A DNA stretch of 64,000 nt, taken from positions 1,693 through 65,692 of the IMG/VR virus record IMGVR_UViG_2904541872_000002. One strand, written 5' to 3'. The translations under genes and the position numbers were made by a program. This document shows positions 1 to 64,000 of the stretch, piece after piece. The notes under the pieces were generated by a model, which worked only from the letters and a program-made list of their open reading frames with translations, had not been told where the DNA came from and made no database searches. The stretch is from a virus (Duplodnaviria > Caudoviricetes). Positions within the stretch are counted from its first letter, which is position 1; every line of letters begins with the position of its first letter.

Positions 1-189
1 GACGCGGCCTTTCCGCTTGAGATATCCGGGCCCTCGGACCTACGTAACGCGGCCGTTCTCGCTGCCGCTGAACTCATCGACGCCGACCTTCCGACCCAAA
101 GAGACGGGACTGAGCTCCCCGGCGTCATACGCGGGATTACCCCGTTAGGCAAAGCTGCGTTGCGAAAAACAGGGCACAAGGCGGCTTAG
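1..189 (+). CDS. Partial hypothetical protein (C-terminal part), resembles 42199..42606
   Basis: Open frame 1 from window edge to TAG at 187-189: DAAFPLEISGPSDLRNAAVLAAAELIDADLP...IRGITPLGKAAL. Confidence 0.55.
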   Translation, partial: DAAFPLEISGPSDLRNAAVLAAAELIDADLPTQRDGTELPGVIRGITPLGKAALRKTGHKAA

Positions 190-235
190 CCCCACCTAGG
201 GGTTCGAGCGACAGAACCTCGGGCGCGCAAGACTC

Positions 236-862
236 CTAGCTCCGCTTGAACCTCTCGGCCGGGATCGCGCCCTTACGCTTTACCTTCACCCAGTCAGGTG
301 ACCGAGACCCAGGCTGATAGGTGCTCAGAACGCGCTTCGCGACCAACCCCTCGAGGTTGAGCGGAATCACAGCCTTCTCGAACACCGTCAGCCCGTCCTC
401 GCCGTCGAAGTGGCCGACTAGCAGCACGTTCGGCAAATCTTTTGTTAGGACCTTGGCCAGCGCCGCCTTGCGCTTCTTAAGAGGCTGGCGCGTGATGTCC
501 ACGCCGCGGTCCACCAAGAGGTCGAAGACACAGTAAACGACCGGCGGGGCGCCCTGGAACCACTTGCGTCGTCTGGCACGGTCTTGCAGCTGGTCGAAGT
601 CGCTGTGTCCCTGTTCGTCCAGCACGCAAACCTCGCCGTCGAAGACGTACGGGCCATCCTTGAGCGCGGAAAGGCCGGCTGCCACTTCGGGGAACCAGGC
701 GGTCGCATTCGCCCCGCCGCGGGTGCGCAGCTGCACATCGAGGTCAACCTCGGCCATCAGCCGGTAGCCGTCGAACTTGATCTCGCAGATCCAGCCTGGC
801 TCGGTCATGTCGACCGGCCGCTCGGTGAGCAGCATCGGGAAGAGCGCTTGGAAGTCGAGCAT
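236..862 (-). CDS. ATP-dependent DNA ligase adenylation domain (no OB domain)
   Basis: Motif I EIKFDGYR, motif III FDGEV, IIIa VFDLL, IV EGLVAKR, V RSPDWVKVK; ends 13 aa after motif V. Confidence 0.9.
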   Translation of the reverse strand: MLDFQALFPMLLTERPVDMTEPGWICEIKFDGYRLMAEVDLDVQLRTRGGANATAWFPEVAAGLSALKDGPYVFDGEVCVLDEQGHSDFDQLQDRARRRKWFQGAPPVVYCVFDLLVDRGVDITRQPLKKRKAALAKVLTKDLPNVLLVGHFDGEDGLTVFEKAVIPLNLEGLVAKRVLSTYQPGSRSPDWVKVKRKGAIPAERFKRS

Positions 863-932
863 GCTGCGACGGTAGGCGACGCTGCCGCAGTCGGCGTGTC
901 AGGAAAATTCGCTGCGCGGCGCCTGAAACGAC

Positions 933-968
933 AAAATCCCCCGCCCGGCCGAAGCCAGAGCGGGGGAT
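933..968 (-). terminator. Intrinsic terminator at end of late lysis operon
   Basis: Stem ATCCCCCGC (936-944) / GCGGGGGAT (960-968) followed by a T tract on the minus strand (AAAA at 933-936). Confidence 0.75.
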
Positions 969-986
969 CAAGGGGGTGGTCGGGGT

Positions 987-1523
987 CTATTCTGGCGCCG
1001 GCAGTCCTCGCAAAGAGTAGGTGTCTGCCCTGCATGAGGCATAGGCGCCGCTCATCGTCTCAATCGCCGTCAGGGCGTCTGCAAGGCGTCCAGCACCAGC
1101 TTCCGATAGAACCCCACTGGACGTGCCGGCGTCTGCTGCACCAGCGTCGGGACTGGGGGCAGCTGCACTTGGGGCGCCTCCACCACCGCTCCCGGCATCG
1201 CGGGCGCAGTCGCGCACGCGGACAACGACAGGAGCGCTGCGTTGGCGGCGATCGTCAGCAGCGATTTGGGTGACAGCTTTCTCATCGGTCTTCTCCTGCG
1301 CCTCGTGGCGCCTGTTCAGCTCGGCCTGGGCCGCGTCTCGTTCCTTCGTGCGCTGCACGAGCAGCCGGGCCGCTGCGGTGTTCGTCGCGACCACCGCCGC
1401 GTTCTGGACCTGAAGCGCCAGGCCCGCCGTCTTGGCCTGCCCGCGGTAGAGCCAGGTCGACAGGCCCAGCACGCCGGCCAGCGCCGCCAGTGCGAGCAGC
1501 AGGTAGTTGCGCAGGTCAGGCAT
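987..1523 (-). CDS. Rz-like inner-membrane spanin
   Basis: Start reassigned to ATG 1523 (MPDLRNYLLLALAALAGVLGLSTWLY, N-terminal TM), coiled-coil body, C-terminal Cys; fully embeds a lipoprotein ORF in another frame. Confidence 0.8.
   Translation of the reverse strand: MPDLRNYLLLALAALAGVLGLSTWLYRGQAKTAGLALQVQNAAVVATNTAAARLLVQRTKERDAAQAELNRRHEAQEKTDEKAVTQIAADDRRQRSAPVVVRVRDCARDAGSGGGGAPSAAAPSPDAGAADAGTSSGVLSEAGAGRLADALTAIETMSGAYASCRADTYSLRGLPAPE
1070..1285 (-). CDS. Rz1-like outer-membrane spanin lipoprotein (embedded in Rz)
   Basis: Lipobox LLSLSAC (Cys24), Pro-rich mature part, nested in Rz like lambda Rz1. Confidence 0.8.
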   Translation of the reverse strand: MRKLSPKSLLTIAANAALLSLSACATAPAMPGAVVEAPQVQLPPVPTLVQQTPARPVGFYRKLVLDALQTP

Positions 1524-1974
1524 TGCTACCTCCCAGCGCCGAGGCGGCGGCCATGCCCTGCAGCAAGTCCTTGAAGCTCTTTCCGGCCTCCTGCTGGATG
1601 GGCACCTCGAGGTCGAGCAGCACCAGGCCCAGGGCCTCGATGCATGGCCGAGCATCGAGCGATTCGCTGATGTCGGTGATGTGCCCTGCGGCCAGCAGCT
1701 GAGCGCACAGCTCGAGCGGGATCTCGACATCGAAGGCAGCGGCGCCGGCCTGCAGCGCCTCCGGCGAGCCGAGGGCGTCGGCGACCTTCTTGTCGATCGC
1801 GCCGCTGCTGATGAAGTGCGTGGGCTCCGTCGCGCCTGGCGGGGCCAGCGGCACGGTCCACATGCCGGTGCCGCCCTCTCCGAACTCGGCGGCGAAGGCG
1901 CGCGCGATCGGCGCCATGGCGGCCTCGATGATCATGCAGCGCTGAACCCAGGTGATGCCTTGCTCTTCGTCCAT
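1516..1974 (-). CDS. Hypothetical protein downstream of receptor-binding protein (possible fibre chaperone)
   Basis: 152-aa ORF tightly packed between RBP and Rz, phage-like codon usage. Confidence 0.7.
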   Translation of the reverse strand: MDEEQGITWVQRCMIIEAAMAPIARAFAAEFGEGGTGMWTVPLAPPGATEPTHFISSGAIDKKVADALGSPEALQAGAAAFDVEIPLELCAQLLAAGHITDISESLDARPCIEALGLVLLDLEVPIQQEAGKSFKDLLQGMAAASALGGSNA

Positions 1975-1981
1975 GGCCGCC

Positions 1982-4075
1982 TCAGAGGTTGTTGCTCATG
2001 TCGAGCTTGGCTTGGGCTTCGAGCCAGCCGAGTTCGTCAGGCGACTGCACGCGACCGATGCCGCGCAGGCTGTGAATCACCCCGTTGAACGGGTTGCTCG
2101 AGTTGTTTCGACGCCCGACGTTCATCACGTAGTTGCCGTACGAGCCAACACCTTGCGTCGTGCTGGAGGCGTTTGACGGCACGCCATTGACCCGAAGCGC
2201 ACTGGATGGCGCAGCGATATCCCCCGTCATGCTGAGGATGAGGCCCGCAGGCGCAGGGATAGCGAAGACCGCAACGAATGCAGCCGAGGTGCCACGAGAA
2301 CCTGTACCGACGTTCGCGACTCCCGCGTTCAGAGGCGCTGCGAGGTAGAAGGTGCCGTCCGAGGTGCTGATTGGGCCAAACTCAGCCACCATCGCCGTCG
2401 CCGCGTCGCTCTGCTTACGGATCGCAGCGGTGATGTTCACCTTGTTCGTGCCCCACGCGATAGCTGCGGGGCTGTACAGGCTGTCGTCTGTACCGTCGAA
2501 GCGCCAGCCTTTCGCGAAGCCCACGGTGTCGTAGTCGGTGGCTGCACCGATGCGTTGATAGCGTTGCAGCGGACCGTAGTTGAACTGCGGGTGCCACATC
2601 AACAGGTCGGCACTGTCGGCCGTGCTCTGCGTGCCACGAAGCCAGAGACCGATGGCATTGACTGTCGTGCTGCCCGCAGACACAGTGCTGTCTTGCGAGA
2701 AGTATTGCCACGTGCCGGTCACGGTGATGAGTTTGCCCACCGTCGCGGAGTTGTCATCTCGGAATTGAACAACTTTCGTGGAACCATCATTCGTCTTGAG
2801 CCAGAGCCCTTGCGAATAAGTCCCGCCCACGGGCATGCCTGTAATCGACTGGAGAAGTCGGCTGATGTCCCCCGAGGTCGTGCCACCGTTCAAAGCTAAC
2901 TGCACACGAGAGGCTGTCGTGGTGCCATCCGGCGCTACGCCAAAGTTATCGGTGACAACGGCTGCGGTGCCCGTACCACCGGCAGACTTCGCCCAATTGG
3001 CATGGCTGATCTGTTCGCTGTAAGTGAGCAAGTTGACCCGAGCACTCAGCGTCGGCCGCGACGTGGACGTAGGCTGGATCAGGTGATTGCCTGGAATCTC
3101 CACGACGATGATCGTGTCGATGGTGCCGATGAAGCCGTTGCTGTAGATGTAGAGCGCAGCGTTGGCGGGTGCTACCAGAATGCGACGGTAAAGATCAGGC
3201 GCCGTCTTGTAGAGGATGTTACTGCCCGTGCCGTCATAGGGCATTGCTACAGAGCCCGCCGTGCGCGAAACCACGCGCATGATGACCTCATAGGTACGAC
3301 CGGGGATCAGCTTGGGCGTGCTGCCCCAACCCATCAGGCCATTGGCACCAGACATCGTGTAGCTGCCGTCGCCGTTGTCAACCCAGCCATTGAGAACGTT
3401 GGTCGCGCCAGACCAAAGATTTGTGCCCGTGATCTGCTTGCAGGACACGTTGTCAAGCGTGTAGCTCTTTTGCGTGCCCGAGTCGTTGTTCACGTAGAAC
3501 GACAGATGCGAGGCCGTAGACGAAGCACGGAACAACAACCTGAAGGTGCCGTTTCCGGGGATGCTGAAGGACAGTAGATCGGCGCCTCCAGCCGTGCTGC
3601 CCATCTGCATGAGATTGTTCGCACTGCTGCCAACCCAATCGCTGACCTGAAAGATCAATTCGTAGACGGCACCAGGGACAGTAGTCCATCCGGCTTGACG
3701 CAAGCGAGCTATACCACCCGTGGCCCCCGTGTCGAGTTTGACCACGCCGCCCGTTGCAACCACGCTCCCGGGCGCAGTGGATGGCGTGGTCCAGCCGGTA
3801 AGACCCGAAGTGAAGCTGCCGTTCTGCACGAGATCGGCACCTCGCGGTGCGCCGCCCTTCGAGCGGTCAAGCACGATGCCGACGGGTTGTTCGACGTTGT
3901 AGACAGGCAGGGTGCCGCCAGTAGCACCGCCATCCTGATACTGCGTCGATAGATCACTGGCCGACCAGTCGAACGCCGGCGCAGTTGTGGCAGCGAACAT
4001 GGCAGCGACGAGTGCCGCCACGGTCCGCAGCGGCCCGTGCGTGTTGCTGCTGAGCTGGGTAGCGCGCAGCCGCAT
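1982..4075 (-). CDS. Receptor-binding/tail fibre protein with carbohydrate-binding-like modules and C-terminal LamG/concanavalin-like domain
   Basis: Start at ATG 4075 (TAATG overlap with upstream gene); module starts DLVQNGSFTSGLTGW and NLLTYSEQISHANW; C-terminal FDGTDD...GRR...PFNGVI; T/S/G/N rich and lower GC. Confidence 0.75.
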   Translation of the reverse strand: MRLRATQLSSNTHGPLRTVAALVAAMFAATTAPAFDWSASDLSTQYQDGGATGGTLPVYNVEQPVGIVLDRSKGGAPRGADLVQNGSFTSGLTGWTTPSTAPGSVVATGGVVKLDTGATGGIARLRQAGWTTVPGAVYELIFQVSDWVGSSANNLMQMGSTAGGADLLSFSIPGNGTFRLLFRASSTASHLSFYVNNDSGTQKSYTLDNVSCKQITGTNLWSGATNVLNGWVDNGDGSYTMSGANGLMGWGSTPKLIPGRTYEVIMRVVSRTAGSVAMPYDGTGSNILYKTAPDLYRRILVAPANAALYIYSNGFIGTIDTIIVVEIPGNHLIQPTSTSRPTLSARVNLLTYSEQISHANWAKSAGGTGTAAVVTDNFGVAPDGTTTASRVQLALNGGTTSGDISRLLQSITGMPVGGTYSQGLWLKTNDGSTKVVQFRDDNSATVGKLITVTGTWQYFSQDSTVSAGSTTVNAIGLWLRGTQSTADSADLLMWHPQFNYGPLQRYQRIGAATDYDTVGFAKGWRFDGTDDSLYSPAAIAWGTNKVNITAAIRKQSDAATAMVAEFGPISTSDGTFYLAAPLNAGVANVGTGSRGTSAAFVAVFAIPAPAGLILSMTGDIAAPSSALRVNGVPSNASSTTQGVGSYGNYVMNVGRRNNSSNPFNGVIHSLRGIGRVQSPDELGWLEAQAKLDMSNNL

Positions 4076-5001
4076 TACGCCAGCTCCGTGACTTCCAGCT
4101 GGCCGGTCTGCGACGCGGAGAGTGAGTCCGCGATGACCGAGATCCATGCGCCGGCCGGCACCTCAATGCGCGCGCCCTGGGCCAGGAAGTGCGCGTTGGT
4201 GCCGGCGCCGGTATTGGCTGCGGTGTTCGCGACGTTGAAGGTCGCCGCGGCGAAACCGTAGCGCACGTCGCAACCGCGCGCGAATAGCGACACACGGGCC
4301 GTGCTCGCCGTGAGCTGCTGCGGGTTCGCGACGCCGGTCACCAGGACCTGGCGGGCAAGTAGCGGCGCGCGCAGCGTGTTGACGTTGAGCAGTGACGTGA
4401 TCGCAACCCAGATGTTCGACAGCCAGCCGATTAGGCCGGCACCGCCGGCCGGCAGCGCCGGCGCCGCGGTGGTCTTCGTGCCGATCTGCGCGTCGTCGCT
4501 GGCCAGCACCACCGGTAGCGCTGCTGCGCTGGCCGCCGCGCCGAAGCCCGGAATCTTGCCGACCAGGCGCTTCATGAACGCCATCAGGCTCGCGGTGGCG
4601 GTGTCGCTCGCGGCCGGTGCATCGGCGCGCGCGCCGAGCGTCACGCTGGCGCCGTCAGCGACGGTCACGGCGCCGCCACCGCCGCCGCCACCAGCTCCCA
4701 CGGCGGCCGAGATGTTGTACTCGGCGCCCAGCGGCGGCATGGCGATGCCGGGGCCGCGTCGCTGCACGCGCAGTGCCACCGGCCCGCGGATCTCCACCGA
4801 GACATCTTGCGGCGCGCGCAATGCGCGAACATCGGCCCAGGCTCCGCCGGCGCGCTGCAGCTGGATGCGCAGCTCGGCGCCGGCCGGGATGGCGCTGCCG
4901 TTCGCGGAGGTCAGGAAGACGGTGATGATCTTGCCGTCGTCGACATTCACCACGCTCGATAGCGCGGTGTCGGAATCGGGGGCGAGGAGTTGGATGGTCA
5001 T
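4075..5001 (-). CDS. Probable virion/tail structural protein
   Basis: 308-aa ORF between endolysin and RBP, Gly-rich hinge, translationally coupled to RBP. Confidence 0.65.
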   Translation of the reverse strand: MTIQLLAPDSDTALSSVVNVDDGKIITVFLTSANGSAIPAGAELRIQLQRAGGAWADVRALRAPQDVSVEIRGPVALRVQRRGPGIAMPPLGAEYNISAAVGAGGGGGGGAVTVADGASVTLGARADAPAASDTATASLMAFMKRLVGKIPGFGAAASAAALPVVLASDDAQIGTKTTAAPALPAGGAGLIGWLSNIWVAITSLLNVNTLRAPLLARQVLVTGVANPQQLTASTARVSLFARGCDVRYGFAAATFNVANTAANTGAGTNAHFLAQGARIEVPAGAWISVIADSLSASQTGQLEVTELA

Positions 5002-5019
5002 GGTTGGTCCTTTCGGCGG

Positions 5020-5580
5020 CTACTGCGCGGCGAGGCAGGCGGCGTGGCGCTCCTGCTGGCGCAGCCACACGCCCTTGCAGCCTTTGGGGCCCCAGTTCTG
5101 CGGCAGCGCGCAATCGCGCTTGGCCTGGAATCGATAGCGCAGGAGCGCGTCGCACGCGGCGCGCGGCCGACCGGCGCGCAGCTCGCGCTGCATGCTTGAG
5201 CCGGTCCAGTTGCTCATGCCGAACTGCCCCACGAAGTTCATGTAGAGGTCAAACTCCTCCTGGGTCAGCATCACGCCGGGCAGCGAGGCGGCGAACCGCC
5301 GCTCTTCGGGTCGGTTGAGGTTGCGCGCGAGTTCCTCGGCGCGCCGGCGCGTGATCGGTGGATCTGCCAGCGTCACGCGCGTGCCGTCCTCGTAGCGGGT
5401 GGAGCCGTGCCCGATCGTGGGCACGTCGCCCTGCGTGGGTATGTAGGGGTGCAGCACCTCCACGCCATCGCCGCGCACCGTGACCGGGCCGTCACCCTCC
5501 TGCGCCTTCCACGCGCCGAAGCCCGCCACCGACAACGTCAGGGCCGCCACAGCGATGCGCACACGGCTGGGCGCGGCCAT
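5020..5580 (-). CDS. SAR endolysin, GH24 (phage lysozyme) family
   Basis: Start at ATG 5580 overlapping holin stop; N-terminal Ala/Gly-rich SAR segment, catalytic EG, YIPTQGDVPTIGHGST, C-terminal G...RQQE...C. Confidence 0.9.
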   Translation of the reverse strand: MAAPSRVRIAVAALTLSVAGFGAWKAQEGDGPVTVRGDGVEVLHPYIPTQGDVPTIGHGSTRYEDGTRVTLADPPITRRRAEELARNLNRPEERRFAASLPGVMLTQEEFDLYMNFVGQFGMSNWTGSSMQRELRAGRPRAACDALLRYRFQAKRDCALPQNWGPKGCKGVWLRQQERHAACLAAQ

Positions 5581-5891
5581 CAGTCGGTCTCCGTCGGCCG
5601 CAGGGCAGCCCACTCGCTCGGCGTGAGCACCAGGCGCGGCTTCGGCTTGATCCACCCGACCCGCTCGAAGAAAGGGCGCCAGAACTTTTTCCAGCAGAAC
5701 TCCGCGAGCAGCGCGAGCGTGTAGATGGCGGCGGCCGCGGAGGCCAGGTTCGGCCAGCTGAGCACGAACAGGTCGGCGAAGGCCGAGGTTGCCTTGGTGG
5801 CGCTTTCCACGACCTGCGCCCCCGCGGCAGAAGCGATAGCGGCCCCGGCCTTCACGGCGGGCGCGCTGATGGTGGTGGGGTCTTCGTTCAT
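5580..5891 (-). CDS. Holin-like membrane protein
   Basis: 103 aa, hydrophobic segment LSWPNLASAAAAIYTLALLAEFCW plus basic tail, directly upstream of endolysin. Confidence 0.75.
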   Translation of the reverse strand: MNEDPTTISAPAVKAGAAIASAAGAQVVESATKATSAFADLFVLSWPNLASAAAAIYTLALLAEFCWKKFWRPFFERVGWIKPKPRLVLTPSEWAALRPTETD

Positions 5892-5898
5892 GCCCCCA

Positions 5899-5940
5899 AT
5901 GATTTCGGCGCGCGGCCGCGCGGTCGAACCCTAGAGGGGG
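5899..5940 (-). promoter_or_regulatory. Late promoter element copy 1 (holin operon), predicted leaderless
   Basis: Minus strand CCCCCTCTAGGG-TTCGAC-N18-AATCAT, ATG 8 nt after the last -10 base. Confidence 0.75.
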
Positions 5941-5968
5941 AGCGACTTCGCCGCTACCATTCACATGC

Positions 5969-5994
5969 GACTAGCCTAACGGCCAGAACCGGTC
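5969..5994. repeat. 26-bp GGCC-centred cassette-boundary site 1
   Basis: GACTAGCCTAAC-GGCC-AGAA-CCGGTC. Confidence 0.5.
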
Positions 5995-6071
5995 ATCGAG
6001 CGTCGCGGCTGATTGCAACAGAGTTCGAACCCCGACCTGAGGAGCACACCGCTTGCGGCGTGAACAGACAG

Positions 6072-6461
6072 ATGAAGATGTACATCCTTGTCCGAGACGA
6101 CATCCCGCTAGGCTTCGCCATGGTCGCCGTGGCTCATGCATCCTTGGCAGGCTATCTCAAGTTTCAGAACGAGCCAGAAACACAGAAGTGGCTTTCGGGC
6201 CCTTTTTTCAAGGCCGTCTGTAAGGCGAATGCCAAAGAGTTTGAGAACGCCAAACAGGTTGGCGACCATCTGGTTTTGACTGAATCTGCGCTTGAGAATC
6301 AAGAGGTAGCGATTGTCTTCAAGCCTCGGGATGAATGGCCAAAGATGTTCAAATTCCTTCGACTCTACAAGGAGGCCCCATTGCCTCCGGCTGTGTCTGA
6401 ATGGCAGGGCGCGGCCAGAAGCAGACCTCTATTGTCCAACAGCATCAGAAAACTCCTGTGA
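6072..6461 (+). CDS. Peptidyl-tRNA hydrolase 2 (Pth2)-like protein, cargo gene
   Basis: MKMYILVRDDIPLGFAMVAVAHA start, W..GPFFKAVCKAN, LTES, AIVFKPR; low GC; reads through site 6401-6426; alternative GTG start 6060. Confidence 0.75.
   Translation: MKMYILVRDDIPLGFAMVAVAHASLAGYLKFQNEPETQKWLSGPFFKAVCKANAKEFENAKQVGDHLVLTESALENQEVAIVFKPRDEWPKMFKFLRLYKEAPLPPAVSEWQGAARSRPLLSNSIRKLL
6401..6426. repeat. 26-bp GGCC-centred cassette-boundary site 2
   Basis: ATGGCAGGGCGC-GGCC-AGAA-GCAGAC. Confidence 0.55.
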
Positions 6462-6504
6462 TTAAAACCTTCAGTGGCGTTGCATTGGTGGGCTACGGGC
6501 GTCA

Positions 6505-7104
6505 TTGATGGACGTCCAGCCTTCAGTTGATCCTGCTGTTTTCTCCCACATTCGTGTGGTGCTCAGCATGGTGGTGAGCCTGGGGATCGCACGATTGCTA
6601 TCCGGCGTGGCCCGGTTTGTCCAGCATCCTGGGCGCAGGCCTGCGTACGGCGTCCACTTGGTGTGGGCGCTGTCCCTGCTGCTATCGATGATGCACTTCT
6701 GGTGGTGGGAGTTTTCCCTCTCGCACTTGCAGGTCTGGCGCTTCGAGACCTATGTCTTTGTCGTCGGTTATGCCGCTCTCTACTACCTCCTCTGTACAAT
6801 TCTCTTCCCCGACGACCTAGCGGAATACGCAGGCTACCGTGACTACTTCATGTCTCGTCGGCGATGGTTCTTCGGACTGCTGGCCACGACGTATATCGTC
6901 GATGTCGCAGACACCTGGATCAAAGGTCGAGACCACCTTAGCGCGCAGGGGTACGAATATCCGATAAGGACCGTCGTTTATGTGGTGCTATGCCTTCTCG
7001 CGGCGCGCACCGCCAATGCGCGTTTTCATATCGCTTTTGCTGTGCTCAGCCTGGTCTACCAAGTCTCATGGATCCTTCGCCTGTACGACGTGATCGGTAT
7101 TTGA
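6505..7104 (+). CDS. Multi-pass inner-membrane protein, cargo gene
   Basis: 199 aa, about 5-6 hydrophobic segments, HFWWWEF and LFPDD motifs, low GC, antisense to late operon. Confidence 0.8.
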   Translation: MMDVQPSVDPAVFSHIRVVLSMVVSLGIARLLSGVARFVQHPGRRPAYGVHLVWALSLLLSMMHFWWWEFSLSHLQVWRFETYVFVVGYAALYYLLCTILFPDDLAEYAGYRDYFMSRRRWFFGLLATTYIVDVADTWIKGRDHLSAQGYEYPIRTVVYVVLCLLAARTANARFHIAFAVLSLVYQVSWILRLYDVIGI

Positions 7105-7186
7105 GCTGCAATCGGATTCTCATGGGTGAACGTTTTCGGGCAAGTGCGCACGTAGCGCCCGCAACGACTGCTTTGGAGAGCTCCGA

Positions 7187-7237
7187 CCGGCTGGTTCGGG
7201 CCCAAAGCAGACATCCCCGATGCCTGAAAGCAGACAT
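7187..7237. repeat. 26-bp GGCC-centred cassette-boundary site 3 plus adjacent half-site
   Basis: CCGGCTGGTTCG-GGCC-CAAA-GCAGAC (7187-7212) then GCCT-GAAA-GCAGAC-AT (7222-7237). Confidence 0.55.
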
Positions 7238-7257
7238 TCGTCCGGGCAATGGCGCGT

Positions 7258-7539
7258 CTACCCTTGAGCCTTCGTCCACCGCTTGTGCAGTGCGAAGCTG
7301 CGATGCCGAGTCCGTTGCTCGTACTGTCGTCCGCGACCGATGGCTTCAAGCCTCGTCGCGATTACGGAGTCGATTGGTGCGCCTTGCTCCAGCCACCCGA
7401 CCGCAAGCGCGGGCCAGTAGTCGGTCGGCCAGTTCAGCGCACCAAGAAGAATCTCGCTTGCTGGCATCGAACCGGAGTACGACGAGTACGGCGACTCCAG
7501 CGCCGGTAGAAAGCGAATGAACTCGGGGTCTGATGCCAT
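7258..7539 (-). CDS. Small hypothetical protein, cargo gene
   Basis: 93 aa, W-rich (NWPTDYWPALAVGWLEQG), low GC, lies between two boundary sites. Confidence 0.65.
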   Translation of the reverse strand: MASDPEFIRFLPALESPYSSYSGSMPASEILLGALNWPTDYWPALAVGWLEQGAPIDSVIATRLEAIGRGRQYEQRTRHRSFALHKRWTKAQG

Positions 7540-7545
7540 AGCTTA

Positions 7546-7571
7546 GTGTCTGCTCCTGGCCGACTGTAGCC
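7546..7571. repeat. 26-bp GGCC-centred cassette-boundary site 4
   Basis: GTGTCTGCTCCT-GGCC-GACT-GTAGCC. Confidence 0.55.
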
Positions 7572-7681
7572 GGTCACACAGCCGTCGCGAAGGGGCTTTT
7601 GCAAACGCTCAACATGGGCACGCTCTAGCCCCCAAAGTCAACCATGCAGCACGACGGTGCCTCCCTTAGCCGAAACTCCGC

Positions 7682-10600
7682 TTAGTGCGCATCCGCCCGA
7701 GCGCGAGCAAGTTCTTCTTGCATCCGCGCGCGCATCGCACGCGGCGCCGTGTCAGCGATGCGCTGGTCCTTCGACCTTTGCATGTTGCGCACCCGCTCCA
7801 GTACGCTCGGGATGCGGATCACCATGGGTTGGTCGGGATTCTTCGCGTTCCAATCCGCGATCGCCTCGCGCGCGGCGCGCACCTTCGCATCGTCCTTCTC
7901 GAAGATGCCAGCCGCCCACTGCGCTCGGATCTCCTGGCCGCGCAGGTTGTAGAAGGCCTTCGCCTGCTGATTGAGGGCGTTCGCCTCCTGGATGGTGGCC
8001 ACGCTCTGCGGCTGGAAGCCGATCGCCTTCAGCGCCGCCTCGAGGTGGTTGGTCTCCAGCACCTTGTAGCCCTTCGCGTCGCGATACATGCCGGTTGCGG
8101 CCATGTCCACGCCCTTCGCCGCGTTGCGCACGGCTGTGGGCGCGACCTCCAGTGCGCCGGCGCCGACGTTGCCCTTCGCCACGTTCAGCGCGCCGGAGAA
8201 GATGCGGCTCGCGAAGTCGCCGGCCGGGCCCGCGATCTCGAGCACGTCGCGCGTGTGGCTGGTCTTCTGCTGCAGCAGCCCGGTGCCCGGGATCAGGTTG
8301 CCCATGCCCAAGCGGCCGGACACGTCCAGCGGCGCGCCCGGCAGGCCGCTCACGCCCTTGTCAAGGAAGTCGGCGATGCCCTTCGGCAGCATCGCTTCGA
8401 GCACCTCCTGGCGCGCCTTCTTCGCCGAGAAGTTGTAGCCCAGCAGCTGCGCGAGCGCGTCGGCCACATCCTCGGCGTCCTCGGCGAATGGCAGGCCACC
8501 CGAGCCGCCCATCAGCATCAGCATGCCCAGCGCCAGCAGCGCGGCGCGCTTGCCCTCGGGCCCACCCTGCGTGTACATGCGGTGCAGCAGCTCGAGGTAG
8601 GCGATGGAGTAGGTCTTGAACGTCATGAGCGTGCCGCCCACGGCGCCGCGGCCCCATTGCATCTTCGAGGCCTTCGAGTAGACGAATTGGGTTTCCTTCA
8701 CCGCGCGGTTGGCGAATGCAGCGGGATCGGCCTCGCCGCGATCGCGCGCCACGCGGTAGGCGGCGATGAATGTGATCCGGCGATTCACCTGCTCGGCTGC
8801 GCCAAAGACCTTGCCCCATGCGAGCGACAGCCGCGCCAGCGCATTCTGGCCGGCGGCCCGGGCCTCGCCCAGCCGCGTGCCGTCGCCAGCGCGCAGCGAA
8901 CCCGAGCCGCGGGCCTGCGCCATGAGCTGGTGCACCTCCTGCGGCGCGACGACGCCCTCGTCCTCGGCGGTCTTGAGCGCCTTGGCCAAGTCCGGCTCGA
9001 ACTCGAAGCCCTTCGTGGCCATGTTCTTCGCCGCAGTGCCCAGCGCCGCGGCCGCCTTGCGCGCGCCGCCAAACTGGCTGAGCCAGGGGAACGTCACAGC
9101 GGCCGGCTGCGTCATGTTCACGAACGCAGAAGCGATCGAGCCGCCGAGGTACTGCGCGAACAGCAGGCCGCGCACCGCCTGCGCTTCCTCCTGCGGGTTC
9201 TTCACGTACTCGGCCAGGCGCACGGCAACGTCTTTCAGCTCGCCCTGCTCCTTCGGGATCGCGTTCACGGCCTCGCCCAGGTCGCCCATGTTCAGGCCGG
9301 CGGCAGTCTGCCGCGCATTGCTGTAGATGAAGCTGGCCAGCACGCGGCCCACGTCCTCGCTGAAGCCCGCGATGCCCTTGCGATGGATCAGGCGGCGCAT
9401 AGCGCTGCGATTGGTCTTCGTGAGCTTCAGGTACTCCTGGAAGGCCTGGTCCTGCGCGCGATCGCCGGTCGAGCTGAGGCCCAGCGCATTGCCGAACAGC
9501 TCGAGCGTCTCGGGCGTGACGCCGGCGAACATCTTGAAGGCCTCCTCGGACAGCGTGCCCTGGCTGACTGCGCCCTCGCCGAACTCGCCGCGCATGCGCG
9601 CGGCCATGGTGTTGGCCTCGCGCGCGGTCTCGAACAGGCCGAAGTACTGCCGCTCGCCCTTGGCATCGACGACGTCGACCGAGTAGCGGCCGAAGCGCGA
9701 CAACGGCGCGTAGCCGCGGGCCTGCAGATCGCGCACCTTGTCGGCCCGGTCCATGATGCCGTTGGCGGTGTTCATCAGCAGCGTGGAGCGGTCGGGCTGG
9801 TCGGCCGCGAGCTGCGCGAGGTGATCGCGGATCAGCACCGCCGCCGCCTGCGCGTCCGGCGCGTCCATCACCATCGTGCGCAGGCCCTTGGCGTCGTCGC
9901 CTGCAAAGCGCAGCATGTCGGCGCGCGCCATGGTGTCGAGGGAGCGGTTCGTCGCTTCCCGGAACTCCCGGTACAGCGCGACCTGGTCGTCGGTCAGCTG
10001 GAACATGCTGCGCAGCTCCGCATCGCTCCAGACCACGCCCGGCTGCAGCATGCGCGACTCGTAGCGCGACGCCACGGCCTTCTCGTACGACTCGAGCGGC
10101 ATTCCCTGCCAAGCCTTGAGCATGCGCTCGTCGAGCATGCCGTTGCGCAGCAGGCGCTGGGCCTTCTGCTCGGATGTGAGTCCGGCCGCGGCATCGATCA
10201 GGGACTGCACCTGCACCGGCTTGCCCTGCTCGTCCCGCGCCCAGGTCAACGTGCCCTCGAAAACCGGCTTGGCCACCGCTGCGTTGTCGGCGGCGGAGAT
10301 AGGCGACTTCTTGATGTCGCGCCAAGTCTCCAGCTTCGGCAGCAGCTTGGGCGCCAGTTCGGCCGCGTCGGTGGCGTAGTGGCTCACATCGTCGACGAAG
10401 CCCTGCGCAGCATCGAAGACGGGCTTGAACGCCGGCGAACGCTCGGCCAGGTTGTACATCGTGCCGATGGTCTTGTGCCACCAGCTGAGCCGGCCCGGCG
10501 CCGAGAACGACTTGTTGAGTTCGGCGGCCGCGGTGCGCGCGTACTCGCCCACGGTCGAGCGGCTGAACATGATGTCGGGGTTCGACTCGTCGAAGGTGCC

Positions 10601-13600
10601 GGCATTGCCGCTGGCGCTCTTAATCTGCCCCGGCTGGAACACGATGAACTCGCGCCCGCCGCCCTGGTGGCTGACGATGATCCCGTCGTAGCCTCGGCTG
10701 ATGAGTTCTTGCCGGACGTAGTCGTCGTCCATCTCGGCGCCAGGCTGCTCCATGACCTGGTTGACGACCTCGAGCGGCGCGGGATTCTTGAGGGAAAGAT
10801 AGACGTCCATCACGCGACCGCCCTCGCCTTCCGCGTAGGCCGCGGCGGCCTGCTTCTGGTCCGTGAAGTAGAAGCCATTGCCCCAATCGGCGTTGCCGTC
10901 GCCCTCACCGAGGAACTCGTCGTTGAAGGCCGTGAACTCCGCCGTGGTGCCGTGGAACACCTGCAGCGGCGCGCCCTGGGCGTCCACCACCTTGCTTTCG
11001 CCGAACCACGCGCGGAAGGCGGGCGTCGAAGTCTGTTCGGTGCCCGTGGGCTCGCCCTCCGCCGGGTTGACGCTGTAGATGCGATCCAGGACACTACGGA
11101 TTGCTCCGGCATCCGCTCTGGACTGCACCCCAGCTCCGGCTGCACCTGCACCAGCCTCGAAGGCGGACTGCTGGAGCTTCTCTCTCAGGACCACCTCGTG
11201 GACGTACATGCGCTTGGCATTCGAGTCCGCCTTCACCAGCACCACCTCCACCATGTCGCGATCGCTGATGCGCACCGGCGCGGCGACGTGGTAGACCATG
11301 CCCGCGTCGCGCGCGCCCTCCATCGCTTCGGCGTGGATGATCTTGCCGTTCTTGAGCACGTCCGGCACCGCAGCGAAGGCCGTTGCCTTGTCCCGGCCAA
11401 TGCCGTGGAACAGGCTGCTCTTCACGGACTGGCGGTCGAGCGACACGAGGCCGATGCCGGGCACCTCCACCTGCGCGTTGCCCGTGGTCGCGTAGTGCTC
11501 CGTCACCTTCTCGGTGATGGGCACGCCGTCCGGCGCGAACTCCTTCCCGGTCATCTGCGCCACTGGAGCGCCTTCCAGGAACGCGCGGCTCTCGGCGTCG
11601 GGGTCGGTCCCTTCGGCCCGGCTGAACGCGAGGCCGGCGCGCGGCGCCGCGGCGCCGGCGCTGCGCTCCACGAATGCGCGCGCCGGCAGGATGAAGTTCC
11701 GGATGATCTCGTCGTCGGTGAGGCGCAGGCCACGGAAGCCGGCCACGTTCTCGCGCAACCAGGTGCGGATGGCGGCCACCGCGCGCCGCACGAAGTGCAG
11801 CTCGGGCGTGTTCTGCGCCATTTCGGCCAGCACCTCTTCGGCGGCCGCGCGGCGGTCCAGCTTGTTCACGCCGCGTAGGCCGTACTCGCGCACCTTCGCG
11901 TCGACCTCCGTGCGGCGCATCGTCGCGATCTGGTTGAGCACGCCGTCCAGCTGCTTGCCGAAGGTGCCCCGCAGGCCGTGGTGGCCCAGCACCTCGTGGT
12001 AGAGCACGCGCGCCGCGTCCTCGGCGGTGCCCAGGCGCGAAGCCATCAGGTAGGCCTTGCCGCGGTAGTAGAAGCCCTCCGGCGCGCCGCGCGCGCCACC
12101 GCTGCGCTGGCGCAGATCCGCGCGGCGCGCGGCCTCCGGCACGGCCGCATCGTTCATGTCGAAGGCCACCACGATGTCCGGCGCGTTGCCCCAGGCGCTG
12201 CGGATCGCATCGACCGTCTTCCGCACGGTGGCCACGGCCTGCGCCCGTGCCTGCGGCGAGTAGGTCGGGCGGCTGAGCGCACGCATGGCGTTCGCTGCCT
12301 CGGGCGACATGCCCGCCAAACCGTCGTCCCCGCGGCGGAACAGCGCGGTGTTGCCGTTCTCGCCGGCGCGCGTCTCGATCGTCGTAGCGAGTTGGTCGAA
12401 TGCCTGGTTGATTCGAGCCCGCTCGAGGCCGGCCGGGTACTGCACGCCGGACTCGACGCCGTGCACCAGGTAGTCGGAGCGGGCACCCATCGCCTTGATG
12501 CGATCGAACACCCACGACTCGAAGGCGCGCGCGAACATCTCGGTCGGTCGGGTCCAGTAGCTCTCCTTCCCCTCCTTGATGCCCAGCGACGACTCGTAGT
12601 AGCTGCTCTCCTTGCGCCCCTGGCGCACTGCGTCGGGCGGCAGGCCCAGCGCCTTGGCCAGGTTCTGGCGGGCCGAATCGACGCCGGTGCTGTAGATCCG
12701 CTTCAGGTCTTCGTCGGCGGTACCGGCCAGTCGCGCCTGCGCGCGCTCCAGCGTGAGCTCGGCGTCGCGCACCAGCGCCGCACGGTCGACCTGCTCCCGG
12801 TAGATGGTGCTCATGACCCGGTCGAACGCGCTGGCCAGCTCGGGCCGCAGGTTCTCGAGCCGACCACGACGGCCGGTTCGCTGAGGATCGCCGTCGTAGC
12901 TGCCTTGCGTGTACCAGCCGCTGGCGCCGCGGGCACGCCCCTGATAGGCATCTGCCTGCTCGAGCTCTCCGAAGTAGTGGTCGAGCGCGTGAGCCCACTC
13001 GTGCGCGAGACTGCCGCCGCCGCGGATCTTGGTCATGTTGATGACCAGGCGCCCGGGCTCGTAGTGCGCGGCGAACCGACCGCCGCCGCGCGCCCCGAAG
13101 GCCAGGCCCATGGTGCCGTTCAGGCTCATCGCCGATGGCGGCACGCCCATGACCTGCGCAAGATCGCTCAGGCCGTCGTAGGCCATGTTGATGATGCGCT
13201 GACGCTCGTCCTGAGCGCTCCAGTTGCCGAACTCGATGCCGCGGAAGCCGAAGTCGCGGATGAAGTCGTCCGGCGTCGCGTCTCGGTCCAGGCGCTGCGG
13301 CAGGCCCGCGCGCTGCAGGACGTCGAGATGCGGGCGCTCCGGCTCTTGCCCACGGGTCGTGCTGGCCAGCTCGGCCTCGTAGAGGCGCCGCGCCGCCGCC
13401 TCGGCGTCCTCTCGCGTCATCGCGTAGGCAAGCACTCGGCCACCGATCTGTCGACGGACCTCGAAGTAGGAGCCCGCGATCTGCTCGGCCGTCAGTGGCG
13501 TGCCCATCTCCGCCGACTGCTCGAGCGTCAGCTCGCGGCCGCGCGGCGTGAGCGATTTGCCACTCGCTTCCCTGACGCCGAAGCGCCTGGCCCACGGCTC

Positions 13601-16600
13601 GCCTTTGGCAGGGAAGCCGTCGGCCACCATCTTGCGAACGCGCATCAAGTCCGAGTGGTCGAGCACGAACGGGTCGCTGCGTCCCTTGTACACGGAGAAC
13701 AGCGTGGCGCGGGCCTCGCGCTGATGCGCGCCGAGATCCTCGATGCCCGCTGCATTGCGCCGCGCGAGGTCGCTACGGCCCTCGGTCCATCGCAGATGGT
13801 CGTACAGCAGGCGCTCCTTCGCGCCGGCAATGTTTTCCGGGGTGAGCTCGCTGTACACCGCGCGCACCGCCTGCATCATGCGCACGTAGCGGCGGCGGCC
13901 CGCTGGCGTGTTGTCCTTCGGCTGCGCGGCGAGGCGGTCGTAGATCACTTTCGCCGATGCCGCGGTCACGGGGTTCATGCCGCCGCTGACCAACGCCGTC
14001 CAGTCGGGCTTCCAGATGTTCGCCTTCGTGGCCAGCTCGGCGCCTTCGGCCTCGCTCATCTCGTTGAGGTCGGACACGTTGAGGCCGCGCTCCTTCCAAC
14101 GATCCTTTCGGGCGCCGCCGATCTTCTCGCCGGCATCCTGGATGCTCTCGGCAGGCGCAGCCGCTGGCGTGCGCGGCGGACGCTTTTTCTCGGGCTCCTT
14201 CGCTTCAACGGGTCGGCCCGACGGCAAAGCCGTCGGCTCGGGCGTGGGCGTGGGCGTGGGCGTGGGCGTGGGCTCGGGCTCGGGCTCGGGCGTGGGCGTG
14301 GGCGTGGGCGTGGGCGTGGGCGTGGGCGTGGGCGTGGACGTGGGCGTGGGCGTGGGCGTGGGCGTGGGCGTGGGCGCCGAAGCATCGTCCAACGTCGAGC
14401 TGGGGAACTCACGGGCGGCCTCGAGCAGTAGGTCGATCGGCGCATCCAGGCGGATCGTGCGCACGTCTTCGCCCCGCTCGCGTGCGGCGAGCCATTGGTG
14501 GTGGCCGTCGAGCACATGGCCGTCGCTGGACACCAGAATCGCGCGATCGCCGCCCGTGAACTCGCCAGCCCATTGGACGCGATCCGGACTGAACTCCGCC
14601 TGGGTCGGCTTGAGGCTGGCGGCCGGTACCGTCTCATCCGTGTGCGCAATGCCGCGTGCGCTCATGAAGTTGACCATTGCGCCACGGTGCTCCGCGCGGA
14701 TCTGCGGCATTTCCGACCGCGGCACACCCTTCGTCCCGGAGTCCGCCGCGAAGGTCGACCACTCGCCATCCGCCGCGCGGCCCAGCTGCTTCGCTGCCGG
14801 CAGCGGCTCACGCGCTTGAGGATGCGCTGCCGGCGCGGCCGGCGCCGCGCTCGTGGCGCTCCGCTCCTTCACCACGTAGCGCCGGTTCTCGGGCACCACC
14901 TCGTGCGTGTCGGCCAGGCCGTTCTCGCTGACGAAGGCATCGGCCTTGGCCTGGGACAGGAACCACGCCTTGCCCTCTTCCACTCGGCGCTGCGCCTTCT
15001 CGCGGCGCGCCGAGGGCACGGCCGGTGCCGGTGCCGGTGCCGGTGCCGGTGCCGGTGCCGGTGCCGGTGCGGGTGCTGCTGGCGCGGGCGGCGCCGCGCG
15101 GCGCGCGCGCGCCCGGGCAATGCCGTCTCGCACGCTGGTCGGCGCCGCCGCTGCGTCGACAGCTGCTGCCGGCGCAGCTGGCGCCGCTATGGCTTTCGCT
15201 GGCTCGGCTCGTCCTTGCTCGGCCGGAGCTGCTGCAGCAGCCGGTTGCGCGCCTTGGGCGACATCTGCCGCAGGCGCAACAGCGCCGCGAGCACCTTCTT
15301 CCGGGCCCGTGGCTCCGCGGGCAGCTTGAATGGCATCTGCAATCTCCTGGTCGTTCGCGCCAAGGGCGCGGAGGAATTGTTCATCGGTGACGTTGCGGTC
15401 GCCGAAGTCGGGCACGTCGTCCTCGAGCGCGGCGGCCATGTGCCCTTCGGTCTCACGGTCGAGCGCGTGGAAGTAGTCGTCGTAGAGCGTACGGTCGCGC
15501 TCGTCGAGGTCGGAGTAGTCGAGCACGGGCGGCGCCGCGCGGTTGGCAGCCGTGGCCTCCTCCTGCTCGGCCATCGCGGCAGCGTCGGCTTGGCGCTGGG
15601 CGTCCTGCAGCAGCTGGCCGTGCGCACCGGAATCCACGGCGATCGCGGCGCCGGTGGAGAGCGGGCCGGCAGCCGGGTCGATGCCCATGGCCTGAGACGG
15701 CAGCGGTGCTGCGCGCACAGCTGGCGCGCCAGCTGGTGCCTCGGTGGACGGCGGCGATGGTTGCGGCGCCAGGCCCATCAGGCGCGTCCGCGCCGCGGCG
15801 CGCTGTTCTTCCGGCAGGCGCGCGAGATAGGCGTCGACCTCTGCCTGCCGGCCGACGGTTCCATCGGGGAACGCGACGAGCGTGTCGGGCTGGTAACCGA
15901 GCTGCAGCGGCTCGGCGGCAGGGGCCGCGGCGGACTCGCCGCGCGCGCCCGCGCCGTGCACCAGCGCCGCGCCGCCGCCCATCGCACCGCCGGCCAGCAG
16001 GCCCTGCGCGGCGGCCGCACCGACGCCCTCGCCTACGGGCTTGTCGAGCGCGAGGTTCTGCAGCGCCTGCTCGGCCATCGACTGCGGGACCTCCTCGAGC
16101 ACGCCCTCGGAGAGCACGCCCTCGCCCACCTGGCGCGCCAGCGAGCGCTGCGAGGCATGGCCAGCGCCGCGGATCGAGCCCTGCGCCAGCATGGTGTCGG
16201 CGTCGCCGATGCCGAGGCGCTGCGCGACGCGGCCGCCGGCGGCACCGAACGCGGTGGTGGTCACGCCGCTCGCGGCGGCCAGCGCCGCCTGCTGTGGGGT
16301 CAGCAGCCCGTCCGTGGTCTCCTGGCGGATCTGCTCGGCCTGCGAGCCAGCGCCCAGCACGCCCTCGCCGATCGCACCGGCGATGGCCGGCGCAATCTTC
16401 GCGCCCGTGGCCAGCACGCCCCGCGCCACGCCGGCGCCGCCGAGCATCTGCGGGATCGACTCGCCCACGCTGGTCGCGATCGTGCTCGGGTTCTCCAGCA
16501 TCGCCTGGGCCGTGCCCACGAAGCCGTCGGCCTCGGCCACCTTGCGGTTGGCGGCCTTCTGCGCATCGGAGTACTGGTCCGCGAGGATGTCCTGGGTGTC

Positions 16601-16855
16601 CTTGAAGCGCACGCCAGCGTCCTCGACGGCCTTGCCGGCTCGGCCGCCGGTGAACAGGTCGGCTACACCGACCACGCTCTGCGGCAAGCCCACTGCGCCC
16701 TTCAGCGCGGTGATGCCAACGTCCTTGGCAACGTCGAGCGCGGTGCGTTTCGGCGCCGCGGGCTCGACCTCTTTCGCACCAGCTTTCCACCAGCCGTCAC
16801 CGGCTGGTGCCGACTCCTCGGGCTTGGCGCCCTGCTGCCACCAGTTCTGTTCCAT
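7682..16855 (-). CDS. Giant polyvalent internal virion/ejection protein (ParB-like, LPD5-, LPD1-, LPD3-like, two zincin motifs, ART-PolyVal-like, PLxRFG domain)
   Basis: 3057 aa; LKPTQ...DGHHQW; IQDAGEKIGGARKD; HEWAH; YWTRPTEMFARAFESWV; HEVLGH; FHGT/GFYFT/REFIV; YAPLSRFGRY. Confidence 0.9.
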   Translation of the reverse strand: MEQNWWQQGAKPEESAPAGDGWWKAGAKEVEPAAPKRTALDVAKDVGITALKGAVGLPQSVVGVADLFTGGRAGKAVEDAGVRFKDTQDILADQYSDAQKAANRKVAEADGFVGTAQAMLENPSTIATSVGESIPQMLGGAGVARGVLATGAKIAPAIAGAIGEGVLGAGSQAEQIRQETTDGLLTPQQAALAAASGVTTTAFGAAGGRVAQRLGIGDADTMLAQGSIRGAGHASQRSLARQVGEGVLSEGVLEEVPQSMAEQALQNLALDKPVGEGVGAAAAQGLLAGGAMGGGAALVHGAGARGESAAAPAAEPLQLGYQPDTLVAFPDGTVGRQAEVDAYLARLPEEQRAAARTRLMGLAPQPSPPSTEAPAGAPAVRAAPLPSQAMGIDPAAGPLSTGAAIAVDSGAHGQLLQDAQRQADAAAMAEQEEATAANRAAPPVLDYSDLDERDRTLYDDYFHALDRETEGHMAAALEDDVPDFGDRNVTDEQFLRALGANDQEIADAIQAARGATGPEEGARGAVAPAADVAQGAQPAAAAAPAEQGRAEPAKAIAAPAAPAAAVDAAAAPTSVRDGIARARARRAAPPAPAAPAPAPAPAPAPAPAPAPAVPSARREKAQRRVEEGKAWFLSQAKADAFVSENGLADTHEVVPENRRYVVKERSATSAAPAAPAAHPQAREPLPAAKQLGRAADGEWSTFAADSGTKGVPRSEMPQIRAEHRGAMVNFMSARGIAHTDETVPAASLKPTQAEFSPDRVQWAGEFTGGDRAILVSSDGHVLDGHHQWLAARERGEDVRTIRLDAPIDLLLEAAREFPSSTLDDASAPTPTPTPTPTPTSTPTPTPTPTPTPTPTPEPEPEPTPTPTPTPTPEPTALPSGRPVEAKEPEKKRPPRTPAAAPAESIQDAGEKIGGARKDRWKERGLNVSDLNEMSEAEGAELATKANIWKPDWTALVSGGMNPVTAASAKVIYDRLAAQPKDNTPAGRRRYVRMMQAVRAVYSELTPENIAGAKERLLYDHLRWTEGRSDLARRNAAGIEDLGAHQREARATLFSVYKGRSDPFVLDHSDLMRVRKMVADGFPAKGEPWARRFGVREASGKSLTPRGRELTLEQSAEMGTPLTAEQIAGSYFEVRRQIGGRVLAYAMTREDAEAAARRLYEAELASTTRGQEPERPHLDVLQRAGLPQRLDRDATPDDFIRDFGFRGIEFGNWSAQDERQRIINMAYDGLSDLAQVMGVPPSAMSLNGTMGLAFGARGGGRFAAHYEPGRLVINMTKIRGGGSLAHEWAHALDHYFGELEQADAYQGRARGASGWYTQGSYDGDPQRTGRRGRLENLRPELASAFDRVMSTIYREQVDRAALVRDAELTLERAQARLAGTADEDLKRIYSTGVDSARQNLAKALGLPPDAVRQGRKESSYYESSLGIKEGKESYWTRPTEMFARAFESWVFDRIKAMGARSDYLVHGVESGVQYPAGLERARINQAFDQLATTIETRAGENGNTALFRRGDDGLAGMSPEAANAMRALSRPTYSPQARAQAVATVRKTVDAIRSAWGNAPDIVVAFDMNDAAVPEAARRADLRQRSGGARGAPEGFYYRGKAYLMASRLGTAEDAARVLYHEVLGHHGLRGTFGKQLDGVLNQIATMRRTEVDAKVREYGLRGVNKLDRRAAAEEVLAEMAQNTPELHFVRRAVAAIRTWLRENVAGFRGLRLTDDEIIRNFILPARAFVERSAGAAAPRAGLAFSRAEGTDPDAESRAFLEGAPVAQMTGKEFAPDGVPITEKVTEHYATTGNAQVEVPGIGLVSLDRQSVKSSLFHGIGRDKATAFAAVPDVLKNGKIIHAEAMEGARDAGMVYHVAAPVRISDRDMVEVVLVKADSNAKRMYVHEVVLREKLQQSAFEAGAGAAGAGVQSRADAGAIRSVLDRIYSVNPAEGEPTGTEQTSTPAFRAWFGESKVVDAQGAPLQVFHGTTAEFTAFNDEFLGEGDGNADWGNGFYFTDQKQAAAAYAEGEGGRVMDVYLSLKNPAPLEVVNQVMEQPGAEMDDDYVRQELISRGYDGIIVSHQGGGREFIVFQPGQIKSASGNAGTFDESNPDIMFSRSTVGEYARTAAAELNKSFSAPGRLSWWHKTIGTMYNLAERSPAFKPVFDAAQGFVDDVSHYATDAAELAPKLLPKLETWRDIKKSPISAADNAAVAKPVFEGTLTWARDEQGKPVQVQSLIDAAAGLTSEQKAQRLLRNGMLDERMLKAWQGMPLESYEKAVASRYESRMLQPGVVWSDAELRSMFQLTDDQVALYREFREATNRSLDTMARADMLRFAGDDAKGLRTMVMDAPDAQAAAVLIRDHLAQLAADQPDRSTLLMNTANGIMDRADKVRDLQARGYAPLSRFGRYSVDVVDAKGERQYFGLFETAREANTMAARMRGEFGEGAVSQGTLSEEAFKMFAGVTPETLELFGNALGLSSTGDRAQDQAFQEYLKLTKTNRSAMRRLIHRKGIAGFSEDVGRVLASFIYSNARQTAAGLNMGDLGEAVNAIPKEQGELKDVAVRLAEYVKNPQEEAQAVRGLLFAQYLGGSIASAFVNMTQPAAVTFPWLSQFGGARKAAAALGTAAKNMATKGFEFEPDLAKALKTAEDEGVVAPQEVHQLMAQARGSGSLRAGDGTRLGEARAAGQNALARLSLAWGKVFGAAEQVNRRITFIAAYRVARDRGEADPAAFANRAVKETQFVYSKASKMQWGRGAVGGTLMTFKTYSIAYLELLHRMYTQGGPEGKRAALLALGMLMLMGGSGGLPFAEDAEDVADALAQLLGYNFSAKKARQEVLEAMLPKGIADFLDKGVSGLPGAPLDVSGRLGMGNLIPGTGLLQQKTSHTRDVLEIAGPAGDFASRIFSGALNVAKGNVGAGALEVAPTAVRNAAKGVDMAATGMYRDAKGYKVLETNHLEAALKAIGFQPQSVATIQEANALNQQAKAFYNLRGQEIRAQWAAGIFEKDDAKVRAAREAIADWNAKNPDQPMVIRIPSVLERVRNMQRSKDQRIADTAPRAMRARMQEELARARADAH
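14235..14376. repeat. Hexamer microsatellite (GGGCGT)n with GGGCTC variants, encoding a (PT)n/(PE)n linker
   Basis: About 23 tandem 6-bp units, in frame in the giant protein. Confidence 0.95.
15021..15070. repeat. Hexamer microsatellite (GCCGGT)8 encoding an (AP)n linker
   Basis: Eight perfect 6-bp units. Confidence 0.95.
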
Positions 16856-16861
16856 CCCCCC

Positions 16862-16902
16862 ATCCTCTGCACGAGGGAGGGGGGAGTCGAACCCTAGAGG
16901 GG
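16862..16902 (-). promoter_or_regulatory. Late promoter element copy 2 (giant protein), predicted leaderless
   Basis: CCCCTCTAGGG-TTCGAC-N18-GAGGAT, ATG 7 nt after. Confidence 0.75.
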
Positions 16903-16962
16903 TCCGCCCCTCGCGGGGTAGAGTCCGGTCACGACAACAGGACCCCGCAAGGGGCGGACGAA

Positions 16963-17193
16963 ATGGACGATCAAAAGGCAGCGGACGAGATCGCCGGAAC
17001 GGTGCTCGCCATGAGCTCAGCCATACGGGCGCTCATCAAGACTCACCCGGCTCCGGAGGCGTTGGCTGCTGCATTGCATTTCGAGTATCAGGAAAGCCTC
17101 GCGCTGGTAACTGCGGCTCCGATTCGCGAGCACGTTCTGCAGACGTTTCACACTGTATGGGCATCGGTTGGTCCGAAAGACCCAGATGGCTGA
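16963..17193 (+). CDS. Small hypothetical protein (76 aa), divergent cargo gene
   Basis: MDDQKAADEIAGTVLAMSSAIRALIKTHP..., helical, lower GC. Confidence 0.65.
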   Translation: MDDQKAADEIAGTVLAMSSAIRALIKTHPAPEALAAALHFEYQESLALVTAAPIREHVLQTFHTVWASVGPKDPDG

Positions 17194-17566
17194 CAAGCTG
17201 GGCAACAGCGTCAGCTTTGGACGTCAATCTGAACGCCGCGGCGCCGCTTGAACCTGGCACTGGGCGCTTCGGGTCGTCTCGGTTGACCGGCTCGGGCTCA
17301 GGCGGCTCCCGGCGCCCTCCGAAGCCAGCAGCACGAGAAATTGCGTTGGCCGCGCTGCTGTGCGACGGCACCGCGTTGATTGCCGCCATGCCCGCGGACC
17401 ACATCGCATTGAGCGATTGCGCGGCCGACAGCGCGGCTCGCGCCTTCGTCTCGACCAACCCGAAGTCGATCTCGGAACGGGCTGCCTGAACGCCAGCATG
17501 CGCTATGGAGAACCTGCGGTTCCGGCCGACACGCATCCTCATCAGGTGCCAGGAGGCGTGATGCAT
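17036..17566 (-). CDS. Hypothetical protein with segment resembling the C-terminus of 21157..22200
   Basis: ATG 17566 with AGGAGG RBS and TGATG coupling; KARAALSAAQ...AGMAAIN versus KVRATMASAQ...AGLNAIN; 3' part overlaps a plus-strand gene. Confidence 0.45.
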   Translation of the reverse strand: MHHASWHLMRMRVGRNRRFSIAHAGVQAARSEIDFGLVETKARAALSAAQSLNAMWSAGMAAINAVPSHSSAANAISRAAGFGGRREPPEPEPVNRDDPKRPVPGSSGAAAFRLTSKADAVAQLVSHLGLSDQPMPIQCETSAERARESEPQLPARGFPDTRNAMQQPTPPEPGES

Positions 17567-17715
17567 CACGCACCTCCTTTTGCTGCAGGGCTCGCGGCAA
17601 CCAGCCGTGTCGGCGGCTCTCCGACGTAGAAGCGCAAGGCGTAGCCGCCGCCCTCGGTGATGAAGTGGCCTTCGGCGACGTGCACGAGGCGCTCGGGCTC
17701 GAGTTCGGGGTTCAT
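17566..17715 (-). CDS. 49-aa hypothetical protein (MNPELEPERLVHVAEGHFITEGGGYALRFYV...)
   Basis: Sits 7 nt downstream of a full late-promoter copy; stop overlaps next start. Confidence 0.6.
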   Translation of the reverse strand: MNPELEPERLVHVAEGHFITEGGGYALRFYVGEPPTRLVAASPAAKGGA

Positions 17716-17721
17716 GGGGCC

Positions 17722-17762
17722 AGTCTGGCGCTGGACGACGGCACCGCCGAACCCCACAGGGG
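17722..17762 (-). promoter_or_regulatory. Late promoter element copy 3, predicted leaderless
   Basis: CCCCTGTGGGG-TTCGGC-N18-CAGACT, ATG 7 nt after. Confidence 0.65.
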
Positions 17763-17813
17763 TACGTGCGTGTCCTGCTACATTTCGTTTCATCCGAAGT
17801 CCCGGAGCGAGGA

Positions 17814-18236
17814 ATGGAACAAGCAACCGCCGAGCCGCCATCACCAGCACTGCGCCTCGGGCGCCACGCCGTCGGCATCATGGTCGCGGCCCTGGCCAAC
17901 CCGATGATCTACTTCAGCACCGATCAGGTGCTGGTGTGGCTCGCGACATGGGGCCCCGTGCTCATCGCCACGACAGTGATCTACGGGCTGCTCGCCCTGT
18001 TCCTCACGCGCCGCGCGCGCGCAGCGTGGCCTGGCGGCGCGATCGCGCTGGCATGGGTGCTCCTGCTGCTGCTGGTGGTCGGAAACTGGATGAACTATCA
18101 AGAGGCGCGCGCCGGGCGGCTTGCGGTTCCAGCCCCCAACGAGGCTTCGTCTCCGCAAGGTAGCGCTGGCGCGCAGGCGCCCCGACCGAGTTCTGACGAC
18201 GAATGGTGGAAGAAGGGCGCGAAGCCCCTCAACTAG
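17814..18236 (+). CDS. Membrane protein (about 3 TM) with C-terminal WWKKGAKP motif; moron, possible superinfection exclusion
   Basis: Start ATG 17814 after GAGG; three hydrophobic segments, Pro/Ala/Ser linker, ends SSDDEWWKKGAKPLN. Confidence 0.75.
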   Translation: MEQATAEPPSPALRLGRHAVGIMVAALANPMIYFSTDQVLVWLATWGPVLIATTVIYGLLALFLTRRARAAWPGGAIALAWVLLLLLVVGNWMNYQEARAGRLAVPAPNEASSPQGSAGAQAPRPSSDDEWWKKGAKPLN

Positions 18237-20284
18237 TCCTTGCGGTACCGCTTCCCGTCAGGACCGACGAACTCAGCACCGGCCGGCAAGGACGCTAGGC
18301 GCTGACGTCCTGCCGCATCGTTGGTGATGGTGGTGGGACCCGCAGCGCCCTGCCCCTGATCCAGCCGTCGCACTTCCCCGGTCGCAGAGTTGACCGCCGC
18401 CAGCACGCCCTCGGTCTTGTTGCCCGACGCATCGGTGCTGCCCTGCAGCGCCACGGGCTTCCACTCGCCCCCTGCCACCTTGCCCTGCATCGCCAGCAGG
18501 CCCTGCTGCGCGCGGGCCCGCTCCGACACCGAGGTCTTCGGGTCGAGCACGATGCGACGGAGCGCGGCCTCGTCTTGCGCTGCTGCGACCTGCGTGTCGC
18601 GCAGCCGGTTGACACCGGCCAGTTCCTCGCGCCGGATCGAGTTGGTGTCCGACGCGCGCCGGTCCTCGGCCGCGATGCGTTCGGCCTGCAGCCGCGCGGC
18701 GGCCGTCTCGCGCTGGGCCGCGCTCTGGAAGCCGAGGCCGGCGCGCTGCGTGTCCGCTGCCTGCCGCCCCGCCTCGAGTTCGGCTTGCTGGCGATTCTGC
18801 ACCGGGACTGCGGCCGCGGCGATCGCGCCCTGGTCGGACTGGAAGCCGCGCCGCGGGCTCCACGAGCCGCGCGCGCCCGCCGTGCGTAGATCCGCCTGGT
18901 CGAACATGGCCTGGGCCGCAGCCGGGCCGGGGTTGTTGATGACGGAGAGACCGCCGACCGGCACAGAAGCGTTGAACGCGCGCAGGTTCGCGGCCTGCGC
19001 GTTGGCATCGTCAAGGCTGCCAGCCACCGGGCGGCTACCCGCCGTCGGCCCGAATCCACCAGGTGCTGTGGTGGTGCTCTCCGGCGCCGCGACAGCTGCT
19101 GGCGCTGCCGCCGGTGCGGCGACGGGCGCAGGCGGCGCGACGGGCGCAGCAGCCGCCGCGGCCGGGGCCGACGCGGGCGCCGAAGCCGGCGCGCTGATGC
19201 CGAAGACGGGCGCGACGCCTTGGCGCGCAGCTTCGGCGCCGGCGGCGCGGTCACGCTGGTCCTGCTCGAAGCGAGAGACGACTCGAGATTGCTGCTCGTC
19301 GGTCAGCGGGTAGCCGCTGTAGCGCATCGAGGCATCGTTCGCCGATGCCACAGCGCTGGCTGCAGGTTGTGCCGACGGCGGATTGACCGCGCCGCGACCA
19401 GCACCAGCCGCCGACGGCGCACCGAAGCCGGCCATCTGTTGCGCCTGCGGGCTCGGCGGCAGCGAGGGCGTGAGCATCGGCAGCGGGGCCGGGATGCTGG
19501 CGCCGAGGTCGCTGCTGCCGGTGCTGGCCGCCGCCGGCCGCGGCGCGCCGAGTTGCACGACGCTCGAGTCTCGCGCGGCTGCTGCGGCGTCGCCGAAGCT
19601 GCTCGCGCGCCGGCGCGCCTCATCATCGACGGGCCCACCGTTGGCATAGCCGCGCGGTCGGAAGCCGAAGCCGTTGCCAGCAGCGGCCGGCGCTTCGGCG
19701 GCGGGCCGCCCCGAGAATCCGCCCACGAACCGCACCGCATGGGTCGGCACGGGCTGAGCTGCTGCCGCCGCTGGCGCCGGACCGTCGATCATGCTGACCG
19801 TGCCGCCCGGCGCGCCGCCGTTGATGCTCACCGGGCCGGTCACGTTGCCGCCGCTGTAGGCGTTGCCCTTGCGGGTCACGGCCCCGCCGTCGGCGAAGAA
19901 CAGCGCGCCCTCGGAGTTGAAGCCGAAGCCCTCGGGCACCGGCGTGTGCGTCGCATCCTTCATCGCGTCGAGCGCCTGCACGCCGACGGCATGCACCTGC
20001 TCGGGCGGCAGACGGTACTCGCCGTTGCTCAATCGCACGTCAACGCCCTCGCGCGCGCTGCGCGGGCTGAAGCCTCGTGCGCCCATGTTGCCGAGCGCCG
20101 CTTCGCCGAGCTGCTCGGTCGAGTCGGCCGGCATGATGTAGCTGCCGGCCGGGACCGTGTCCTCGATGGAGTCCGAGGTGCCCGTGGCGGGCCCGCGGAT
20201 CAGGCCGCCATCGGCCTTGTGCTGCCGCGCACCGTGCGCGGCCTGGGGCGTTTTGCGCACTGCGCGTGGTTGAAAGCCGTGCAT
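18233..20284 (-). CDS. Internal virion/ejection protein
   Basis: 683 aa; three (F/Y/K)A(D/N)GG motifs, GPATGTSDSI...LSNGEY motif, Ala/Pro linker, C-terminal LPAGAEFVGPDGKRYRK. Confidence 0.8.
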   Translation of the reverse strand: MHGFQPRAVRKTPQAAHGARQHKADGGLIRGPATGTSDSIEDTVPAGSYIMPADSTEQLGEAALGNMGARGFSPRSAREGVDVRLSNGEYRLPPEQVHAVGVQALDAMKDATHTPVPEGFGFNSEGALFFADGGAVTRKGNAYSGGNVTGPVSINGGAPGGTVSMIDGPAPAAAAAQPVPTHAVRFVGGFSGRPAAEAPAAAGNGFGFRPRGYANGGPVDDEARRRASSFGDAAAAARDSSVVQLGAPRPAAASTGSSDLGASIPAPLPMLTPSLPPSPQAQQMAGFGAPSAAGAGRGAVNPPSAQPAASAVASANDASMRYSGYPLTDEQQSRVVSRFEQDQRDRAAGAEAARQGVAPVFGISAPASAPASAPAAAAAAPVAPPAPVAAPAAAPAAVAAPESTTTAPGGFGPTAGSRPVAGSLDDANAQAANLRAFNASVPVGGLSVINNPGPAAAQAMFDQADLRTAGARGSWSPRRGFQSDQGAIAAAAVPVQNRQQAELEAGRQAADTQRAGLGFQSAAQRETAAARLQAERIAAEDRRASDTNSIRREELAGVNRLRDTQVAAAQDEAALRRIVLDPKTSVSERARAQQGLLAMQGKVAGGEWKPVALQGSTDASGNKTEGVLAAVNSATGEVRRLDQGQGAAGPTTITNDAAGRQRLASLPAGAEFVGPDGKRYRKD

Positions 20285-20314
20285 GGGCTACCCTTCGAAA
20301 GTTCGCTGTCCACG

Positions 20315-20357
20315 ATTCTTCGCGGCAGCCGCACGGCCAGCCAAGCCCTATAGGGGG
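20315..20357 (-). promoter_or_regulatory. Late promoter element copy 4
   Basis: CCCCCTATAGGG-CTTGGC-N19-AAGAAT. Confidence 0.65.
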
Positions 20358-20367
20358 CGAGGCAAGC

Positions 20368-21114
20368 TCAAAGCTCTCGAATCGACAGGCCTCGCTGGCG
20401 CAGGAGCGAGATGAAGTTGTCAGGACCAACGCAGTGGGACGCACCTACTGCCAGAAGGGTATTGGTCGCTGGATTTCCCGCCTGGAACACTGACTCGACC
20501 CACGCCCTGTTGCGGGACACGAGCACGGCTTCGCGAATCGCGGGTCGGCCAAACAATGGCGACTGGTCATTGAGAGATTGCACTGCTTCGCTATCTCGAG
20601 CGGCCCAGCTATCGAACATCGCATCGAACTGTTCTTGGGCGCGACCAACGAGTGGAAGCCCCAGCCTCATCGCAACCGCCACTTCGTCCTCGGGGATTGC
20701 GTCGAAACCGGCGGCCACCGCGGCCGCCTGCTCGATGTAGCGAAACGCCTGCCCCTTTTGAGCTAAGCGAGCACCGATGGCAGCCTCCGCGCCGGGAGCC
20801 AGCTTCACTCGCGACATTCCCACCTGCAAAAAGGCCGCCCAGGGGCGAAGGCTTTGAAGGTCTTCTTGGATTTTCGGCGGTCCGTCCCATGCGGCAGAAA
20901 GCGCATTCCAGATGTCGAGCGGCAAAAGCGCTTGCAGCCGACCTCCTGGCGCGAGCTTTCGATATGCCTGAAACGCTTGCACGTCGTGCTCTATGCAGCC
21001 CGCATCAGCCCACTGCGCTGCATCCGACACGAACTGCGGCACCACGCTGCCGACAGGAAAAGCATGCAGCGTGGCCAGAATGCGAAGACGGGTCCCCTCG
21101 ACTTCAAAGTACAT
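20368..21114 (-). CDS. TraB/GumN (TIKI-like) family protein, cargo gene
   Basis: TLH, IEH, SRNRAW and AVGASHCVG motifs; low GC; no signal peptide. Confidence 0.75.
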   Translation of the reverse strand: MYFEVEGTRLRILATLHAFPVGSVVPQFVSDAAQWADAGCIEHDVQAFQAYRKLAPGGRLQALLPLDIWNALSAAWDGPPKIQEDLQSLRPWAAFLQVGMSRVKLAPGAEAAIGARLAQKGQAFRYIEQAAAVAAGFDAIPEDEVAVAMRLGLPLVGRAQEQFDAMFDSWAARDSEAVQSLNDQSPLFGRPAIREAVLVSRNRAWVESVFQAGNPATNTLLAVGASHCVGPDNFISLLRQRGLSIREL

Positions 21115-21156
21115 GACGTGCCCCCGACCAAGATGGACACGAAATGTGCCACAACC

Positions 21157-22200
21157 TCAGTTCGAGGTGCTGTCGCTGCCGCTGATGCTGGCGCTGGTGT
21201 TGATCGCGTTGAGGCCGGCCGCCGCTTGGGTGCCGAACATCTGGGCCGACGCCATGGTGGCGCGCACCTTCGCGTCGACCGAGCCCATCGCCGCGCGGAT
21301 GTTCGCCTCCTCGCCGCGCATCTTCAGGTCCGCATCGGCGATCGCCAGCCGCACGCGCGGCTCGAGCGCCGCGGTCTCGGCGCTGTACATCTGGACCAGC
21401 GCGCGCGCGAGATCCGTGCGCAGGCCCGAGAGCCCGGTGGCCAGCTTCATTGCCGTCTCGGGTCCGAGGATCAGCGTGCGGATGTAGTTGCCCGCGGCGT
21501 CGAGCGCGACCTGGCGCTGGCTCAGAAGCGCGGTCACCGCGAAGCGGATGTTCTCCAGTTCCTGGTCCCACGACTTGACCATGATGTCGCGGCTCGCGGT
21601 GGCCAGCTGCTTCATGCCGTCCAGCCGGATCTGGTTCACCTGGCTGGTCAGGGCGCCCGGCGGCAGCGGAAAGCCGCGGTCAGCCCAGGAAGCCATGGCC
21701 TCGTCCTCCGCGCGCGCCACCTCCGCGCCGACGCGCGCGCGGTCGCGCTCGAACAGCTGTTGCTCGACGGCCGGGTTGATGCCGGTACCTCCCTCGCGCA
21801 CCGCGCGATCGCACCAAGTGATGGCGTCCTCGTAGAACTCGGGGTGCGGGAAGTGCTCGGCGATGAAGTCGGCCATGCCCTGCTGGATCATGGCCAGGAT
21901 CTGGTCGCGCGAGGCATCGTAGAGCGCCTGGGCGTTGGCCGGGTCCTCGTCGGGCAGCTGCGGCTTCACCGGCGGGACGTAGCTGGTGTCCAGGCCCGGC
22001 ACCGTCACGTGCGGCGCGGGGTCGGCCAGCGCCACCGCCGCGCCGATGCGCGCATCGCCAGCCGACGACATCGTCTGCGCGTTCTTCCACATCGCGTTGA
22101 AGGTGCGCGCGACCGTGACGGCCGCGCCGACTCCGCCGCTGACGGGATCAGGGATGGGGACGATCTCGCCCGGTCCAGGTGGGGTGACTGCCATGTTCAA
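21157..22200 (-). CDS. Probable internal virion/ejection protein
   Basis: 347-aa helical Ala-rich ORF in the virion operon (alternative start 22194). Confidence 0.7.
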   Translation of the reverse strand: MNMAVTPPGPGEIVPIPDPVSGGVGAAVTVARTFNAMWKNAQTMSSAGDARIGAAVALADPAPHVTVPGLDTSYVPPVKPQLPDEDPANAQALYDASRDQILAMIQQGMADFIAEHFPHPEFYEDAITWCDRAVREGGTGINPAVEQQLFERDRARVGAEVARAEDEAMASWADRGFPLPPGALTSQVNQIRLDGMKQLATASRDIMVKSWDQELENIRFAVTALLSQRQVALDAAGNYIRTLILGPETAMKLATGLSGLRTDLARALVQMYSAETAALEPRVRLAIADADLKMRGEEANIRAAMGSVDAKVRATMASAQMFGTQAAAGLNAINTSASISGSDSTSN

Positions 22201-24032
22201 ATCTTCCGCTTGAGGTCTGCGACCCGGAATTGCACCGAGTCGATTTCGAAGTTGGCGCCGTCCTTGTTGAACAGCTCGACCGTGAGGTAGCTGGCGCTCA
22301 GGCCGCGCCCGACTTCCACGCGCCGCTGCTTGAGGTCCGGGCCGAAGCCGCGGGCCTTGTAGATGAACTCCCGGCCCTCGGCGATCACCTTCACGTAGAG
22401 CTCAGCTTCGCCGGCCATGCCGACGTAAGCCTCGCTGATCGTCTTCAGCGCCTTGGTGCCGAAGTCCAGCTTCCCGAGGCTGATCGACGCCTCGATCGGC
22501 GCGCCCGCGTCGTCTTCGCCGATCAGCTCGAACAGCCCGAAGTCGCTGGCCCCGTAGAAGCGATCGCCGATGCGCGCGAAGCTGTTGTAGTCGTAGTTCG
22601 AGTAGGTGGTGCTGGCGTTCGAGTCGAGGTTCACGACCCACACCTGGGTGTCGCCGCCGGCGCCCGGATTGCCTGGCCCACCGGGGCCGCCGGGCCCGCC
22701 GCGCGTGCCCAGCTCCGAGCCGGCGCGCGCCGCGGCCTGCATGGCGGCCTCGACCACAGCGCTCAGGACAAGCGCCGAGCCGACGCTCAGCTGCTCGATC
22801 ATCTCGGCCGCCAGCAGGATCTCGGGCAGCAGGCCCGCCGCCACGATCACGCCGCCCTGCATGGTGACGACCAGCAGATTTACCGCCTGCAGCGCGGTGG
22901 CCACACCGGTGAGGCTCGACATGGAAGCGTGGAAGTTGTCTTCGTAGGCCAGCAGCACGCCGCCCAGCGGCTCGAGCACACCGCGCAATTCGCCATATGG
23001 ATGGTCGGCCGCGAGCATCTCCATGCGCGGCAGCTGGGCGTCGAGCGTGGCGGTCTCGCCCACCAGCACGCTCCCGCCGAACGCGAGCGGCGGCAGCGCG
23101 AAGTTGCCGACTGCATAGGAGGGAGTGATCAGGCCGGCCTCGCCAGCGAAGCGCAGCGCCGGCAGGTCCGCGCGCAGCTCCGCATAGGCGCCGGTGGCCG
23201 CGAACATCGTCAGCGGCTCCAGCTCGGCGTCCAGCGTCGCGGTGCCCGGCGTCAGGTCCGGCGGGCTGACCTGCACCAGCTGCGGATCGAACACCTTGTC
23301 GTCGCCCGAGTAGAGCGAGGCCTCGAGCCAGCCCGCGGCCGTCGGCACGCCCGTGTCGACCACCAGCACCTCCTCACCGTCCTTGAAGAAGGTGACGACT
23401 GGTTCGTCGTCGCTTCCCGAACGCTCGATGCGAAACACCGTCGCATCCGAGTAGTTGCCCACGCCCGCCCCCATCACGCCGTTGCGGATGGTCCAGGCCA
23501 CGCCCTGGGCGCAGTAGAAGCCGAAGTCGATGGTGTTGCCGTTGTAGCCGGCGTCGACGCCGTCGTAGAAGTTGATCCCGCAGATGACGCCGACCACCGA
23601 CTGGCCGACCTTGAACTCGACGAAGCCGTCGCCCTTGAACTCTGCGATGGACCTCGCGCCAGCGTTCCACCCCAAGTTGTAGCCGGTCTCGAAGGTGGAG
23701 CCCGCGGCGTAGGAGAAGCCGGGTTCGAAGGGCTGGGCCGGGACCGCTGGATAGGTGATGGCCACCAGCTCGTCCGTGCAGGCCCAGACCCCCACCTCGG
23801 CGCCCGCACCCCCGCCGATGACCCCGTCGGGCACGAACGTGCCGGTCACCTGGCCCGTCGACGGGTCATAGGTGAAGAAGTAGCGGCCCGGCCCGCTGTA
23901 TCGGAACATGCAGACGCGCCGGGTCTCGAAGACCGTGCGGGCGGGCTGCGGCGGCCGGTAGGGCTTCGCCGGGACATGCTCGTAGCTGACGTTCTCGACG
24001 ATGACCGTGTTCTTGGTGAGCGTGTTCGCCAT
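22197..24032 (-). CDS. Tail structural protein with beta-sandwich (SPRY/ConA-like) region
   Basis: Start ATG 24032 (MANTLTKNTVIV); KGDGFVEFKV...FRIER...FFKDG; conserved-looking C-terminal tail module. Confidence 0.7.
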   Translation of the reverse strand: MANTLTKNTVIVENVSYEHVPAKPYRPPQPARTVFETRRVCMFRYSGPGRYFFTYDPSTGQVTGTFVPDGVIGGGAGAEVGVWACTDELVAITYPAVPAQPFEPGFSYAAGSTFETGYNLGWNAGARSIAEFKGDGFVEFKVGQSVVGVICGINFYDGVDAGYNGNTIDFGFYCAQGVAWTIRNGVMGAGVGNYSDATVFRIERSGSDDEPVVTFFKDGEEVLVVDTGVPTAAGWLEASLYSGDDKVFDPQLVQVSPPDLTPGTATLDAELEPLTMFAATGAYAELRADLPALRFAGEAGLITPSYAVGNFALPPLAFGGSVLVGETATLDAQLPRMEMLAADHPYGELRGVLEPLGGVLLAYEDNFHASMSSLTGVATALQAVNLLVVTMQGGVIVAAGLLPEILLAAEMIEQLSVGSALVLSAVVEAAMQAAARAGSELGTRGGPGGPGGPGNPGAGGDTQVWVVNLDSNASTTYSNYDYNSFARIGDRFYGASDFGLFELIGEDDAGAPIEASISLGKLDFGTKALKTISEAYVGMAGEAELYVKVIAEGREFIYKARGFGPDLKQRRVEVGRGLSASYLTVELFNKDGANFEIDSVQFRVADLKRKI

Positions 24033-24034
24033 GG

Positions 24035-25567
24035 TCAGATGGGTGGGGGGTTGGGCCTGCGCGAGTCGGTCAGCCAAGGGGTCAGGGGAAAGGCGCTGAC
24101 CGGCAAGTCGTTGTCGCGCAGGAAGGTCACGACGGTGAAGTCCGCGAGGGAGAGCTGCTCCTGGCCAGGCGCCGGCGCATCGTCGGGCGGCAGGCCGTCG
24201 CGCGCGATCGTGCCGCGGCGCGACCACGTCTGGCCGTAGTCGGCGCTCTGGTACAACGAGTGCTTTCCGTCCCACATGGGGCACACCATCAGCTTCGTCG
24301 ACAGGCCGCTCACGATGCCGGTGTAGTTCTCCTTGAACGGCATCGCGGGCCGCTCGAACAGATCCGTGCCGTTGGGCGTGAACCGCACTCGGGCGGGGTA
24401 CATCCAGGCCTTGCGCCCTTCCAGCGGCGCGGGGATATTGCGCGTGAAGATCAGCACGCCGCCCGGCACGGCCAGCGGCGCGCGGCCGGCGTAGATGCCG
24501 GCGTCTTCGCCGTTGCCTTCGTACAGCACCTGCGTCTCCATCAGCGAGCAGCCCGCAGCCACATCCACCAGCCCGAGCTTCACCTTCACGCGCACGGCGT
24601 TCGAACCATCGACGTAGGGCACGCGGGCCACGACGACCGAATAGCGCCGGCTCAGCGGCGCCGACGTGATTTCCGCATCGGAGATACCCTGGTTGAAGCG
24701 GCCGGCGGCCGTCTCGGTCAGCGGTAGACCTCTCATGGTCGCCAGCTCGGTGTCGAACATGTTGGTCGACGAGCACGGCGACCAGGTGCGACCCGCGTCC
24801 AGCGAGTAGGTGAAGGTCAGTCCGGGACACGCCGCTGGGTTCACGGCCGTAGGCGCATAGACCGGCCGCAAGTAGCGGTCCATCTTCAGCAGCACGCCGG
24901 GCGCGAGGTGCAGGATGTCGGGGAACCAGCCCAGCTGGTTCGCGACGTACAGGACATCGCCGAACGCCTGGCTCGCGCCATCGTCGGTCACGTAGGCCTG
25001 CACGTGCTGGCCGTCCTCGAGCAGGATCGGCACGGCCACGCCGGCGTAGAACTTGTGCGCGGCGCCGTCCTGCCAGTAGCCGCCCCGGGTGTAGGTCACC
25101 AGCGCATAGCCACCGAGGTACGGCACGAAGCTGTCCACTGCGTAGTGGTCCTTGAGCTGCCTGCCGGTGCGGGTCAGCTGCAGGTTCGTCGTGAAGACCC
25201 GGCAGGGCCGGCCGTCGAAGTCCAGGAAGTTGCCGACGTCGGTGTTGCTGATGACGCCGCCTTGGCCCCTGCCGTAGTAGGCGAGCTGCGACGTCACGAA
25301 GCCGCCTGCCTCCGGCGCGGGCCCGCGATCAGAGAACGTGCGCGCGTCGCTCGAGCCGCGAATCCGCGTGCCTCCGCCGGCCACGCGCCCAAGCGAGTAG
25401 TAGCCGTCGAGCTTCTGGCCCTGGAAGATGTTGGTGAAGTCGCCACTCTTGCGCACGACCACGTCGCCGCGCCGGCGTGTGCTGAAGGTGGGCAGTCCGT
25501 CCTGCACCCAGTTCGCGGCCTGGCGCCCCAGCGAGGTCGGGCCGTTGCGGAATTTCCCGTAGGCCAT
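24035..25567 (-). CDS. Tail/adsorption protein with Asp-box (BNR) repeats
   Basis: YSLDAGRTW and SADYGQTW Asp boxes, 510 aa. Confidence 0.7.
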   Translation of the reverse strand: MAYGKFRNGPTSLGRQAANWVQDGLPTFSTRRRGDVVVRKSGDFTNIFQGQKLDGYYSLGRVAGGGTRIRGSSDARTFSDRGPAPEAGGFVTSQLAYYGRGQGGVISNTDVGNFLDFDGRPCRVFTTNLQLTRTGRQLKDHYAVDSFVPYLGGYALVTYTRGGYWQDGAAHKFYAGVAVPILLEDGQHVQAYVTDDGASQAFGDVLYVANQLGWFPDILHLAPGVLLKMDRYLRPVYAPTAVNPAACPGLTFTYSLDAGRTWSPCSSTNMFDTELATMRGLPLTETAAGRFNQGISDAEITSAPLSRRYSVVVARVPYVDGSNAVRVKVKLGLVDVAAGCSLMETQVLYEGNGEDAGIYAGRAPLAVPGGVLIFTRNIPAPLEGRKAWMYPARVRFTPNGTDLFERPAMPFKENYTGIVSGLSTKLMVCPMWDGKHSLYQSADYGQTWSRRGTIARDGLPPDDAPAPGQEQLSLADFTVVTFLRDNDLPVSAFPLTPWLTDSRRPNPPPI

Positions 25568-25569
25568 GG

Positions 25570-26214
25570 TCAGGGCGCGGGCGGGTCGCCGATGGTCGCG
25601 GTCGCGCCGACGAGATCCGTCCAGAAGTCAGAAGGCGGAGGCGGCTCGGAGGTATACGCTCGCATGGACGACAGATTCAGGCTGCTGTCGCTGCTCGCAT
25701 TCATCCGCCAGTTGTGCCCGTCCATGACCCGGTCCGACGAGCCGTACGAGAAGATCTCCTCGCCCTCGAAAGAGGCGGTCAGCCTCGGGTTCTCGTTCGC
25801 ACGAAAGTGAAAGCGGACAGTCGAGCCGCTAATGATCGAGTCCGGCCACGTGAACGTCTGGACCGGGCCCTCGGTGTACCAACGCACCTCACAGCCCGTA
25901 TTCGAGATGTTTATGTACCAATTCCCGGGCGTCAGGTCGCCCACGGACTGCACGCCGTATTCGATTTCCAGAAGGTCCGTCAGCAGGCCTCCGAACGTCA
26001 GCTCGACACCGCACTCGTCCGCACCGCCGAATTCGTAGAGTGGCACTTGCGCGTCACCCGCGCCACTGAATGGCGGGATGACGGAGCCGAAGCCCGACAA
26101 CAGCAGGCGCTGTCCCGAGACGAACGGAGCAGCCCAGACGTGGTCGTTCCCCGCATCGTGGCCGACGAGCGTGCCAGGAGGCCCGTTGAATTCGTCGAGG
26201 AAGAGATCGGCCAC
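25570..26214 (-). CDS. Variable beta-rich virion accessory protein
   Basis: 214 aa, acidic, lower GC core, C-terminal FWTDLVGAT segment. Confidence 0.6.
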   Translation of the reverse strand: MADLFLDEFNGPPGTLVGHDAGNDHVWAAPFVSGQRLLLSGFGSVIPPFSGAGDAQVPLYEFGGADECGVELTFGGLLTDLLEIEYGVQSVGDLTPGNWYINISNTGCEVRWYTEGPVQTFTWPDSIISGSTVRFHFRANENPRLTASFEGEEIFSYGSSDRVMDGHNWRMNASSDSSLNLSSMRAYTSEPPPPSDFWTDLVGATATIGDPPAP

Positions 26215-26217
26215 GAC

Positions 26218-26655
26218 TCAGAACGTCGGGAGCGTGATGTTCGCGGCGTTGATCGACTGGGGCGCGCCCGCCGTGAGGTTCACGCTGGACATGTTCAGGT
26301 CCGCGCCCGCGGTGCCGCACTTGCCCTGCAGACGCGGCTGCGTCGTGCTGGCGGTGCCGTCATCGTCGCCCGAAACGATGCGGAAGTGCGACGCGGTGCC
26401 GCTGCCGGTGTTGACGCCGCTCCAAACCTGCGCCGCGGCCTTCGGCAGCGTACCGTTGGCGGCGTCATCGAAGTTGAGCGGGTCCCCGGTGCTGTTGTCG
26501 CTGACGATGCAAAGCACGGCCGGTGCGGCCGCGGCATCTGCGCTGGCCGGTTCGGTGCCCGCGTAGATGATCAGCACGGGGTTGGGGATCGAGGCGATCA
26601 GCGAGCCCATGCTCAACATGGCATTGCGCAGGCCGGTGGAGGCTTTGAGGGTCAT
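26218..26655 (-). CDS. Tail structural protein
   Basis: 145 aa, LIIYAGTEPASAD and GTASHFRI motifs of phage tail beta-proteins. Confidence 0.7.
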   Translation of the reverse strand: MTLKASTGLRNAMLSMGSLIASIPNPVLIIYAGTEPASADAAAAPAVLCIVSDNSTGDPLNFDDAANGTLPKAAAQVWSGVNTGSGTASHFRIVSGDDDGTASTTQPRLQGKCGTAGADLNMSSVNLTAGAPQSINAANITLPTF

Positions 26656-26665
26656 GGGAGGTCCT

Positions 26666-27166
26666 TCAGGCAGAGACGAGGGAGTTGACGGCCACCACGC
26701 TCAGCTTGTCGCCGGTGCCGAGCACCTTCGGAGAGCTGAAGCGCATGGCGCTGATGAGCACGCCGGTCGTAGCGCCCTTTGGCGACGCCGAGACAATGAA
26801 GCCGCCGTAGATGGTCTTGTTCGCGGTCATCACGAACTCGGCCTTGCTGGCGCTGTTGTCGACCGAGCCGTCGACCACGGCGCCCGGCACGAACGGCACG
26901 CGCTGCGCCGCGGCGTAGGCGATGCATTCAGCCGCCGCGGCCGCGATGTTGCTGGCCTTCACGTCGGGCTGCGGCGTGTAGTTGCCCTCGAACAGCCCGA
27001 TGTACCAGGTGGGCACCTGGGTGCCGGCCTTGTAGACGACGGACGCGATGTGGTTACGCCCCTCGATGGGGGTGAGGTTGTGCACGGTCTCGCACTGCGA
27101 CACCCGGCCATCGGGATGCACGACCTCGACATGGAAGCTGAAGCCGTGCTCGGCGTTGTTGTTCAT
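26666..27166 (-). CDS. Tail structural protein
   Basis: Start ATG 27166 overlapping upstream stop; HNL...GRNH...WYIGLF motif. Confidence 0.7.
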   Translation of the reverse strand: MNNNAEHGFSFHVEVVHPDGRVSQCETVHNLTPIEGRNHIASVVYKAGTQVPTWYIGLFEGNYTPQPDVKASNIAAAAAECIAYAAAQRVPFVPGAVVDGSVDNSASKAEFVMTANKTIYGGFIVSASPKGATTGVLISAMRFSSPKVLGTGDKLSVVAVNSLVSA

Positions 27167-28392
27167 GGCTGGGTTTCCTTTCGGACGATCTCGGCGTCCA
27201 TGTAGCTGCGCGCGACCGCTACCGAGGCCTCGGCCCCGGCGCGCGTGGAGATGACGTGCTGCATGCCGTCGAAGGCGCGGTACAGCGAGACGCCGCGCAC
27301 CGCCGGGCCGAAAGCGATCGCGGCCTCCTGCAGGTTCTGCACGCCCCCGGCCATGTCCGCCATCACGAGGCCGCGCGGCGACTGCCAGTAGGCGGCCTTC
27401 GCGGCCGGCGAGCGCACGCTCGAGCAGGCCAGCGCGCCGTAGGGGAGCAGTTCGGACAGGCGCGAGGCGTTGAAGTCCGGCAGCCAGTAGGTCTTGTCGG
27501 CGCAGATGTAGATGCCGCTGTCGCACGGCTCCACCACCGTGATGTTGTCCGGCAGCGGGATGTAGCCGGCGGCCGGCTCGTAGAGTCCGTAGCGGTAGGG
27601 CTGCGAGAAGTAGAGCATCCGGCCCGCCGCGACGACCATGCGGCCGTTGAAGTGCCGCACGATGCTGCCCGCGGGCATCACCGCAGTCTCGATCGTCGCG
27701 CAGCGCCGCCCGGTCTCCTGGGGCGCCAGCACGCTGAAGCGCCCGTCCGTCGAGGTCTGGGCCAGGCCGAGCAGCTCGCCGTTCGGCCCCGACAGGTAGA
27801 GGTTCACGATCAAGCCGTCGAGCAGCACGTCGCTGAGCGCCAGGCCACCACCTTCGGGCACCTCCACCTGCTGCACGACGGTGGCCGGCGACTCGCCGTC
27901 TTCACCCTGCACGGTGAAGGTGTAGAGGTAGCGGCCGGCCGGCAGCGCACCGGCGGTCAGCGACAGCACTGGCGCGCTCGACAGCGGCGGCGTGGCGACC
28001 GCCCGGTCCTCGCGCTCGAGCACGCGGCGGATCTCGGCGCCGTTGGTCCAGTAGACCGCGCCGTCGGCGCCCGGCGAGTACGACACGTCGGCCCGCGGCA
28101 TGCCCGCACGTACCGCCACCTGGTCCAGCCCTGCCCCGTTCGGCTCGAGCTGGGTGAGCACGCCATCGACGACGGCGAAGCCGAACTTGCCGTCGTTGTC
28201 CCATACGCTGTGCCAAGCGCCGGCCAGCGCGCGCGTCGCGCCGACCCGGCGCTTCACGTAGCCCTGCGCGTCGATGTCGACGTTGTCGGCGCCGTAGAGG
28301 AAGGTCGCGCCCTCGCCGCCGTCGGCCAGCCGCGTTGGCTCGCGGCGGTTGTTGATGCCGCGGGCCAGGGAGGTGAAGTTGACGTCGCGCAT
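27163..28392 (-). CDS. Tail nozzle/stabilisation protein (beta-propeller type)
   Basis: 409 aa, GINNR...ADNVDID..G...RRVG start, position after adaptor. Confidence 0.7.
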   Translation of the reverse strand: MRDVNFTSLARGINNRREPTRLADGGEGATFLYGADNVDIDAQGYVKRRVGATRALAGAWHSVWDNDGKFGFAVVDGVLTQLEPNGAGLDQVAVRAGMPRADVSYSPGADGAVYWTNGAEIRRVLEREDRAVATPPLSSAPVLSLTAGALPAGRYLYTFTVQGEDGESPATVVQQVEVPEGGGLALSDVLLDGLIVNLYLSGPNGELLGLAQTSTDGRFSVLAPQETGRRCATIETAVMPAGSIVRHFNGRMVVAAGRMLYFSQPYRYGLYEPAAGYIPLPDNITVVEPCDSGIYICADKTYWLPDFNASRLSELLPYGALACSSVRSPAAKAAYWQSPRGLVMADMAGGVQNLQEAAIAFGPAVRGVSLYRAFDGMQHVISTRAGAEASVAVARSYMDAEIVRKETQP

Positions 28393-28394
28393 GG

Positions 28395-29063
28395 TCAGAA
28401 CGGATAGACCACGGTCTGGTGGTCCTGATCGTGCCGGGCGGTGCGGCGGAGGTCGCTGTCGGGTGGCAGGCCGAAGTAGGTGGTGAAGGCCGCCTCGGCC
28501 TTGCCAGCGCGCACCGGGTCGAAGGTGTCGGCGTCCGGCACGCTGAAGGCGCGGAACAGCGCCCAGTCCACCAGGTGGCGGTGGTGCGCGCGGTGGATTT
28601 CGGGCTCGTCGGTGTCCTGCGCCATCGCAACCAGCGGCAGCCGGTAGCCCTCGATCCGCAGCACGCCCCCGACCGCCGGCACGCGCGCGAGCCGCAGCGA
28701 CTTGTCGTCCTGCACAGCGTGGTCGACGAGGCCGCGCTCGCGGCGCCAGTCGGGCATGCTGCGATCGAGCTCACCGGCGGACTTCAGCGTCACCTGTCGC
28801 GCCTGGCTGCCGTCCGATGGCTCGAAGACGAGGTAGCCGAGTTCGTAGAGGCTCGGGTGCAGCACGTAGACCGTGACGCCCGCCTGCACCGCGATCTCGC
28901 ACAGCGTTGCGTTGGCGCTCTCGTGCAGCAGCCGCGCGCGCACCGCTGCCTCGTCCTGTGCTTCGTTCAGCCACGCGATGACGTCCTCTTCCTCGAAGAG
29001 GGGCGGGTCGGCGCGATCCTTCGCGTCGACCCGAAAGGCAGCGATCAGCGCCTGGAGGTTCAT
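28395..29063 (-). CDS. Head-tail adaptor protein
   Basis: 222 aa, EEEDVIAWLNEAQDEAA, PEIHRAHHRHLVDWALFRAF. Confidence 0.75.
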   Translation of the reverse strand: MNLQALIAAFRVDAKDRADPPLFEEEDVIAWLNEAQDEAAVRARLLHESANATLCEIAVQAGVTVYVLHPSLYELGYLVFEPSDGSQARQVTLKSAGELDRSMPDWRRERGLVDHAVQDDKSLRLARVPAVGGVLRIEGYRLPLVAMAQDTDEPEIHRAHHRHLVDWALFRAFSVPDADTFDPVRAGKAEAAFTTYFGLPPDSDLRRTARHDQDHQTVVYPF

Positions 29064-29677
29064 GGCACCCCGAACTGGTCGATCATCTCGACGAGGCGAG
29101 CGCGCATGTTCTCGACCGAGAGGGTCTTCGGCACCTTCTGCTGGAACTTGTCGAAGCCCCAGTCCTGCAGCTGGTCCTTGTCCATCGAGTCGAGGGTCTG
29201 CACGAGGTCGAGCCGGTTCTGCTCGGCCAGCCTGCGTGCCTCCTCCACCTTCTTGGCTTCGGCGAGCACGGCGTCGGTGTCATCTTCCTGCTCGTGCGTG
29301 CCATCGTCCGCGGGCGGGGTGTCGCCCGATGGCGCGCCATCGGCCTGGCCGCCTGCCCCGTCCGATGCGGCGCCTTCGGCGGTGCCGCCGTCCGAACCCT
29401 CGCCGCCTCCGCCATCTCCAGAGGTGCTTTCGCTGTCGTGCGTATCGGGCTCGACAGGCGCCGGCGCCGGCGCGGGGGCGGGAGCCGGGGCCGCAGGCGC
29501 GATGACCACGCGCTCGAAGCAGTCGCTGTGACGGAGAAACTTCGCGACCAGGTCGAGGTCGCTGATGACGCGCACCTGCTCGCGCTCGAAGGAGAGATTC
29601 GAGCCGTAGAGGCGGTCATAGAACGGGTCTTCGCGCCCGATGTACTTCACGGGCACGCCGGCGGTTTTGGAGGCCAT
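29060..29677 (-). CDS. Hypothetical virion-associated protein with acidic linker and C-terminal helical (HeH-like) domain
   Basis: Start ATG 29677 after GAAGGA; VKYIGREDPF N-domain, PA/G/D linker, MDKDQLQDW..DKF C-domain. Confidence 0.65.
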   Translation of the reverse strand: MASKTAGVPVKYIGREDPFYDRLYGSNLSFEREQVRVISDLDLVAKFLRHSDCFERVVIAPAAPAPAPAPAPAPVEPDTHDSESTSGDGGGGEGSDGGTAEGAASDGAGGQADGAPSGDTPPADDGTHEQEDDTDAVLAEAKKVEEARRLAEQNRLDLVQTLDSMDKDQLQDWGFDKFQQKVPKTLSVENMRARLVEMIDQFGVP

Positions 29678-29733
29678 GGGGGTTCCTTCAGGAAGGGGAA
29701 AAGGAGGAAGGCGATCGCCCTCCCCCGCTCGCG

Positions 29734-30213
29734 TCACTTCGCGCCGAGGCGCTCGCCGTGCACGATGAAGTCCACGCGGCTGGCCTTGGCGTTGGCGGCG
29801 CCCGCGAGCGTCAGCACAAGGAAGGCTTCCTTCGCCAGCGTCACCGGCGCCTTCGCCGACGTGGTGCGCAGGCGAGCCGCCGCGTTGAGCGCGATGCCCG
29901 CACCGAAGTACGCGAGGTCCTGCGGCACCTCCGCGCTGTCGACGCCATCGACGTACTCGAAGCCGATCGAGCCGGTGACGGCAGCCGTCATGGCGGTGGA
30001 GACGATTGCCTGCAGATCCTCGAGCCGGAAGCCCGCGGGCAGCACCTGGAGATAGACCTTGTCGCCGACCGCGAGCGCGATGTCGGAGTTGGCGCGCAGC
30101 GGCGCGCCGTTGGCGCCGGTGTCGAGCCGCGAGCGCAGCGTGGTCACGTTGCCGTAGGCGGCCATGCCGCCGAACTGGTTGATGCCCAGGCCCTTGAGTT
30201 TGATGTTGGCCAT
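29734..30213 (-). CDS. Capsid decoration/cement protein
   Basis: 159 aa directly after MCP, GDKVYLQVLPAGFRLED. Confidence 0.65.
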   Translation of the reverse strand: MANIKLKGLGINQFGGMAAYGNVTTLRSRLDTGANGAPLRANSDIALAVGDKVYLQVLPAGFRLEDLQAIVSTAMTAAVTGSIGFEYVDGVDSAEVPQDLAYFGAGIALNAAARLRTTSAKAPVTLAKEAFLVLTLAGAANAKASRVDFIVHGERLGAK

Positions 30214-30270
30214 GTATGGCTCCTTGGGAATGAGAAGGGAGAGAGGCCGGGTTGCCCCGGCCCTGGGTCA

Positions 30271-31560
30271 TCAGCCGCGCGGCTTGATGATCGGCACCAC
30301 GGTGTCGAGCACCGTCACGCCGTGGTCGGTGAACTGCACCTCGTCGCCGTGGTCGACCGCGAAGCGGATCTTCGACAGGCCCTGGATGACGCCGATCAGG
30401 ATTTCCAGCTTGTCGCCGTGGTCGTCCTCTTCTTCGCTCCAGAAGAACGGCATGCCGCTGTGCTCCGACGCGGCGAACGCCTGGCCGAGGGCCTGGCCGC
30501 CGAGCAGGATGGCGCGGTCGATGGCGAACTTCGTGGTGAAGCTGGCCGGGACCACCGCTTGGCTCTCGGTCTCCGAGTCGTAGGCCGCGCAGTAGCGGAT
30601 CACGTCGTTGGCGTAGAAGCGGATCGGCTTCGGCATCTTGACCAGCAGGATGCCGTTCCACAGGCCCGCGTCACCGAGGAACAGCGGGTGATCCTTGATG
30701 AGGCGCGCACGCGCCACGGCCGCAGCTTGGAAATTGCGGAAGGCCGGGTCGGTCGCGAAGCCGCTGTACTGCGCCGGCGACAGCAGCATCACCCGGATCG
30801 GGCTGTCGGTGGCGGCCTGGTCGCCGTCGAACTGCACCGGAGGCGGGGGCAGCGCGATCTGGTCGACGTAGGAGCGCACGGCGTCCACGGTGCCCATCTT
30901 CAGCAGGTCGGTCGAAGCGATGTCGACCTCGCCCGCGTTCACGGTGAACTGGTCGATGACGCCGGCCTTGGCCATGAAGTGCCGGTTCTTCGTTGGCGCC
31001 TTCACGGGGTTGACCAGGATCTCGGCGAAGTCGGGGTGCGTCTCGACCGGCACGCGCCATTCGATGTTGTCGTGGAAGCCACGCGCGCCGCCCATGTGAA
31101 CCAGGATGGACTGGTCCAGGTAGTCGTTTGCCTTCTGCTGCGCCAGCGGCCGGCCCACGCGGCGCAGGTCCACCGGGCTGCGGATCTGCGACATGACGTC
31201 GCCCATGTCGATCGGGAAGCGCGCCTGGTTCACGCGCAGCCGGTCTTCGGACAGCTTCACGCCCACGCCCTTGCCCTTGGCGTACTTGCTGCCCATGATC
31301 GGGTAGCCACCGCTCGGGTTGATGAGGTTGAACTTCACCTCGTCCCCGCGGCCCTTGCCCAGGTCCTGCACCTGCACGATGGGCATGTGGTTGCTGGACT
31401 GCTTCTTGATCGTGGCGATCGCGCCCTCGAGCTTCGGCATCTTGCCGACGAGGCGATTGATGGTGGTGTTGCGCTGCTGGCTCACCGCGAAGACGCCAGC
31501 GGCTTGCTGGACCATCGCCTTCGGGTCGCCGTACTGCATCTGCGTTTTGGTTGCGGTCAT
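30271..31560 (-). CDS. Major capsid protein, N4-gp56/DUF4043 type
   Basis: 429 aa; DLGKGRGDEVKFNL, LRVNQARFPID, RAILLGGQAL, DHGVTVLDT. Confidence 0.9.
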   Translation of the reverse strand: MTATKTQMQYGDPKAMVQQAAGVFAVSQQRNTTINRLVGKMPKLEGAIATIKKQSSNHMPIVQVQDLGKGRGDEVKFNLINPSGGYPIMGSKYAKGKGVGVKLSEDRLRVNQARFPIDMGDVMSQIRSPVDLRRVGRPLAQQKANDYLDQSILVHMGGARGFHDNIEWRVPVETHPDFAEILVNPVKAPTKNRHFMAKAGVIDQFTVNAGEVDIASTDLLKMGTVDAVRSYVDQIALPPPPVQFDGDQAATDSPIRVMLLSPAQYSGFATDPAFRNFQAAAVARARLIKDHPLFLGDAGLWNGILLVKMPKPIRFYANDVIRYCAAYDSETESQAVVPASFTTKFAIDRAILLGGQALGQAFAASEHSGMPFFWSEEEDDHGDKLEILIGVIQGLSKIRFAVDHGDEVQFTDHGVTVLDTVVPIIKPRG

Positions 31561-31601
31561 CTAGACCTCCTTGTGTTGTGGTGCTGCGTGGGCCTGGTGG
31601 C

Positions 31602-32714
31602 TCACAGAGATCGGTTCAGGAACGCATCGATCTGCTCGGCCGTCATGCCGTGCATGGCTTCCACCATCGCTGCGGGCTCCATCGCTGCGAGTCGCTCGTG
31701 CGGCGACAGCGCGTCGGCCTTCCCGCCCGGGATGTCCGAGAGGGAGGCCGGCACGGCCGGCGCCGCCGCGGCGATCGCGGCTTGCGCGGCTGCCTTGTTG
31801 TCGGCTGCCGCGGCTTGGCTCTGTCCAGCAGCCGGTGCCGCCGCGGGTGCGGCGGTGGCCTTCTTGAAATCGTTGAACAGCTCGACCACCTGCTGCGCGC
31901 TGCCCTTCGCCAGCACGTCCTGCAGCGTGGGCCGCAGGTAGCTGGGTTGGCCCGCGATCCACGCCTTCAGCTCGGCGCTCTCCGCCACGGAATCCGCGTC
32001 GGGGTGCGCCTTGTAGATGGCGTCGAGGTGGGCGTCTTGGGCGCTGCGCTGCTGGTGCTGCTGCAGGGGAGCGATCGCCTTGCTGATCCGCTCCTCCACG
32101 CGCTGGTCGACCAGCGTCGCGATGCCCTTGGCCAGCGCCTCCTCGGAGAAGTCGCCGAAGAGAGCCGGGTCCACCCCGCTGGCGATCGCCGCTTGCGCGG
32201 CCGCCACCTGGTTGTCCGTCTTCGTCGGCGCCTGCCCCGCGTCGGCGCGCTGCTGCGCTTGGGCTTGCAACTCGGTGAGCTGCCGCTGCGCCGTCTCCGC
32301 CTGCGCCTTCCAGTGCTGCTCGCCCTCGCGGGCCTGCACCAGCTTCTCGTAGGGGATGGTGTGCTTGCCATCCTTCGCGAGCACGACGGCGTTGGACGCA
32401 TCGGGCTCGGCTGCGGGAGCTGCTGCAGGTGCCGCGGCGGGTGCTGCTGCGGGGGACGGCGCGGGCGAAGCGGCCGGGGCTGCCGCGGGTGCGGGAGCCG
32501 GCGCTGCTGCGCTGCTGTTCGTGTCGGCGCCGCTCGCTGCATCGGATGCGGGAGCGGGTGCGGCTGCAGCAGTGGTGGTCGTGGGCGCGCCACCGTCATC
32601 CAGCCCGAAGCTGGTATCGCCCGATGCCGCGATCTCGAGGAGCTCAGCGGCCTGCTGCGGCGTCAGTGCGCCGTTGATGTCGTTGGTCTGGAAAAAGTCG
32701 TTGGATGTCGTCAT
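31602..32714 (-). CDS. Capsid scaffolding protein
   Basis: 370 aa, Ala/Pro low-complexity, KDGKHTIPYEKL coiled coil, HPDADSV; directly upstream of MCP. Confidence 0.8.
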   Translation of the reverse strand: MTTSNDFFQTNDINGALTPQQAAELLEIAASGDTSFGLDDGGAPTTTTAAAAPAPASDAASGADTNSSAAAPAPAPAAAPAASPAPSPAAAPAAAPAAAPAAEPDASNAVVLAKDGKHTIPYEKLVQAREGEQHWKAQAETAQRQLTELQAQAQQRADAGQAPTKTDNQVAAAQAAIASGVDPALFGDFSEEALAKGIATLVDQRVEERISKAIAPLQQHQQRSAQDAHLDAIYKAHPDADSVAESAELKAWIAGQPSYLRPTLQDVLAKGSAQQVVELFNDFKKATAAPAAAPAAGQSQAAAADNKAAAQAAIAAAAPAVPASLSDIPGGKADALSPHERLAAMEPAAMVEAMHGMTAEQIDAFLNRSL

Positions 32715-32855
32715 GCCTGTCCCACCACATATCGCCGTGGCCGCAAGGGGCCAGCAATCCGGTGCGAGCCCTCAAGGGGCCGCGCCATCTGCCTGGAATC
32801 CACGGTGTTGCCACCGTGACCTCGCCCCAGCGCTCGCGCGCGGTGCTTGAAAGGC

Positions 32856-32897
32856 AGTGTCGAAAGAGCAAAGGCAAAGACGAAACCCTACAGGGGG
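32856..32897 (-). promoter_or_regulatory. Late promoter element copy 5 (scaffold-capsid operon)
   Basis: CCCCCTGTAGGG-TTTCGT-N18-GACACT. Confidence 0.7.
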
Positions 32898-32905
32898 CAG
32901 GAACG

Positions 32906-32930
32906 AAAAAGCCGCCTCGAGGGCGGCTTT
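32906..32930. terminator. Bidirectional intrinsic terminator
   Basis: AAAAA-GCCGCC-TCGAG-GGCGGC-TTT. Confidence 0.8.
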
Positions 32931-32952
32931 GGAAGGGCATCGTCGGCCGCAA

Positions 32953-33969
32953 CTACTCGGGACGCGCGGGCCGAATCTGTCTAGGCTCCCGTGGCCAGGA
33001 CACGCTCACGATTTGCGCGGTTGTGATCTCGCCACGCAGCTCTGTCGCGTTGATCTGCATGTAAAGCGACTTGCGCTCCCACTCCGCGTTCTGCAGCATG
33101 GTCTTGTGCTCATCGCGTAGGGTCTCGGTGCTCAGGTTTGCGATGAATTCGCCGCTGCGCCCACCGCCTCCGACCCACAAGCGAGCAACGCTTTCCTGCT
33201 GCCAATCGATCTTGAAAATCTTGTAGTTGCCGTTCAGCTGGATATCCTTGGCACGCTGCCGCGATGCAGTTGCGATGTTGCGTGCCACGGCGTTTGGCAT
33301 CTCCATCCCATTGACCTCCAAGGTCTTCGCATCGCCAACACTGCGCAAAATTTCTCGACGGCTGTCGTCAAAATCCTCGTGTGCGGCAGCGAGTTTGGGG
33401 CGGCCTGCAAGCGCTTCGGTGACGACTTGAAGGCGCTTCGTTTCTTGTTCGGTCAATGCAACTTGCTTTCTAAACTCAAGGTCAGCGAGCTTTTCCTCAG
33501 CCTTGTTTTTCAGAAACGCTTTCGTGACGACGACACTCCCCGCAACGAACGCAAGTCCAATAATGGTTACGACAAGTTCAGTCGATGTCATTTTTCCCAC
33601 CAATGCAGTAGATAACTTCTCGGCATACTCACCGAGGTTGACTTCGATCAGCGAGCTGCCCCGCTTGACCTTGGCCTTGAACTGAATGTCCTGCTTCTCA
33701 TCTGCTGTCAGCACACGCGCGTTCGTGCTGTTGTGCACATAGCGGGCATAGGATCGGTTGAGAGCATGCTGGATCTGAACCAGCGCTTCTGCCATGTCGG
33801 GGGTGATCGTGCTGTCGTACCCCTCGCCCTTAGACCGGATCGACAGGACTGGCCAGCCGGCGAATTCGATGACCACGTTCTTGTCATCAAATTGGCCCTT
33901 TAAGGCGGATTCCAAGTACCGCGCCGCCTGTTGCTCGTCCTCAACCCGAAGAACACGCTCTCCTGCCAT
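32953..33969 (-). CDS. Low-GC moron protein with one central TM helix, unknown function
   Basis: 338 aa, VKRGSSLIEV, TM ELVVTIIGLAFVAGSVVVT, own terminator. Confidence 0.8.
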   Translation of the reverse strand: MAGERVLRVEDEQQAARYLESALKGQFDDKNVVIEFAGWPVLSIRSKGEGYDSTITPDMAEALVQIQHALNRSYARYVHNSTNARVLTADEKQDIQFKAKVKRGSSLIEVNLGEYAEKLSTALVGKMTSTELVVTIIGLAFVAGSVVVTKAFLKNKAEEKLADLEFRKQVALTEQETKRLQVVTEALAGRPKLAAAHEDFDDSRREILRSVGDAKTLEVNGMEMPNAVARNIATASRQRAKDIQLNGNYKIFKIDWQQESVARLWVGGGGRSGEFIANLSTETLRDEHKTMLQNAEWERKSLYMQINATELRGEITTAQIVSVSWPREPRQIRPARPE

Positions 33970-34053
33970 GCTTGCCCGCCTCGCTCGATGTAATACGAGA
34001 ATGCTACAGCAGGTTACAGAGCACGCCGTTAAGGGTTTCTGGGCACTCCTGCC

Positions 34054-34917
34054 TTAGGCAACCACCACCCAGTCCTCCGCCAGCATGTCGGTTTGCGAGG
34101 CGAGCCAGCCCATGAGGATCTCGCCGTTGGCGGTCTTCATCGTGATGGACGGCAGCACCATGGCTGTGCCGTTCGGCTGCTGCTCGGCCCACTTCCGGTT
34201 CGCCGACGCCCAAAAGCCCGCGGCCGGCACCTCGCGCGAGCCGTCGCAGCTCAGGGCGAGCCACATGTCCTTGCCGTTCCAGCCGAGGCGCGCGACGCGC
34301 TCGCCATGCTTCAGGGCCCGCAGCGCCGCGCCGAAGTCCAGGACCGAGCGCTGCCCGCGCGCAGCAAACACCGCGTCGACCGCTTCTTCGGCCTTGCCCG
34401 GACCTTCGTCCTGGTGATCGTCGCGCACCGGAATGCTGACGACCTTAGGCGCTGCGGCCGACCTGGTCCCGATCAGCGCATCGATCGCTTCGCGCACCTG
34501 CGTGCCGACACGCGCGCCACCGTGCCCCAACTCCGCGACTCGAGCCGCCAGCGAATGCGAGGCCGACAGTTCGAGGTCCTGGCGGTGCGTGCGTGCAATG
34601 GGCGCCGCGGTTGCATCCTGCCGCGCGGCCTGGCCCTTCTGGAACGGCATCCAGGTGCAGAACCACCCGAAGTCGACACGAGCGGGATCGGGTTCCGGCA
34701 AGAGGTCAACGCTGGTGCGACCGTGCGGTGCACCGTTGGCATCGAACACGGTCAGATTGACCAGCACGTCGCTCCACACATGCGTGACGATCGCGGCGTA
34801 GGGCTGATCGGCGCCGGCGGCATGGCGCGCGAAGCCAGCCTCGGCGCCGTTCGCACAGGGATAGAACCAGAGCACGCGGCCGACGGTTGGGGTGATCTGG
34901 GGTTGAGGGGTGTTCAT
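34054..34917 (-). CDS. Fusion: uncharacterised phage N-domain plus C-terminal DUF2829 (Tad2-like) domain
   Basis: Start ATG 34917 after AGGAG; N-domain PTVGRVLWFYP...WMPFQ; C-domain LDFGAALRALKHGERVARLGWNGKDMW...GWLASQTDMLAEDW. Confidence 0.85.
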   Translation of the reverse strand: MNTPQPQITPTVGRVLWFYPCANGAEAGFARHAAGADQPYAAIVTHVWSDVLVNLTVFDANGAPHGRTSVDLLPEPDPARVDFGWFCTWMPFQKGQAARQDATAAPIARTHRQDLELSASHSLAARVAELGHGGARVGTQVREAIDALIGTRSAAAPKVVSIPVRDDHQDEGPGKAEEAVDAVFAARGQRSVLDFGAALRALKHGERVARLGWNGKDMWLALSCDGSREVPAAGFWASANRKWAEQQPNGTAMVLPSITMKTANGEILMGWLASQTDMLAEDWVVVA

Positions 34918-34933
34918 AGGGCTCCTGAAATGG

Positions 34934-35032
34934 AAAAGCCCTGTGGTCTGGCATCCCCGGTAGCGGCCTTCCTCCTCACGGAGGTGGGATGCCAGAGAAC
35001 AGGGCTCTGGGTTGGTTGTCTTGGCCGCTACC
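34934..35032 (-). promoter_or_regulatory. Structured 5' leader: terminator-like hairpin with 10-bp 5'-to-loop pairing
   Basis: Stem 34937-34957 / 34986-35006, T tract, and GGTAGCGGCC (35023-35032) complementary to loop segment 34959-34968. Confidence 0.65.
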
Positions 35033-35046
35033 CGTTGACGAACGCC

Positions 35047-35088
35047 AATGTCGATGCAGGGACGCGACAGCACCATCCCTACAAGGGG
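35047..35088 (-). promoter_or_regulatory. Late promoter element copy 6 (Tad2-fusion leader)
   Basis: CCCCTTGTAGGG-ATGGTG-N18-GACATT. Confidence 0.55.
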
Positions 35089-35107
35089 TCGGTGGAATAA
35101 TTGGTTG

Positions 35108-35782
35108 ATGCCATACGACGATCCGATTTCTACTCCATGGGCCGGCAACCTCGAAGAGGTCAGTCGCCGAATGAATGCGTTCTTCGGAAGCGCCGAAGGA
35201 TTTGAAAGCTATCTAAACGGTCGGTTGCAGGCATTTACGGCAGTCTGGCAGCGAGACTCTCGGGAGGTGGGTGAGGTCCTTCATGCTCACCTCGTAGTCG
35301 AGCACTTTTTGGATGAATATTTGCGGAAAACTCATCCGACTGTTGATTTCGATGTCGTTCGGCCGAAGTACGATGGGAAGCTCAAGTTCGTGCCTGCGTC
35401 GAATCAGCTCCTGATGGAAGCCATGCCGAGCTTCAGGGCGCTAGGCACGATCCGCAATGGGTTGGCTCATCAGATCAATCGTGGGATCGAGAAGGCGGAT
35501 ATTCAGCCGATGCTCAAGTTCGAAAAGTACCGGACTTTTCGCAGTAGCCCGAGTACGCAGGGCCCAATGGATTTCAACTCAGCAAGCCCACACGAGATAT
35601 ACCTCGACTTTGCGAAATGGATTGCGAGCACGCTTCAAACGATGGCTGACCCAGATCATGAAAAAATGAAATTGGTCTTCGACCTTTCTCGCAACATCGA
35701 CGGCACGCCAGCCCCGGCCGTCTCCAATGACGGCGTACCAGGATCGCCGAAGGTAAAACGTCCGATCTTCGGAAGTTTCTGA
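35108..35782 (+). CDS. HEPN-domain protein (MtlR-like HEPN, RxxxxH), antisense moron
   Basis: HLVVEHFL helix and IRNGLAH motif at 35453-35470; low GC; start ATG 35108 (alternative 35048). Confidence 0.75.
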   Translation: MPYDDPISTPWAGNLEEVSRRMNAFFGSAEGFESYLNGRLQAFTAVWQRDSREVGEVLHAHLVVEHFLDEYLRKTHPTVDFDVVRPKYDGKLKFVPASNQLLMEAMPSFRALGTIRNGLAHQINRGIEKADIQPMLKFEKYRTFRSSPSTQGPMDFNSASPHEIYLDFAKWIASTLQTMADPDHEKMKLVFDLSRNIDGTPAPAVSNDGVPGSPKVKRPIFGSF

Positions 35783-35783
35783 T

Positions 35784-38120
35784 CTACACCGGTACGTTGT
35801 CTGACGTGCGCGCGGTCTCGATACCGTCCATGCCCTCGCCGCCGGCGCGCGGCCGCGGCGGGAACGTCGGGCTGCTGTTCTCGCGCACTGGCGGTGCGGC
35901 AGCCGCTTCTTCCTGAGCCGCCGGCGGCACCACCGCGCCACCCTGCCCTTGGATGTACGGGTCCTTGATGTTCATCGCCGCGGTCTGCGCCGGCGTCGGG
36001 AAGTTCGGGTCGTCGCCGCCCGGGCTGGGCCGCGTGTAGCCCGCGCCCTGCATGATCGCGTCGGCGATCGGCGCGATCATCGGCATCTGCGCCACCTGCG
36101 CGCCACCCTGCATCGCTGCGAAGGCCGCCTGCACGCCGGTCTGCACGGCCTGGGCCATCAGCTGCTTGATCTGCGCGTCGGTCAGCCGCTCCTTCATGTC
36201 GAGTTCGCGGGCCTTCAGGTCGTGGCCGGCCATCTTGACCTCCTGCGCCACGCGCTCCTGCACCTGCTTCTCGATCTCCTCGGGCGAGGCCTGCTGACCA
36301 GCGGCGCGCAGCGCCTGCACCAGGTCGCGCTTGAACGGCACGTCCATGAGGCTCGCGAGGAACGGCATGGCCGCCGCCTGGTACTGCGCAGGCAGGCTCT
36401 TGACCGCCTCGCCCATGACGTTGAGCTGCTGCCCGCGGTAGGTGGGGCTGCTCGGCACGTCCTCGAGCCCGACCTTCAGCCGCGTGCGCTGCAGGTCGTT
36501 GCTCAGGTAGGCCACGCCGGTCTTCGGGTCGATCTCGGGCTTGTTGAGGAGGACTGTGCGGTCGGGCGTGATGGCGTCGCCTTCGATGACGATGGTGTGC
36601 GGCTCCTTGCCCATGTCCTCGACGATCATGGCCAACAGCAGCTCGCCCACCTGGGTGCGCGCGGCCTTGAAGTTGTCCATCAGGTGCGCCAGGCCCTGGT
36701 TCGCCTGCTCGACCTGCGTCTCCTCCTGCACGCCGCTGGTGGCCGTGCCGCGGCGGCCCGAGAACGCACCGGCCGCCGCCGGCGCGACGCGCTCGAGCGC
36801 CATGCGCGCGTCGTTGAGCATCTGCAACTGCTGGTCGGTGAGCTGCACGTCGCGCTTCACCTCGAACCGCGCGCCCTGCTGCGCCATTGCCGCGGCGTTG
36901 AGCACGATGTCGGCATTGCGGCGCCCGACCTGGCGGCGCAGTTGCTCGTCGGTCATGTCGACGGCGCCTTTCGTGCGCTCCACCCGGTAGGCGCTCATGC
37001 CCCATGTCATCGTGGCCGTGCCGCTGTTCAGCCGGTCCTGCTGGAAGATCATGCCGCGCACCAGGCCGTAGGGCACGCGCGTGCCGTCCTCCCGGTAGCC
37101 CCAGAACGGCACGTAGGGAAAATGCCGGTGCGTGTACGGGCTGGGCCCGTCGTGTAGGCGGTGCGGCCCGAGCCAGAAGCTGCGGCGCACGCGCGCGATG
37201 ACGGTGTGCTGCGGGCGCACGAGGCCGCGGGCCAGCGAGTAGTTGTGGACCGCGTTCTCCCGGTCGTACTCGACCACGCGGCCATCAGGCGAGCGCAGCA
37301 CCACGGCCTCGGCCCAGCGGCGGTACCAGACCTCGGACACGCACATGTCCTTGCTGACCGGGTCGTACCAGTTGTGCTCGGCCACGGTCCAGCCACGCGC
37401 CGCGTCCCAGGCGCCCGTGGTCAGCCCGGTAGAGCCGCCGCCGTCCAGCGACTCGGGCGAGAGATTCACCCACCAGTTCTGCCCGTGGCGGCCGCACTCG
37501 ATGATCAGGTCCTTGTGCTTCGGGAACACCTTGGCGACGCGGCTCGGCGGCAGCCAGCGCTCGCGGCGCAGGTAGCGCGCGTCGCTCAAGTCGTCCTCCT
37601 TGGCGTAGAAGTCCCAGTGGATCTCGTTGCGGTGCACGGCGCTGCAGCGGTACTGGTACTTGAAGGGGTCCGACTCGCGCGAGACCTCCACCCAGCCGAG
37701 GCCCACGGCCGCCTGCGGTCGGAAGGCCTTCGAGCACGCCTGGTCGGCCTTGGAATGGCGCTCGGCCTCGTTGAGCCGGAAGTTGAGCGCCTCGGCGACG
37801 TCCTGGCCTTCCGGCTGGCCATTCGGCGTCACGCGCCAGTCCGTGCGCACCGTCGCCTCGTAGCCCTGGATGGCCAGCAGCGCCGGCCCAATGAGGTCCT
37901 CCTTCGCTGGCGGGATGCCCAGCTCCTTCTGCGCGCGCAGCAGCTCGGTGTCCAGCTGGTTGCCGTCGGCGTAGTCGAGTTCCTTGTCGGCCACGGAGCG
38001 CCACGGCGGCTGCTGCTCGATCTCATAGATGAACTGGCGGTATTCCTCGAGGGTCAGCGCGCCGTCGGCGTCGATCTCCTCCTCGATGCTCAGGGTGGTG
38101 GTGCTGTTGCTCATGGTCAT
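35784..38120 (-). CDS. Portal protein, P22-like
   Basis: Start ATG 38120; ELDYADGNQL, GLGWVEV, FPYVPFWGYR, YGLVRGMIFQQD, GTATSG; long C-terminal barrel/tail. Confidence 0.9.
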   Translation of the reverse strand: MTMSNSTTTLSIEEEIDADGALTLEEYRQFIYEIEQQPPWRSVADKELDYADGNQLDTELLRAQKELGIPPAKEDLIGPALLAIQGYEATVRTDWRVTPNGQPEGQDVAEALNFRLNEAERHSKADQACSKAFRPQAAVGLGWVEVSRESDPFKYQYRCSAVHRNEIHWDFYAKEDDLSDARYLRRERWLPPSRVAKVFPKHKDLIIECGRHGQNWWVNLSPESLDGGGSTGLTTGAWDAARGWTVAEHNWYDPVSKDMCVSEVWYRRWAEAVVLRSPDGRVVEYDRENAVHNYSLARGLVRPQHTVIARVRRSFWLGPHRLHDGPSPYTHRHFPYVPFWGYREDGTRVPYGLVRGMIFQQDRLNSGTATMTWGMSAYRVERTKGAVDMTDEQLRRQVGRRNADIVLNAAAMAQQGARFEVKRDVQLTDQQLQMLNDARMALERVAPAAAGAFSGRRGTATSGVQEETQVEQANQGLAHLMDNFKAARTQVGELLLAMIVEDMGKEPHTIVIEGDAITPDRTVLLNKPEIDPKTGVAYLSNDLQRTRLKVGLEDVPSSPTYRGQQLNVMGEAVKSLPAQYQAAAMPFLASLMDVPFKRDLVQALRAAGQQASPEEIEKQVQERVAQEVKMAGHDLKARELDMKERLTDAQIKQLMAQAVQTGVQAAFAAMQGGAQVAQMPMIAPIADAIMQGAGYTRPSPGGDDPNFPTPAQTAAMNIKDPYIQGQGGAVVPPAAQEEAAAAPPVRENSSPTFPPRPRAGGEGMDGIETARTSDNVPV

Positions 38121-38130
38121 GGTGGTGCTC

Positions 38131-39882
38131 CTACACGCGCCAGTCGGAGGCCGGGGCCTCGACGTAGGCGGTGTTGTCGGTGAGGTTGGACAGCAGGCCC
38201 AGCTCCTTGGCCTGGGCCCACTGGCGCAGCGCGTCGGCACCCTCGGTGCAGCCGTTGCTCTTGTCGGGCTGGTCGAGATAGCGGCTCTCCGACTGGCTGA
38301 ATTTCTTGCGGTAGCCCTGGATGCGCTCGACACCTTGCTTCGTGGCGTCGAGGTCGAAGAAGGCGCCCTTGATGTGCTTACGCACGGCGTAGATGCCGGC
38401 CATCAGATCGGTGACGCACGGCACGATGAAGAAGGCCTGGCCAGGCAGCAGCTGCTCGAGCTGCTCCTTCGTGCTCCTGTTGTAGTCGCCGAGGCGCTTG
38501 TGGTTCGCGTCGTGCGGCAGGAAGTGGCCGCCGTAGAGGTAGCCGCGGTCCTGGAGGTGCCGCGCGTAGTGGCGCAGGTCCTCGCCGTGCTCCTCGTAGT
38601 AGCCGATGAACCGGTCCTCGCTGCGCAGGATCTGCATGAACCAGATGGCCGTGCCGTCTTTGTTGCCGATGTCCCAGAACGTGAACACGGGCAGGTCGAG
38701 CACCGGCACCTGGCAGATGCCGCCTCGCTTGCGCAGCAACACCATGTCCTTCGCGTAGTAGTGGCCGGCCGTGGACTGCTGGAATGCCTCCTCGGGGGTC
38801 GAGGGGTACTCTTGCCACATGCGCTCCTCTTTGCCCGAGAAGTCATTGCGCAGCTTCTCGACGTACCAGGCGCGCTGGCCCAGGTCGATCTTGGCGTCGA
38901 TCTTCGACTCGAGCTCGTCGAAGTAGTCGTGCTGCTCGGGCGTGATGGACACGCCGGCCGGGTCGATCGAGTAGGTCGGGTCCTGCCACCAGGCGTAGAA
39001 GTGGAAGCGGTACTGGCTGGGCGTCAGCTTGCGCGCGCCGGCCACCAGCGCCTGGGCGCGCTGGCAGATGTCGTAGAACTCGCCCTCGGTGCCTTCGGCC
39101 GTGCTCTCGATGACCAGGATGCCGGACAGCGGCACGGCCTGGAACGAGCCCGTGACGACTTCGTTGGCCTTCGCGGGAAACTTGGCGCAGATCTTCCCGA
39201 ACTCGGAGACGTGCAGCCTGTGGATGGTGCCGCCGCGCACGCTGGTGGCCACGCGGATGCTGCTGTTGTTGTGGCCGAACAGCAGTTCCTTCGTGCTGGC
39301 GCGCGCGAGCGGAAAGCGCTGACGGATCTCCTCGGGCAGGTGGTCGTATGCGAAGACGACCTTGTCGCGGAAGATGGCCTCGGCCGTCTCGCGGTCCTGC
39401 GCGATCATGCCGCAGCGCTGGTTCCCGTTGAACAGCGCGTGGTCGAGCCAGAGGATGGCGACCAGCGTGGTGAAGCCGAGCTGCCGAGCCTTCAGGATGA
39501 CGTTGCGGTGCCAGAGCCTGGTGATGAAGCGCTTCTGCGCGCGGTTCGGCTTGAACGGCATGACGAAGGAATCGCCCTCGTCGATGACCTCGCCCTCCTC
39601 GTTCCTGATCGGCTCGCCCTTGACGATGATCTGGTAGAGGCAGCCGCTGAACAGGCGCCACTGCGGGTCGCGCAAGCAGCGCTCGAGTTCCGCCGCGTCC
39701 GTGGGCAGGAAGTCGGCGTGCTTGGCGATGTGCGGCCCGCGCTTCGGCCGGCGCCGGTTGTCCCAGCGGTGCCCGAGCTGCGCGTCGAGGTCGCGACCAG
39801 GCTCGACCTCAAGCGCGGTGTCGTCCTCGTCAAGCGTGCCCGGGTCGGCGGGGCGCGCCGCAGCCTTAGCCTGGAGCGCCAT
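38131..39882 (-). CDS. Terminase large subunit
   Basis: Walker A LKARQLGFTT, Walker B LHVSEFG, IESTAEG, nuclease WDIG, HFLPHD, ADALR; start ATG 39882. Confidence 0.95.
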   Translation of the reverse strand: MALQAKAAARPADPGTLDEDDTALEVEPGRDLDAQLGHRWDNRRRPKRGPHIAKHADFLPTDAAELERCLRDPQWRLFSGCLYQIIVKGEPIRNEEGEVIDEGDSFVMPFKPNRAQKRFITRLWHRNVILKARQLGFTTLVAILWLDHALFNGNQRCGMIAQDRETAEAIFRDKVVFAYDHLPEEIRQRFPLARASTKELLFGHNNSSIRVATSVRGGTIHRLHVSEFGKICAKFPAKANEVVTGSFQAVPLSGILVIESTAEGTEGEFYDICQRAQALVAGARKLTPSQYRFHFYAWWQDPTYSIDPAGVSITPEQHDYFDELESKIDAKIDLGQRAWYVEKLRNDFSGKEERMWQEYPSTPEEAFQQSTAGHYYAKDMVLLRKRGGICQVPVLDLPVFTFWDIGNKDGTAIWFMQILRSEDRFIGYYEEHGEDLRHYARHLQDRGYLYGGHFLPHDANHKRLGDYNRSTKEQLEQLLPGQAFFIVPCVTDLMAGIYAVRKHIKGAFFDLDATKQGVERIQGYRKKFSQSESRYLDQPDKSNGCTEGADALRQWAQAKELGLLSNLTDNTAYVEAPASDWRV

Positions 39883-40804
39883 CGTCCACGTCCTGGCGCG
39901 GCAGGAGGCTATTCGTGCCGCTGGGAGCCTCGGGCGCCTCCGGGTCGTTGGCCACGGGCCGGAACCCGTTGCCATTGCCATTCGCGATGCTGTGCAGCAG
40001 GGCCGCCAGAGGGTCGGTCTTCTGCTGGTTGTCCTTCTCGTAGAGGCCCAGGTGCTTGAACAGCTTCTCCATGGCCGCGCCCTTGTCGTGCATCGAGATC
40101 TCGATGCCGTACTTGGTCATCTTGGCGCCGGCGTAGAGAGCGAGCGCCCGCGGCGACAGGCGGCGTGTGTCGGCCAGCACGGTGCGCGCGTGGCCATCGC
40201 CGCCGCAGTCCGGGCAGGCCGGGTGCGGCGGCTTGAGCGGGTCGAAGCCGATGCCGCCCTTCTCGTCGAAGTCGGCCGGGCCGCCGCCCTTCACGGCGTG
40301 CTGCTCGCGGTCGTGATTGAACTCGCCGATGGTGCGCTGCCACTTGAAGCCCTCGCCCCAGCAGTGCCGGCAGCAGCCGACCTTCACCTGCACCAGCTCG
40401 CGCGGGTCGGCCAGCATGATGTTCCACGCCTCGGTCACCACGCGGTCCGCGTCGACCTGCGTGCGCTCCTGCTGCGCCTTCCTGGCATCAGCGATCGCGG
40501 CCTGGATGTACGGTTTTGACAGGTTCTCCGAGGCCATCTGCCGCGCGCTGTCGGGGCTGTATCCGGCCCGGACTGCTGCCTGCGTGCCGTTTAGGTCGAC
40601 CAGGTACTCGTCGACGAAGCGCTGCTGCAGGTCGGTAAGGCCGAGCTGGGCCGGATCCGTTGCTGGTCGGCGTGGCTTCTTCGGCTTGGCGGCCGGTGCC
40701 CTCTTGCGCGCAGGCGAGCCCGCGGCCTTCTTGGGGGCTGCGGGCTTGGTGGTGGTCTTCTTCGGTGCGGGCGCCGGCTTCTTGGCCGGCTTGCGTGGTG
40801 CCAT
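39866..40804 (-). CDS. Terminase small subunit with zinc-finger insertion
   Basis: LTDLQQRFVDEYLVDLNGTQAAVRAGYS; CRHCWG...CPDCGGDG; HDKGAAMEKLFKHLG. Confidence 0.9.
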   Translation of the reverse strand: MAPRKPAKKPAPAPKKTTTKPAAPKKAAGSPARKRAPAAKPKKPRRPATDPAQLGLTDLQQRFVDEYLVDLNGTQAAVRAGYSPDSARQMASENLSKPYIQAAIADARKAQQERTQVDADRVVTEAWNIMLADPRELVQVKVGCCRHCWGEGFKWQRTIGEFNHDREQHAVKGGGPADFDEKGGIGFDPLKPPHPACPDCGGDGHARTVLADTRRLSPRALALYAGAKMTKYGIEISMHDKGAAMEKLFKHLGLYEKDNQQKTDPLAALLHSIANGNGNGFRPVANDPEAPEAPSGTNSLLPRQDVDDGAPG

Positions 40805-40811
40805 GCGGGCG

Positions 40812-40854
40812 AGTCTTCCGCGCGCGGGCCCGGGGGGCGAACCCTATAGGGGGG
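40812..40854 (-). promoter_or_regulatory. Late promoter element copy 7 (terminase operon), predicted leaderless
   Basis: CCCCCCTATAGGG-TTCGCC-N18-AAGACT, ATG 8 nt after, no SD. Confidence 0.75.
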
Positions 40855-40993
40855 CCCATCGACGCGAAGCTCGGGCGAAAGAACCAGGTCCTAGGGTTGC
40901 ACACGAGAACTTATGGTTCAGCACTGTAGGACAGCGTCTCGGCGGGGAGCGAAACCCTTGCGCCTACAGCCGATGTCTCTTGAAGATTAGGGG

Positions 40994-41194
40994 ATGCTCG
41001 TCTCTGATCCCGAATTGAAATCGCGCCTGACGGCTCAAATGGCCTGGGAGGCTGCATGCGAGCGGGTTCGCAAGACGCTGCACCCACCTCTTGGCTATCC
41101 CAAGCCAACCCCGGAGGAACTCGAGGCCGCCTTCACGAATGCCGCAGAACGGCTGCATACCTTGCGCGTCATCTGCACCACGCCAGAGGAATGA
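40994..41194 (+). CDS. Small hypothetical protein (66 aa)
   Basis: ATG after GGGG, helical amphipathic sequence, stop abuts terminator A tract. Confidence 0.55.
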   Translation: MLVSDPELKSRLTAQMAWEAACERVRKTLHPPLGYPKPTPEELEAAFTNAAERLHTLRVICTTPEE

Positions 41195-41222
41195 AAAAAC
41201 CCGCCAGGGTGGTCCTGGCGGG
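41194..41222 (-). terminator. Intrinsic terminator of candidate ncRNA
   Basis: 9-bp stem 41200-41208 / 41214-41222, T6 on the minus strand. Confidence 0.85.
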
Positions 41223-41428
41223 CGAACGTGCGACCGAGGCCGCTCGAGGAGACAACTGGCCGGCTCGATGCCGGGAGCGGTCCATCCGACTACGCGCGCT
41301 GCGCGCTGGACCGTGCGGTTTCGTCCCACCCTGCAACCCCTGGGACGAGCAGGAGGAAAAATCCGGAGTGGCTTACCCCCCACTCCAGCACCAGGGCTGG
41401 CGCCGTGTTCGGGGTCCGGTTGCCCGTG
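41194..41428 (-). ncRNA. Candidate structured ncRNA (about 235 nt)
   Basis: Upstream late promoter copy, at least four hairpins, no convincing ORF, ends in terminator CCCGCCAGG-ACCAC-CCTGGCGGG-TTTTTT. Confidence 0.6.
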
Positions 41429-41434
41429 GCCTGA

Positions 41435-41476
41435 ATCTTCCGGCTGCCGGCACATGCGGCGAATCCCTACAGGGGG
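41435..41476 (-). promoter_or_regulatory. Late promoter element copy 8 (ncRNA)
   Basis: CCCCCTGTAGGG-ATTCGC-N18-GAAGAT. Confidence 0.65.
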
Positions 41477-41499
41477 ACGGCGCAACCTGATCGGGGACA

Positions 41500-42177
41500 A
41501 TGCTCGTCCGATTCATGGAGGCGAACTTGGCATCCCTCACCCATTTCGAGATGGAACAGGCGCTCCGGAAGGCGGGCGTGGCTGTTCGCCCATACCCCAC
41601 AGCGACGCACGATTTGAAGGCGCACGATCTTCGCGAAGAGGATCGACGGCTAATCGAGGCCGGATCTGCCTGGGAGCGGGAGCTAGAGCGCCTTTATGCA
41701 ATGCACGTTCAGGACGCACATGCCGGCGAGCAGATGGATTTCGCGCTGCGGTTCGACACCACATGCACGGAGAAAGGCATGGGCCCGGCGCTGGCCTTGC
41801 TGAACTCGGAGGTGCCCCACCGATTCACCGGCGTCTATCGCGCTACGCCGACCTCTATGGTTCTCGTCGAGCTATTAGACAAGGATGGCGCGCCTCGGCC
41901 CGACTACCTCGCCGAGGTTCCTCTGGCCTCCAGTTTCTGTCAGTACGTGCTGCGCGACGGCTCATTCCTGACGGACAACTCTGGTACCGACCAGCGGCTG
42001 AACGGTCACCCCTACCAGGGCGTGTTGCTGGCGTACTGCGGAGCGCCCATCTTCAATGCCAAGGGCGTCCCCATCGGCACTGTCTGCCACTTCGACGCCG
42101 TGTCGTGCGAGGCATCCGAAGTTCAGATCGCCCGGCTGCACGCGGCGGCCACGATCCTTTCCAACTACCTCCGGTAG
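41500..42177 (+). CDS. Stand-alone GAF-domain protein
   Basis: HRFTGVYR, SFCQYV, D.RL.GHP, YCGAPI...G..IGTVCHFD; true start may be internal. Confidence 0.75.
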   Translation: MLVRFMEANLASLTHFEMEQALRKAGVAVRPYPTATHDLKAHDLREEDRRLIEAGSAWERELERLYAMHVQDAHAGEQMDFALRFDTTCTEKGMGPALALLNSEVPHRFTGVYRATPTSMVLVELLDKDGAPRPDYLAEVPLASSFCQYVLRDGSFLTDNSGTDQRLNGHPYQGVLLAYCGAPIFNAKGVPIGTVCHFDAVSCEASEVQIARLHAAATILSNYLR

Positions 42178-42198
42178 CCGTTACTCAAAGCTGCAAGG

Positions 42199-42606
42199 CT
42201 AGATTTCGGATGCGGAGCCGAGATTGTTCCGCGAGACGCTGAAAATAGCGCCCGTGCCGCTGGAAACTACTCGAGCGATTTGTCGGCGTTCACGCATTTT
42301 CTCTCGACCGACCCGCCAAGACTCACGCAGGTCAGCCCTGATGCGTTCGAGTTCAGCGTGGCCTTCCGACGTTATCGCCAACACTGTGGCTTTTTGCACC
42401 GGCAGGTTCCTGCCGTGCATCTCGAACGGAGGAAAGGACTCAGAAATAATGAGGCCGGTGGATGTCAGAATCCGCACGTGATTCAAATCGACAGGGCTCC
42501 AAGTTTCCTTGGGCAAGGCACCTGCGGCCAAACTCAATAGGAACAAGCGCGGCGTATCGACCAAGTCCCCACAGGCGTCTTTCCTTCTGTCGTCAGGAAT
42601 GCTCAT
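42199..42606 (-). CDS. Hypothetical protein (possible winged-helix-like fold)
   Basis: 135 aa, SPVDLNHVRILTSTGLI...VLAITSEGHAEL; low GC. Confidence 0.65.
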   Translation of the reverse strand: MSIPDDRRKDACGDLVDTPRLFLLSLAAGALPKETWSPVDLNHVRILTSTGLIISESFPPFEMHGRNLPVQKATVLAITSEGHAELERIRADLRESWRVGREKMRERRQIARVVSSGTGAIFSVSRNNLGSASEI

Positions 42607-42821
42607 TGGCTCACCCTTGCCAAGGTTTCAAATAGCTGGCTGCCGAGCATTTTGAGCGAAATGTTGCGTGTGCGTATATCGGCGCGCACTTACACAACTC
42701 GATCAAGCCAACTATTGAGCGAAAGTGCGCCTGATCGACTCGGCGTACTGACCCCGGGTCTTCACCCCGCGACAGACTCCAACGCAAGAGCTTTTGGCGG
42801 CTCGCCCTTCACAGTAGTGTC

Positions 42822-42896
42822 TGGTTGCGGTGGCCCGATGAACGGGCGACCTGTGGGTTATGAGCCCTCTGCGCTACCTGGCTGCGCTACACCGCG
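42822..42896 (-). tRNA. Degenerate initiator-type tRNA-Met(CAT), possibly pseudo-tRNA
   Basis: C1:A72 mismatch, three G-C pairs in anticodon stem, CTCATAA loop, encoded CCA; T-loop only 5 nt (TTCAT), A28:A42 mismatch. Confidence 0.75.
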
Positions 42897-43418
42897 GTCA
42901 AAGTGTGGAACGTTCGCGGCCGGCACGCCCGCCCGACAGGGGGTATCGAACAGCTGCACCTGCTTCGGGTCGACCGGCGCCTCGAGAGCGGCCACCCGGC
43001 GGCGCAGGCGCTTGATCTCCTCGCCCATCTCGGCCGCCAGCAGGGCGGTGTTGCGACCGGTCTCGATGGCAATCGCCTGTGCGGCCGCGCCGGCCTGCAG
43101 CGCCGCCAGCATGCGGTCCTCGCGCGGCGTGAGCTGGAACACCATGTCGCCAATCTCGATCTTCACCCAACCGTCGGCCAGCAGCGTCTTCGACATGGCG
43201 CGCGCCGGCGGGTGCTGGATGGCCGGCACGTAGACGCCGCGCTGCACGCGCAGGATGTCGCCGCGGTCGACCAGCGTGCCGACGCGGTCGTCGATGATGC
43301 TGAGCGTCAGGCCGGTGAGCTCGGCCAGCGTCTCTCGGGTGACGATTTGCTCCTTGGCGTGCAGGTCCTGCACGGCCTCGAGCACGATGGTGGTGCTTGA
43401 TTTGCGGTCTTCGGGCAT
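42858..43418 (-). CDS. Winged-helix DNA-binding protein, candidate late activator
   Basis: TRETLAELTGLTLSIIDDRVGTLVDRGDILRVQRGVY; last early-right gene; stop codon falls in the tRNA anticodon loop. Confidence 0.7.
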   Translation of the reverse strand: MPEDRKSSTTIVLEAVQDLHAKEQIVTRETLAELTGLTLSIIDDRVGTLVDRGDILRVQRGVYVPAIQHPPARAMSKTLLADGWVKIEIGDMVFQLTPREDRMLAALQAGAAAQAIAIETGRNTALLAAEMGEEIKRLRRRVAALEAPVDPKQVQLFDTPCRAGVPAANVPHFDRGVAQPGSAEGS

Positions 43419-43434
43419 CGGTTGTTCTCCTCGT

Positions 43435-43968
43435 TCAAATTCTGTCGAGCGCCCACTGGGCGGCTTTCCGCTCGCGCGGCGTGGCCGGCACCTTGCCCGT
43501 CACGATGTCCTGCCAGATGGCCACCATCCGGAGGTGGGCGGCGCCGAAGCGCTCGGTCTTCTCGGCCGCCGGCGCCGGGCCCTGGTCGAGCCAGCGGTGG
43601 CAGGCGTCGCAACCGTGCACATGCCACTGGTCGTCGGCCTTGCGCGCGCCGGCCTTGCCGTGCACGGACTGGTTGCTGTGGCACGCCACGGTCGTGTCGG
43701 TGCCGCCGCGGCAGATCCCGGGCACCAGCAGCAGGCAGCGCTGGCCGCGCGCCATGTCCAGCAGCGCGCGGTTCTTCAGCTTCTTCGTCTTCAGCCGTGG
43801 CCCCTTGAAGTCCGCGTCGTTGATCGCCGCCATGCGCACGATTCGCCCGGGGACGGGATCGACGCGCACGAGCACGGTCACGCTCGGCTCGCGCGCCAGG
43901 TCGAAGCCGATCAGCGCAGGCAGCCGGCGCTTGAAGGGCGTGCGCTTGAGCGGCGTGCTGCGCTTCAC
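43435..43968 (-). CDS. DUF1364-like His/Cys nuclease
   Basis: GTG 43968; ARGQRCLLLVPGIC, TTVACHSN, GKAGARKADD, CDACHRWLD. Confidence 0.8.
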   Translation of the reverse strand: MKRSTPLKRTPFKRRLPALIGFDLAREPSVTVLVRVDPVPGRIVRMAAINDADFKGPRLKTKKLKNRALLDMARGQRCLLLVPGICRGGTDTTVACHSNQSVHGKAGARKADDQWHVHGCDACHRWLDQGPAPAAEKTERFGAAHLRMVAIWQDIVTGKVPATPRERKAAQWALDRI

Positions 43969-44465
43969 GTCGGGCCCATCCCGATGATCTCGCCCGTGTC
44001 CGGGTCGACCTGCATCCGCTCCCACTGCTCGAAGCTGGCCGGGAAGGTCACGCCCAGCTCGGTGGCCGCGAAGGCGCTCACGCGGTCGATCAGCTGGCTG
44101 TAGCCCTTCACGCCTAGGTCCTCTGTGCTGACGCGCTCGCGCCGGCGCACCTTCTTGCCGGTGAGCGGGTTGCGGGTGGTGACCGTCTTGTGGCCCAGGT
44201 ACTCGGCGCGGAAGTGCTCCTTCCAGACCTTCAGCGGAAACTGAGCGCCCTGCGGCCGGGCCTGCGCGGCGATGGTCTTGAGCACCACGCCGTGGTAGTA
44301 CTTCCGCTGGCGATCGGTCTTCGCATCCTCGTGCAGCCGGATCTCCAGCTCGAGCCGGCGGCCCGCAGCCCACTGCTCCTTGCACCACGGCGCGACGCGC
44401 TCGAGGAAGCTGGCGCGCGCGCGCTCTTGGTCCGGCCAGATGACGTGTAGGGCGAGATCGCTCAT
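43965..44465 (-). CDS. NinB-like recombination protein
   Basis: KTDRQRKYYHG, WKEHFR, STEDLGVKGYSQLIDRVSAFAA.ELGVTF. Confidence 0.75.
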   Translation of the reverse strand: MSDLALHVIWPDQERARASFLERVAPWCKEQWAAGRRLELEIRLHEDAKTDRQRKYYHGVVLKTIAAQARPQGAQFPLKVWKEHFRAEYLGHKTVTTRNPLTGKKVRRRERVSTEDLGVKGYSQLIDRVSAFAATELGVTFPASFEQWERMQVDPDTGEIIGMGPT

Positions 44466-44899
44466 CGGGTACCGGTCCTTCTGAAGGTCCACGCCACCAT
44501 GGCGGCATCGCGCTCGTGCTGGTTGCTCCGGTCCGACCAGCCGGTCACGATCGCAAAGTTGGCCGCGTTGAGCTTGGCGCCCTTGGCGGCCGGGCTGATG
44601 CCGTGCGCGGGGATGCCGAGGTCGGCGCAGATGGCTGTGATCAGGCTGCACCAGGCATCCACCTGTCCCAGCGAGCGTGCGGTGGCCAGCGCCGCGCCGT
44701 AGTTGTGCTTCTCGCGGGCGTTCCAGGTGCGCTTCTCCAGCCGGCTGTCCTCGAAGATGACGCGCGCCGGCATGTAGTGGCGCAGCTGGTGCTCGATGGT
44801 GTGCGGCTCGATCGTCTTCAGGAACTCGAGCGCGCCACAACTGAAGGCGGCCAGGCCGGTGCTGGCGCCCGGGTCGATGCCGAGAACGTGGACCTTCAC
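44462..44899 (-). CDS. RuvC-like Holliday junction resolvase
   Basis: GTG 44899; VLGIDPGASTGLA, VIFED, HERDAA. Confidence 0.8.
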   Translation of the reverse strand: MKVHVLGIDPGASTGLAAFSCGALEFLKTIEPHTIEHQLRHYMPARVIFEDSRLEKRTWNAREKHNYGAALATARSLGQVDAWCSLITAICADLGIPAHGISPAAKGAKLNAANFAIVTGWSDRSNQHERDAAMVAWTFRRTGTR

Positions 44900-45159
44900 A
44901 GGAGCGCTCCTTGCGACGACGTGCGCAGCTGCTCGAGGCGCACGGCTGCGGCCTTCACCGCCGCGTGGCCGCCCTGCCAGTCCTCGCCCCAGATCGAGCG
45001 CAGCGCGGTCTTGTACTCCTCGCGCAGCGTGCCGTCCTTGCGCGAGCGCCAGTACTCGGGGCCGTTGGCGATGCCTCGGGCCAGGCACTCGCGGCAGTTT
45101 GCGGTGTAGCCCGGCCAGTCGGCTAGCGCCGCGGCCTTGTCGCAGTTCGGGCAGCTCAT
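44896..45159 (-). CDS. Small CxxC-CxxC zinc-binding protein
   Basis: CPNC...CREC, coupled to neighbours. Confidence 0.65.
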   Translation of the reverse strand: MSCPNCDKAAALADWPGYTANCRECLARGIANGPEYWRSRKDGTLREEYKTALRSIWGEDWQGGHAAVKAAAVRLEQLRTSSQGALL

Positions 45160-45887
45160 GCGCGACGCCTTTCCGAATCGTTGGCGGCGTCGAGGCCGGA
45201 GAACGGCGTGGCCTTGTAGTTGCGCCAGCGGTCGCGATTGCGCACGGCCTGCACCGTCGACGCGCTCACGTCCATCTCACGCGCCATCTGCCGATGGCTC
45301 TTGGAGTTGGACAGAATCTCCAGGACCTTGACCTCGTCCAGCTTCGAGTCCTTGCGCTTCGCCAGCGCGATCGCCCGGCGGTGCGCCAGCGTCTTGGGCT
45401 TCCCCTCCTGCTTGTGCCCGCGGCCAACCCGCTTCATGTGCTCGAAACGGATGCAATCGTCCGGGTTCTCGCACGTCATGGTGATCGTGTGCCGGAAGTC
45501 CATCTTCCGCAGATGCAGGCCCCACACCTGTCGGCGCGCAGACCGCTCGCCGCTGCCCCACACGACGTGCACGATGGGGCCGCGCTGCGGGTCGACGTAG
45601 CCCGACCAGCAGAGGCACCCGTTCATCGGGCGGCAGCGTTCGTAGATGTCCTGCAGCTGCTGTGCCTTCGTCGGCTGCCAGGCGGCCGCAGCCAGTAGCT
45701 TGTGGCCGCCGAACTGGACCTTCTTCACAGCGCCGCTGGCGAGCAGGCCTTCGATGATCGGCCGCAGGCGGCGCCGAACGACGGCATCGCGCGAGCCGGC
45801 CAGATCATCCCAGCGGACCGGTTTCGCCCGGATGCGCGCGAACACCTCGTCGGCGTCGAATTGGAAAAGGGGACCGCGCGTCGTCAT
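45156..45887 (-). CDS. His/Cys (HNH-like) domain plus C-terminal HTH protein
   Basis: CLCWSG, MTCENPDDCIRFEHM, KLDEVKV...SHRQMAREMDVSASTVQAVR. Confidence 0.65.
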   Translation of the reverse strand: MTTRGPLFQFDADEVFARIRAKPVRWDDLAGSRDAVVRRRLRPIIEGLLASGAVKKVQFGGHKLLAAAAWQPTKAQQLQDIYERCRPMNGCLCWSGYVDPQRGPIVHVVWGSGERSARRQVWGLHLRKMDFRHTITMTCENPDDCIRFEHMKRVGRGHKQEGKPKTLAHRRAIALAKRKDSKLDEVKVLEILSNSKSHRQMAREMDVSASTVQAVRNRDRWRNYKATPFSGLDAANDSERRRA

Positions 45888-46123
45888 GCCAGTTCGGGCT
45901 CCGGTGCAGGGGTGAAGGCGCCGTCGTTCGCCGGCGCGAGGGATGCGAAGTGGGCAGCGCAGCCAGCCAGGCTGCAGCGCTCGACCGCGCGGTAGGCCGC
46001 GATGCCCGCAGCCGCTTCGGCGTTGAGCTGGCCGGCCTCCTGCAGGCGGGTCTCCGACCAGGCGATGGCGTGCAGGCGGCGCTGGGCGCCGAGCGCGACC
46101 GAGGCCACGTAGCGCAGATTCAT
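45884..46123 (-). CDS. Small hypothetical protein
   Basis: 79 aa with ATGA overlaps on both sides. Confidence 0.55.
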   Translation of the reverse strand: MNLRYVASVALGAQRRLHAIAWSETRLQEAGQLNAEAAAGIAAYRAVERCSLAGCAAHFASLAPANDGAFTPAPEPELA

Positions 46124-47073
46124 GCTGGTTCTCCTTGACGTTGCTCGACCACGCGGCGGACGCGGGCCGTGTACTGCGCGAAGGTCTCGCGAGTGGCGCT
46201 CAGGTCATGCTCGTCCCAACGGCCCAGGCCGAGCTCCTCGCCCTTCGCTTCGATGGTGGTGCGCGAGTCGTCCCAGGGCTTCTGGGGCATGCCGACGCCG
46301 GCGGCGATCGCCGCGGCTTCGCCGAGCTGCCGGCGCACGATGCCCAGCAGGTAGTTGAAGCCCTTCGGCGGCGTGCTCTTGGCGCAGATCTCGGCCGCGG
46401 CCTCGAAGGTCTCGACCGGCACGCCCTTGGCGATCAGCGCGAGCAGCTCCGGGTTCGACGGGCTGACGTCCGCCACCTTCTTCGCCTTGATGGCGCGGCA
46501 GACCTCTCCCGCTTTCGTCGGGCTTTGCCCGCCAACCCCCACCGACGCGGCCGTAGATCCGGGCGGGGGGTTTCTTTCTTCCAATCCGGTACTGGTTCCG
46601 GTTCCGGTTCCGGTGTCGTCTCTCCCGGCGTCGATCCGGGTGTCGTCCTCTTGGCGTCCGACGTCTGTCCCATGGGACATCCCCGCCCTTTCCGCGTCCT
46701 TCCGCTGGCGGTACTCGCGCTTCCGCAGGCGCTCCGTTTCGCGCGCCGCCAGCATCTCGAGAACTCGCTTCGTGACTGTGTCGTGATAGAGGCGGCCGTC
46801 CTCGGCAGCCCACCAGCCGCGCATCAGCCTGGCCCGCACCTTCACGAAAGTCTTCATGGGCATGCCGATGCGAACGGCGATCAGCTCGTCTTCGCTCGGC
46901 AGCGAGCCGCAGGGTTCCTGGCGCCAGGCTGTGACCCAGAGCATCAGCAGCCACGGGCGCACGTCCGCCGGCGCGAGCGCCCAGGTGTCTGATTGCTCGA
47001 TGCGCTCGTGGTCCAGCTCGAAGCGCCAGCCCTTCGCGCGCGTGTCTGCGGGGTATGGAACAGGTCTCGTCAC
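46120..47073 (-). CDS. Replication initiator, YdaU/DUF1376-like
   Basis: GTG 47073; LLMLWVTAWRQEPCGSLPSEDELIA, DGRLYHD; GTGTGT linker; C-terminal helical domain. Confidence 0.8.
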   Translation of the reverse strand: MTRPVPYPADTRAKGWRFELDHERIEQSDTWALAPADVRPWLLMLWVTAWRQEPCGSLPSEDELIAVRIGMPMKTFVKVRARLMRGWWAAEDGRLYHDTVTKRVLEMLAARETERLRKREYRQRKDAERAGMSHGTDVGRQEDDTRIDAGRDDTGTGTGTSTGLEERNPPPGSTAASVGVGGQSPTKAGEVCRAIKAKKVADVSPSNPELLALIAKGVPVETFEAAAEICAKSTPPKGFNYLLGIVRRQLGEAAAIAAGVGMPQKPWDDSRTTIEAKGEELGLGRWDEHDLSATRETFAQYTARVRRVVEQRQGEPA

Positions 47074-47074
47074 G

Positions 47075-47938
47075 TCAGTCCCCGCAGAAGCACGCCAGGG
47101 CTTCCTGGTCGTCCTCGAACATGTCCACCTGATCGGCCGCGTACTGCGCGATCTCTGCGTAGCTCGGGCCGTCCTTGGTGAAGCGGGCACCTCGGCCAGT
47201 GGCTCCAGGGATCAGGGAGCCGTCCTCGGCGCGCACCCACCAGGTGATGGAATAGCGGCCCGCGCGAGCAATGGACAGGCGCTGCGCCGGCGGCTTGTTG
47301 AAGCAGTAGATGCAGTTGCCCTCAAGCGTGCGCCCGTTGTGCGTCACGAGTTCGAGGTCGAAGGGTTGCGACTTCCAGAACGCTCCCACCTCTTGCACGC
47401 TCACGCCGGCGTCGGCAAGGGGCATGCACATCGTCTCGTCCTTGGTCTCGGTGCTGGTGCCGCGCGCGCGAATCTTGGCGACGCGCCGCTGCTCGTCGGC
47501 CCGGATGCCAATGAGCTGGTCCCACTCTGGCCACGCATAGAACGCGCGCAGGTATCGGTGCATGGTGCGGATCTTCAGTTCGCTGGTGCAGAACCGGCTG
47601 ACGGGGTTCGGCAAGAACTTCCGGCGGAGAATCAAGGCCGTGAAGGGCTCGCCCTCCCGCGCCGCCCATCTCGGATCGGTGTACGACCGGAACATGCGGT
47701 CGTCCTCGCCCAGGTACTCCAGCCACACGATGCGCACGTCCCACTCGTAGGAGCACCGGGCCACGAACTGCAACGTCTCTTCGGCCTCGAGGCCAGTATT
47801 CGCAAAGCACACGACCAGCCAGCGCGCGATGTCCTCGCGCGTGTTCGCCTGCAGCACGCGCCACAGCATGTAGGCGCTGGTGCGCCCGCCGCTGAAGCTC
47901 AGGCAGGTGGGGCCGGTCAGCTTGAAGGGGTCGCGCAT
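47075..47938 (-). CDS. PP-loop (PAPS reductase/DndC-like) protein with Cys motifs
   Basis: ATG 47938; LSFSGGRTS, FANTGLE, RFCTSELK, IGIRADE, GNCIYC, CFCGD. Confidence 0.85.
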   Translation of the reverse strand: MRDPFKLTGPTCLSFSGGRTSAYMLWRVLQANTREDIARWLVVCFANTGLEAEETLQFVARCSYEWDVRIVWLEYLGEDDRMFRSYTDPRWAAREGEPFTALILRRKFLPNPVSRFCTSELKIRTMHRYLRAFYAWPEWDQLIGIRADEQRRVAKIRARGTSTETKDETMCMPLADAGVSVQEVGAFWKSQPFDLELVTHNGRTLEGNCIYCFNKPPAQRLSIARAGRYSITWWVRAEDGSLIPGATGRGARFTKDGPSYAEIAQYAADQVDMFEDDQEALACFCGD

Positions 47939-48192
47939 CAGGTCGCGCCCTCCTGAACCAGAACGGTTTCGATGTCCACGCCGTGGTGGCTCGCCTGAAG
48001 CGTCAGCACGCCGCCGAAGCGCTCGTGCAAGTTGGCGGCGATGTCCTCCTGGAAGCCTTTCTTGTGAAGAGCGCACGCCGTCTTGATGTGCTCGACGAAG
48101 ATTCGCTTCCGGGTCTCGATCTCCAGCCTGTAGATGATCGACTCGCCGTTGTTGGGGCAGACCGCAGCAAAGGTGTAGCGATAGACGTTCAA
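47938..48192 (-). CDS. QueF-like small T-fold protein
   Basis: 84 aa; F.AVCP, FVEHI, FQEDIA, HHGVDIET. Confidence 0.65.
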   Translation of the reverse strand: MNVYRYTFAAVCPNNGESIIYRLEIETRKRIFVEHIKTACALHKKGFQEDIAANLHERFGGVLTLQASHHGVDIETVLVQEGAT

Positions 48193-48938
48193 AGCAGTAC
48201 TCCTTGCGACGGCGGCGGCTCGTCAGGAACCATGAAGGTCCAGCGAGCCGGTGCGTTCTGGGACTCGATCCGCGCACGCATGACCTGCGCACGGGCCTCT
48301 TTTGTGGGCGGCGGGTAGGTGCCGCGCCATTTCACGTCTTTGCCGATGTTCTGGCCGATGTTGGTGCTGTCGGCGCTTGCGAACGGCAAGCGCGTGAAGA
48401 CCTCCGGGTTCAGCATGCGCAGCCCGTGCAATTTGCACAGCGGGCGCCCCTCGTCGTCGCAGACCACGCGCAGAGCACGCGCCATCTGCCCCCACCAGGC
48501 GGCCGTGCCAACCGTAGCGAATTCGCCGGAGCTGCCGATGCAGACCCGTGGCCATCCCGCGGCAAGCCGCTCGAGCCGGCCCAGGCTCTCGTGCATATGC
48601 CAGACCGGTGCGCCAAACCAACGGGGCAGTGGCCATTCGGAAAGCAGCGCGTCGTTCGCCGCCTCGTCACCGTCGATCACGTCCGGGATGACCGCGAAAT
48701 CGCAGTGCGGAATCAGCTTGCACTGCTCTGCCCAGGCGTAGTAGGTGCTCCAGTCCTGCACGGGCCGGCCCTGCTTCCACGCGGTGAAGGCGCCGTTGTC
48801 GATCGCCAGCGACTGGCACACCTGCGCCGCGACACCCAGTTGCCCGGGGTGCGCGAAACTGACGAAGGCATGCCCGCAAGCAACGGCCGCCACCGCCGCT
48901 GTGTCCGGTGTGATGGGAAGTCCGTGGTAATGGATCAC
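48189..48938 (-). CDS. TGT/DpdA-like base-exchange TIM-barrel protein
   Basis: GTG 48938; IDNGAF, VIPDVIDG, PVWH, IGSSG, LHGLRML, SADST. Confidence 0.7.
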   Translation of the reverse strand: MIHYHGLPITPDTAAVAAVACGHAFVSFAHPGQLGVAAQVCQSLAIDNGAFTAWKQGRPVQDWSTYYAWAEQCKLIPHCDFAVIPDVIDGDEAANDALLSEWPLPRWFGAPVWHMHESLGRLERLAAGWPRVCIGSSGEFATVGTAAWWGQMARALRVVCDDEGRPLCKLHGLRMLNPEVFTRLPFASADSTNIGQNIGKDVKWRGTYPPPTKEARAQVMRARIESQNAPARWTFMVPDEPPPSQGVLL

Positions 48939-49453
48939 GCATCCACCCCCAGGTACTCGCGCCACGGCACGATACGGCCGTCGACCTTGAACCCCCAGCC
49001 CTGCGAGTCGCCCCAGGTGAAGAACAGCGTGTAGGCCCCGTGCTCCGACACCTCGGTGATGCGATGGCAAACGCTGGGGGCGATCGCCTGCGTGAAGCCG
49101 CGCACGCGCAGCCGCGCGCCGCGGTATTCCTCGCGACGCTCCTCGAGGTAGCCGCCACGCAAGATGATCGAGCGCGCCAGCCACGGGTGGTTGTGCTCGT
49201 GGTCGTCGTCATCCGGGCGCGCGATGTGGTGCACGCGGATGCTCGGCAGCCAGGCCCAGCGCGCCTGCACCCGGCCGCCCTCCTCGTTCTTGCCGTAGGC
49301 GTTGAACAGCCACCAGCGGTCCATGTAGAGGTCATCGCTGTTGCGGCCGGAGATCGGCGTGTACGGTGTGCGCTGCGCGCGGCGGATCAGGTAGTCGGCG
49401 ACCGGGCGGCGCGAGACGATGAAGGCGACAAAGCGCCATAGTGCTTCCTTCAT
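48935..49453 (-). CDS. Cupin-like protein
   Basis: RVHHI...DDDDHEHNHPW...IILRGGYLE...CHRI. Confidence 0.7.
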   Translation of the reverse strand: MKEALWRFVAFIVSRRPVADYLIRRAQRTPYTPISGRNSDDLYMDRWWLFNAYGKNEEGGRVQARWAWLPSIRVHHIARPDDDDHEHNHPWLARSIILRGGYLEERREEYRGARLRVRGFTQAIAPSVCHRITEVSEHGAYTLFFTWGDSQGWGFKVDGRIVPWREYLGVDA

Positions 49454-49842
49454 GCGACCTCCGCGTGGGGATCGTTGGCGGCCGCGGCACGGTGCCGGCC
49501 GGGGGCCTTGGCGTTGCGGAACTCAAAGAGATCGGCGTGTTCAGGGTGCTCGAGGCCGAACAGGCGCGCCAGATACGGCGTGTGCCAGTCGTTGAGCTTC
49601 CAACGGCCCGAGGCCTCATGCAGCGCGGAGTGGTGGCGCAGCACCTCGATGATCGTGCGCGCGCTGTAGTGGCCGTAGCCCTTCGCGATCACGCGGTTGG
49701 TCTCGCGGCAGAAGGCTTCGTAGACGTGCAGGTTGCAGGGCAGGTAGAGCAGGAACTCGGGCGTGAAGATGCCGGCGTGCTGGCGCGCAAGTTCGAGCGG
49801 GTTCACCCGGCGGAACAGGTCGTCGTTGTCGGCTGCAGTCAC
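49450..49842 (-). CDS. Conserved-type phage hypothetical protein
   Basis: 130 aa; HYSARTIIEVLRHH, TPYLARLF. Confidence 0.7.
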   Translation of the reverse strand: MTAADNDDLFRRVNPLELARQHAGIFTPEFLLYLPCNLHVYEAFCRETNRVIAKGYGHYSARTIIEVLRHHSALHEASGRWKLNDWHTPYLARLFGLEHPEHADLFEFRNAKAPGRHRAAAANDPHAEVA

Positions 49843-50156
49843 GCTGCGCGCCCTCCCCGCTCCGCGAATTCCGGGCCCTCAAAAGGCCCTGCCAGTTTGC
49901 GCAGCGCGCCGATACGCTCCTCCTCATGCAACAGCTTCTCCGCCGCCATCGCACGCCAGGTCTTGCCGTAGCAGGTCAGGTAGACGAAGTCGCGCAACAG
50001 GGTGCTGGCGTCCGTACCGCTAAGAGCGCAGTGCTGCCGGAATACCTTGTCAGTCGCCTCGTCAACCTTGGTCTTCAGGTCTTCGGTCAACTTGCCGAGC
50101 GGCCCGGCGATGCCGCGGGCGAAGGCCGGCTCTTGGTCTTGGTCGATGGTGGACAT
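49839..50156 (-). CDS. Ribbon-helix-helix-like regulator (CII position)
   Basis: LTEDLKTKVDEATDKVFRQHC...DASTLLRDFV. Confidence 0.6.
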   Translation of the reverse strand: MSTIDQDQEPAFARGIAGPLGKLTEDLKTKVDEATDKVFRQHCALSGTDASTLLRDFVYLTCYGKTWRAMAAEKLLHEEERIGALRKLAGPFEGPEFAERGGRAA

Positions 50157-50183
50157 CTCGAGTTGATGGTTGGGGTGAGGTGG

Positions 50184-50369
50184 TCAGCCGATCGGCTGGA
50201 GGTCAGCGGCGCGTGCGGCGAAGACGTCGCGGAAGACGACGTGGCGCCAGCAGTCGGGATCAGCCGGAAATGGGTTGGCCAAGGCGAGCTCTTCGCCCCG
50301 CTCGGCCGCGTGCTGGGCGAGTTCGGAGACCTCGGTGTGGCTCAGTGAGGCGAGAGGCTTGACCTGCAT
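50184..50369 (-). CDS. Small hypothetical protein (61 aa)
   Basis: TGATG coupling to Cro; ALANPFP motif. Confidence 0.55.
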   Translation of the reverse strand: MQVKPLASLSHTEVSELAQHAAERGEELALANPFPADPDCWRHVVFRDVFAARAADLQPIG

Positions 50370-50623
50370 CACGCGGTCTCCTTCGCGATGGAGGCGACGT
50401 CGAGCACCGGCCGCCCCTTCGGGTGCGGCCAGGACTTGTCGGGGACACGCAGCCAAGGTGCGTCGGGACGCATCTGTTCGCACACGAAGCGCCCGTTCAT
50501 GGCGCGTTCAATCGTCGGGCAGTGGTGCTCGGGAATCGCCTTCCAGCCGTGCACTGTGGGCACGGAGAGGTGAACCATGCGAGCTACGGCTGTGGGACCG
50601 CCCAGGTCTTGTACGGTGATCAT
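50369..50623 (-). CDS. Cro-like HTH repressor
   Basis: LGGPTAVARMVHLSVPTVHGW, IPEHHCPTIE, CEQMRPD; divergent from CI. Confidence 0.85.
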   Translation of the reverse strand: MITVQDLGGPTAVARMVHLSVPTVHGWKAIPEHHCPTIERAMNGRFVCEQMRPDAPWLRVPDKSWPHPKGRPVLDVASIAKETA

Positions 50624-50630
50624 GCGGGCG

Positions 50631-50696
50631 ATTCTAAGGTGCGCCTAAGATAAAGCACAAGGCACACCTAATAAAAAGATTATTAGGATTGCCTAA
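50631..50696. promoter_or_regulatory. OR-like operator triplet and PR-like promoter
   Basis: TAAGGTGCGCCTAA 50635-48, CAAGGCACACCTAA 50658-71, TTAGGATTGCCTAA 50683-96; minus strand TTGTGC-N18-TAGAAT. Confidence 0.85.
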
Positions 50697-51463
50697 TGAG
50701 TACCCTTCAGCAGCGATTCGCCAAGCTGGCGGCCGAGAGGCCCGACATTTCGCAAGCCGACCTCGCGCGTGCGACGGGCGCCAAGCCGCCTTCCGTGAAC
50801 GCCTGGTTCAGCGGCGAGACGAAGGCGATGAAAGCGGTCACGGCCGCGAAGGCCGCACAGCTCTATGGGTGCAACACCCTTTGGCTTTCCGATGGGCAGG
50901 GCCCAATGTGGCCCCCATCGCGAGTTGTGCCCGTCGAGGGCGCCGGGCCAGACATGGAGGAACCTTCGGACGCGCCAACGCCCAGCGCTCCCGCTCCTCA
51001 CGCCGAGGACGGCGAAATCATCATCTTCCAGTACGACGTCATTGGGGGAATGGACAGTCGGGGAAAGCTACTGCTCGAGGCAGAGCCTCCGGGAATCATC
51101 AAGAGCTGGAGGGTTGATCGCGAGTGGTTGCAGCTCAATGTCCGCTCGTACACCAGCCTCGCGAACCTCTGCATCGTGACCGGCTTCGGCCCCTCAATGA
51201 AGGGCATGTTCAACCCGGGCGACCCGCTGCTGATGGACGTCGGCGTCAACCGGGTTGACCACGAAGGGGTCTACTTCTTTCGGGTTGGGGACGAGGGCTA
51301 CATCAAGATTCTGCAGCGCGTGCCCGAGTTCGACGGGCCGGGCTTCAGGCTCCGGGTGATCTCGAAGAACGAGGACTTCCCGCCCTACGACCTGTCGCCG
51401 AAAAACCCCCACCTCCGGATCATTGGCAAGATCCTCACCGTCTGGAAAAGCGAGCAGTACTGA
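50696..51463 (+). CDS. CI-like repressor (XRE HTH plus S24 peptidase)
   Basis: ISQADLARATGAKPPSVNAWFSG; GFGPSM..MF..GD; YIKIL; leaderless start inside third operator. Confidence 0.95.
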   Translation: MSTLQQRFAKLAAERPDISQADLARATGAKPPSVNAWFSGETKAMKAVTAAKAAQLYGCNTLWLSDGQGPMWPPSRVVPVEGAGPDMEEPSDAPTPSAPAPHAEDGEIIIFQYDVIGGMDSRGKLLLEAEPPGIIKSWRVDREWLQLNVRSYTSLANLCIVTGFGPSMKGMFNPGDPLLMDVGVNRVDHEGVYFFRVGDEGYIKILQRVPEFDGPGFRLRVISKNEDFPPYDLSPKNPHLRIIGKILTVWKSEQY

Positions 51464-51876
51464 TGAGCCAGGCGCGCAGGTTCCAGCTCGCAGCGGCGCT
51501 GTCCCTGCTGTACTCGCTGGTGCTCCCTCAACACGCTGCCGCGTTCAGCGTCGCCTGCAGCCTAGGAGCGAAATGCGTCGAAACGCAGGGCACGAAGATT
51601 CCTTCGAAAAAGGTGCTCGAGATGCTGGAGCACTGCGACGACTTCACGCGGAATGGCGTCGGACGTCAGGTTCTTCGCATGTCGCTCGCCGAGATTCAAG
51701 ACCGCTCTCGAGGGAACATTACCCATCCCATCTTTGCCGCGCACTATGCTTTCGACCAGCTCCGCGACAGCCCGCTCGCGTTCGAACGCAGGGACCGGGT
51801 AGAGGACACCAGCTACGAACAGATCGCGCGGTCATGTGCTCGACTACACGGGGATTTCGAACGCTGGGCAAGGTAA
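51463..51876 (+). CDS. Exported Cys-containing protein co-transcribed with CI
   Basis: Sec-type signal MSQARRFQLAAALSLLYSLVLPQHAAA, four Cys, TGATG coupling to cI. Confidence 0.7.
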   Translation: MSQARRFQLAAALSLLYSLVLPQHAAAFSVACSLGAKCVETQGTKIPSKKVLEMLEHCDDFTRNGVGRQVLRMSLAEIQDRSRGNITHPIFAAHYAFDQLRDSPLAFERRDRVEDTSYEQIARSCARLHGDFERWAR

Positions 51877-51897
51877 CCCACTCCCTCAATAAACGGA

Positions 51898-51921
51898 GCC
51901 CGCCCAGCGCGGGCCTTTTTT
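51898..51921 (+). terminator. Intrinsic terminator of cI operon
   Basis: GCCCGC-CCAGC-GCGGGC then TTTTTT. Confidence 0.8.
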
Positions 51922-51938
51922 CGCCCGCACCAGTCCCG

Positions 51939-52000
51939 TTAGGTGTGCCATGAAAATATTAGGCGCACCTATTGACGATAATATTCGGCACACCTAAGAT
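51939..52000 (+). promoter_or_regulatory. OL-like operator triplet and PL-like promoter
   Basis: TTAGGTGTGCCATG 51939-52, TTAGGCGCACCTAT 51959-72, TTCGGCACACCTAA 51984-97; TTGACG-N17-TAAGAT. Confidence 0.85.
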
Positions 52001-52038
52001 TTGCGCCGCGGCCACCGAATGGCCCGCGAGGAGCGCAA

Positions 52039-52227
52039 ATGCACAACAACCCCGGGCGGGTAGCCCACCCCAAGCCGGCAGCGCCGGCCCCCATCGAGTT
52101 CAGCGAAGAGCAACTGCAGGCGTTTGACCGCGGCTATGCCGCAGCGAAAGACGCCGGCATCCTGCCGCAGCTGCAGGCCGACGCCGCGCTGCGCATGGAC
52201 CTGGCCCACCAGCGAGGTGCGGCATGA
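52039..52227 (+). CDS. Small early protein (62 aa)
   Basis: GAGGAG RBS, first gene after PL-like promoter. Confidence 0.65.
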   Translation: MHNNPGRVAHPKPAAPAPIEFSEEQLQAFDRGYAAAKDAGILPQLQADAALRMDLAHQRGAA

Positions 52228-52346
52228 AGGCGAAGCTGCAGGCCCAGCTGCTGGACATCCAGCGCCAGATCGCCGCGCTGCGGCGCCAGTACGCCGAGGC
52301 ACGCACCGCGCGCGCCATGGCTTCGTTCGGATGGTGCGCAGCATGA
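52224..52346 (+). CDS. Small coiled-coil early protein (40 aa)
   Basis: MKAKLQAQLLDIQRQIAALRRQYAEAR..., ATGA overlaps on both sides. Confidence 0.5.
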   Translation: MKAKLQAQLLDIQRQIAALRRQYAEARTARAMASFGWCAA

Positions 52347-53098
52347 GCCGCCGCATCGACCCCGCCGTGCTCGCGGTCATCGAGCGCGCCGACACCAGCG
52401 GCAACGCGCTGCGCATCGCCGGGCAGCTCGACCGCAAGACCTACGCCGTGGTAAACGGCGTCCTCGAGGCCGCTGGCGGCCGCTGGGACCGCAAGGCCAA
52501 GGCCCACCTGTTCGGCTGCGATGCTGACGACGCCCTCGAGCAGATCCTGCTGACCGGCGAAGTGCTCACGAAGAAGACCCGGCAGCAGGAATTCGGCTTC
52601 TTCGAAACCCCGATCGAAATCGGCCGCATGGCGCTGGATGCTGCAGGCGTGCGGCCGGACATGGTGGTGCTGGAGCCTTCGGCCGGGCACGGCGCTCTCG
52701 CGCGTCTGGTCTGTGCCGCTGGCGCCAGCGTGCACTGCGTCGAAGTCCTCCCGGAGAACGCTCGCGAGCTGACCGCGCAGGGCTTCGAGGTGGAGGAAGC
52801 GGACTTCCTCGCGGCGGCGCCGGCCCCCATCTACGACCGCGTCGTGATGAACCCGCCCTTCGCGAAGCAGGCGGACATCAAGCACGTCACGCACGCGCTG
52901 AAGTTCTTGAAGCCCGGCGGCCGGCTGGTCTCGATCATGTCGAGCGGGTCGACCTTCCGCACCGATCGCCGCACCACCGAGTTCAACGACCTGATCAGTT
53001 CGCTGGGCGGCACCGTCGAGCCGCTGCCCGAAGGCGCGTTCAAGGCATCGGGCACGCTGGTGAACACGATCCTGATCACTGCGGAGGTCCCGGCATGA
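52343..53098 (+). CDS. Orphan N6-adenine DNA methyltransferase
   Basis: FFETP, VLEPSAGHGAL, VVMNPPF, LKPGGRLVSI. Confidence 0.85.
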   Translation: MSRRIDPAVLAVIERADTSGNALRIAGQLDRKTYAVVNGVLEAAGGRWDRKAKAHLFGCDADDALEQILLTGEVLTKKTRQQEFGFFETPIEIGRMALDAAGVRPDMVVLEPSAGHGALARLVCAAGASVHCVEVLPENARELTAQGFEVEEADFLAAAPAPIYDRVVMNPPFAKQADIKHVTHALKFLKPGGRLVSIMSSGSTFRTDRRTTEFNDLISSLGGTVEPLPEGAFKASGTLVNTILITAEVPA

Positions 53099-53325
53099 GC
53101 ACGCCCCGCCCCCTCCCCGCGCCGCTGACCATGAAGCTCCGCACCTCCACGCTTGTACTGGACTACAAGGGCAGCGCCTCCGAAGGCATCGAACTCGCCT
53201 TCGGCGCGCTGTACAGCAAGCCGAAGGCGCGCGCCAAGCTGCTGGCCGCGCTGAACGAGCAGCACCAGAGGCTGCTCGAGCGCGAAATGCAGGCCCAGCC
53301 CACCACAGAAGGTCAGCCGTCGTGA
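53095..53325 (+). CDS. Small early hypothetical protein
   Basis: 76 aa, overlapping start/stop coupling. Confidence 0.55.
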   Translation: MSTPRPLPAPLTMKLRTSTLVLDYKGSASEGIELAFGALYSKPKARAKLLAALNEQHQRLLEREMQAQPTTEGQPS

Positions 53326-53528
53326 GCGCCGCACACATTTGGTGGACCGCTGGCAATCACGGCCTTTGCGGCTACGTGGGTGCAGGCGCAAGTGGCATCC
53401 AGTTCACGCGGCATGCCTACGACTGCCTGCCCGGCCTCTGGCGTGTCGGCATCACGGGTTGGACCAACGACTGCAATGCCGTGGTCGATGACTTCGGCGA
53501 TCTCGTTCAGGTGCGAGGTACCGCATGA
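53322..53528 (+). CDS. Small early hypothetical protein
   Basis: 68 aa, GTGA overlap; ends DDFGDLVQV. Confidence 0.5.
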   Translation: MSAAHIWWTAGNHGLCGYVGAGASGIQFTRHAYDCLPGLWRVGITGWTNDCNAVVDDFGDLVQVRGTA

Positions 53529-53743
53529 GCGCCACGCAGCACACGCCGAAGACCGAGCTGGTCTCGATGACCATGAGCGGAAACCTGCACGACGTGGCGC
53601 GATACGTCAGCCGCTTCGGCCTGTCGGACTTCTTCGTGCAGGCGGAGTCCTCCGGGAGCAGCAGCATCGTCCTGCTGCGTCTCCCCGTGGGCTGGCCGGT
53701 CGATCACCTCGGGCCCGTGCCGGCGGAAGGGCGCGCGAAATGA
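53525..53743 (+). CDS. Small early hypothetical protein
   Basis: 72 aa, GAGG RBS, ATGA overlaps. Confidence 0.55.
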   Translation: MSATQHTPKTELVSMTMSGNLHDVARYVSRFGLSDFFVQAESSGSSSIVLLRLPVGWPVDHLGPVPAEGRAK

Positions 53744-53997
53744 GCACGCGCTCCATTCTCAGCTACGCGGACCTGCGCCGCGCCGAGCGCGAGTGCGCGC
53801 CCGACCAGACCGTCACCACCAACGTTGGCTTCCTGCTCGCGCTGCGCCGCGGCTCCGACGAACGCGACAAGTTCGCGTCGGCGGCACTGCAAGGCCTGTG
53901 CGCACATCCCGACACCTGGGCTCTCCCCTCCGAAGACGCGCTCGCGGAGAAGGCATACGAGCTCGCCGACGCCATGCTGCGCGCACGGGAGGCCTGA
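53740..53997 (+). CDS. Small early phage protein
   Basis: RDKFASAALQG...AEKAYELADAMLRAR, a common phage motif. Confidence 0.65.
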   Translation: MSTRSILSYADLRRAERECAPDQTVTTNVGFLLALRRGSDERDKFASAALQGLCAHPDTWALPSEDALAEKAYELADAMLRAREA

Positions 53998-54266
53998 TGC
54001 ACAACGCTTACCGCTTCCCCCTCGTGCCCGCGCCCGCTGACCAGCCCACGCTGGTCGGCACCGTGAACGCGGACGACCACCGCGCCGGCCGCATGCCGCG
54101 CTCGCTCGAGGACGCCTTCGGGCCCGGCCAGCGCTCCAGCACTGCGCGCCTCTTCGTCGAGATCCCCGCCCGCCAGCAGTTCGCAGAGAAGGTGGTGATC
54201 GCCGCCTCTGCGGCCGCCGGTGTGTTCGTCATCGCCCTCCTCATCTTCGAAAGGATCGCATCGTGA
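53997..54266 (+). CDS. Early protein with C-terminal TM helix
   Basis: RMPRSLEDAFG motif, TM VVIAASAAAGVFVIALLIF. Confidence 0.6.
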   Translation: MHNAYRFPLVPAPADQPTLVGTVNADDHRAGRMPRSLEDAFGPGQRSSTARLFVEIPARQQFAEKVVIAASAAAGVFVIALLIFERIAS

Positions 54267-54508
54267 GCGTCCGCCTCGTGCACCCGCCGCGCGCCAGCGC
54301 CGGCCAGACCGTTCCACCCGACCACTTCCCGGCCGCCGCCAACGACGACCACGTCGACATGCCCGGCCTGTGGTTCCCCTCCACCCTCGCGCACGACCTG
54401 TTCATCTGCGCCGGGATCGTGCTGTTGATCGCCTTCGGCGCGCTGCTCGCGTTCTCGGGCAGCGAGCCGCTCGCCCAGTGGGGCGCTCTCCTGGGCTTCG
54501 CGAAGTGA
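54263..54508 (+). CDS. Early membrane protein
   Basis: AANDD motif, hydrophobic LFICAGIVLLIAFGALLAFSG. Confidence 0.6.
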   Translation: MSVRLVHPPRASAGQTVPPDHFPAAANDDHVDMPGLWFPSTLAHDLFICAGIVLLIAFGALLAFSGSEPLAQWGALLGFAK

Positions 54509-55320
54509 GCATCGCACTCGCCCACGCGGAAACCGAAGTGCTCGAGCCTGCTCGGGTGGCGGCAGCACAGCCGCTTCCCGCACGCAACGAGATCGCGACG
54601 GTCATGCACGCCATCACGGCCGCGGCGAACGACCCGAACGTCGACGTCGACAAGATGGAGCGGCTGCTGGCGATGCACGAGCGCATGCGCGCCCACGCGG
54701 CCGAGCAGAAGTTCAACGTCGCGATGACGAAGTCTCAGGCGGCGATGGGTCCCATCTCGGCCGACGCGGTCAACCAGCAGACGCGCAGCACCTACGCCAC
54801 CTTCACGCAGCTGGACCGCGCGCTGCGCCCCATCTACACGAAGAACGGCTTCGCCCTCAGCTACGACACCGACGTCAGCCCCAAGGAGGACCACATCCGC
54901 GTTCTCTGCTACGTGTCGCACGCCGCGGGCCACATGCGCACCTACAAAAGCGACATGCCCACCGACGGCAAGGGCGCCAAGGGCGGCGACGTGATGACGA
55001 AGACGCACGCCCGCGGCTCGGCGATGACCTATGCCCAGCGCTACATGCTGAAGCTCATCTTCAACGTGGCGATCGGCGAGGACGACGACGACGGCAACGC
55101 GGCAGGCAAGAAGTCGACCGACGCCGACGTCGCGGCAGAGCAGGTGCTGGCCGCGCTGATCGACCGCCTGCTGCGCACCGTTCGCGACGACCAGGCCGCG
55201 GCGCTGTGGCAAGAGGGCTCCCGCGCGCTGCGCGAGACGCAGCGCAACGACCTGTACGCCAAGTTCAAGGACGCTGTCATCGCGCACCGCAACGCCCTCC
55301 GCGGGAGGCGCGCTGCATGA
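54505..55320 (+). CDS. ERF-family ssDNA annealing protein
   Basis: GTG 54505; FNVAMTKSQ, YATFTQL, GSAMTYAQRYMLKLIFNV..GEDDDDGN. Confidence 0.85.
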   Translation: MSIALAHAETEVLEPARVAAAQPLPARNEIATVMHAITAAANDPNVDVDKMERLLAMHERMRAHAAEQKFNVAMTKSQAAMGPISADAVNQQTRSTYATFTQLDRALRPIYTKNGFALSYDTDVSPKEDHIRVLCYVSHAAGHMRTYKSDMPTDGKGAKGGDVMTKTHARGSAMTYAQRYMLKLIFNVAIGEDDDDGNAAGKKSTDADVAAEQVLAALIDRLLRTVRDDQAAALWQEGSRALRETQRNDLYAKFKDAVIAHRNALRGRRAA

Positions 55321-56273
55321 TCGTCCTGAACCATCCCCAGGGCAGCGAAGACTGGCTGCGCGCGCGCTGCGGCGTGGCCACCGCGTCCCGCTTCACCGAG
55401 GCCCGGCAGAAGGTCGGCGGCCTGACCGATCAGCAGCGACTGTACGTCGACGCCGTGCTGGCGGGCCAGGATGAAGCGCTCGCTCGGGCGCATGCCGGCT
55501 TCAAGCAGAAGCCCACGGCCGGCGGCATCGCGAAGGCGCTCGCCGGTGAGTCCACCGAGGCACCAGGTGCCGACGCCGTGAAGTACGCATGGCTGATTGC
55601 TTTCGAGACGATCAGCCGCGAGCCGCTCGACGACACCTTCGTCACCTACGCGATGCGACGCGGCCGCGAACTCGAGCCGCGCGCGCGCATGGTCTACGAG
55701 ACGCGCACCGGAGCGCTGGTCGAAGAGGTCAGCTTGATCCTGACCGACGACGAGCGCTTCGGCTACTCGTCGGACGGCTTGATCGACGACGACGGCATGG
55801 TTGAGATCAAGTGCCCGCTGTCGTGCGACAAGCTGGGCAAGGTCTGGGCCAGCCCGGAAACCGCGCACATCGAGTACCTCGACCAGATCAACGGCGGCCT
55901 CTGGATCACGGGCCGGAAGTGGTGCGACCTCGTCGTCTACTGCCCGTGGCTCGAGCCGGTCGGCAAGGACCTGTTCGTGAAGCGCATCTATCGCAACGAC
56001 GACGCGATCGAAGCCCTCGAGTCGGACCTCATCAGCTTCTGGCGGCTGGTCGAAAGCTCCCTCGAGGTGCTGCGCGCGCCCGCCAAGATGTCCGGCGCTC
56101 CAAAGGTGCCGCCGGCAGACCAAGCGCAGCAGCCACACGCAGCGCGCACGCCCGCGACCTCGCCCCCGCCCTCGCCCTCGCCGGCCCCCGTGGCCGCGCC
56201 CCCCGCTTCCCTGTTCCCCGAGCCGACCGTGCCCGCGCGCGCCGGCCATGCCGTTGTCGACAACCCGTTCTGA
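55317..56273 (+). CDS. YqaJ/lambda-exonuclease family protein
   Basis: QGSEDWLRARCG..TAS, MRRGRELEP.AR, YSSDGL, VEIKCP, YLDQINGGLW. Confidence 0.85.
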   Translation: MIVLNHPQGSEDWLRARCGVATASRFTEARQKVGGLTDQQRLYVDAVLAGQDEALARAHAGFKQKPTAGGIAKALAGESTEAPGADAVKYAWLIAFETISREPLDDTFVTYAMRRGRELEPRARMVYETRTGALVEEVSLILTDDERFGYSSDGLIDDDGMVEIKCPLSCDKLGKVWASPETAHIEYLDQINGGLWITGRKWCDLVVYCPWLEPVGKDLFVKRIYRNDDAIEALESDLISFWRLVESSLEVLRAPAKMSGAPKVPPADQAQQPHAARTPATSPPPSPSPAPVAAPPASLFPEPTVPARAGHAVVDNPF

Positions 56274-56281
56274 GAGGCCCC

Positions 56282-57397
56282 ATGTCCGATCTTTCCACCA
56301 CCCCGACCGGCGGCGAAGTCGCCGCCAAGCCGACCACCATCGCTGCGGCGGCTCTCGCGCTCTTCGCTCCGCTGGAAGCCGAGGTCAACACCCTCGCGGA
56401 GCGCTACCGCAACGTCGCCTTCGACATGAGCACGCCGAAAGGCTTCAAGGCCGCCAAGGACGTGCGCCTGGAGCTGCGCGAATCGGGCCGCTTCGCGCTG
56501 CAGCGCCTGCGCGACAAGACCAAGGACCAACTCAACGACTGCAAGAAGGTCGTCGACGCCGAGGCCGCGCGCCTGATCGAGATCGTGCGGCCCGTCGAGA
56601 CTGCTGTCGACGAGCAGATCACGGTGCACGAGAACAAGCTGGCCGCCGAGAAGGCGGAGCGCGATCGCATCGAGGCCGAGCGCCGGCAGAAGCACCTGGA
56701 TGCGATCGCCAAGATCGAGAGCTACGTCGCAATGGCCGACGGCCTGCCGGTCGAGCGCATCGAAGCGGGCCTGGCCTACGTGCGCGAGATCGATGTGAGC
56801 GCGGCGGTCTTCGAGGACTTCGCGGTCCGGGCCTCGGCGCAGAAGGACGCCACCATCCGCGCGCTCGAGAAGATGATCGCCGACGTGCGCCAAGCGGCCG
56901 CGGCCGAGGCGCTGCGCATCGAGAACGAGCGCCTGCAGGCCGAGCTCGCCGCGATGCGGAGCCAGCAGGCAGCACCAGCACCGGCGCCGGCAGAGCCAGC
57001 TGCGGCGCCCGTTGCTGAGGCGCCGCCCGCAGCGCGCGCCGCGGAGGCGCACGTCGCATCGCACCGCCCCGCGACGTCGGCCTACGGTGGCGGCCGCAGC
57101 ACCTCGCCCGCGGCGCCCGCGCCCGCCTCCGCGCCGCCGGCGGCGATCGATACCGGCGCCGCAGCGGCCAATGAACCGAGCGTCGGCGCCAAGCCTACGC
57201 TGCGCATCGGCGAGATTTCGGAACGCCTGGGCCACCCACTCACGGCGCAGCGCCTGCGCGACTGGGGCATCGAGCCCGCCACGCGCGAAGGGGCCGCCAC
57301 GCTCTACCACGAGCACCAGTTCGCGCTCATCTGCGACGCCGTCGCACGCAACGCCATGCAGGCCAAGGCCGCGCACGCGCAGCGCCTCGCCGCCTGA
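56282..57397 (+). CDS. Coiled-coil early protein
   Basis: ATG 56282; long heptad region DAEAARLIE...AAEKAERDR, Ala/Pro linker, small C-domain. Confidence 0.7.
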   Translation: MSDLSTTPTGGEVAAKPTTIAAAALALFAPLEAEVNTLAERYRNVAFDMSTPKGFKAAKDVRLELRESGRFALQRLRDKTKDQLNDCKKVVDAEAARLIEIVRPVETAVDEQITVHENKLAAEKAERDRIEAERRQKHLDAIAKIESYVAMADGLPVERIEAGLAYVREIDVSAAVFEDFAVRASAQKDATIRALEKMIADVRQAAAAEALRIENERLQAELAAMRSQQAAPAPAPAEPAAAPVAEAPPAARAAEAHVASHRPATSAYGGGRSTSPAAPAPASAPPAAIDTGAAAANEPSVGAKPTLRIGEISERLGHPLTAQRLRDWGIEPATREGAATLYHEHQFALICDAVARNAMQAKAAHAQRLAA

Positions 57398-57420
57398 TCC
57401 TCCAGCAGCAAGAGTCAACG

Positions 57421-57696
57421 ATGCCCATGTCCTTCCACAACGAGGCCGAGCGCCTCGACATTCCCCTCATGCCCGTGAAGTCCGCTCAGGTGGCGGCCGT
57501 GGGCTATGACCCGATCACGAAGACGCTGGCCGTGACCTTCACGCGCGGCGCCGGCACGGTCTACCAGTACCCCGACATCACCGCCGCGACCCACGCAGCT
57601 TTGCTGGCGGCCGAGTCCATCGGCAAGTACTTCGAGCAGCACATCCGGCCCCAACCCTTCAAGAAGTTCGTGACGGCCCCGGCCGGCGCGCGCTGA
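57421..57696 (+). CDS. KTSC-domain protein
   Basis: MPVKSAQVAAVGYDP...LAVTF...YQYPDI....AESIGKYF. Confidence 0.85.
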   Translation: MPMSFHNEAERLDIPLMPVKSAQVAAVGYDPITKTLAVTFTRGAGTVYQYPDITAATHAALLAAESIGKYFEQHIRPQPFKKFVTAPAGAR

Positions 57697-57814
57697 CCAG
57701 TTCCGGGCGACCCGTTGGTCGGAGTCTTTCCCTCCTCCCTCCCTCCTCCATTGCCGACCAACCCGCGCGAGCGGCGCCCGCTTTTTACTCCCCTCAACCA
57801 CCAGAAAGGTGACC

Positions 57815-58189
57815 ATGCCTGACGTATTGAAGTCCCCAACGCCGCAGGCCAAGCGGCAGAGCTTCTCGGAGTTCCTCCAGTCGCTCGACTACGGCGCCAT
57901 CGACGACGAGGCGACGCACGAACTCAACGAGATCGTGCATGCCTGCACGGAGACCGGCAAGACCGGCGAGATCTCGCTGACGATCAAGATCAAGCCCATC
58001 GGTACGGCCGGCCAGGTCGAGCTCGACAGCGCCCTCAAGGTGAAGAAGCCGAAGCCCGTTCGCGGCAAGACGCTGATGTTCGCCACCCCCGACAACAACC
58101 TGCAGCGCGAAGACCCGCGCCAGCGCTCGCTCGACGGCGTGCGCACCGTGGCGGAAGAGGCCCGCGGCCAAGTCCGCGCTGTGTCCTGA
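57815..58189 (+). CDS. Partner protein upstream of DUF2303 gene
   Basis: TGKTGEISLTIKIKP, FATPDNNLQREDPRQ. Confidence 0.7.
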   Translation: MPDVLKSPTPQAKRQSFSEFLQSLDYGAIDDEATHELNEIVHACTETGKTGEISLTIKIKPIGTAGQVELDSALKVKKPKPVRGKTLMFATPDNNLQREDPRQRSLDGVRTVAEEARGQVRAVS

Positions 58190-58239
58190 GACCGCCCTTC
58201 CACCCGCTCCTCCATCACAACTTTTTCAACGAGTACTCA

Positions 58240-59082
58240 ATGAGCAACGACAACACCGCCTGCAACGTGCAGGCCGCAATCAACGCCGGCGCCGGCCTGG
58301 CTGGCGTCCAGATCCTGGACCTCGCCAAGGCGACCCCGGGCAACCTCCCCTTCGTCGTGCTGCCCGAGGGCTACCGCACCGAGAGCCTCGAGTCGATCCT
58401 GGCTTCGCCCTTGCGCAAGAAGGGCAACACGACGTTGAACGACGCGGTCAGCTTCATCGCAGTCGTCAACGACCAGAAGGGCGACACCACGCGCCTCTAC
58501 TCGACCATCAACCCGCCGACCTTCACCGCCGTGTTCAATGACCACGCCGGCGTGGCCGGGGGCGGCTGGCGCGCGGGCTGGCGCGATCACCGGGCCGTCT
58601 ACAACGCGCCACTGTCTCCCGAGTGGAAGACGTGGGTTGGCGCGAGCGGCCGCCACCAGACTCAAGCCGACTTCGCGCAGTTCATCGAGACCAATCTGCC
58701 GCACATCGCCGAGCCCGTCGGTGCCGTGGTGCTCGAGGTGGCCCGCACCCTCGAGGCGAAGAAGAAGGTGAACTTCGCGTCGAGCTTGCGCCTCTCGGAC
58801 GGTTCCACCCAGTTCACCTACGAAGAAGACGTGCAGGGCTCGGCGCAGAAGGGGCAGCTGCAGGTGCCCGAGGTGTTCGTGCTCGCGATCCCCGTATTCG
58901 AGAACGGCGAGCTGTGGAAGCTAGAGGCCCAGCTGCGCTACCGCATCGCCGACGGCGGCAAGCTGACCATCTGGTACGAGCTGCTGCGCCCGCACAAGGT
59001 CATCGAGGCCGCAGTCGACGACCTCCGCACCACCATCGCCGAGAAGACGGAGCTGCCCATCCTGGTCGGCTCCCTCAACTGA
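58240..59082 (+). CDS. DUF2303 family protein
   Basis: AVFNDH, WRDHRAVY, QADFAQFIE, IPVFENG, LRYRI. Confidence 0.85.
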   Translation: MSNDNTACNVQAAINAGAGLAGVQILDLAKATPGNLPFVVLPEGYRTESLESILASPLRKKGNTTLNDAVSFIAVVNDQKGDTTRLYSTINPPTFTAVFNDHAGVAGGGWRAGWRDHRAVYNAPLSPEWKTWVGASGRHQTQADFAQFIETNLPHIAEPVGAVVLEVARTLEAKKKVNFASSLRLSDGSTQFTYEEDVQGSAQKGQLQVPEVFVLAIPVFENGELWKLEAQLRYRIADGGKLTIWYELLRPHKVIEAAVDDLRTTIAEKTELPILVGSLN

Positions 59083-59138
59083 TCGCCCCCTTTAGCCCGC
59101 CCGCGCCGCAGGGCGCGGGCACCGACGAGCGAGACGAC

Positions 59139-59663
59139 ATGAGCGAGAACACCAAGATCGAGATCCCGGCCACGACGTTGGCCTACCTCGCCGGAATGAT
59201 CGATGGCGACGGCTACATCAGCATCACGCGCTCGGTGCGGGCCGGCAAAGAGTACTTCGGCGCCCAGGTCGGCATCGCAGGCACTCGACGCGAGCCGCAC
59301 GACCTGGCCGCTTCCCTCTGGGGCGGCGTCGTGTCGCGCTACGAACCGGCGAATCCGAACCACCGCGCGCAGTTTCAATGGTCGCGTGTGGGCAAGGTCG
59401 CAGCGATGGTCATCGACGCGATCTACCCCTACCTGCTGATCAAGAAAGAGCACGCCGAACTCGCGCTTGCGTTGCACGAGTATGTGCGCGAGGCACGCGC
59501 CGAGGATCCGTTCCCCTGGTTCGCGCCAGACTACGACCCTCTCGTTCACATGCGAGCCATGCGCGACGAAATGATCGCGCTCAACCAATCGCGCAATCGC
59601 GTCGGCAAGAAGGCCGCCGGCCGCCTGCTGGACGGCCGCACCTGGGACGAGGTGCCCGCGTGA
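59139..59663 (+). CDS. Single-motif LAGLIDADG endonuclease flanked by DUF5131 (Gp37/Gp68) N- and C-terminal peptides
   Basis: MSENTKIE start, LAYLAGMIDGDGYISI, YPYLLIKKEHA, end RVGKKAAGRLLDGRTWDEVP. Confidence 0.8.
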   Translation: MSENTKIEIPATTLAYLAGMIDGDGYISITRSVRAGKEYFGAQVGIAGTRREPHDLAASLWGGVVSRYEPANPNHRAQFQWSRVGKVAAMVIDAIYPYLLIKKEHAELALALHEYVREARAEDPFPWFAPDYDPLVHMRAMRDEMIALNQSRNRVGKKAAGRLLDGRTWDEVPA

Positions 59664-59665
59664 CG

Positions 59666-59914
59666 CTACGGGGAGGGTGCCCTATACCTGCGACGCAGTT
59701 CCTGAACCGCTGGAGCAATCGCCACATGGGCGCGCTGTGCCAGTTCGGCGGGACCGTTCCAAATCGAAAGATCCCAGTTGCAGCCCTCTCTGTCGGGCTT
59801 GTGCCAGTAAGGGTGCTGTGGCGTGACGTCGTCGAACTCCGGGTGCTTGCGAAGCTCGTCGATCACGAGCGTGCGGATCTCATCCAGCGACTTGATGACA
59901 GCTCCGGTGACCAT
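59666..59914 (-). CDS. Small antisense cargo protein (82 aa)
   Basis: ATG 59914 after AGGAG; EGCNWDL, AVQELRRRY. Confidence 0.6.
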   Translation of the reverse strand: MVTGAVIKSLDEIRTLVIDELRKHPEFDDVTPQHPYWHKPDREGCNWDLSIWNGPAELAQRAHVAIAPAVQELRRRYRAPSP

Positions 59915-60051
59915 CGTTGTCTCCTGGTTCTCAGTTTGGGGAGCGCCAGTATGAACGAACGCCGGAAACCGCAGCCCCGTTGCCCGACCTTTGCGTGTGA
60001 GTCTGTACAGGCGAATGCAGTCCACGCATCGCAGGGAAAGGATAAGGCGCC

Positions 60052-60498
60052 GTGAACTACGAACTCCGCATGAAGATGCAGGAATACGAGCGCGGCCGCA
60101 TCACATGGTCCGAGCTGGGCGAGTGGCTGGACGCGCGGATCATGTTCACGCCGCGGCTGCCGGCGGACGTGACCGTCTTCAACCCCCACAACCCGGCCAT
60201 CCAGCTGCTGCCCGAGGGCACCCGCATCGCCGTCTACCGGCGCGTGCCCGACGCCGTCGAACACGGCGACGACCCCGAACTGCGCCTGTCGCCGCGCGAG
60301 GTGAACGACGAGCAGCCGACCACCGTCGCACAGCGGTTCGTGAACCGGAACCACCAGCGGCCGCCGGTGGCGTGGATGCACTTCGCCGACCCCGAGCGCT
60401 GCATCAGCGTCGCGGTCAAGAGCCTGGGCCAGCGCGCCGGCGGCATGTCGGCGCGCTGGGTCGGCGCCTACACCCTGCCACTCGTGAGGAGCGAATGA
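60052..60498 (+). CDS. Early hypothetical protein
   Basis: 148 aa, high-GC phage codon usage. Confidence 0.6.
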   Translation: MNYELRMKMQEYERGRITWSELGEWLDARIMFTPRLPADVTVFNPHNPAIQLLPEGTRIAVYRRVPDAVEHGDDPELRLSPREVNDEQPTTVAQRFVNRNHQRPPVAWMHFADPERCISVAVKSLGQRAGGMSARWVGAYTLPLVRSE

Positions 60499-60500
60499 CG

Positions 60501-60743
60501 TCAGTCCTCTTCGAGGTCGAATTCTTCCTGGGCCTGGCGGATCACGCGCGCCACGCTGGTGCTGTGTTGGTCGCGATCCCTCAAGACTGGGACGGTCCAG
60601 GTTGGCCCACCCGGGCCGCCGTCGCACCAGCGAACGCCACCCAGGTGCACGTCCGTTTCCAAGCCATCGAACCCAGGCAGCGCCTCTATGCGCTCGATCA
60701 GGATCTGGCGCAGCTGTCGCGCCGTGCGGGTGGGTTTTGCCAT
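60501..60743 (-). CDS. Small antisense cargo protein (80 aa)
   Basis: MAKPTRTARQLRQILIERI...GPTW...VIRQAQEEFDL. Confidence 0.55.
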   Translation of the reverse strand: MAKPTRTARQLRQILIERIEALPGFDGLETDVHLGGVRWCDGGPGGPTWTVPVLRDRDQHSTSVARVIRQAQEEFDLEED

Positions 60744-60777
60744 TTTTCTGAGTATTGCACCAAGGAAAGGAGCACAG

Positions 60778-61008
60778 ATGTCCATCGTCCTGACTGAAGA
60801 CGAGCTGCAGGCGATCACTGGCTACAAGGTATCCACCATGCAGCTCGCGGTACTGCACAGGCGCGGCTTCTACCGCGCATTCATGGGCCGCAAGGGCGTC
60901 GTGCTCGAGCGCAGCCACTACGAGTCCGTGACCCGCGGCGAATCCACCTCGCCGACCGGCGGCGTCAAGAAATCGATCAACCTTTCCCACCTGAAACTCG
61001 CACAATGA
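60778..61008 (+). CDS. Excisionase-like protein (DUF4224 type)
   Basis: LTEDELQAITGYK...QLAVLHRRG; GGAG RBS; ATGA overlap with integrase. Confidence 0.75.
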   Translation: MSIVLTEDELQAITGYKVSTMQLAVLHRRGFYRAFMGRKGVVLERSHYESVTRGESTSPTGGVKKSINLSHLKLAQ

Positions 61009-62102
61009 TTCGCCCACGAGCCACCCCGGACGGCCTGCCGTTCCGGGTCTATGAGAGGTACGGCAAGAAGGTCTACAGCATCGGCTACAAGATGAAGTCC
61101 GGCCGCTGGGCGTTCAAGCTGCGGTGCCAGGTCGACGATGCCAACCAGGTGCGCAAGCTCCGCCGCCAAGCCATCGAGGACTCGGCGCGCATCATGGACG
61201 ACGTGCCCGAAGGCGGCTTCAGCGGCTTAGTGAATGCCTGGTTCGCATGGCAAGAGGGACTGCCCGACACGTCCGCGGAGAAGCGCGCGGAATCGACGCG
61301 CACCGAGAACCGCCGCGAAGCCGACATGCTGCTCAAGTCCTTCGGGCACCTCGAGGTCGGCGAGATCACCCGATCGATGGGCTACCAGTACCTCGAGGCC
61401 CATCAAGAAGCCGGCCGGCCCGAGAAATCGAACAAGGAAATCGCGCTCGCGCGCCTCATCCTCGAGTACGCCATCCGCAAGGGCATGATCGAGACGAACC
61501 CTTTCGACAAGCTCACCAAGAACAAGCGGGTGAAGGAAGCGAAGCGCTATGTCACCCACGACGAGCTCGAAATCGTCGTAGCCACCGGCCGGGAGCTCGG
61601 CGGCCCGTATCACATCATCGCCCTGGCACTGAAAACCGCATGGCTCTGCGTGCGTCGGTCGTTCGAAGTCCGCAAGGTCACCATCGACGCGATCACGGAC
61701 GACGGCATCCTCTGGACCGACTCCAAGGATCCGACGAAGCCGAGGATCCTGATCGAGTGGTCCCCCGAGCTGAAGGAAACCGTCGAGGAGGCCCGCGCGA
61801 TCAAGCGCAACAAGCTGGCCGGCTCGTTCCTGCTGTTCGGCAACCTGCAGGGCCAGCGCTACACGAAGTCGGGTTGGGGAAAGCTACTGGGCACGCTCAT
61901 GGCCACGGCCGAGGAGCACGCGCGTGCGCTGGATCTCGAGTTCGAGCACTTCTCGCTGCAGGATTGCCGGCCGAAGGGGGTGAGCGACAAGCTCGAGGCT
62001 GGCCACACGGACACGCAGGAGGCCACGCTGCACACCGACGGGAAGATGATCGCTCGGGTCTACGACCGTCGGCAGCTCAAGAAAGCGACCCCAGCGGGGT
62101 AG
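61005..62102 (+). CDS. Tyrosine integrase
   Basis: 365 aa; core-binding NKEIALARLI, catalytic CVRRSFEVR, QDCR, LH, VYDR; adjacent to tRNA-Asp. Confidence 0.9.
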   Translation: MIRPRATPDGLPFRVYERYGKKVYSIGYKMKSGRWAFKLRCQVDDANQVRKLRRQAIEDSARIMDDVPEGGFSGLVNAWFAWQEGLPDTSAEKRAESTRTENRREADMLLKSFGHLEVGEITRSMGYQYLEAHQEAGRPEKSNKEIALARLILEYAIRKGMIETNPFDKLTKNKRVKEAKRYVTHDELEIVVATGRELGGPYHIIALALKTAWLCVRRSFEVRKVTIDAITDDGILWTDSKDPTKPRILIEWSPELKETVEEARAIKRNKLAGSFLLFGNLQGQRYTKSGWGKLLGTLMATAEEHARALDLEFEHFSLQDCRPKGVSDKLEAGHTDTQEATLHTDGKMIARVYDRRQLKKATPAG

Positions 62103-62143
62103 CTCATATTCCAAAGTGCCTCGAAACGAATTCCAAAAAGACA

Positions 62144-62175
62144 AACGGGCTACGTGATTTCTCACGTAACCCGTT
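62144..62175. terminator. Inverted repeat just downstream of tRNA-Asp (att-associated terminator)
   Basis: AACGGGCTACGTGA / TCACGTAACCCGTT, 13 of 14 matched; ATTCCAAA direct repeats at 62108 and 62130 may be arm sites. Confidence 0.6.
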
Positions 62176-62183
62176 GTTTTATA

Positions 62184-62260
62184 TGGCGGAGTGGACGGGA
62201 CTCGAACCCGCGACCCCCGGCGTGACAGGCCGGTATTCTAACCAACTGAACTACCACTCC
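62184..62260 (-). tRNA. tRNA-Asp(GTC), integration target
   Basis: 77-nt canonical cloverleaf GGAGTGGTAG...CTGTCAC...TTCGAG...CCGCCA. Confidence 0.97.
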
Positions 62261-62329
62261 TGGTAGACAACGTTCACTCCTTGCGGAGTCGAGTGTTGAC
62301 GACTCGTGCCTGCTTCACTTGCATGAAAC

Positions 62330-62405
62330 TGGCGACCCTACGGGGATTCGAACCCCGGTAGCCACCGTGAAAGGGTGGTGTCCTAGGCCTCTAGACGATA
62401 GGGTC
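62330..62405 (-). tRNA. tRNA-Glu(TTC)
   Basis: 76-nt cloverleaf, CCACC-CTTTCAC-GGTGG, CCA end. Confidence 0.97.
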
Positions 62406-62460
62406 AAAACCTTAGGAACCGTGCTGCGATCAGCACTTCTTCTCTTCTCGACACTTTTGA

Positions 62461-62536
<76 letters not shown>

Positions 62537-62608
62537 TCTTTGACATTCCAGTGCTTCTTTTCAGAATCACCTTGTGTCGGTGTCGAGCCTCAAATTATAG
62601 ACCGATTT

Positions 62609-64000
62609 TTAGGCCACTTTCAAACGCTCGATGATTTTTTCTTTAGAAAAAATCGCGAGGACCGCATCGAGCGATGGCGTCTGTGGCGTCCCCATCACGA
62701 GAACACGCACCGGCATCGCCAGAGCAGGCATCTTGAGCGAATGCGCAGCCAAGGTTTCCTTGATGGCCGCGGCGATCGTCGCCTTGTCCCACGTCGGAAG
62801 GGTGGAGAGTTTATCCGCAAGTGTGGCCACCGCAGGCTTCACCGCATCGGTGATGTGTTGCGCGCGGTCCGCTTCGCTCGCGTGGACGTCGGCATAGAAA
62901 GCCGCGGCCCAGTCGGCCAGCGCGACGGTGGTCTCGCAGCGGTCCTTGAACAGCGCGCAGATGGCGACGAGCCGATCGTCGGCCTCGATGCCGCGCTTCT
63001 TGAGCTGCGCGGCCACGAGCGGCGCGAGCGCGTCGTCGCTCTTGGCCTTGATGTACTGCGCGTTGACCCATGCGAGCTTGGCCGCGTCCCATTGCGCCGG
63101 GCTCTTCGACAGGTGCGAGCCGTCGAACCAGCTCACCATCTGTTCGCGCGTGAACAGCTCGTCGTCGCCGTGGCTCCAGCCGAGGCGCGCGAGGTAGTTG
63201 AGCATCGCCTCGGGCAGGTAGCCGTTGTCCTCGTAAGCGGTCACGCTCACGGCGCCGCGGCGCTTCGAGAGCTTCTGGCCGTCGTCGCCGAGGATCACGG
63301 GCACGTGGCCGAACTGCGGCAGCGGTGCGCCGAGCGCGTGGAAGATGTTGATCTGCCACGGCGTGTTGTTGATGTGCTCGTCGCCGCGGAACACGTGCGT
63401 GATGTTCATGTCCCAGTCGTCGACCACCACGGCGAAGTTGTAGGTGGGCACACCGTCGGGCCGGAGGATGATCAGGTCGTCGATCTCGCGGTTGTTGATG
63501 GTGATCTCGCCCTTGACGAGGTCGTTCCAGGTCACGTCGCCTTCGGGCGGATTGCAGAAGCGCACCACCGGCGGCACGCCCTCGGGCACGGGCGGCAGCA
63601 CCTTGCCGGGCTCGGGGCGCCAGCGGCGGTCGTACAGGGTCTTCTCGCCGCGCGCCTTCTGCGCCTCGCGCATCTCGTCGAGCTCGGCGGGCGTGGCGTA
63701 GCAGTGGTAGGCCGTGCCGGCTTCGAGCATCTGCGCGATCACGGCGCGGTAGCGCTCGAGGCGCTGCATCTGGTAGATCGGGCCCTCGTCGTAGTCGAGG
63801 CCGAGCCAGTGCATCGACGCGAGGATCTGGTCGGTCGAATCCTGCGTGGAGCGCGCGACGTCGGTGTCCTCGATGCGCAGCACGAACTCGCCGCCATGGT
63901 GGCGCGCATAGGCCCACGAATAGAGCGCGGTGCGCGCGGTGCCCAGGTGCAGGAAGCCGGTGGGAGACGGAGCGATGCGGGTGCGGACTTTGCCGGTCAT
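62609..64000 (-). CDS. gltX: Glutamate--tRNA ligase
   Basis: [13 protein letters not shown] (HIGH-like), RIEDTD, KLSKR; followed by a tRNA cluster. Confidence 0.98.

Follow-up and report, generated by a model that had tools for sequence, protein, structure and literature searches.

A prophage protein that joins a well-preserved Tad2 domain to an unnamed N-terminal barrel domain, a candidate second anti-signalling module

The classical phage sponges of nucleotide immune signals are Tad2, Tad1 and Acb2 (PMC13712596). Experimentally shown sponges also include Acb4 (PF13876; 10.1101/2024.12.30.630793) and Sequestin (PF21825; 10.1101/2025.07.12.664507), as well as the phage RyR domain, or RyR Tad (10.64898/2026.06.04.730250). 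For Tad2, the residues contacting gcADPR are known from SPO1 Tad2 (W25, N26, T65, W73, S76, T78 and D79; 10.1101/2023.05.01.538930) and from HgmTad2 (W21, N22, G23, M76, W87, L88, S90, T92 and D93), the latter also having a pocket for cGG/cGAMP formed by R31, P32, D34, L36, K46, S47, F70, T71 and N85 (10.1101/2023.11.15.567273). Sponges are also found fused to each other, as in the Acb4-Tad2 protein of Pasteurella phage Pm86 and the Tad2-Sequestin and Sequestin-Acb4 proteins described in 10.1101/2025.07.12.664507, or in gp59 of phage Ab09, which is an Acb4-Sequestin fusion (10.64898/2026.06.04.730250). The RyR Tad gp68 of Pectobacterium phage vB_PatP_CB1 is also composite, with an N-terminal domain that is inactive alone against type I Thoeris and whose strand beta1 is swapped across the dimer (10.64898/2026.06.04.730250). 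Sequestin was itself found through Pfam, among unknown families fused to Tad2 or Acb4 (Tal et al., 10.1101/2025.07.12.664507). Such a Pfam-based screen is blind to the N-terminal domain (N-domain) described here, since this domain has no Pfam model.

The gene studied here lies in a window of 64,000 nucleotides, by which we mean the whole stretch of DNA that was analysed (positions 1,693 to 65,692 of the IMG/VR record IMGVR_UViG_2904541872_000002). An earlier note on this DNA had described a fused two-domain gene, and this observation was confirmed, the ORF, the Tad2 match and the separate N-domain all being present. A single ORF on the minus strand fills 34054-34917, starting at 34917 and with the stop codon counted in, and its initiator Met is common to full-length homologues of 37-76% identity (alignment A1). 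The gene and its leader are made up of the following elements.

34054..34917, minus strand: whole CDS, 287 aa plus stop (P0001), comprising N-domain, linker and Tad2 domain
34618..34917, minus strand: N-terminal domain, aa 1-100, an SH3/Tudor-like five-stranded barrel plus helix (from models and family search)
34348..34617, minus strand: variable linker, aa 101-190, with helices at 111-130 and 134-149 (pLDDT 63-77), then disorder at 154-178 (pLDDT <50)
34057..34347, minus strand: Tad2/DUF2829 domain, aa 191-287 (from Pfam, PDB sequence matches, Foldseek and pocket residues)
34922..34926, minus strand: Shine-Dalgarno sequence AGGAG, 4 nt 5' of the ATG (read from the sequence)
34930..35009, minus strand: 5' leader hairpin, long and GC-rich, then a U-rich tract, directly 5' of the Shine-Dalgarno sequence (from RNA folding)

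The source record is a provirus of 65.7 kb in IMG/VR, the end of which carries genes for tRNA-Asp/Glu/Ala and gltX. The encoded GltX is 99-100% identical to genome entries and 93% identical to GltX of Variovorax boronicumulans, and because of this identity the host is probably a Variovorax-like betaproteobacterium. The carrier appears to be a temperate phage that has integrated in that host and has a portal of the P22 type. The gene sits in the head module, with the portal gene on one side and a scaffold-like gene on the other, the module being annotated as follows.

39866-40804: terminase small subunit
38131-39981: terminase large subunit
35784-38333: P22-type portal
31602-32714: scaffold-like gene
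30271-31560: major head protein

The slot between portal and scaffold also houses two low-GC foreign genes in the window. Neither an Acb4 gene nor a second Tad2 gene or a second N-domain gene was found in the window, and searching genome contigs with the whole protein returned only two relatives, in Pararobbsia and Sphingobium.

The gene is co-oriented with the late structural genes, and between it and the portal gene lies an oppositely oriented low-GC gene (35048-35782). Expression from a late promoter, as put forward in the earlier note, could not be upheld: a scan for sigma-70 promoters over 32700-36000 gave 0 sites, and a strong terminator-like hairpin lies directly upstream of the ribosome-binding site. 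This leader hairpin has a minimum free energy of -62.2 kcal/mol (z -3.98), with 1 of 200 shuffled sequences as stable, and it is terminator- or attenuator-like, while the number of terminator-like sites in 32700-36000 is not above the shuffled expectation. Transcription reaching the gene from the late operon would have to rely on antitermination.

The C-terminal part of the protein is a new and well-preserved, bona fide member of the Tad2 family, as judged from its sequence and predicted fold. The earlier assignment of the last 95 residues or so to DUF2829/Tad2 holds both by profile and by structure. The Tad2-like profile PF11195 matches residues 194-286 with 78.7 bits (E 5e-22; profile positions 2-73 of 73), well above the curated cut-off of 25 bits, which settles the HMM check for DUF2829 that had been proposed. 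Sequence matches in the PDB are SptTad2 (8WJD, 2e-15), HgmTad2/AcrIIA7 (8KBI), SPO1 Tad2 (8SME) and ModTad2 (9EIB). The AF2 model of the full-length protein has a mean pLDDT of 78.9, with residues 190-287 mostly between 86 and 96, and shows what is expected of the Tad2 fold, an N-terminal helix and then an antiparallel sheet that carries an insertion. Its top Foldseek matches for this domain are 8WJD, 8KBK, 8KBI, 9EIB, 8WJE and 8SMG (E 7.6e-8 to 1.8e-5), with TM scores normalised by target of 0.65-0.82.

The ligand contacts of SPO1 Tad2 and HgmTad2 were transferred onto the protein through HMMER alignments, and the residues were checked in the translation. All core gcADPR contacts are kept (W213, N214, G215, M260, T262, W271, L272, S274, T276 and D277). 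The GWNG loop (W213, N214 and G215) and the WLASQTD segment (W271, L272, S274, T276 and D277) are identical to those of the solved Tad2 structures, and the hydrophobic contacts to the adenine base are provided by M260 (M76 of HgmTad2) and T262 (T65 of SPO1 Tad2). The differences are only peripheral or water-mediated: T82 and V84 of HgmTad2 are replaced by E266 and L268, N264 also differs, and M269 takes the peripheral position of H71 in SPO1 Tad2 and N85 in HgmTad2. As for the cyclic-dinucleotide pocket of HgmTad2, 0 of the 9 contacts are kept, the equivalent residues being S223, C224, G226, R228, G234, F235, V254, L255 and M269. CBASS or Pycsar as targets, suggested earlier, therefore find no support for the Tad2 part, since this pocket is not conserved. 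The insertion of about 40 residues is strongly conserved inside its own Tad2 subfamily (alignment A1), and it may hold a different second pocket. Taken together, the domain is very probably an active sponge, a prediction made from the conserved fold and contacts.

The Tad2 family being already established, the novelty lies in its partner domain, which is unnamed in domain databases. The earlier note took the N-terminal 95 residues or so for a separate compact phage domain of unknown function; the N-domain indeed has a confident, independent fold and no Pfam match. In the full-length model the pLDDT is above 90 across most of residues 15-89, and the N-domain modelled alone with 53 stand-alone homologues reaches a mean pLDDT of 87 and a pTM of 0.79. 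Its strands span residues 15-19, 40-49, 52-58, 64-73 and 86-89, and a helix starts at 91. The conserved residues are I8, P10, T11, G13, R14, W17, A41, A42, V47, N54, L55, D59, G62, W89, M90, P91, Q93, G95, Q96 and A97, and they define the motifs PTxGR and WMP[YF]QKGQA. The stretch PTVGRVLWFYP ... WMPFQ, quoted in the earlier reading, is present and makes up the core that a large family conserves. With 6 K+R against 9 D+E, the domain is net acidic.

No model of Pfam (at E<=10), NCBIfam or PADLOC matches the N-domain, and PHROGs assigns it only to phrog_2293, "unknown function". By structure, Foldseek against the PDB and the VIA wide search find nothing beyond generic barrels of the SH3, Tudor, PWWP and KOW types (Z<=5.8), the matches in BFVD are uncharacterised viral proteins, and the neighbours in the ESM Atlas are nameless, mostly viral clusters together with one cluster that is 100% PF13876. 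Sequence matches in the PDB were confined to the Tad2 domain, with none for the rest of the protein. Two possible identities of the N-domain were rejected by hhalign (alignment A2), namely the N-terminal domain of gp68 (CB1 residues 1-93; probability 1.2%) and the front half of an N4-like gp49-type protein (probability 0.5%). The roughly 90 residues joining the N-domain to the Tad2 domain had no match in Pfam (E<=10), NCBIfam or PADLOC either, and the idea that a Sequestin domain hides in the linker helices (aa 100-190) was likewise rejected, with an hhalign probability of <=0.1%.

A search covering 1.84 billion cluster representatives placed 2510 of them in the N-domain family at E<=1e-3 and 652 at E<=1e-10. 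The domain is encoded on at least 529 IMG/VR contigs and is present in INPHARED, the cultured phages carrying it including Pseudomonas phage PA8 and Xanthomonas phage Sopo. It apparently always occupies the N-terminal position. Proteins consisting of the N-domain alone (<=135 aa) make up 63 of the 150 best representatives, and it therefore works without a partner; stand-alone genes of 90-130 aa were likewise found at 54 of 80 viral loci. In these stand-alone proteins the conserved motif starts 1-2 residues past the initiator Met. The N-domain thus shares with signal sponges as a class that it is small, phage-borne, commonly stand-alone and with no assigned function.

What the N-domain might do is suggested by its fusion partners and gene neighbours. 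Among 69 close multi-domain relatives, 37 carry Acb4 (PF13876), one of them together with Sequestin, 23 carry Tad2 and 1 carries RyR, the partner being unrecognised in the remaining 8. The 26 multi-domain ORFs read from viral DNA give a similar picture (Acb4 in 15, Tad2 in 6, none recognised in 5). The 89 more diverse long forms comprise 21 with Acb4, 4 with Tad2, 2 with Sequestin (PF21825), 2 with RyR, 1 with an Acb2/Tad1 hairpin and 1 with a weak DUF2158 match, and none was recognised in the rest. A sponge partner is hence present in 61/69 of the close and 30/89 of the distant multi-domain relatives, and the weak DUF2158 match is the only non-sponge Pfam partner. The identifiable partners of the N-domain are nearly all proven nucleotide-signal sponges, from five families. 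This listing, which the earlier note had proposed as a check, bears out its argument that fusion to sponges makes the N-domain an anti-defence candidate: the partners are Tad2, Acb4, Sequestin, RyR-Tad and the Acb2/Tad1 hairpin, plus the weak DUF2158 case. N-domain fusions are already listed, without remark, in supplementary tables to the reports on Acb4 and Sequestin; no discussion of the domain was found in the accessible text of either paper, and a word search for "fusion" in the Acb4 paper returned only the SUMO expression tag.

Gene order tells of the same association. At the viral loci L004-8, L010 and L015 a separate Acb4 gene follows 36 bp after the gene for the N-domain and Tad2, and at L066/68/69 and L070/71 a stand-alone N-domain gene, of 93 aa in L066, stands between an Acb4 gene and a Tad2 gene. 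In the portal-scaffold slot, N-domains that are 58-67% identical are joined to non-homologous C-termini, either Tad2 of several subtypes or Acb4. The occurrence of similar N-domains with non-homologous sponge C-termini in one slot indicates that the modules are exchanged as cassettes.

The explanation that we consider best, and would back at about even confidence, is that the gene product is a protein of modular build with which a temperate phage counters immune signalling, a Tad2 sponge with the N-domain as a second anti-signalling module. The Tad2 domain would be expected to form a homotetramer, as is typical of the family, and to sequester 1''-3' and 1''-2' gcADPR made by TIR proteins in pockets that centre on the GWNG loop and WLASQTD segment. 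With gcADPR sequestered, the Thoeris effector would never be switched on; this is predicted from homology and from the intact ligand contacts. The N-domain would act independently, either by binding a different immune signal or by blocking signalling defence in some other manner, and the protein would then have two functions, as the known fusions of Acb4 with Tad2 and of Tad2 with Sequestin do. Considered by itself, the N-domain is quite plausibly an anti-defence module, as the patterns of fusion and neighbourhood suggest. That it is specifically a ligand sponge is a more tentative candidate reading. It is possible, if rather doubtful, that the barrel with the PTxGR and WMP[YF]QKGQA motifs founds a further sponge family, directed at a signal that the fused domain does not cover. 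Speculative examples of such targets are His-ADPR, N7-cADPR, the cCMP/cUMP of Pycsar and the cyclic oligoadenylates of type III CRISPR systems. Points that speak against this explanation are that the N-domain monomer is net acidic, which is not decisive for a class of homo-oligomers with conserved, positively charged pockets between protomers, that its fold matches are generic and that few stand-alone copies lie near sponges. Of the earlier interpretation as a whole, the Tad2 domain, the separate N-domain and the argument from fusions thus stand, while the late promoter and the CBASS/Pycsar targets of the Tad2 part find no support.

Somewhat unlikely, but the best of the alternatives, is that only the Tad2 part is active and that the N-domain is an accessory assembly module, which would serve in dimerisation, stabilisation or avidity and bind no signal. 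It is the precedent of gp68 that keeps this explanation alive: its small beta-rich N-terminal domain, which is often a single ORF, is inactive alone and swaps its strand beta1 in the dimer. The same layout is seen in relatives with the present N-domain ahead of an RyR-Tad domain (P0274), the latter being 59% identical to the C-domain of gp68. The constant N-terminal position and a motif starting 1-2 residues past the Met in stand-alone forms would suit strand exchange, and the N-domain and the Tad2 domain do not pack against each other in the full-length model (pTM 0.40). However, an assembly module has no obvious use in the stand-alone forms, which account for about 40% of the representatives and for the 54 viral loci mentioned above, and Tad2, Acb4 and Sequestin oligomerise by themselves. 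The inactivity of the gp68 domain does not transfer directly to the N-domain either, since the two are not homologous (hhalign 1.2%), and the gp68 domain was tried against one defence system only.

It is improbable that the N-domain is unrelated in function to its partners, for instance in nucleic-acid binding or host takeover, and meets sponges only through shared recombination hot spots. The Tudor, PWWP, KOW and SH3-like fold class commonly binds nucleic acids or peptides, and most stand-alone copies have no sponge as neighbour: a known sponge gene lies within about 1 kb at only about 3 of the 39 non-redundant stand-alone loci. Weak support for a link comes from Sequestin, matched in 2 of 40 viral records with mostly stand-alone N-domains, one match being about 1.1 kb from the N-domain gene. 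Shared hot spots would predict far fewer fusions than the in-frame joining to five unrelated sponge families observed here (61/69 and 30/89), and no non-sponge Pfam partner was seen besides the weak DUF2158 match.

Around stand-alone N-domain genes, the neighbours most often recognised encode portals and terminases. When the two closest genes on either side of 39 such genes were assigned to Pfam families, the leading families were Head-tail_con (5), P22_portal, Portal_Mu and DUF4055 (1 each) and terminases, although the portal counts come partly from one lineage (L043/45/52). The window, phage PA8 and many related viral contigs all have an N-domain gene immediately behind the portal gene, and the stand-alone one of phage Sopo (CAA2393652.1) is flanked by a terminase gene and a putative portal gene. 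Behind this neighbourhood there could be a hot spot for accessory genes, expression together with the structural proteins or some connection to the virion. Anti-defence proteins packaged in the capsid do exist, such as IPI* of T4 and the Dar proteins of P1. The idea of co-expression has some basis, because a capsid vertex mutation has been published to escape type IV Thoeris. Very improbable, in contrast, is a role of the N-domain in head assembly or in the virion, for example one in which it binds the portal or procapsid and the attached sponge enters the cell together with the packaged DNA. Such a role would suit a gene placed next to portals of three or four types and terminases. The gene is not universal in these lineages, however, and the free swapping of its C-terminal partner is what an accessory gene at a hot spot would show. 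Its slot in the window holds the low-GC foreign genes as well, portals are absent near many stand-alone copies, and if only a few copies were packaged, little signal would be bound.

Of the eight sponge families reported to date, five occur as in-frame fusion partners of the N-domain, whose role would matter in either case. If active, it would be a new anti-signalling family and a tool to find new immune signals; if inactive, it would point to an assembly module of general use, taken up by unrelated sponges. Should it prove to be a sponge, proteins like the present one would be two-signal inhibitors and the stand-alone copies, in their thousands, would be anti-defence genes that have gone unrecognised.

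Compared with the described systems, the Tad2 domain is closest to HgmTad2 (AcrIIA7; 8KBI-8KBM and 8WJC) and SptTad2 (8WJD), sponges with a long insertion with which it shares the DUF2829 fold. The segments GWNGK and GWLASQTDMLA.DW are near-identical, the gcADPR contacts are all preserved, and strands beta2 and beta5 are separated by an insertion of similar length, about 40 aa. Those proteins are however single-domain, of about 100 aa, whereas the present one has about 190 additional N-terminal residues, and the nine residues with which HgmTad2 binds cGG/cGAMP are all replaced. SPO1 Tad2 (Gp34.65; 8SME/8SMF/8SMG), the founding anti-Thoeris sponge, shares the pocket formed by its W25, N26, T65, W73, S76, T78 and D79, but has a short insertion and is a stand-alone protein of 89 aa, encoded by an early-expressed gene of a Bacillus phage.

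On the side of the N-domain, the structure searches gave no more than generic barrels when set against Lockin, TadIV-1, Acb2 and Tad1. TadIV-1 is described as helical and Lockin as a cog-like hexamer; by published description, Lockin is absent from INPHARED, where the N-domain does occur. The RyR Tad gp68 is the closest precedent in architecture, having a small beta-rich N-terminal domain, often found as a single ORF, followed by a sponge domain, but its N-terminal domain is of the GYLV.Y...SWSP type, also present in proteins like gp49 of N4, and is not homologous to the present one. Sequestin (PF21825) resembles the N-domain in its distribution, since it is fused to Tad2 and Acb4 and yet mostly stand-alone, and the N-domain is itself fused to Sequestin in some proteins. 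The two differ in structure, Sequestin being a dimer of two-helix hairpins and the N-domain a beta-barrel with a helix, with no similarity in sequence or profile. Also alike in architecture are the fusions of two sponges, in which small independent modules connected by flexible linkers form one polypeptide and are exchanged between phages, the fusion partner also being common as a stand-alone gene. In those fusions both halves are proven sponges, while here the second half is an unnamed candidate family.

Three features surround the gene for the Tad2 fusion, which carries the N-domain, a linker and the Tad2 (DUF2829) domain:
35048-35782, plus strand: gene of 244 aa, antisense, flanked by the genes for the portal and for the Tad2 fusion
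34930-35009, minus strand: long hairpin, rich in GC and with a U-rich tail, immediately 5' of the fusion gene's ribosome-binding site
32953-33969, minus strand: gene of 338 aa, matching phrog_6191 (unknown function)

The antisense gene has a GC content of about 53%, compared with 67-71% around it, and the same slot is occupied by its homologues in two of the related viral loci (L010 and L015). Searches against Pfam and PADLOC gave no match for it, phrog_5483 being the only family found. Its product contains an R-N-G-L-A-H stretch, which by eye fits the Rx4-6H motif of HEPN proteins, and this prophage gene may serve abortive infection or defence. The hairpin in the leader of the fusion folds with a minimum free energy of -62.2 kcal/mol (z-score -3.98) and could act as a terminator or attenuator. 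The downstream gene is also low in GC (52-57%), with a hydrophobic segment in the centre of its product, and it lies where close relatives have a separate gene for the sponge Acb4 directly after the N+Tad2 gene. No homologue of it was found among the 80 related loci.

Some of the fusions share more than their N-domain. A small helical linker module (LYPAIR.AM.EL ... FN ... N.LH.AF.SE), which has no Pfam name, occurs in both N+Tad2 and N+Acb4 proteins; it is carried by P0009, P0010 and P0024 (columns ~245-300 of A1, the alignment of full-length homologues) and by UniProt A0A640JJP3, listed in Table S3 of the Acb4 paper. Three modules are combined in P0269 (290 aa), in the order N-domain, Acb4, Sequestin. 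The N-domain is also encoded alone, and such stand-alone genes repeatedly adjoin portal genes or sit between the terminase and portal genes (L043, L045, L052, L020, L054, L076, L087 and other loci). The portals concerned belong to different families, namely T7-type Head-tail_con, P22-type, Mu-type and DUF4055.

Elsewhere in the window, the following were annotated:
236-862, minus strand: ORF of 208 aa, of phage or host, resembling ATP-dependent DNA ligases but scoring under the NCBIfam cut-offs, at the window's left end
7682-16855, minus strand: giant ORF of 3057 aa, in the prophage's virion or tail region
42822-42896, minus strand: tRNA-Met gene, within the prophage
62184-62536, minus strand: tRNA-Asp, tRNA-Glu and tRNA-Ala genes, right border
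62609-64000, minus strand: gltX, right border

The giant ORF has a coding-like GC3 of 0.88. The bacterial flank is marked by the three tRNA genes of the right border together with gltX, whose product is 93% identical to GltX of Variovorax boronicumulans.

As for known sponges, a small domain with the pattern GYLV.Y...SWSP was recognized by eye both in the N-terminal half of the RyR Tad of Pectobacterium phage CB1 (gp68, L084:1282-1560) and in the front half of an N4-like gp49-type protein (L088:676-930). Because both carry this pattern, the front half of the N4 gp49-type Tad2 proteins and the N-domain of RyR Tad appear, judging from their sequences, to form one family, which is distinct from that of the N-domain of the Tad2 fusion described here.

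Follow-up and report, generated by a model that had tools for sequence, protein, structure and literature searches.

The stretch of DNA analysed here (the window, 64,000 nt) covers nearly the whole of a 65.7-kb IMG/VR provirus record. On its minus strand lie, in listing order, a small terminase (40804-39866), a large terminase, a P22-like portal (38333-35784; PF16510, E = 2e-94), a 287-aa Tad2 fusion (34917-34054, with its ATG at 34917-34915), and then two genes of 338 and 370 aa and the gene for the major head protein. The fusion protein joins a conserved N-terminal barrel domain to a C-terminal Tad2-like domain, which spans residues 194-286 and makes up the C-terminal 93 residues of the protein (PF11195, E = 5e-22). 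The N-terminal domain is conserved in relatives that bear other C-termini, and a fold search points to an SH3/Tudor/KOW-like barrel, the best PDB match of which (E = 0.14) is not significant. This conserved SH3/Tudor-like part covers the first ~100 residues, and it is its C-terminal partners that differ among relatives. A gene for such a domain directly after the portal recalls the head-associated proteins with polymorphic C-termini of the MuF/gp7 type; that the Tad2 fusion might be an anti-defence effector packaged in the virion is only an idea, drawn by analogy.

The portal gene is separated from the segment under study by an ORF on the plus strand (35048-35782), which has a low GC3 and whose sole match is a PHROG family of unknown function. 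Because of this ORF, the leader described below is a minus-strand feature of a divergent intergenic region. Homologues of the ORF (~40% identity) occupy the same position in the relatives L081, L082, L094, L096 and L107. An extended -10-like sequence, TGnAATAAT (35093-35101), lies 7 nt ahead of an in-frame ATG at 35108 on the plus strand, so the maximal ORF may overstate the length of this gene, which may also be leaderless.

In front of the Tad2-fusion gene lies a conserved, folded leader RNA of ~105 nt that is made of three helices, one of them terminator-like, all encoded on the minus strand. From 5' to 3', it comprises the 5' strand of helix P1 (35023-35032), followed by an A/C-rich linker, L1 (35007-35022), and by the 5' arm of helix P2 (34986-35006). 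The P2 loop holds a 5-bp mini-hairpin, P3 (34971-34984), which is capped by a GNRA loop (GUGA) and contains AGGAGG, and then the 3' strand of P1 (34959-34968), which a single nucleotide separates from the P2 3' arm (34937-34957). A U-rich tail comes next (34926-34936), with a U-run (34934-34937) that overlaps the last P2 pair, and the Shine-Dalgarno (SD) sequence AGGAG (34922-34926), as read from the sequence, precedes the ATG; GGAG is kept in most relatives. In the window, P2 counts 19 pairs, with 8 bp at its base (35006-34999/34944-34937) and 11 bp above (34996-34986/34957-34947), separated by a 2x2 internal loop; in relatives, it counts 21 bp. Its loop (34985-34958) is 28 nt long. The linker L1 varies in sequence and in length (13-23 nt) among relatives and shows no conserved pairing. 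The preliminary description of this locus had reported a 19-bp hairpin with a 28-nt loop, a TTTT and an SD sequence, and all of these are indeed present on the minus strand. It had also reported that the 5' end of the leader is complementary to the loop; this holds over exactly 10 nt (35032-35023 with 34968-34959), and the helix concerned, P1, covaries.

The leader folds with a minimum free energy of -62.2 kcal/mol (z = -4.8), and none of 200 shuffles is as stable. When the 129-nt region was dinucleotide-shuffled 2000 times, 12 of the shuffled sequences had an inverted repeat that was perfect over at least 10 nt, and none had two. The order of the strands, P1a-P2a-P1b-P2b, makes P1 and P2 interleaved helices, each with covariation support, as in a pseudoknot. 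On geometric grounds, P1, P2 and P3 could coexist: junctions of 1-3 nt can close, and L1, at the lengths given above, can span a 21-bp P2.

Exact-pattern scans found the element in 13 viral contigs of IMG/VR, in 5 contigs from metagenomes and in a single species genome, that of Variovorax sp. Root411. These matches collapse to 12 distinct sequences, which belong to related Variovorax-type prophages with P22-like portals. With the strict pattern, one species genome was matched among 185,579, and Root411 holds one real copy. The provirus also has a single copy, and a dispersed host repeat of the REP/MITE-like palindrome kind was rejected on the grounds of these single copies. All the prophage copies lie downstream of a homologous portal gene (66-94% amino acid identity), in a post-portal region that goes from 0.4 to 3.9 kb among related phages, many of which do not carry the element. 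The RNA part is ~90% identical while the downstream proteins share 37-55% identity and the promoter spacer is unalignable, which points to purifying selection rather than to a recent transfer.

Every copy has a promoter ahead and a variable cargo behind. In L077, L080 and L083, the cargo is the same N-terminal domain with other C-termini; in the L076 group, an extra gene comes first; in L084/L087, the element precedes unrelated genes and there is no Tad2-fusion protein; and in L078/L100, a truncated remnant is left. The gene for the N-terminal domain is also found without the element (L012, L013, L130). The preliminary description had tied the leader to an anti-defence gene, and this association is not specific, as other cargo can follow the element, and an anti-repressor operon lies behind one of the divergent copies. 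Two divergent copies, L137 (36.8 bits) and L139 (62 bits), were found with a covariance model (R1) in whole genomes of the same family and genus. The first lies near Cro/YdaS-like regulators. The second, which adjoins a divergent ParA-like gene, is followed by two ORFs (79 and 136 aa) and by a Bro-N/Rha anti-repressor. A model termed R2 gave nothing new in an order-level sample of 151 genomes. L143, which scores 32 bits with R2 and has a 6-nt complement between its 5' segment and its loop, may be a more distant variant: at 1004-1327 and 1448-1558 it shows a perfect 20-bp stem, a GCAA mini-hairpin and then an SD sequence and an ATG, together with a second loop hairpin whose own loop is complementary to an upstream hexamer. 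It comes from a Comamonadaceae-type genome and adjoins a divergent Arc-like repressor gene. The contexts of L137, L139 and L143 are settings of the secondary-immunity type. Other candidates (L138, L140, L141 and L144-L150) were discarded as plain hairpins or false positives.

Each of the three helices is backed by covariation, one of the checks proposed with the preliminary description, and the paired segments are conserved. In an alignment of 12 sequences (A4), double-sided changes affect 14 pairs, and 95% of the cells are paired, a result that none of 500 shuffles reaches and that no slid register comes close to. P1 was left out of the model used for aligning, so its 97.5% pairing in A4 is no fitting artefact; the counts for P2 (9 of 21 pairs change on both sides, L139 included) and for P3 (3 of 5 pairs covary) lean on that model. 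P1 shows double changes in two columns of A4, and compensatory changes are found in L077 (one A-U to U-A swap), in L139 (two pairs, next to many in P2) and in L137, where further changes consist of a C-G to A-U replacement and of one base pair deleted on both sides. The loop of P3 is a GNRA tetraloop in every member (GUGA, GCAA, GGAA, GCGA or GAGA). The upper part of P2 in L137 has a wholly different sequence, and both L137 and L139 keep P1, a P2 with a central 1x1 mismatch, a GCAA-capped P3 and a U-rich tail by means of different sequences. Among the 11 prophage sequences, P2 is nearly invariant and its central mismatch is conserved. G-U wobbles occur for the minus strand only (L076, L084, L090, L139), which favors an RNA made from the minus strand.

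Judged from these sequence comparisons, the leader is a real, conserved and uncatalogued structured RNA. Indeed, no Rfam family matches it, C4 antisense RNA, riboswitches and ribozymes included: a search of positions 34700-35300 against Rfam 15 with E values up to 10 gave two chance-level matches only, to a miRNA model and to a snoRNA model; the whole window at the gathering threshold gave 4 tRNAs only; and L137 and L139 gave nothing relevant. The leader is a candidate new RNA family for Rfam.

A copy of a quasi-palindromic promoter motif with a CCCTnTAGGG core lies upstream of the leader (35075-35087, minus strand) and is one of a repeated set. The window contains 8 copies, all on the minus strand, for 1.09 expected, and none of 100 shuffles reaches 8. 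The motif stands at a fixed distance upstream of the leader element in all 12 prophage copies, and the spacer between them is not conserved. A predicted -10-like hexamer, GACATT (35047-35052; GACGAT in most relatives), forms a conserved block ~20 nt past the motif, with the xAxxxT pattern at the same position as in the other seven promoter copies. We place the predicted transcription start near 35039 (+/-2 nt), given that this is 7 nt past the -10-like hexamer and that sequence conservation among relatives begins there. The leader length of 123 nt given in the preliminary description is plausible if transcription starts near 35039-35040, as predicted. Four of the remaining promoter copies (5927, 16890, 17750 and 40840, minus strand) have an ATG 34-35 nt past the motif, that is ~6-8 nt past the -10-like hexamer and at the expected start position, with no SD sequence, so that those late mRNAs are probably leaderless. 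Literature searches returned no description of the promoters or of the leader of this phage group.

Another promoter copy, at 41475, precedes a structured non-coding region (41194-41476, minus strand) that is conserved in L095, L097, L098, L107, L108, L111 and L112. This region shows apparent compensatory changes, and the U-run that follows its 41386-41365 hairpin is not conserved. It has no Rfam match, the best one being the Betaproteobacteria toxic sRNA at 41193-41254 with 23 bits for a gathering score of 50.

The terminator character of P2 is best appreciated from what follows it. The 12 nt after P2 contain 54% U in 13 members, for a window background of 15.6%. The P2 stem (-43 kcal/mol), together with the UUUU and the additional Us behind it, has the G+C-rich hairpin and the U tract that define an intrinsic terminator. 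As the SD sequence lies 11 nt past the U-run, the downstream gene can be transcribed only through the hairpin. However, the d'Aubenton-Carafa-type score, which is d = +7.3 in the window, falls below zero in 5 of 11 relatives and above it in the other 6, and the weak tails of the former speak against termination. The 28-nt structured loop is also atypical of a terminator, and a simple consensus terminator scan made no call. The phage has a canonical intrinsic terminator elsewhere (32900-32930), with which P2 shares a G+C-rich stem followed by a U-rich tail, but from which it differs by its 21-bp stem, its 28-nt structured loop, its location in a 5' leader and its weaker tail (d = 7.3 against 20.7). 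That terminator (minus strand, 6-bp G+C stem, U5) sits 4 nt upstream of the promoter copy at 32884-32896, closes the unit made of the Tad2-fusion and 338-aa genes, and provides an internal standard of strength.

How P1 could act on P2 is constrained by their layout. The strands of P1 (35032-35023 and 34968-34959) share no nucleotides with those of P2, so a classical, mutually exclusive antiterminator is absent, and any exclusion between the two helices can only be topological. When nested structures are folded on a growing transcript, the P1-closed form is the minimum-energy one from 81 to ~95 nt, and P2 wins from ~100 nt. P1 is thus predicted to form first, as its closed form is optimal at the shorter lengths. 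No leader ORF is conserved, the only frame being a GUG-started 21-codon ORF that begins in the P3 loop of the window, and the GCAA, GCGA, GAGA or GGAA loops of relatives offer no start.

The preliminary description had proposed an attenuator or a pseudoknot switch, and this is a reasonable reading of a structured leader that follows a promoter, of a terminator-like hairpin that precedes the SD sequence, and of a P1 helix that covaries. We favor a promoter-proximal attenuator in which P2 and its U tail would be a weak-to-moderate intrinsic terminator and P1 would modulate it, and we give this reading a probability of about one half. The phage's own late-type promoter copy (35087-35047) would start a transcript near 35039, and its first ~105 nt would fold into a three-helix RNA, with P2, with P3 in the P2 loop, and with P1 (9-10 bp) pairing the 5' end with the rest of that loop. 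P2 and the U tail would then act as a promoter-proximal intrinsic terminator of modest strength, so that only a fraction of the transcripts would reach the SD sequence and the Tad2-fusion cassette, which lacks the space for a separate promoter. P1, made before the P2 3' arm, would form first and would either lock a compact pseudoknot or delay the closure of the base of P2; in doing so, it would set the frequency of termination or, if the control is conditional as the preliminary description had it, regulate it. Several observations count against this attenuator: the tail, weak by the classical score in 5 of the 11 relatives, the atypical structured loop, the lack of nucleotides shared by P1 and P2, and the near-invariance of P2 within the prophage set, which suggests a sequence-specific recognition by some partner.

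One of the closest known layouts is that of the lambda PR'-tR' leader (6S RNA), which is read through by Q and whose read-through is needed for the late genes. As in lambda, a phage late promoter is followed by an intrinsic terminator within about 100-200 nt. In contrast, no Q-like protein or qut-type site was found here, the hairpin carries P1 and P3, and the other seven copies of the promoter of this phage have no such leader, four of them being apparently leaderless. A search for regulators between 41.5 and 50 kb gave no antiterminator, only weak AbiEi-, NinB- and LuxR-type matches. Prophage accessory cassettes, such as those with Tad2 homologues and anti-repressors, need a tight control of their dosage and timing, which is understood mainly in a few model phages. 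The leader is directly testable, being a compact and well-delimited RNA (~105 nt) whose three helices covary and whose promoter and output gene are both defined; if P1 tunes termination, a pseudoknot with the loop of a terminator would join the known ways to build an attenuator.

The main additional possibility is that the terminated product plays a trans-acting role of the immunity-RNA kind. The ~105-nt terminated leader would be a stable small RNA, whose loop segment would pair in trans, either with the 5' segment of leaders still being transcribed or with some other target, in an RNA-mediated feedback similar to that of the P4 CI, P1 c4 or N15 immA RNAs. We hold this to be unlikely, although it is compatible with the attenuator. 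P4 CI, P1/P7 c4 and N15 immA are leader-encoded immunity RNAs, in which processing of the leader yields a stable small RNA whose targets are complementary sites within the operon itself. The likeness lies in a structured leader RNA of a phage accessory operon, in a loop complementary to another segment of the same leader, and in a premature termination or downstream block, here predicted. The complementarity between the upstream segment and the loop is conserved and covarying, the place of L139 before two small ORFs and an anti-repressor is like c4-icd-ant, with the ParA-like gene adjoining, and the possible distant variant L143 lies beside an Arc-like repressor gene. However, the leader has no sequence or structure match to the Rfam C4-type models, and in the absence of any matching Rfam model the resemblance to the P1, P4 and N15 leader RNAs is functional at most. 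It also differs from them in having a single complementary pair, with the complement inside the terminator's own loop, in showing no processing signals in its sequence, and in having as cargo, in the window, a late-expressed Tad2 fusion rather than an anti-repressor. A second copy of the target, near the SD sequence or elsewhere in the window, is not found above chance: trans targets within the window amount to 9-11-nt chance words, and the exact P1 10-mer has only one other occurrence there, at 27927. If the terminated RNA did act in trans, the RNA immunity logic of P4 and P1 would be extended to betaproteobacterial prophages. For the N15 immA leader RNA, one can refer to Ravin, Svarchevsky and Deho (1999), as cited in PMC4488713.

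A bolder version, which we regard as rather improbable, would combine the two ideas in a new, self-contained class of phage riboregulators. In such a class, the pseudoknotted terminator would release a product whose loop titrates the 5' segment of nascent leaders, giving an RNA-only feedback that gates anti-defence and anti-repressor cassettes. It would be a functional analogue of the P4 and P1 immunity RNAs without a match to the Rfam C4 model.

A role in RNA processing or stability, without any regulation of termination, is in our view quite doubtful. P2 would be an RNase III-type site, or the fold would shield an RNA end, 5' for the cargo mRNA or 3' for the upstream portal transcript. A 21-bp P2 with a conserved central mismatch, a 5' end sequestered in P1, and a tail that is weak in about half of the relatives all fit with this. 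However, it leaves unexplained the conserved U-richness right after the stem, and it accounts no better than attenuation for the GNRA hairpin and for the covariation of P1. E. coli RNase III has little sequence specificity, and cleavage by an RNase III would leave the near-invariant sequence of P2 without explanation.

A plain terminator or insulator that ends the terminase-portal transcript, with the promoter upstream by accident and P1 without a role, is very improbable. The portal gene does have no other terminator before this point, and the phage does put a canonical terminator (32900-32930) immediately before another promoter copy. But here, unlike at 32896, the promoter precedes the hairpin; P1 and P3 covary, which a simple terminator does not need; and the whole architecture is retained in the different contexts of L137 and L139.

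The weakest reading is that of a ligand-sensing riboswitch, with a pseudoknot aptamer and the terminator as expression platform, along the lines of preQ1-I, fluoride and ZTP, which are pseudoknot-containing transcriptional riboswitches. The coupling of a pseudoknot to a terminator in a 5' leader is shared with these, and the involvement of the terminator loop, the tight 1-3 nt junctions and a GNRA loop suited to a tertiary contact would fit, but it is extremely improbable since conservation is no higher at the junction nucleotides than in the stems, no conserved core resembling a ligand pocket and no Rfam match are found, the pseudoknot strand lies in the terminator loop and does not compete with the terminator stem, the downstream genes are related neither to each other nor to any metabolism, and only a few lineages carry the element.

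Two further proposals about the leader were set aside. The preliminary description had paired the loop with a candidate non-coding RNA at 41351-41358. The complementarity exists, between AGGAGGAA at 34976-34969 and positions 41358-41351 of the minus strand, but the pairing itself was rejected, as neither side is conserved and there is no covariation. Such an 8-mer match is unremarkable (4 copies in the window for 0.8 expected). The octamer AGGAGGAA is already paired, as the 3' strand of P3, and is of GGGG type in most relatives, and the distant UUCCUCCU and the U-run that precedes it are not conserved, being replaced in relatives by C-rich variants that do not track P3. The other proposal was a mimicry of tRNA-Met: the longest word that the leader has in common with the tRNA-Met of the phage is 7 nt, a length reached by 212 of 500 shuffles. 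Only an L080-type leader and an L098-type tRNA share 13 nt, and there the tRNA varies and the leader does not follow. The tRNA-Met itself (42822-42896, minus strand) looks like an initiator, as it has three G-C pairs in its anticodon stem together with a C1-A72 mismatch. Upstream of it lies a variant of the promoter motif, and the relatives L098, L100, L101 and L104 have a tRNA at the same place.

Follow-up and report, generated by a model that had tools for sequence, protein, structure and literature searches.

The Betaproteobacteria toxic small RNAs (tsRNAs), Rfam family RF02278, include the 'double-hairpin' small RNAs (sRNAs) ncS03, ncS05, ncS27 and ncS62 of B. cenocepacia (Kimelman et al. 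2012, cited in PMC4603805, PMC5688073). The CU-rich stretches of these RNAs are complementary to ribosome-binding sites (PMC5688073, PMC4603805), and ncS27 is processed to a short form (PMC5688073). S17 of B. pertussis, which is homologous to RF02278, is first made as S17L, a primary transcript of 190 nt with an intrinsic terminator at its end, and cleavage by RNase E at a GU/GU site then yields the stable, Hfq-dependent S17S of 67 nt (PMC11722255). The 5' end, which is single-stranded, and the first loop of S17S pair with the ribosome-binding sites of transporter genes, of a gene of the acyl-CoA dehydrogenase family and of a sigma-54 activator gene, and direct repression was demonstrated for the latter (PMC11722255). 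Few sRNA families are as widely conserved in the Betaproteobacteria as S17/tsRNA, whose physiological role is just emerging.

Phages carry sRNAs as well. AgvB and AsxR of EHEC prophages and DicF are phage-borne sRNAs connected to host regulons that are controlled by Hfq and sRNAs, and AgvB and AsxR antagonize host sRNAs by mimicking their targets (PMC12197685). This 2025 review of phage-derived sRNAs makes no mention of Burkholderia, Variovorax or Betaproteobacteria, presents AgvB, a mimic of mRNA targets, as the sole 'mimic', and describes no phage RNA that carries the seed of a host sRNA (PMC12197685). The RNA described here, which is encoded upstream of the terminase genes of a P22-like provirus, is rated as a phage-borne, 5'-extended version of the tsRNA/S17 sRNA.

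The provirus, found in IMG/VR, is 65.7 kb long with a GC content of ~67%, and the window analyzed is a stretch of 64,000 nt of it. The right end of the provirus contains an integrase gene, three tRNA genes and the host gltX gene. In the gltX DNA, identity is 87% with Variovorax paradoxus NBRC 15149 and does not exceed 81% with any of the other 60 genomes of the same family that were sampled. Thus, the host is a Variovorax-like betaproteobacterium, and V. paradoxus NBRC 15149 served as the proxy for the host genome in all counts of host targets. The genome of this strain also holds a terS region that is 82% identical to the window. The features of the region are listed in Table 1. Conservation of TerS among its relatives from viral contigs begins at residue 1.

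Table 1. Positions in the window of the RNA gene, its structural elements and the genes around it.
Feature	Position	Strand	Remarks
Portal gene	35784-38333	-	P22-type late gene
Large terminase gene	38131-39981	-	P22-type late gene
Small terminase gene (terS)	39866-40804	-	P22-type late gene; ATG at 40804
Second promoter copy	40815-40860	-	Directly before terS
66-aa ORF	40994-41194	+	Between RNA gene and terS; not conserved
Primary transcript, ~233 nt	41193-41427	-	Conserved block; end within U-tract; start predicted
P7, intrinsic terminator	41193-41223	-	10-bp GC stem (41199-41223), then U6; terminator scan
P6, hairpin with CU-rich loop GCCUCGGU	41227-41246	-	90% of cells pair; G-C to C-G swaps in 5 sequences
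Invariant single-stranded seed CCAGUUGUCUCCUCG	41245-41259	-	Between P5 and P6
Anti-SD core GUUGUCUCCUC	41246-41256	-	Within the seed
Putative RNase E site	Immediately 5' of UUGU, in the seed 41245-41259	-	By analogy with S17 (PMC11722255)
P5, hairpin CCGGC/GCCGG	41260-41274	-	In all homologues; 88% pairing, alignment slightly misregistered
P4, two-part hairpin	41278-41313	-	Outer CGGUCCA/UGGACCG, inner GCGCGC/GCGCGU, conserved 3' bulge AGUCGGA; 96-97% of cells pair; 5 compensatory pairs
H-type pseudoknot	41322-41355	-	S1, 41351-41355 with 41337-41341; S2 (= P3), 41342-41347 with 41322-41327
P2, hairpin GGAGUGG/CCACUCC	41365-41386	-	Conserved loop GGGGYAAR; 97% of cells pair
P1, hairpin GGCGCCA/UGGUGCU	41387-41404	-	Loop GCCC; 98% of cells pair; G-U, G-C and A-U exchanges
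Phage-specific promoter copy	41435-41476	-	Palindrome CCCTGTAGGG (41465-41474), then ATTCGCC, spacer and -10-like GAAGAT (41435-41440)
225-aa gene	41500-42177	+	Flanks RNA gene; not conserved
Winged-helix (wHTH) gene	42858-43418		PHROG 8117; upstream gene

The block 41193-41482 is 69-94% identical in over a dozen related loci with different flanks (blastn), and the single stretch that reappears beyond it is one of 49 nt with the second promoter copy before terS. Starting from TerS relatives fetched from viral contigs, 16 distinct full-length homologues of the RNA gene, with 70-94% identity, were collected in P22-like proviruses and metagenome contigs by pattern scans of viral and metagenome contigs and by nhmmer. 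A metagenome scan with a pattern of the 5' domain contributed only 5 new full-length sequences, blastn gave no match in public phage genomes, and the divergent 225-aa gene, when used as an anchor, found no relatives among viral contigs. This gene and the 66-aa ORF on the + strand appear to be local cargo outside the RNA element. A genome-wide DNA pattern of the seed plus TTCGCCC was too loose to be useful; most of its 120 genome matches were due to chance and only that in V. paradoxus was real.

The folding energy of the window RNA is -115.6 kcal/mol, with a z-score of -1.1 relative to shuffled sequences. At such a GC content, thermodynamics alone is therefore unconvincing, and the support for the structure comes from the comparative data. 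In a hand-drawn structure consisting of P1, P2, P3, P4 (outer and inner), P5, P6 and P7, 94.1% of the 875 cells of the alignment pair, vs. 32-42% in slid controls in which the 3' partners were shifted by 1-3 columns. Compensatory changes were found at 12 pairs in 30 cells, vs. 0-3 pairs in 0-4 cells in the slid controls, and the covariation score was reached by none of 500 shuffles. In total, eight helices, including those of an H-type pseudoknot, are supported by covariation among the 16 homologues. A scan of all column pairs for further long-range helices or pseudoknots was convincing for none beyond these. The original prediction of a structured RNA thus held, and the four hairpins that it named, i.e., P2, P3 (41322-41347), P4 and P5, are all present where it placed them and are maintained by compensatory changes; its inventory lacked P1, P6 and the pseudoknot. 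In the latter, all cells pair in both S1 and S2, with three compensatory pairs, vs. 42-60% in slid controls. P7 shows G-C to A-U compensations among the homologues, and the loop of P6 is CU-rich in every variant (CCUC, CUCC, ACCUU or UCCU). P6 with this loop corresponds to 'Site 2' of S17 and the tsRNAs. The combination of P2 with a following U-run was considered as an attenuator or terminator and was discarded, as only a few relatives share this U-run with the window. The helices contain 88 G-U cells vs. 20 A-C cells. Since an A-C cell corresponds to a G-U pair in the opposite strand, this excess indicates that the structure is selected on the transcript of the - strand.

S1 is formed by pairing of the linker before P3 with the 5' half of the P3 loop. 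This bears on another part of the original prediction, in which the linker UUUUUCCUCCUG (41349-41360; TTTTTCCTCCTG) was held to be unpaired and to carry an anti-SD core. That proposal did not survive the comparison: CCUCC is present in only two of the 16 sequences, those of the window and L002, the linker elsewhere reads CCCCU, CCCCC or GCCCC, and it is paired in the covarying S1.

The region might instead encode a small protein on either strand, as long frames are open on both: an ORF of 178 aa on the - strand (40964-41500) spans the RNA region, and examples on the + strand are frames of 68 and 144 aa; in addition, GC is mildly raised at one codon phase. The 178-aa ORF is ordinary at 67% GC. 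Variable columns are evenly distributed over the codon phases (40/78, 38/78 and 42/77), leaving no 3-nt periodicity, and indels of 1 and 2 nt among close relatives break every frame, so that there is neither a common frame nor a common start codon. Pfam gave no match for the 178-aa (-) and 68-aa (+) frames, and compensatory base-pair changes account for the pattern of variation. From this pattern of substitutions, a small protein is very improbable, in agreement with the earlier assertion that the region contains no SD-led ORF. Comparative sequence evidence thus confirms that a conserved, folded, non-coding RNA gene of ~233 nt on the - strand is real.

The palindrome CCCTNTAGGG of the promoter is found at six sites in the window vs. 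0.11 expected, a number reached in none of 100 shuffles. All six copies face the - strand, each upstream of structural genes, and when aligned they have a common downstream TTCG.C box and a GAAGAT-like hexamer. The motif is kept before the RNA in 11 of 13 homologues, and, as in the window, terS is preceded by a copy in those relatives that have the motif. Transcription of the RNA is predicted to start ~7 nt downstream of the -10-like hexamer. The RNA gene at 41193-41427 on the - strand has a promoter copy of its own and a strong terminator, i.e., the 10-bp stem followed by U6, and is thus self-contained, as the original prediction had proposed for a discrete transcript. Across 80 TerS-related loci, the presence of the wHTH gene of PHROG 8117 tracks that of the promoter motif: all 19 loci with both (19/19) belong to the closer part of the TerS family, and 35 of the 38 loci without the wHTH gene also lack the motif, the three exceptions being loci that are cut short upstream of terS. 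The CCCTNTAGGG promoter is probably activator-dependent and late. The label 'late promoter', which was already given to it in the original prediction, fits the presence of the six copies before structural genes, and their position is the evidence from which late timing is suggested.

The RNA is encoded on the strand of terS, in the interval that separates this gene from the end of the early region, and runs from a late-type promoter to a terminator; this is also what would be expected of a cis-acting leader of the late operon, either of the lambda 6S/tR' type that is read through by an antiterminator or a put-like antitermination RNA. Like StxS and lambda 6S, the phage RNA would be a short, terminated transcript from a late-type promoter just upstream of late genes, and a leader of this kind can have a function of its own: the short PR'-tR' transcript of Stx phages is itself an sRNA, StxS, that acts in trans (PMC7547250). 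However, StxS arises as a side product when Q acts as antiterminator at a single late promoter, whereas the phage RNA gene is a stand-alone unit. Promoter copies are present in six-fold, terS has a copy of its own and is therefore independent of read-through from the RNA gene, and the short forms of the gene described below lack the 5' structure. The RNA gene and the terS promoter copy are separated by unrelated DNA of variable length (8 nt to ~1.1 kb); in the window, this DNA includes an ORF on the opposite strand. In addition, no match to an antiterminator family was found with Pfam and PHROGs among ten ORFs tested (35.8-44.5 kb), which means that no Q-like gene was detected among them. The promoter of terS, the variable spacing with cargo on the opposite strand and the number of promoter copies thus make a leader unlikely.

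The same data bear on a role in packaging, which had been put forward as an alternative in the original prediction. Like the phi29 pRNA, the RNA of the window is a structured phage RNA that is encoded near packaging genes, but it has no match to a pRNA family in Rfam, and close TerS relatives can do without it. Some of these have the gene and others lack it, e.g., L004, of which TerS is 87% identical. P22-like packaging is not known to need an RNA. Considering its absence from such close relatives, the varying distance to terS and the separate terS promoter, a packaging-related function finds no support. From its variable spacing and its absence from L004, the RNA gene rather behaves as an accessory cassette than as a leader of terS.

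In the 3' part of the RNA, the invariant single-stranded element CAGUUGUCUCCUCG (41245-41258) is followed by the CU-loop hairpin and then by the terminator. No other part of the RNA is as invariant as the seed, whose core GUUGUCUCCUC is unchanged in 20 phage copies, 16 of the long form and four of a short form. In three of the latter (L006, L235, which is identical to L206 and L247, and L112, the prophage of V. paradoxus NBRC 15149), the promoter motif directly precedes the seed, P6 and the terminator; CAGUUGUCUCCUCG starts ~10 nt downstream of the -10-like hexamer, these forms lack the 170-nt 5' domain, and the seed lies no more than ~10 nt from the predicted start of the transcript. In L010, the same 3' module is located downstream of a tRNA-Met gene, and no promoter motif was aligned before the module. 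In 81 genomes of Variovorax species, the long form was not found, and only the short form (G001) and one disrupted remnant (G069) were encountered. These stand-alone short forms indicate that the 3' ~65 nt are in themselves a complete sRNA gene, in which the seed occupies the 5' end, and the long form in the window would accordingly be described as a short sRNA gene with a structured 5' extension. A single-stranded AG/UUGU junction is conserved between P5 and the seed, and the short-form genes begin at this junction. Sequestration of the seed by the 5' leader, as seen in the minimum free energy fold of the window, was also considered and rejected: in 16/16 sequences, the duplex was no better than with shuffled leaders.

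This 3' module resembles the RF02278 sRNAs. Both consist of a CU-rich seed at the 5' end, a CU-loop hairpin, a short linker and a terminator, together ~60-70 nt, and both belong to a betaproteobacterial host. The CU-rich single-stranded anti-SD seed UGUCUCCUC is positioned at the 5' end of the short RNA as in RF02278, and the double-hairpin architecture is represented by P6 and the intrinsic terminator P7, both with compensatory changes. A search of Rfam, which had been suggested as a check, gave no match in the RNA region at gathering thresholds, and at E <= 10 only a weak match to RF02278 and two spurious ones. The RF02278 model aligns end to end (model positions 1-64) with 41193-41254, with 23.4 bits vs. 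a gathering score of 50 (E = 0.016 with all families and 451 nt; E = 5.5e-4 when the record was searched with this family alone), so that the phage RNA is not a member by Rfam's gathering criterion. Among the phage homologues tested, none scored high enough against RF02278 for listing. The sequences of the hairpin and the terminator are unrelated to those of RF02278, and, unlike the members of this family, the phage RNA is prophage-borne, is preceded by a phage-specific promoter and has in the window a pseudoknotted 5' extension of 170 nt that is present in no described member.

In V. paradoxus, one gene is an accepted RF02278 member (62.9 bits) and another match, with 37.7 bits, falls short of the cut-off, and both genes begin with (G/A)GUUGUCUCCU(C/U), which is the seed of the phage RNA, followed by a CU-loop hairpin and a terminator. 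The word GUUGUCUCCUC is also found in the 62.9-bit member and GUUGUCUCCU in the 37.7-bit match. The phage module and the host sRNAs thus have an 11-nt seed and the architecture in common. Conversely, R1, a covariance model for which the phage 3' modules alone were used, finds the two tsRNA genes of V. paradoxus with 35.9 and 29.4 bits (E = 4.5e-6 and 1.6e-4 in 361 kb), and in a whole-genome search it recovered one of them (E = 0.0026). Outside the seed, the phage sequence differs from that of the host tsRNAs, and convergence or mimicry is for this reason indistinguishable from descent; the phage module has either diverged from the RF02278 family or mimics it closely.

The complement of the seed, GAGGAGACAAC, consists of a Shine-Dalgarno sequence and a spacer. 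The V. paradoxus genome contains six such sites. Two of them are the sRNA genes themselves, and the other four are all located 0-4 nt before the ATG of long ORFs; the reversed pattern, used as a control, had no matches in this genome. Read from N-terminal sequences alone, the four candidate targets are an isovaleryl/acyl-CoA dehydrogenase, a TerC-family membrane protein, a LivJ-like periplasmic binding protein and a Bug/TctC-type binding protein. The shorter GAGGAGAC is found at 67 sites in V. paradoxus; of about 65 sites, four continue with AAC vs. ~1 expected. This enrichment of the 11-mer in the host is modest, and SD-like words are found near start codons anyway, so that it should be taken as supportive, not decisive.

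Phage antisense RNAs may also be directed against the phage itself, as P1/P7 c4 and P22 sar, which act on the mRNAs of their own phage. By this precedent, and as the RNA and the structural genes use the same promoter, the sRNA could act on the mRNAs of its own phage, e.g., in a late shut-off of early genes, and not on those of the host. The window, however, contains no seed-complementary site besides the antisense strand of the gene itself; GAGGAGAC is present elsewhere only once, at 36718-36725, inside the span of the portal ORF, and the best seed duplexes within the window are formed with GC-rich coding sequence, not with start regions. Such a function in the phage is therefore improbable.

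The reading that we prefer, with a probability of roughly 0.6, is that the phage encodes a probably late-expressed, S17/tsRNA-like repressor of ribosome-binding sites, which copies or mimics the host regulator and has an extra structured 5' domain. The anti-SD repressor of the original prediction is thereby retained as the best reading, with the seed at 41245-41258 and not in the linker at 41349-41360. The RNA would be transcribed from one of the six phage-specific promoter copies, together with the structural genes, and transcription would stop at its own terminator, giving an RNA of ~233 nt. The active module would be the 3' ~65 nt with the seed GUUGUCUCCUC, the CU-loop hairpin and the terminator with a U-tail of the kind that is typical for Hfq-dependent sRNAs, and the released ~65-nt RNA is expected to bind Hfq. 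In the long form, a cut by RNase E just 5' of UUGU probably frees the seed, analogous to the conversion of S17L to S17S in Bordetella, and the processed ~65-nt RNA is predicted to start with UUGUCUCC. In the relatives in which the promoter directly precedes the seed, the short RNA would be the primary transcript. Since the seed is complementary to GAGGAGACAAC, the RNA should cover the ribosome-binding sites of the host tsRNA regulon and block translation. Candidates for repression are genes for the solute-binding proteins of transporters and for acyl-CoA catabolism, and the synthesis of abundant uptake and catabolic proteins may thus be shut down while virions are produced or, with a leaky promoter, in lysogens.

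The parallel with Bordetella S17 would extend to the long transcript with a terminator, the ~65-nt 3' sRNA with the seed after a G-U-rich, RNase E-type site, and the predicted targets, i.e., the ribosome-binding sites of transporter and catabolic genes. S17 is chromosomal and sigma-A-driven, whereas the 5' part of the phage RNA is a conserved structured RNA, and its processing is predicted from the architecture. Like AgvB, AsxR and DicF, the RNA of the window is a phage-borne sRNA with predicted action on a host regulon that is controlled by Hfq and sRNAs. AgvB and AsxR, however, mimic the targets of host sRNAs, whereas the phage RNA carries the seed of the host sRNA itself and would therefore reinforce or take over the regulon. 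A copy with the same seed under a promoter of structural genes suggests such a takeover by copying a host regulator, which is the opposite of the strategy of AgvB and AsxR. The phage RNA may also offer a natural gain-of-function handle on the regulon with concrete predicted targets (solute-binding proteins, acyl-CoA dehydrogenase and TerC), and the short form in the sequenced strain V. paradoxus NBRC 15149 may give an experimental entry point.

The pseudoknotted 5' domain of ~170 nt appears to be under structural selection of its own, and its strong conservation exceeds what a mere role as precursor explains. Five helices and the pseudoknot covary, the loops GGGGYAAR and GGGGAUKCAGGG and the bulge AGUCGGA are nearly invariant, and no Rfam family matches the domain. 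With this degree of constraint, above the need of an sRNA precursor, the 5' domain could be the main functional RNA, acting as an RNP scaffold or protein-binding RNA, as a sponge for CU-rich host sRNAs via its G-rich loops or as a cofactor in packaging or assembly, and the 3' module would then mostly be a terminator or stabilizer. Yet, some relatives have the 3' module by itself downstream of the phage promoter, a 5' domain that lacks the 3' module was encountered only as one disrupted remnant, and the seed is more invariant than any other stretch of the RNA. A reduction of the 3' module to such an auxiliary part is, in our estimation, rather unlikely. An independent function of the 5' domain is in itself a serious alternative, which is compatible with the reading of the 3' module as an sRNA. 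When the 3' module is taken as the active sRNA, the role of the 5' domain could be stabilization, control of processing or a second function. As a more tentative proposal, the domain, composed of P1, P2, the pseudoknot, P4 with its bulge and P5, may possibly represent a new functional class of phage RNA that is here joined to a tsRNA-like sRNA; it could, for example, bind a ligand or protein and thereby gate seed release, or persist as a stable second product and titrate a host factor. If so, the transcript would be a two-in-one regulatory RNA, by which the phage takes over a regulon that is conserved in Betaproteobacteria. The appended domain is in any case an uncatalogued structured RNA with good covariation support.

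Related modules are also found upstream of terS in more distant phages. There, R1 gave a clear match in L051, a match with E = 0.013 in L048, and weak matches (E ~0.2) in L060 and L065. In L051, the tsRNA-like gene is located 1.5 kb upstream of terS behind a sigma-70-type promoter, TTGTCA-17-TATAAT. In two loci with the RNA gene, L005 and L276, a tRNA-Met gene abuts the RNA, and the promoter is replaced or absent; this arrangement is also compatible with an RNA product.

The region upstream of terS, the small terminase gene, seems to be a collecting place for small RNA genes. A gene resembling the Betaproteobacteria toxic small RNA (tsRNA) lies ~1.5 kb upstream of terS in L051, a distant phage whose TerS is 47% identical, and it has a sigma-70 promoter close to consensus (TTGTCA-17-TATAAT). 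Among P22-like phages of Betaproteobacteria, tsRNA-like genes may be a recurrent feature of this position. Elsewhere in the TerS family, two loci (L059 and L050) have the Proteo-phage-1 RNA (RF03044, Rfam) upstream of terS.

In two related loci, L005 and L276, a tRNA-Met gene adjoins the 5' domain of the structured RNA and occupies the place of the promoter. This arrangement implies that the two RNAs would be co-transcribed there, the structured RNA being freed by tRNA-processing enzymes. In the window and in L002, helix P2 is followed by AUUUUU and scores as a second terminator-like site, which could yield a 5' fragment of ~70 nt, but most homologues have not kept the U-run. A Variovorax genome (G069) contains a decayed copy of the long-form RNA: its promoter and opening ~55 nt are intact, with unrelated sequence beyond.

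The wHTH protein (PHROG 8117) co-occurs with the late-promoter motif CCCTNTAGGG in TerS-related loci (L002-L047) and is a candidate for its cognate activator. In many relatives, one copy of the motif lies within the 3' end of the wHTH gene itself, immediately before tRNA-Met. In the window, two convergent cargo genes of lower GC content (54-64%) separate the tRNA from the RNA promoter; both are without a Pfam match, and the stretch 41500-42300 had no blastn match in the TerS-related loci.

Of the six late-type promoter copies in the window, three have the gene's ATG only 6-8 nt past the -10-like hexamer, a spacing at which the mRNAs of these first genes may be leaderless or nearly so when translated. 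Transcripts of this kind would evade an anti-SD sRNA.

Coordinates of the features discussed (window positions unless a locus is named)
Feature	Position	Strand	Remark
Cargo gene 1	within 41500-42606	+	225 aa
Cargo gene 2	within 41500-42606	-	135 aa
wHTH gene	42858-43418	-	
P2 terminator-like site	41363-41388	-	
Promoter copies with near ATG	40804-40860, 16855-16901, 5930-5938	-	ATG-to-hexamer spacing
terS promoter-to-start example	within 40804-40860	-	GAAGACTCGCCCGCATG
tsRNA-like gene	L051:2420-2550		
Proteo-phage-1 RNA	L059:75-152		78 bits
Proteo-phage-1 RNA	L050:1233-1310		68 bits
tRNA-Met	L005:3247-3322		
tRNA-Met	L276:3292-3365		
Decayed long-form copy	L311:1470-1570

Follow-up and report, generated by a model that had tools for sequence, protein, structure and literature searches.

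Phage-borne 7-deazaguanine modifications of DNA weaken the action of restriction enzymes and of some CRISPR systems, and are themselves hunted by modification-dependent defences. Among the phages that carry the transglycosylase DpdA, those without genes for the synthesis of the base make up the largest and least understood group, and the modification levels found in them are low. Which genes make up the working unit in such a phage, and what is done to the base, are the questions raised by a locus of the provirus record IMGVR_UViG_2904541872_000002 (65.7 kb, CheckV completeness 100). The window analysed here is a stretch of 64,000 nt of this record (record positions 1,693-65,692). An earlier note on it had proposed that three tightly coupled genes at 47075-48938, having the folds of a base-exchange TIM barrel, a minimal T-fold protein and a PP-loop adenylating enzyme, form a single base-modification module that draws on a host precursor or on a different base.

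Results

Layout of the locus

The packing described for the three genes was verified on the sequence and all genes lie on the minus strand (Table 1). Within GTGA, the GTG start of g1 overlaps the g0 stop, and the TTG start of g2, with AAGGAG 7 nt upstream of it, overlaps the stop of g1 (TTGA). The ATG of g3 overlaps the stop of g2 (TGATG), and for this reason the g3 start is placed at 47938 and not at 47941; g4 begins with a GTG at 47073, one base past the g3 stop. All the motifs quoted in the note were found, namely DNGAF, PVWH, HGL and SADST in g1, CP, VE and HHG in g2 and SGGRTS in g3. The translational coupling seen here reflects the dense packing of phage genes.

Table 1. Genes of the locus with their coordinates in the window, predicted products and PHROG matches.
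Gene	Coordinates	Strand	Length	Predicted product	PHROG match
g0	48935..49453	-	172 aa	uncharacterised cupin-like phage protein; upstream neighbour	phrog_4786, E 4e-32
g1	48189..48938	-	249 aa	DpdA-family (TGT-superfamily) guanine transglycosylase, phage "DpdA-only" group	phrog_887 ("queuine tRNA-ribosyltransferase"), E 6e-72
g2	47938..48192	-	84 aa	minimal QueF-L-like T-fold protein, obligate partner of g1	phrog_37496
g3	47075..47938	-	287 aa	NinC / SspD / DndC-like PP-loop protein with four conserved Cys; outside the g1-g2 unit	phrog_424, E 1e-41
g4	46120..47073	-		replication protein (DUF1376-like); downstream neighbour	phrog_22470, E 3e-13

The unit consists of two genes

Gene neighbourhoods were compared in 150 loci seeded with g1, 70 viral loci seeded with g2 from a narrow g2 alignment and 82 loci seeded with g3; the single g2 protein as the query of a locus search yielded no loci, and the single g3 protein only 3. 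The gene g1 was present in 70/70 of the g2-seeded loci, in either gene order. In the g1-seeded set g2 was found in 49 of the 150 loci (about one third), and where the two co-occur they lie on the same strand and are adjacent in 48/49 loci, again in both orders. At least 21 gains or losses of g2 are needed on the g1 tree. Other recurrent genes of the g1 loci are a QueD/PTPS-like gene (29/150), a transporter of the YhhQ type for the precursor (49/150) and, frequently, DNA methylases. Only three cultured phages were found by tblastn to carry g2: Epa33 (Pseudomonas), RHph_X2_30 (Rhizobium) and Mae-JY30 (Microcystis).

The expectation that all three genes would be co-conserved was not borne out. 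A g3 homologue lies near g1 in 13/150 g1 loci, that is in 5/49 with g2 vs 8/101 without it, which is no enrichment, and among the 82 g3-seeded loci g1 occurs in 8 and g2 in 2. A syntenic sister prophage (L231) lacks exactly g1 and g2: its copy of g0 is coupled straight to g3, which is retained with 95% amino acid identity. In another locus, L232, a DNA methylase occupies the slot of the pair. Since both the gene distribution and the L231 indel separate g3 from the other two genes, the functional unit is g1+g2, a portable cassette of about 1 kb inserted among the early genes of a temperate phage, with the resident NinC-like gene downstream of it. That the pair makes up a 7-deazaguanine unit of two genes, to which g3 does not belong, we consider highly probable.

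The adenylating fold proposed for g3 was upheld by a match to Pfam PAPS_reduct (PF01507; 26.9 bits, above the cut-off of 22.5), and the protein resembles lambda Nin290 (NinC; 28% identity, E 1e-13) and SspD of PADLOC (E 5e-13). Its PP-loop reads SFSGGRTS, and SGGRTS is conserved together with C118, C210, C213 and C284. There was no match to QueC (Pfam PF06508), searches against the PDB gave chance hits only, and beside the gene there was no sign of DndA/D/E or SspA/B/C partners. A single pathway of g1, g2 and g3, with g3 adenylating the deazaguanine in the manner of QueC or DndC, would agree with the coupling of the three genes in the window, with the PP-loop and the four conserved Cys, with the mutual adjacency of all three, in another order, in the Microcystis phage Mae-JY30 and with the few other loci where g3 abuts g1 (L042 and L043, for example). 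We nevertheless give it hardly any credence, because g3 is not enriched with g2, only 8/82 g3-seeded loci contain g1, the lambda NinC family to which g3 belongs is common in phages without DpdA, and L231 has g3 with neither g1 nor g2; the missing QueC match argues in the same direction. As a pathway step g3 is rejected on the gene distribution and on the exact g1+g2 indel. The gene count of the module is corrected accordingly, and g3, by its resemblance to the lambda NinC/SspD proteins, is probably a separate PP-loop/Fe-S enzyme with a DNA- or RNA-directed function of its own.

The cupin-like g0, which gave no Pfam match, was considered as a third partner, being found in 4/49 g1 loci with g2 and in 0/101 without it. 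This candidate was dropped: L231 keeps g0 in the absence of g1 and g2, so that g0 looks like, and probably is, a part of the phage backbone and not of the g1-g2 unit.

g1 is a predicted transglycosylase of the DpdA type

The product of g1 is 54% identical to proteins of phages BTP1 and SPN3UB and 35-39% identical to those of phages 7-11, SE131 and MED16 (tblastn). These homologues have been listed or described as DpdA, and they come from the DpdA-only phages of Hutinet 2019. By its sequence relatives, g1 is therefore assigned to the phage "DpdA-only" transglycosylase group. No hit to g1 was obtained in Pfam, including TGT PF01702, or in NCBIfam, and PDB chains gave nothing by phmmer or by profile; PADLOC had no match for g1, g2 or g0.

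In the AF2 model (pLDDT 90.3) g1 is a TIM barrel, as the note had proposed, and VIA ranks four members of the TGT superfamily first: ArcTGT (1iq8, Z 15.8), Cap10 (9ntn, 15.8), TGT (3unt, 14.2) and DpdA (7ui4, 14.1; 18% identity). Unrelated TIM barrels start at Z 13.7, a small margin below the TGT superfamily. The g1 family (27 sequences, down to 38% identity) shows no variation at D47, D86, H114, L173 and D190 and almost none at F51. The active site of DpdA and TGT contains three invariant Asp residues, acting as general acid/base (with a Phe at +4), in base recognition and as nucleophile (PMC10164549). Judged by order and spacing, not by residue-level superposition, D47/F51/D86/H114/L173/D190 of g1 match Asp95/Phe99/Asp130/His181/Leu236/Asp256 of DpdA. 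No active-site column distinguishes the DpdAs accompanied by g2 from those that lack it.

The modified nucleoside dADG is present in the virion DNA of phages 7-11 and MED16, both of which carry a g1 homologue, at a low level of 0.02-0.13% of G; these phages have no g2 (PMC6884629, PMC8306585). Since this low-level dADG in g2-less phages is the only chemistry for the g1 subgroup, DNA may not be its main target. The equal match of the g1 model to Cap10, a protein-directed TGT, and to ArcTGT is also counted against our preferred reading. The pair might then modify tRNA, or it might attach deazaguanine to a protein or remove it from one, in the manner of Cap9/Cap10 of type IV CBASS, for instance in counter-defence, and protein deazaguanylation by relatives of TGT and QueC is established (10.1101/2025.04.06.647259). 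We regard a target other than DNA as very unlikely: the nearest relatives of g1 are phage proteins classed as DpdA from phages with dADG in their DNA, DNA methylases are often neighbours, one of them filling the same slot in L232, and no CD-NTase or QueC-like partner was found in the provirus. DNA is retained as the probable target of the pair.

g2 is a minimal relative of QueF-L

The AF2 model of g2 (pLDDT 95.6) is a beta-beta-alpha-alpha-beta-beta T-fold, again as proposed, and its best match is QueF-L (5jyx; Z 13.3, rmsd 1.3 Å, 84/84 residues; Foldseek E 3e-4), followed by GTP cyclohydrolase I (Z 10.3) and QueF (Z 9.9). No Pfam model matches g2, the QueF model PF14489 being found in 0/89 family members at E up to 1; NCBIfam gave nothing, no meaningful match came from the PDB by sequence or by profile, and the protein atlas pointed only weakly, with a score of 0.87, to a cluster of viral QueF. 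That no sequence method ties g2 to QueF at significance is a further point which we count against our reading. On its structure, g2 is an undescribed tiny relative of the archaeosine enzyme QueF-L. At 50% identity the family falls into about 600 clusters, almost all of which neighbour a DpdA. The link to 7-deazaguanine biochemistry drawn in the note holds for g1 and g2.

Among 89 diverse members of the family Y4, C12, E49 and H69 are invariant. The residue C12 (89/89) aligns with the catalytic Cys of QueF in an hhalign comparison with host QueF domains (P 0.002, probability only 13%), and in the structural alignment residue 1 of the model pairs with residue 10 of the QueF-L chain, an offset that places C12 on Cys21. 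The hhalign comparison also aligns F47-Q48-E49 with the QueF substrate motif FHE; in the family position 47 is conserved as F/Y, position 48 as H/Q and E49 is found in 89/89. At Cys +7 the family has Ile (75) or Val (14), and not the general acid/base Asp of QueF and QueF-L; an Asn or Asp at Cys +3, kept in 85/89 members, might stand in for it. The NADPH-binding motif of QueF, E(S/L)K(S/A)hK(Y/F/W), is missing from the 89 members, which have the consensus VExIxxA and no conserved lysines. With this motif absent, a role of g2 as an NADPH nitrile reductase is rejected.

The missing Asp, the constant adjacency to g1 and the dependence of bacterial DpdA on its partner DpdB (PMC10164549) could all be accommodated if g2 had no catalytic activity and served DpdA only as a subunit for stability or targeting. 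Such a role appears scarcely probable, given that the invariance of Cys, Glu and His over such diverse members has the pattern of an active site, and that two thirds of the g1 loci manage without g2.

Some g2 proteins carry a QueD-like domain as a fusion, and the genes of these fusions directly adjoin a g1 homologue; as QueD-like enzymes act on small molecules, the fusion hints at free-base chemistry for g2. The proteins of the family range from neutral to acidic, their median net charge being -2, and this does not suggest that g2 binds DNA by itself.

Supply of the precursor

In agreement with the note, which had reported folE, queD and queE to be absent, no gene anywhere in the 65.7 kb of the provirus record matched QueC, PTPS/QueD, GTP cyclohydrolase I, Radical_SAM or Pfam TGT. 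Both QueC and QueF are encoded in 5/5 lysogens of related prophages. The use of a host-made precursor is plausible on these two grounds, and the mismatch with the described Dpd pathways also stands, the gene set fitting none of them.

Discussion

On balance we favour the interpretation of g1 and g2 as a salvage-type cassette for the 7-deazaguanine modification of DNA, with g2 attacking the preQ0 nitrile by analogy with its structural relatives. In this scheme g1 would swap guanine in phage DNA for preQ0 (7-cyano-7-deazaguanine), taken to be host-made, as genes for its synthesis are missing from the phage. Attack on the nitrile by the invariant Cys of g2 would yield a covalent thioimide, the intermediate that QueF-L and QueF also form, and since g2 has no NADPH motif the thioimide would be resolved by ammonia or water, not by hydride, giving the amidine (dG+) or the amide (dADG). 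By analogy with QueF-L, which acts on preQ0-tRNA, the step would most likely follow the placing of preQ0 in DNA by DpdA; tailoring after insertion is an order of events that we put forward tentatively. DNA modified in this way would resist host restriction.

The timing bears on a different role for g2, in which it would work on the free base before insertion, either capturing host preQ0 as a thioimide, shielded from host QueF and handed to DpdA, or making another base that DpdA inserts. Related hosts do have QueF, which would drain preQ0, and a stable thioimide of QueF-L with free preQ0 is on record (PMC5485725). The lack of basic charge in the family, the QueD-like fusions, the tight abutment to DpdA in both gene orders and the YhhQ-type base transporters that occur together with g2 in 9/150 g1 loci and 2/70 g2-seeded loci would fit as well. 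Such a role nonetheless seems unlikely to us: DpdAs with and without g2 show no differences in the active site, so that a change of the inserted base is not indicated, QueF-L as the closest structural relative turns over only preQ0 bound to nucleic acid, and a stoichiometric carrier would be an unusual role for a T-fold enzyme.

It is possible, although somewhat doubtful, that the g2 family represents a T-fold enzyme acting on DNA, which turns embedded preQ0 into dG+ or dADG in place by way of a Cys thioimide. This would carry T-fold chemistry over from tRNA to DNA, and a 1-kb cassette would provide the phage with a finished 7-deazaguanine hypermodification from host preQ0 alone; the lone QueD-like gene of other DpdA loci would then mark a second undescribed route. 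The small, QueF-L-like g2, an obligate companion of g1 present in about one third of the DpdA loci without synthesis genes, is a testable candidate for the missing preQ0-tailoring step. The cassette is small, portable and easily expressed, and the pair is available in three cultured phages and several culturable lysogens, among them Variovorax guangxiensis DSM 27352 and Pseudomonas fluorescens PS918.

Our literature search found no paper on a QueF-L-like partner of phage DpdA. The provirus resembles the DpdA-only group (Salmonella phages 7-11, BTP1, SPN3UB and SEN1 and Pantoea phage MED16; Hutinet et al. 2019) in having no preQ0 genes, and several of that group are, as here, temperate phages of Proteobacteria. 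Unlike this provirus, however, those phages lack g2, and the published tables for the group list no T-fold partner. Other phages also pair DpdA with a single enzyme for tailoring the nitrile of preQ0, namely QueF, but they have the full preQ0 pathway, and their QueF, in contrast to g2, keeps the NADPH motif and aligns with bacterial QueF; none of the phage QueF proteins aligned with QueF-L (Hutinet 2023). Like lambda NinC (Nin290) and SspD/DndC, the neighbouring g3 has conserved Cys residues and an SGGxxS-type PP-loop, and it too lies in the early or nin region of temperate phages.

The closest counterpart of g2 is QueF-L of Pyrobaculum calidifontis (PDB 5jyx, 5k0p), a decameric enzyme whose whole T-fold chain superposes on it. 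Both lack the NADPH motif, both have a Cys at the matching place (Cys21 in QueF-L and C12 in g2, equivalent to Cys55 of B. subtilis QueF), and both are partners of a transglycosylase that inserts preQ0, as g1 presumably does. The two proteins differ in that their identity of only 19% is undetectable by sequence, that g2 is about 20 residues shorter, and that the acid/base Asp located seven residues past the Cys in QueF-L is Ile/Val in g2. QueF-L is, moreover, a crenarchaeal protein with arcTGT as its partner, whereas g2 is viral and bacterial and is paired with a transglycosylase of the DpdA type, a predicted DNA enzyme.

Results

Five closely packed genes, g0 to g4, lie on the minus strand of the window (see table), and every motif quoted for them in the earlier note was found in the sequence. 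That note had also claimed that folE, queD and queE were absent. Searches of the whole provirus record (65.7 kb, CheckV completeness 100) for QueC, PTPS/QueD, GTP cyclohydrolase I, Radical_SAM and the Pfam TGT family were all negative; therefore the claimed absence holds and extends to queC.

Table. Genes around the DpdA-like gene and a separate methyltransferase-like reading frame (window coordinates)
Feature	Position	Strand	Description
g0	48935-49453	-	172 aa; phrog_4786 "cysteine dioxygenase", cupin-like, no Pfam match
g1	48189-48938	-	249 aa; GTG start overlapping g0 stop
g2	47938-48192	-	84 aa; TTG start overlapping g1 stop, preceded by AAGGAG site
g3	47075-47938	-	287 aa; ATG overlapping g2 stop
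g4	start one base past g3 end	-	DUF1376-like replication gene
ORF	52124-53098	+	SAGHG and NPPF motifs; by sequence looks like an N6-adenine DNA methyltransferase

The product of g1, a predicted DpdA-family transglycosylase, has no match in Pfam, NCBIfam or PDB sequence searches and matches PHROG 887 ("queuine tRNA-ribosyltransferase", E 6e-72). By tblastn, its homologues are found in Salmonella phages BTP1 and SPN3UB (54% identity) and in phages 7-11, SE131 and MED16 (35–39%). These phages were grouped as DpdA-only by Hutinet et al. 2019, MED16 being described in PMC8306585; the amide deoxynucleoside dADG amounts to 0.02% of G in virion DNA of 7-11 and 0.13% in that of MED16 (PMC8306585). The four top structural matches of the g1 AlphaFold model (27 input sequences, pLDDT 90.3) are ArcTGT, Cap10, bacterial TGT and DpdA 7ui4 (Z 14.1–15.8). 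Unrelated TIM barrels are close behind, starting at Z 13.7; the fold by itself is therefore not conclusive. Within the family D47, D86, H114, L173 and D190 are invariant and F51 nearly so, an order that matches Asp95/Phe99/Asp130/His181/Leu236/Asp256 in Salmonella DpdA (PMC10164549). Because the model resembles Cap10 as closely as ArcTGT, the target of the g1–g2 pair may be something other than DNA.

The small g2 protein and 89 diverse relatives gave no Pfam or PDB sequence match; the family is large, comprising 602 clusters at 50% identity. The g2 model (pLDDT 95.6) is a beta-beta-alpha-alpha-beta-beta T-fold closest to the archaeosine synthase QueF-L (Z 13.3, rmsd 1.3 A over 84/84 residues), followed by GTP cyclohydrolase I at Z 10.3 and QueF at Z 9.9. 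Y4, C12, E49 and H69 are invariant in the 89 members. Against QueF domains from five host genomes, the g2 profile gives a weak match (P 0.002) in a sensible register that pairs C12 with the catalytic Cys, F47-Q48-E49 with the FHE motif and HHGVDI with RGGLDI. The QueF NADPH motif is missing, as it is from QueF-L; in contrast to both enzymes, the acid/base Asp at Cys+7 is replaced by Ile or Val, and a conserved Asn/Asp stands at Cys+3 instead. Some relatives are fused on either side to a QueD/PTPS-like domain, with a g1 homologue immediately downstream. The g2 domain also forms the C-terminus of proteins of 266–443 aa (P0127 at L090:6001-7332, P0073, P0091) whose N-terminal parts have no matches; the L090 locus has no g1 within 6 kb.

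Among 150 g1-seeded loci (IMG/VR, genomes, cultured phages and contigs encoding g2 fusions), g2 occurs in 49, always on the strand of g1, adjacent to it in 48/49 and in both gene orders. Conversely, g1 lies on the same strand in 70/70 g2-seeded loci. The two genes abut in 44 of these and are separated by 150–860 nt in the remaining 26 (within L161-L230), most commonly by ~232 nt, which leaves room for a small third gene. The presence of g2 on the g1 tree requires at least 21 changes, versus ~40 with shuffled labels, and DpdAs with and without g2 cannot be told apart at any active-site column; g2 is therefore an add-on often gained and lost by an otherwise unchanged DpdA. The cupin-like g0 is near the pair in 4/49 g1 loci with g2 versus 0/101 without.

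A lone QueD-like gene (PF01242, ~128 aa; e.g., L063:5735-6121) is present in 29/150 g1 loci, almost never alongside g2, and adjoins DpdA in loci lacking QueE, QueC or FolE. Despite this near-exclusion, the two occur as fusions in P0054, P0056, P0063 and P0076. A short (~164 aa) YhhQ/Vut_1-type queuosine-precursor transporter (PF02592) lies just downstream of DpdA in 49/150 g1 loci (e.g., L022:4942-5436); the window has none.

The earlier note had placed the PP-loop gene g3 in one module with g1 and g2, and here it did not stand. The g3 product scores above the cut-off for Pfam PAPS_reduct, belongs to phrog_424, carries the PP-loop SFSGGRTS and four conserved Cys, and is homologous to lambda Nin290 (NinC; 28% identity, E 1e-13) and to SspD (E 5e-13). 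It is near g1 in only 13/150 loci (5/49 with g2, 8/101 without), while g3-seeded loci contain g1 in 8/82 cases and g2 in 2/82. The decisive observation comes from the syntenic sister prophage L231, whose g3 protein is 95% identical to that of the window. Its alignment runs up to 48934 and picks up again at 47941, with the stop codon of g0 overlapping the start codon of g3 (TGATG); g1 and g2 are therefore exactly absent, while g0 is retained. In a second close relative the same slot upstream of g3 (L232:2694-5001) holds an N6/N4 DNA methylase (PF01555) and two uncharacterised genes (281 and 128 aa). Thus, g3 is part of the prophage backbone, and the slot looks like a hot spot where DNA-modification cargo is exchanged.

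In Vibrio phage 44E38.1 the annotation shows a NinC-like PAPS-reductase domain fused to a Dam methyltransferase, and in phage C72C1 (L154) a single small gene separates such a domain from a DNA methyltransferase upstream of it. Both arrangements hint at a DNA-directed activity of the NinC family.

Discussion

The best reading of g1 and g2 is a salvage-type cassette using host preQ0. The nearest g1 homologues are located in Variovorax, Acidovorax, Achromobacter, Comamonas and Pseudomonas genomes, and QueC and QueF are encoded in 5/5 lysogens carrying close homologues. DpdA would put host-made preQ0 into phage DNA; Cys12 of the QueF-L-like protein would attack the nitrile to form a thioimide, whose resolution with ammonia or water would yield the amidine dG+ or dADG. 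The analogy with QueF-L suggests that g2 may act on DNA-embedded preQ0. It may instead act on the free base, a view supported by the neutral to acidic charge of the family, its fusion with the QueD-like domain and the transporter genes neighbouring g1.

DpdA systems are already known. In the tables of Hutinet 2019 the DpdA-only group has no T-fold partner, according to Hutinet 2023 none of the phage QueF proteins aligned with QueF-L, and no description of a QueF-L-like partner of a phage DpdA was found in the literature searched. The window contributes a clean indel of g1 and g2 relative to a sister prophage, and it excludes the PP-loop gene from the pair.
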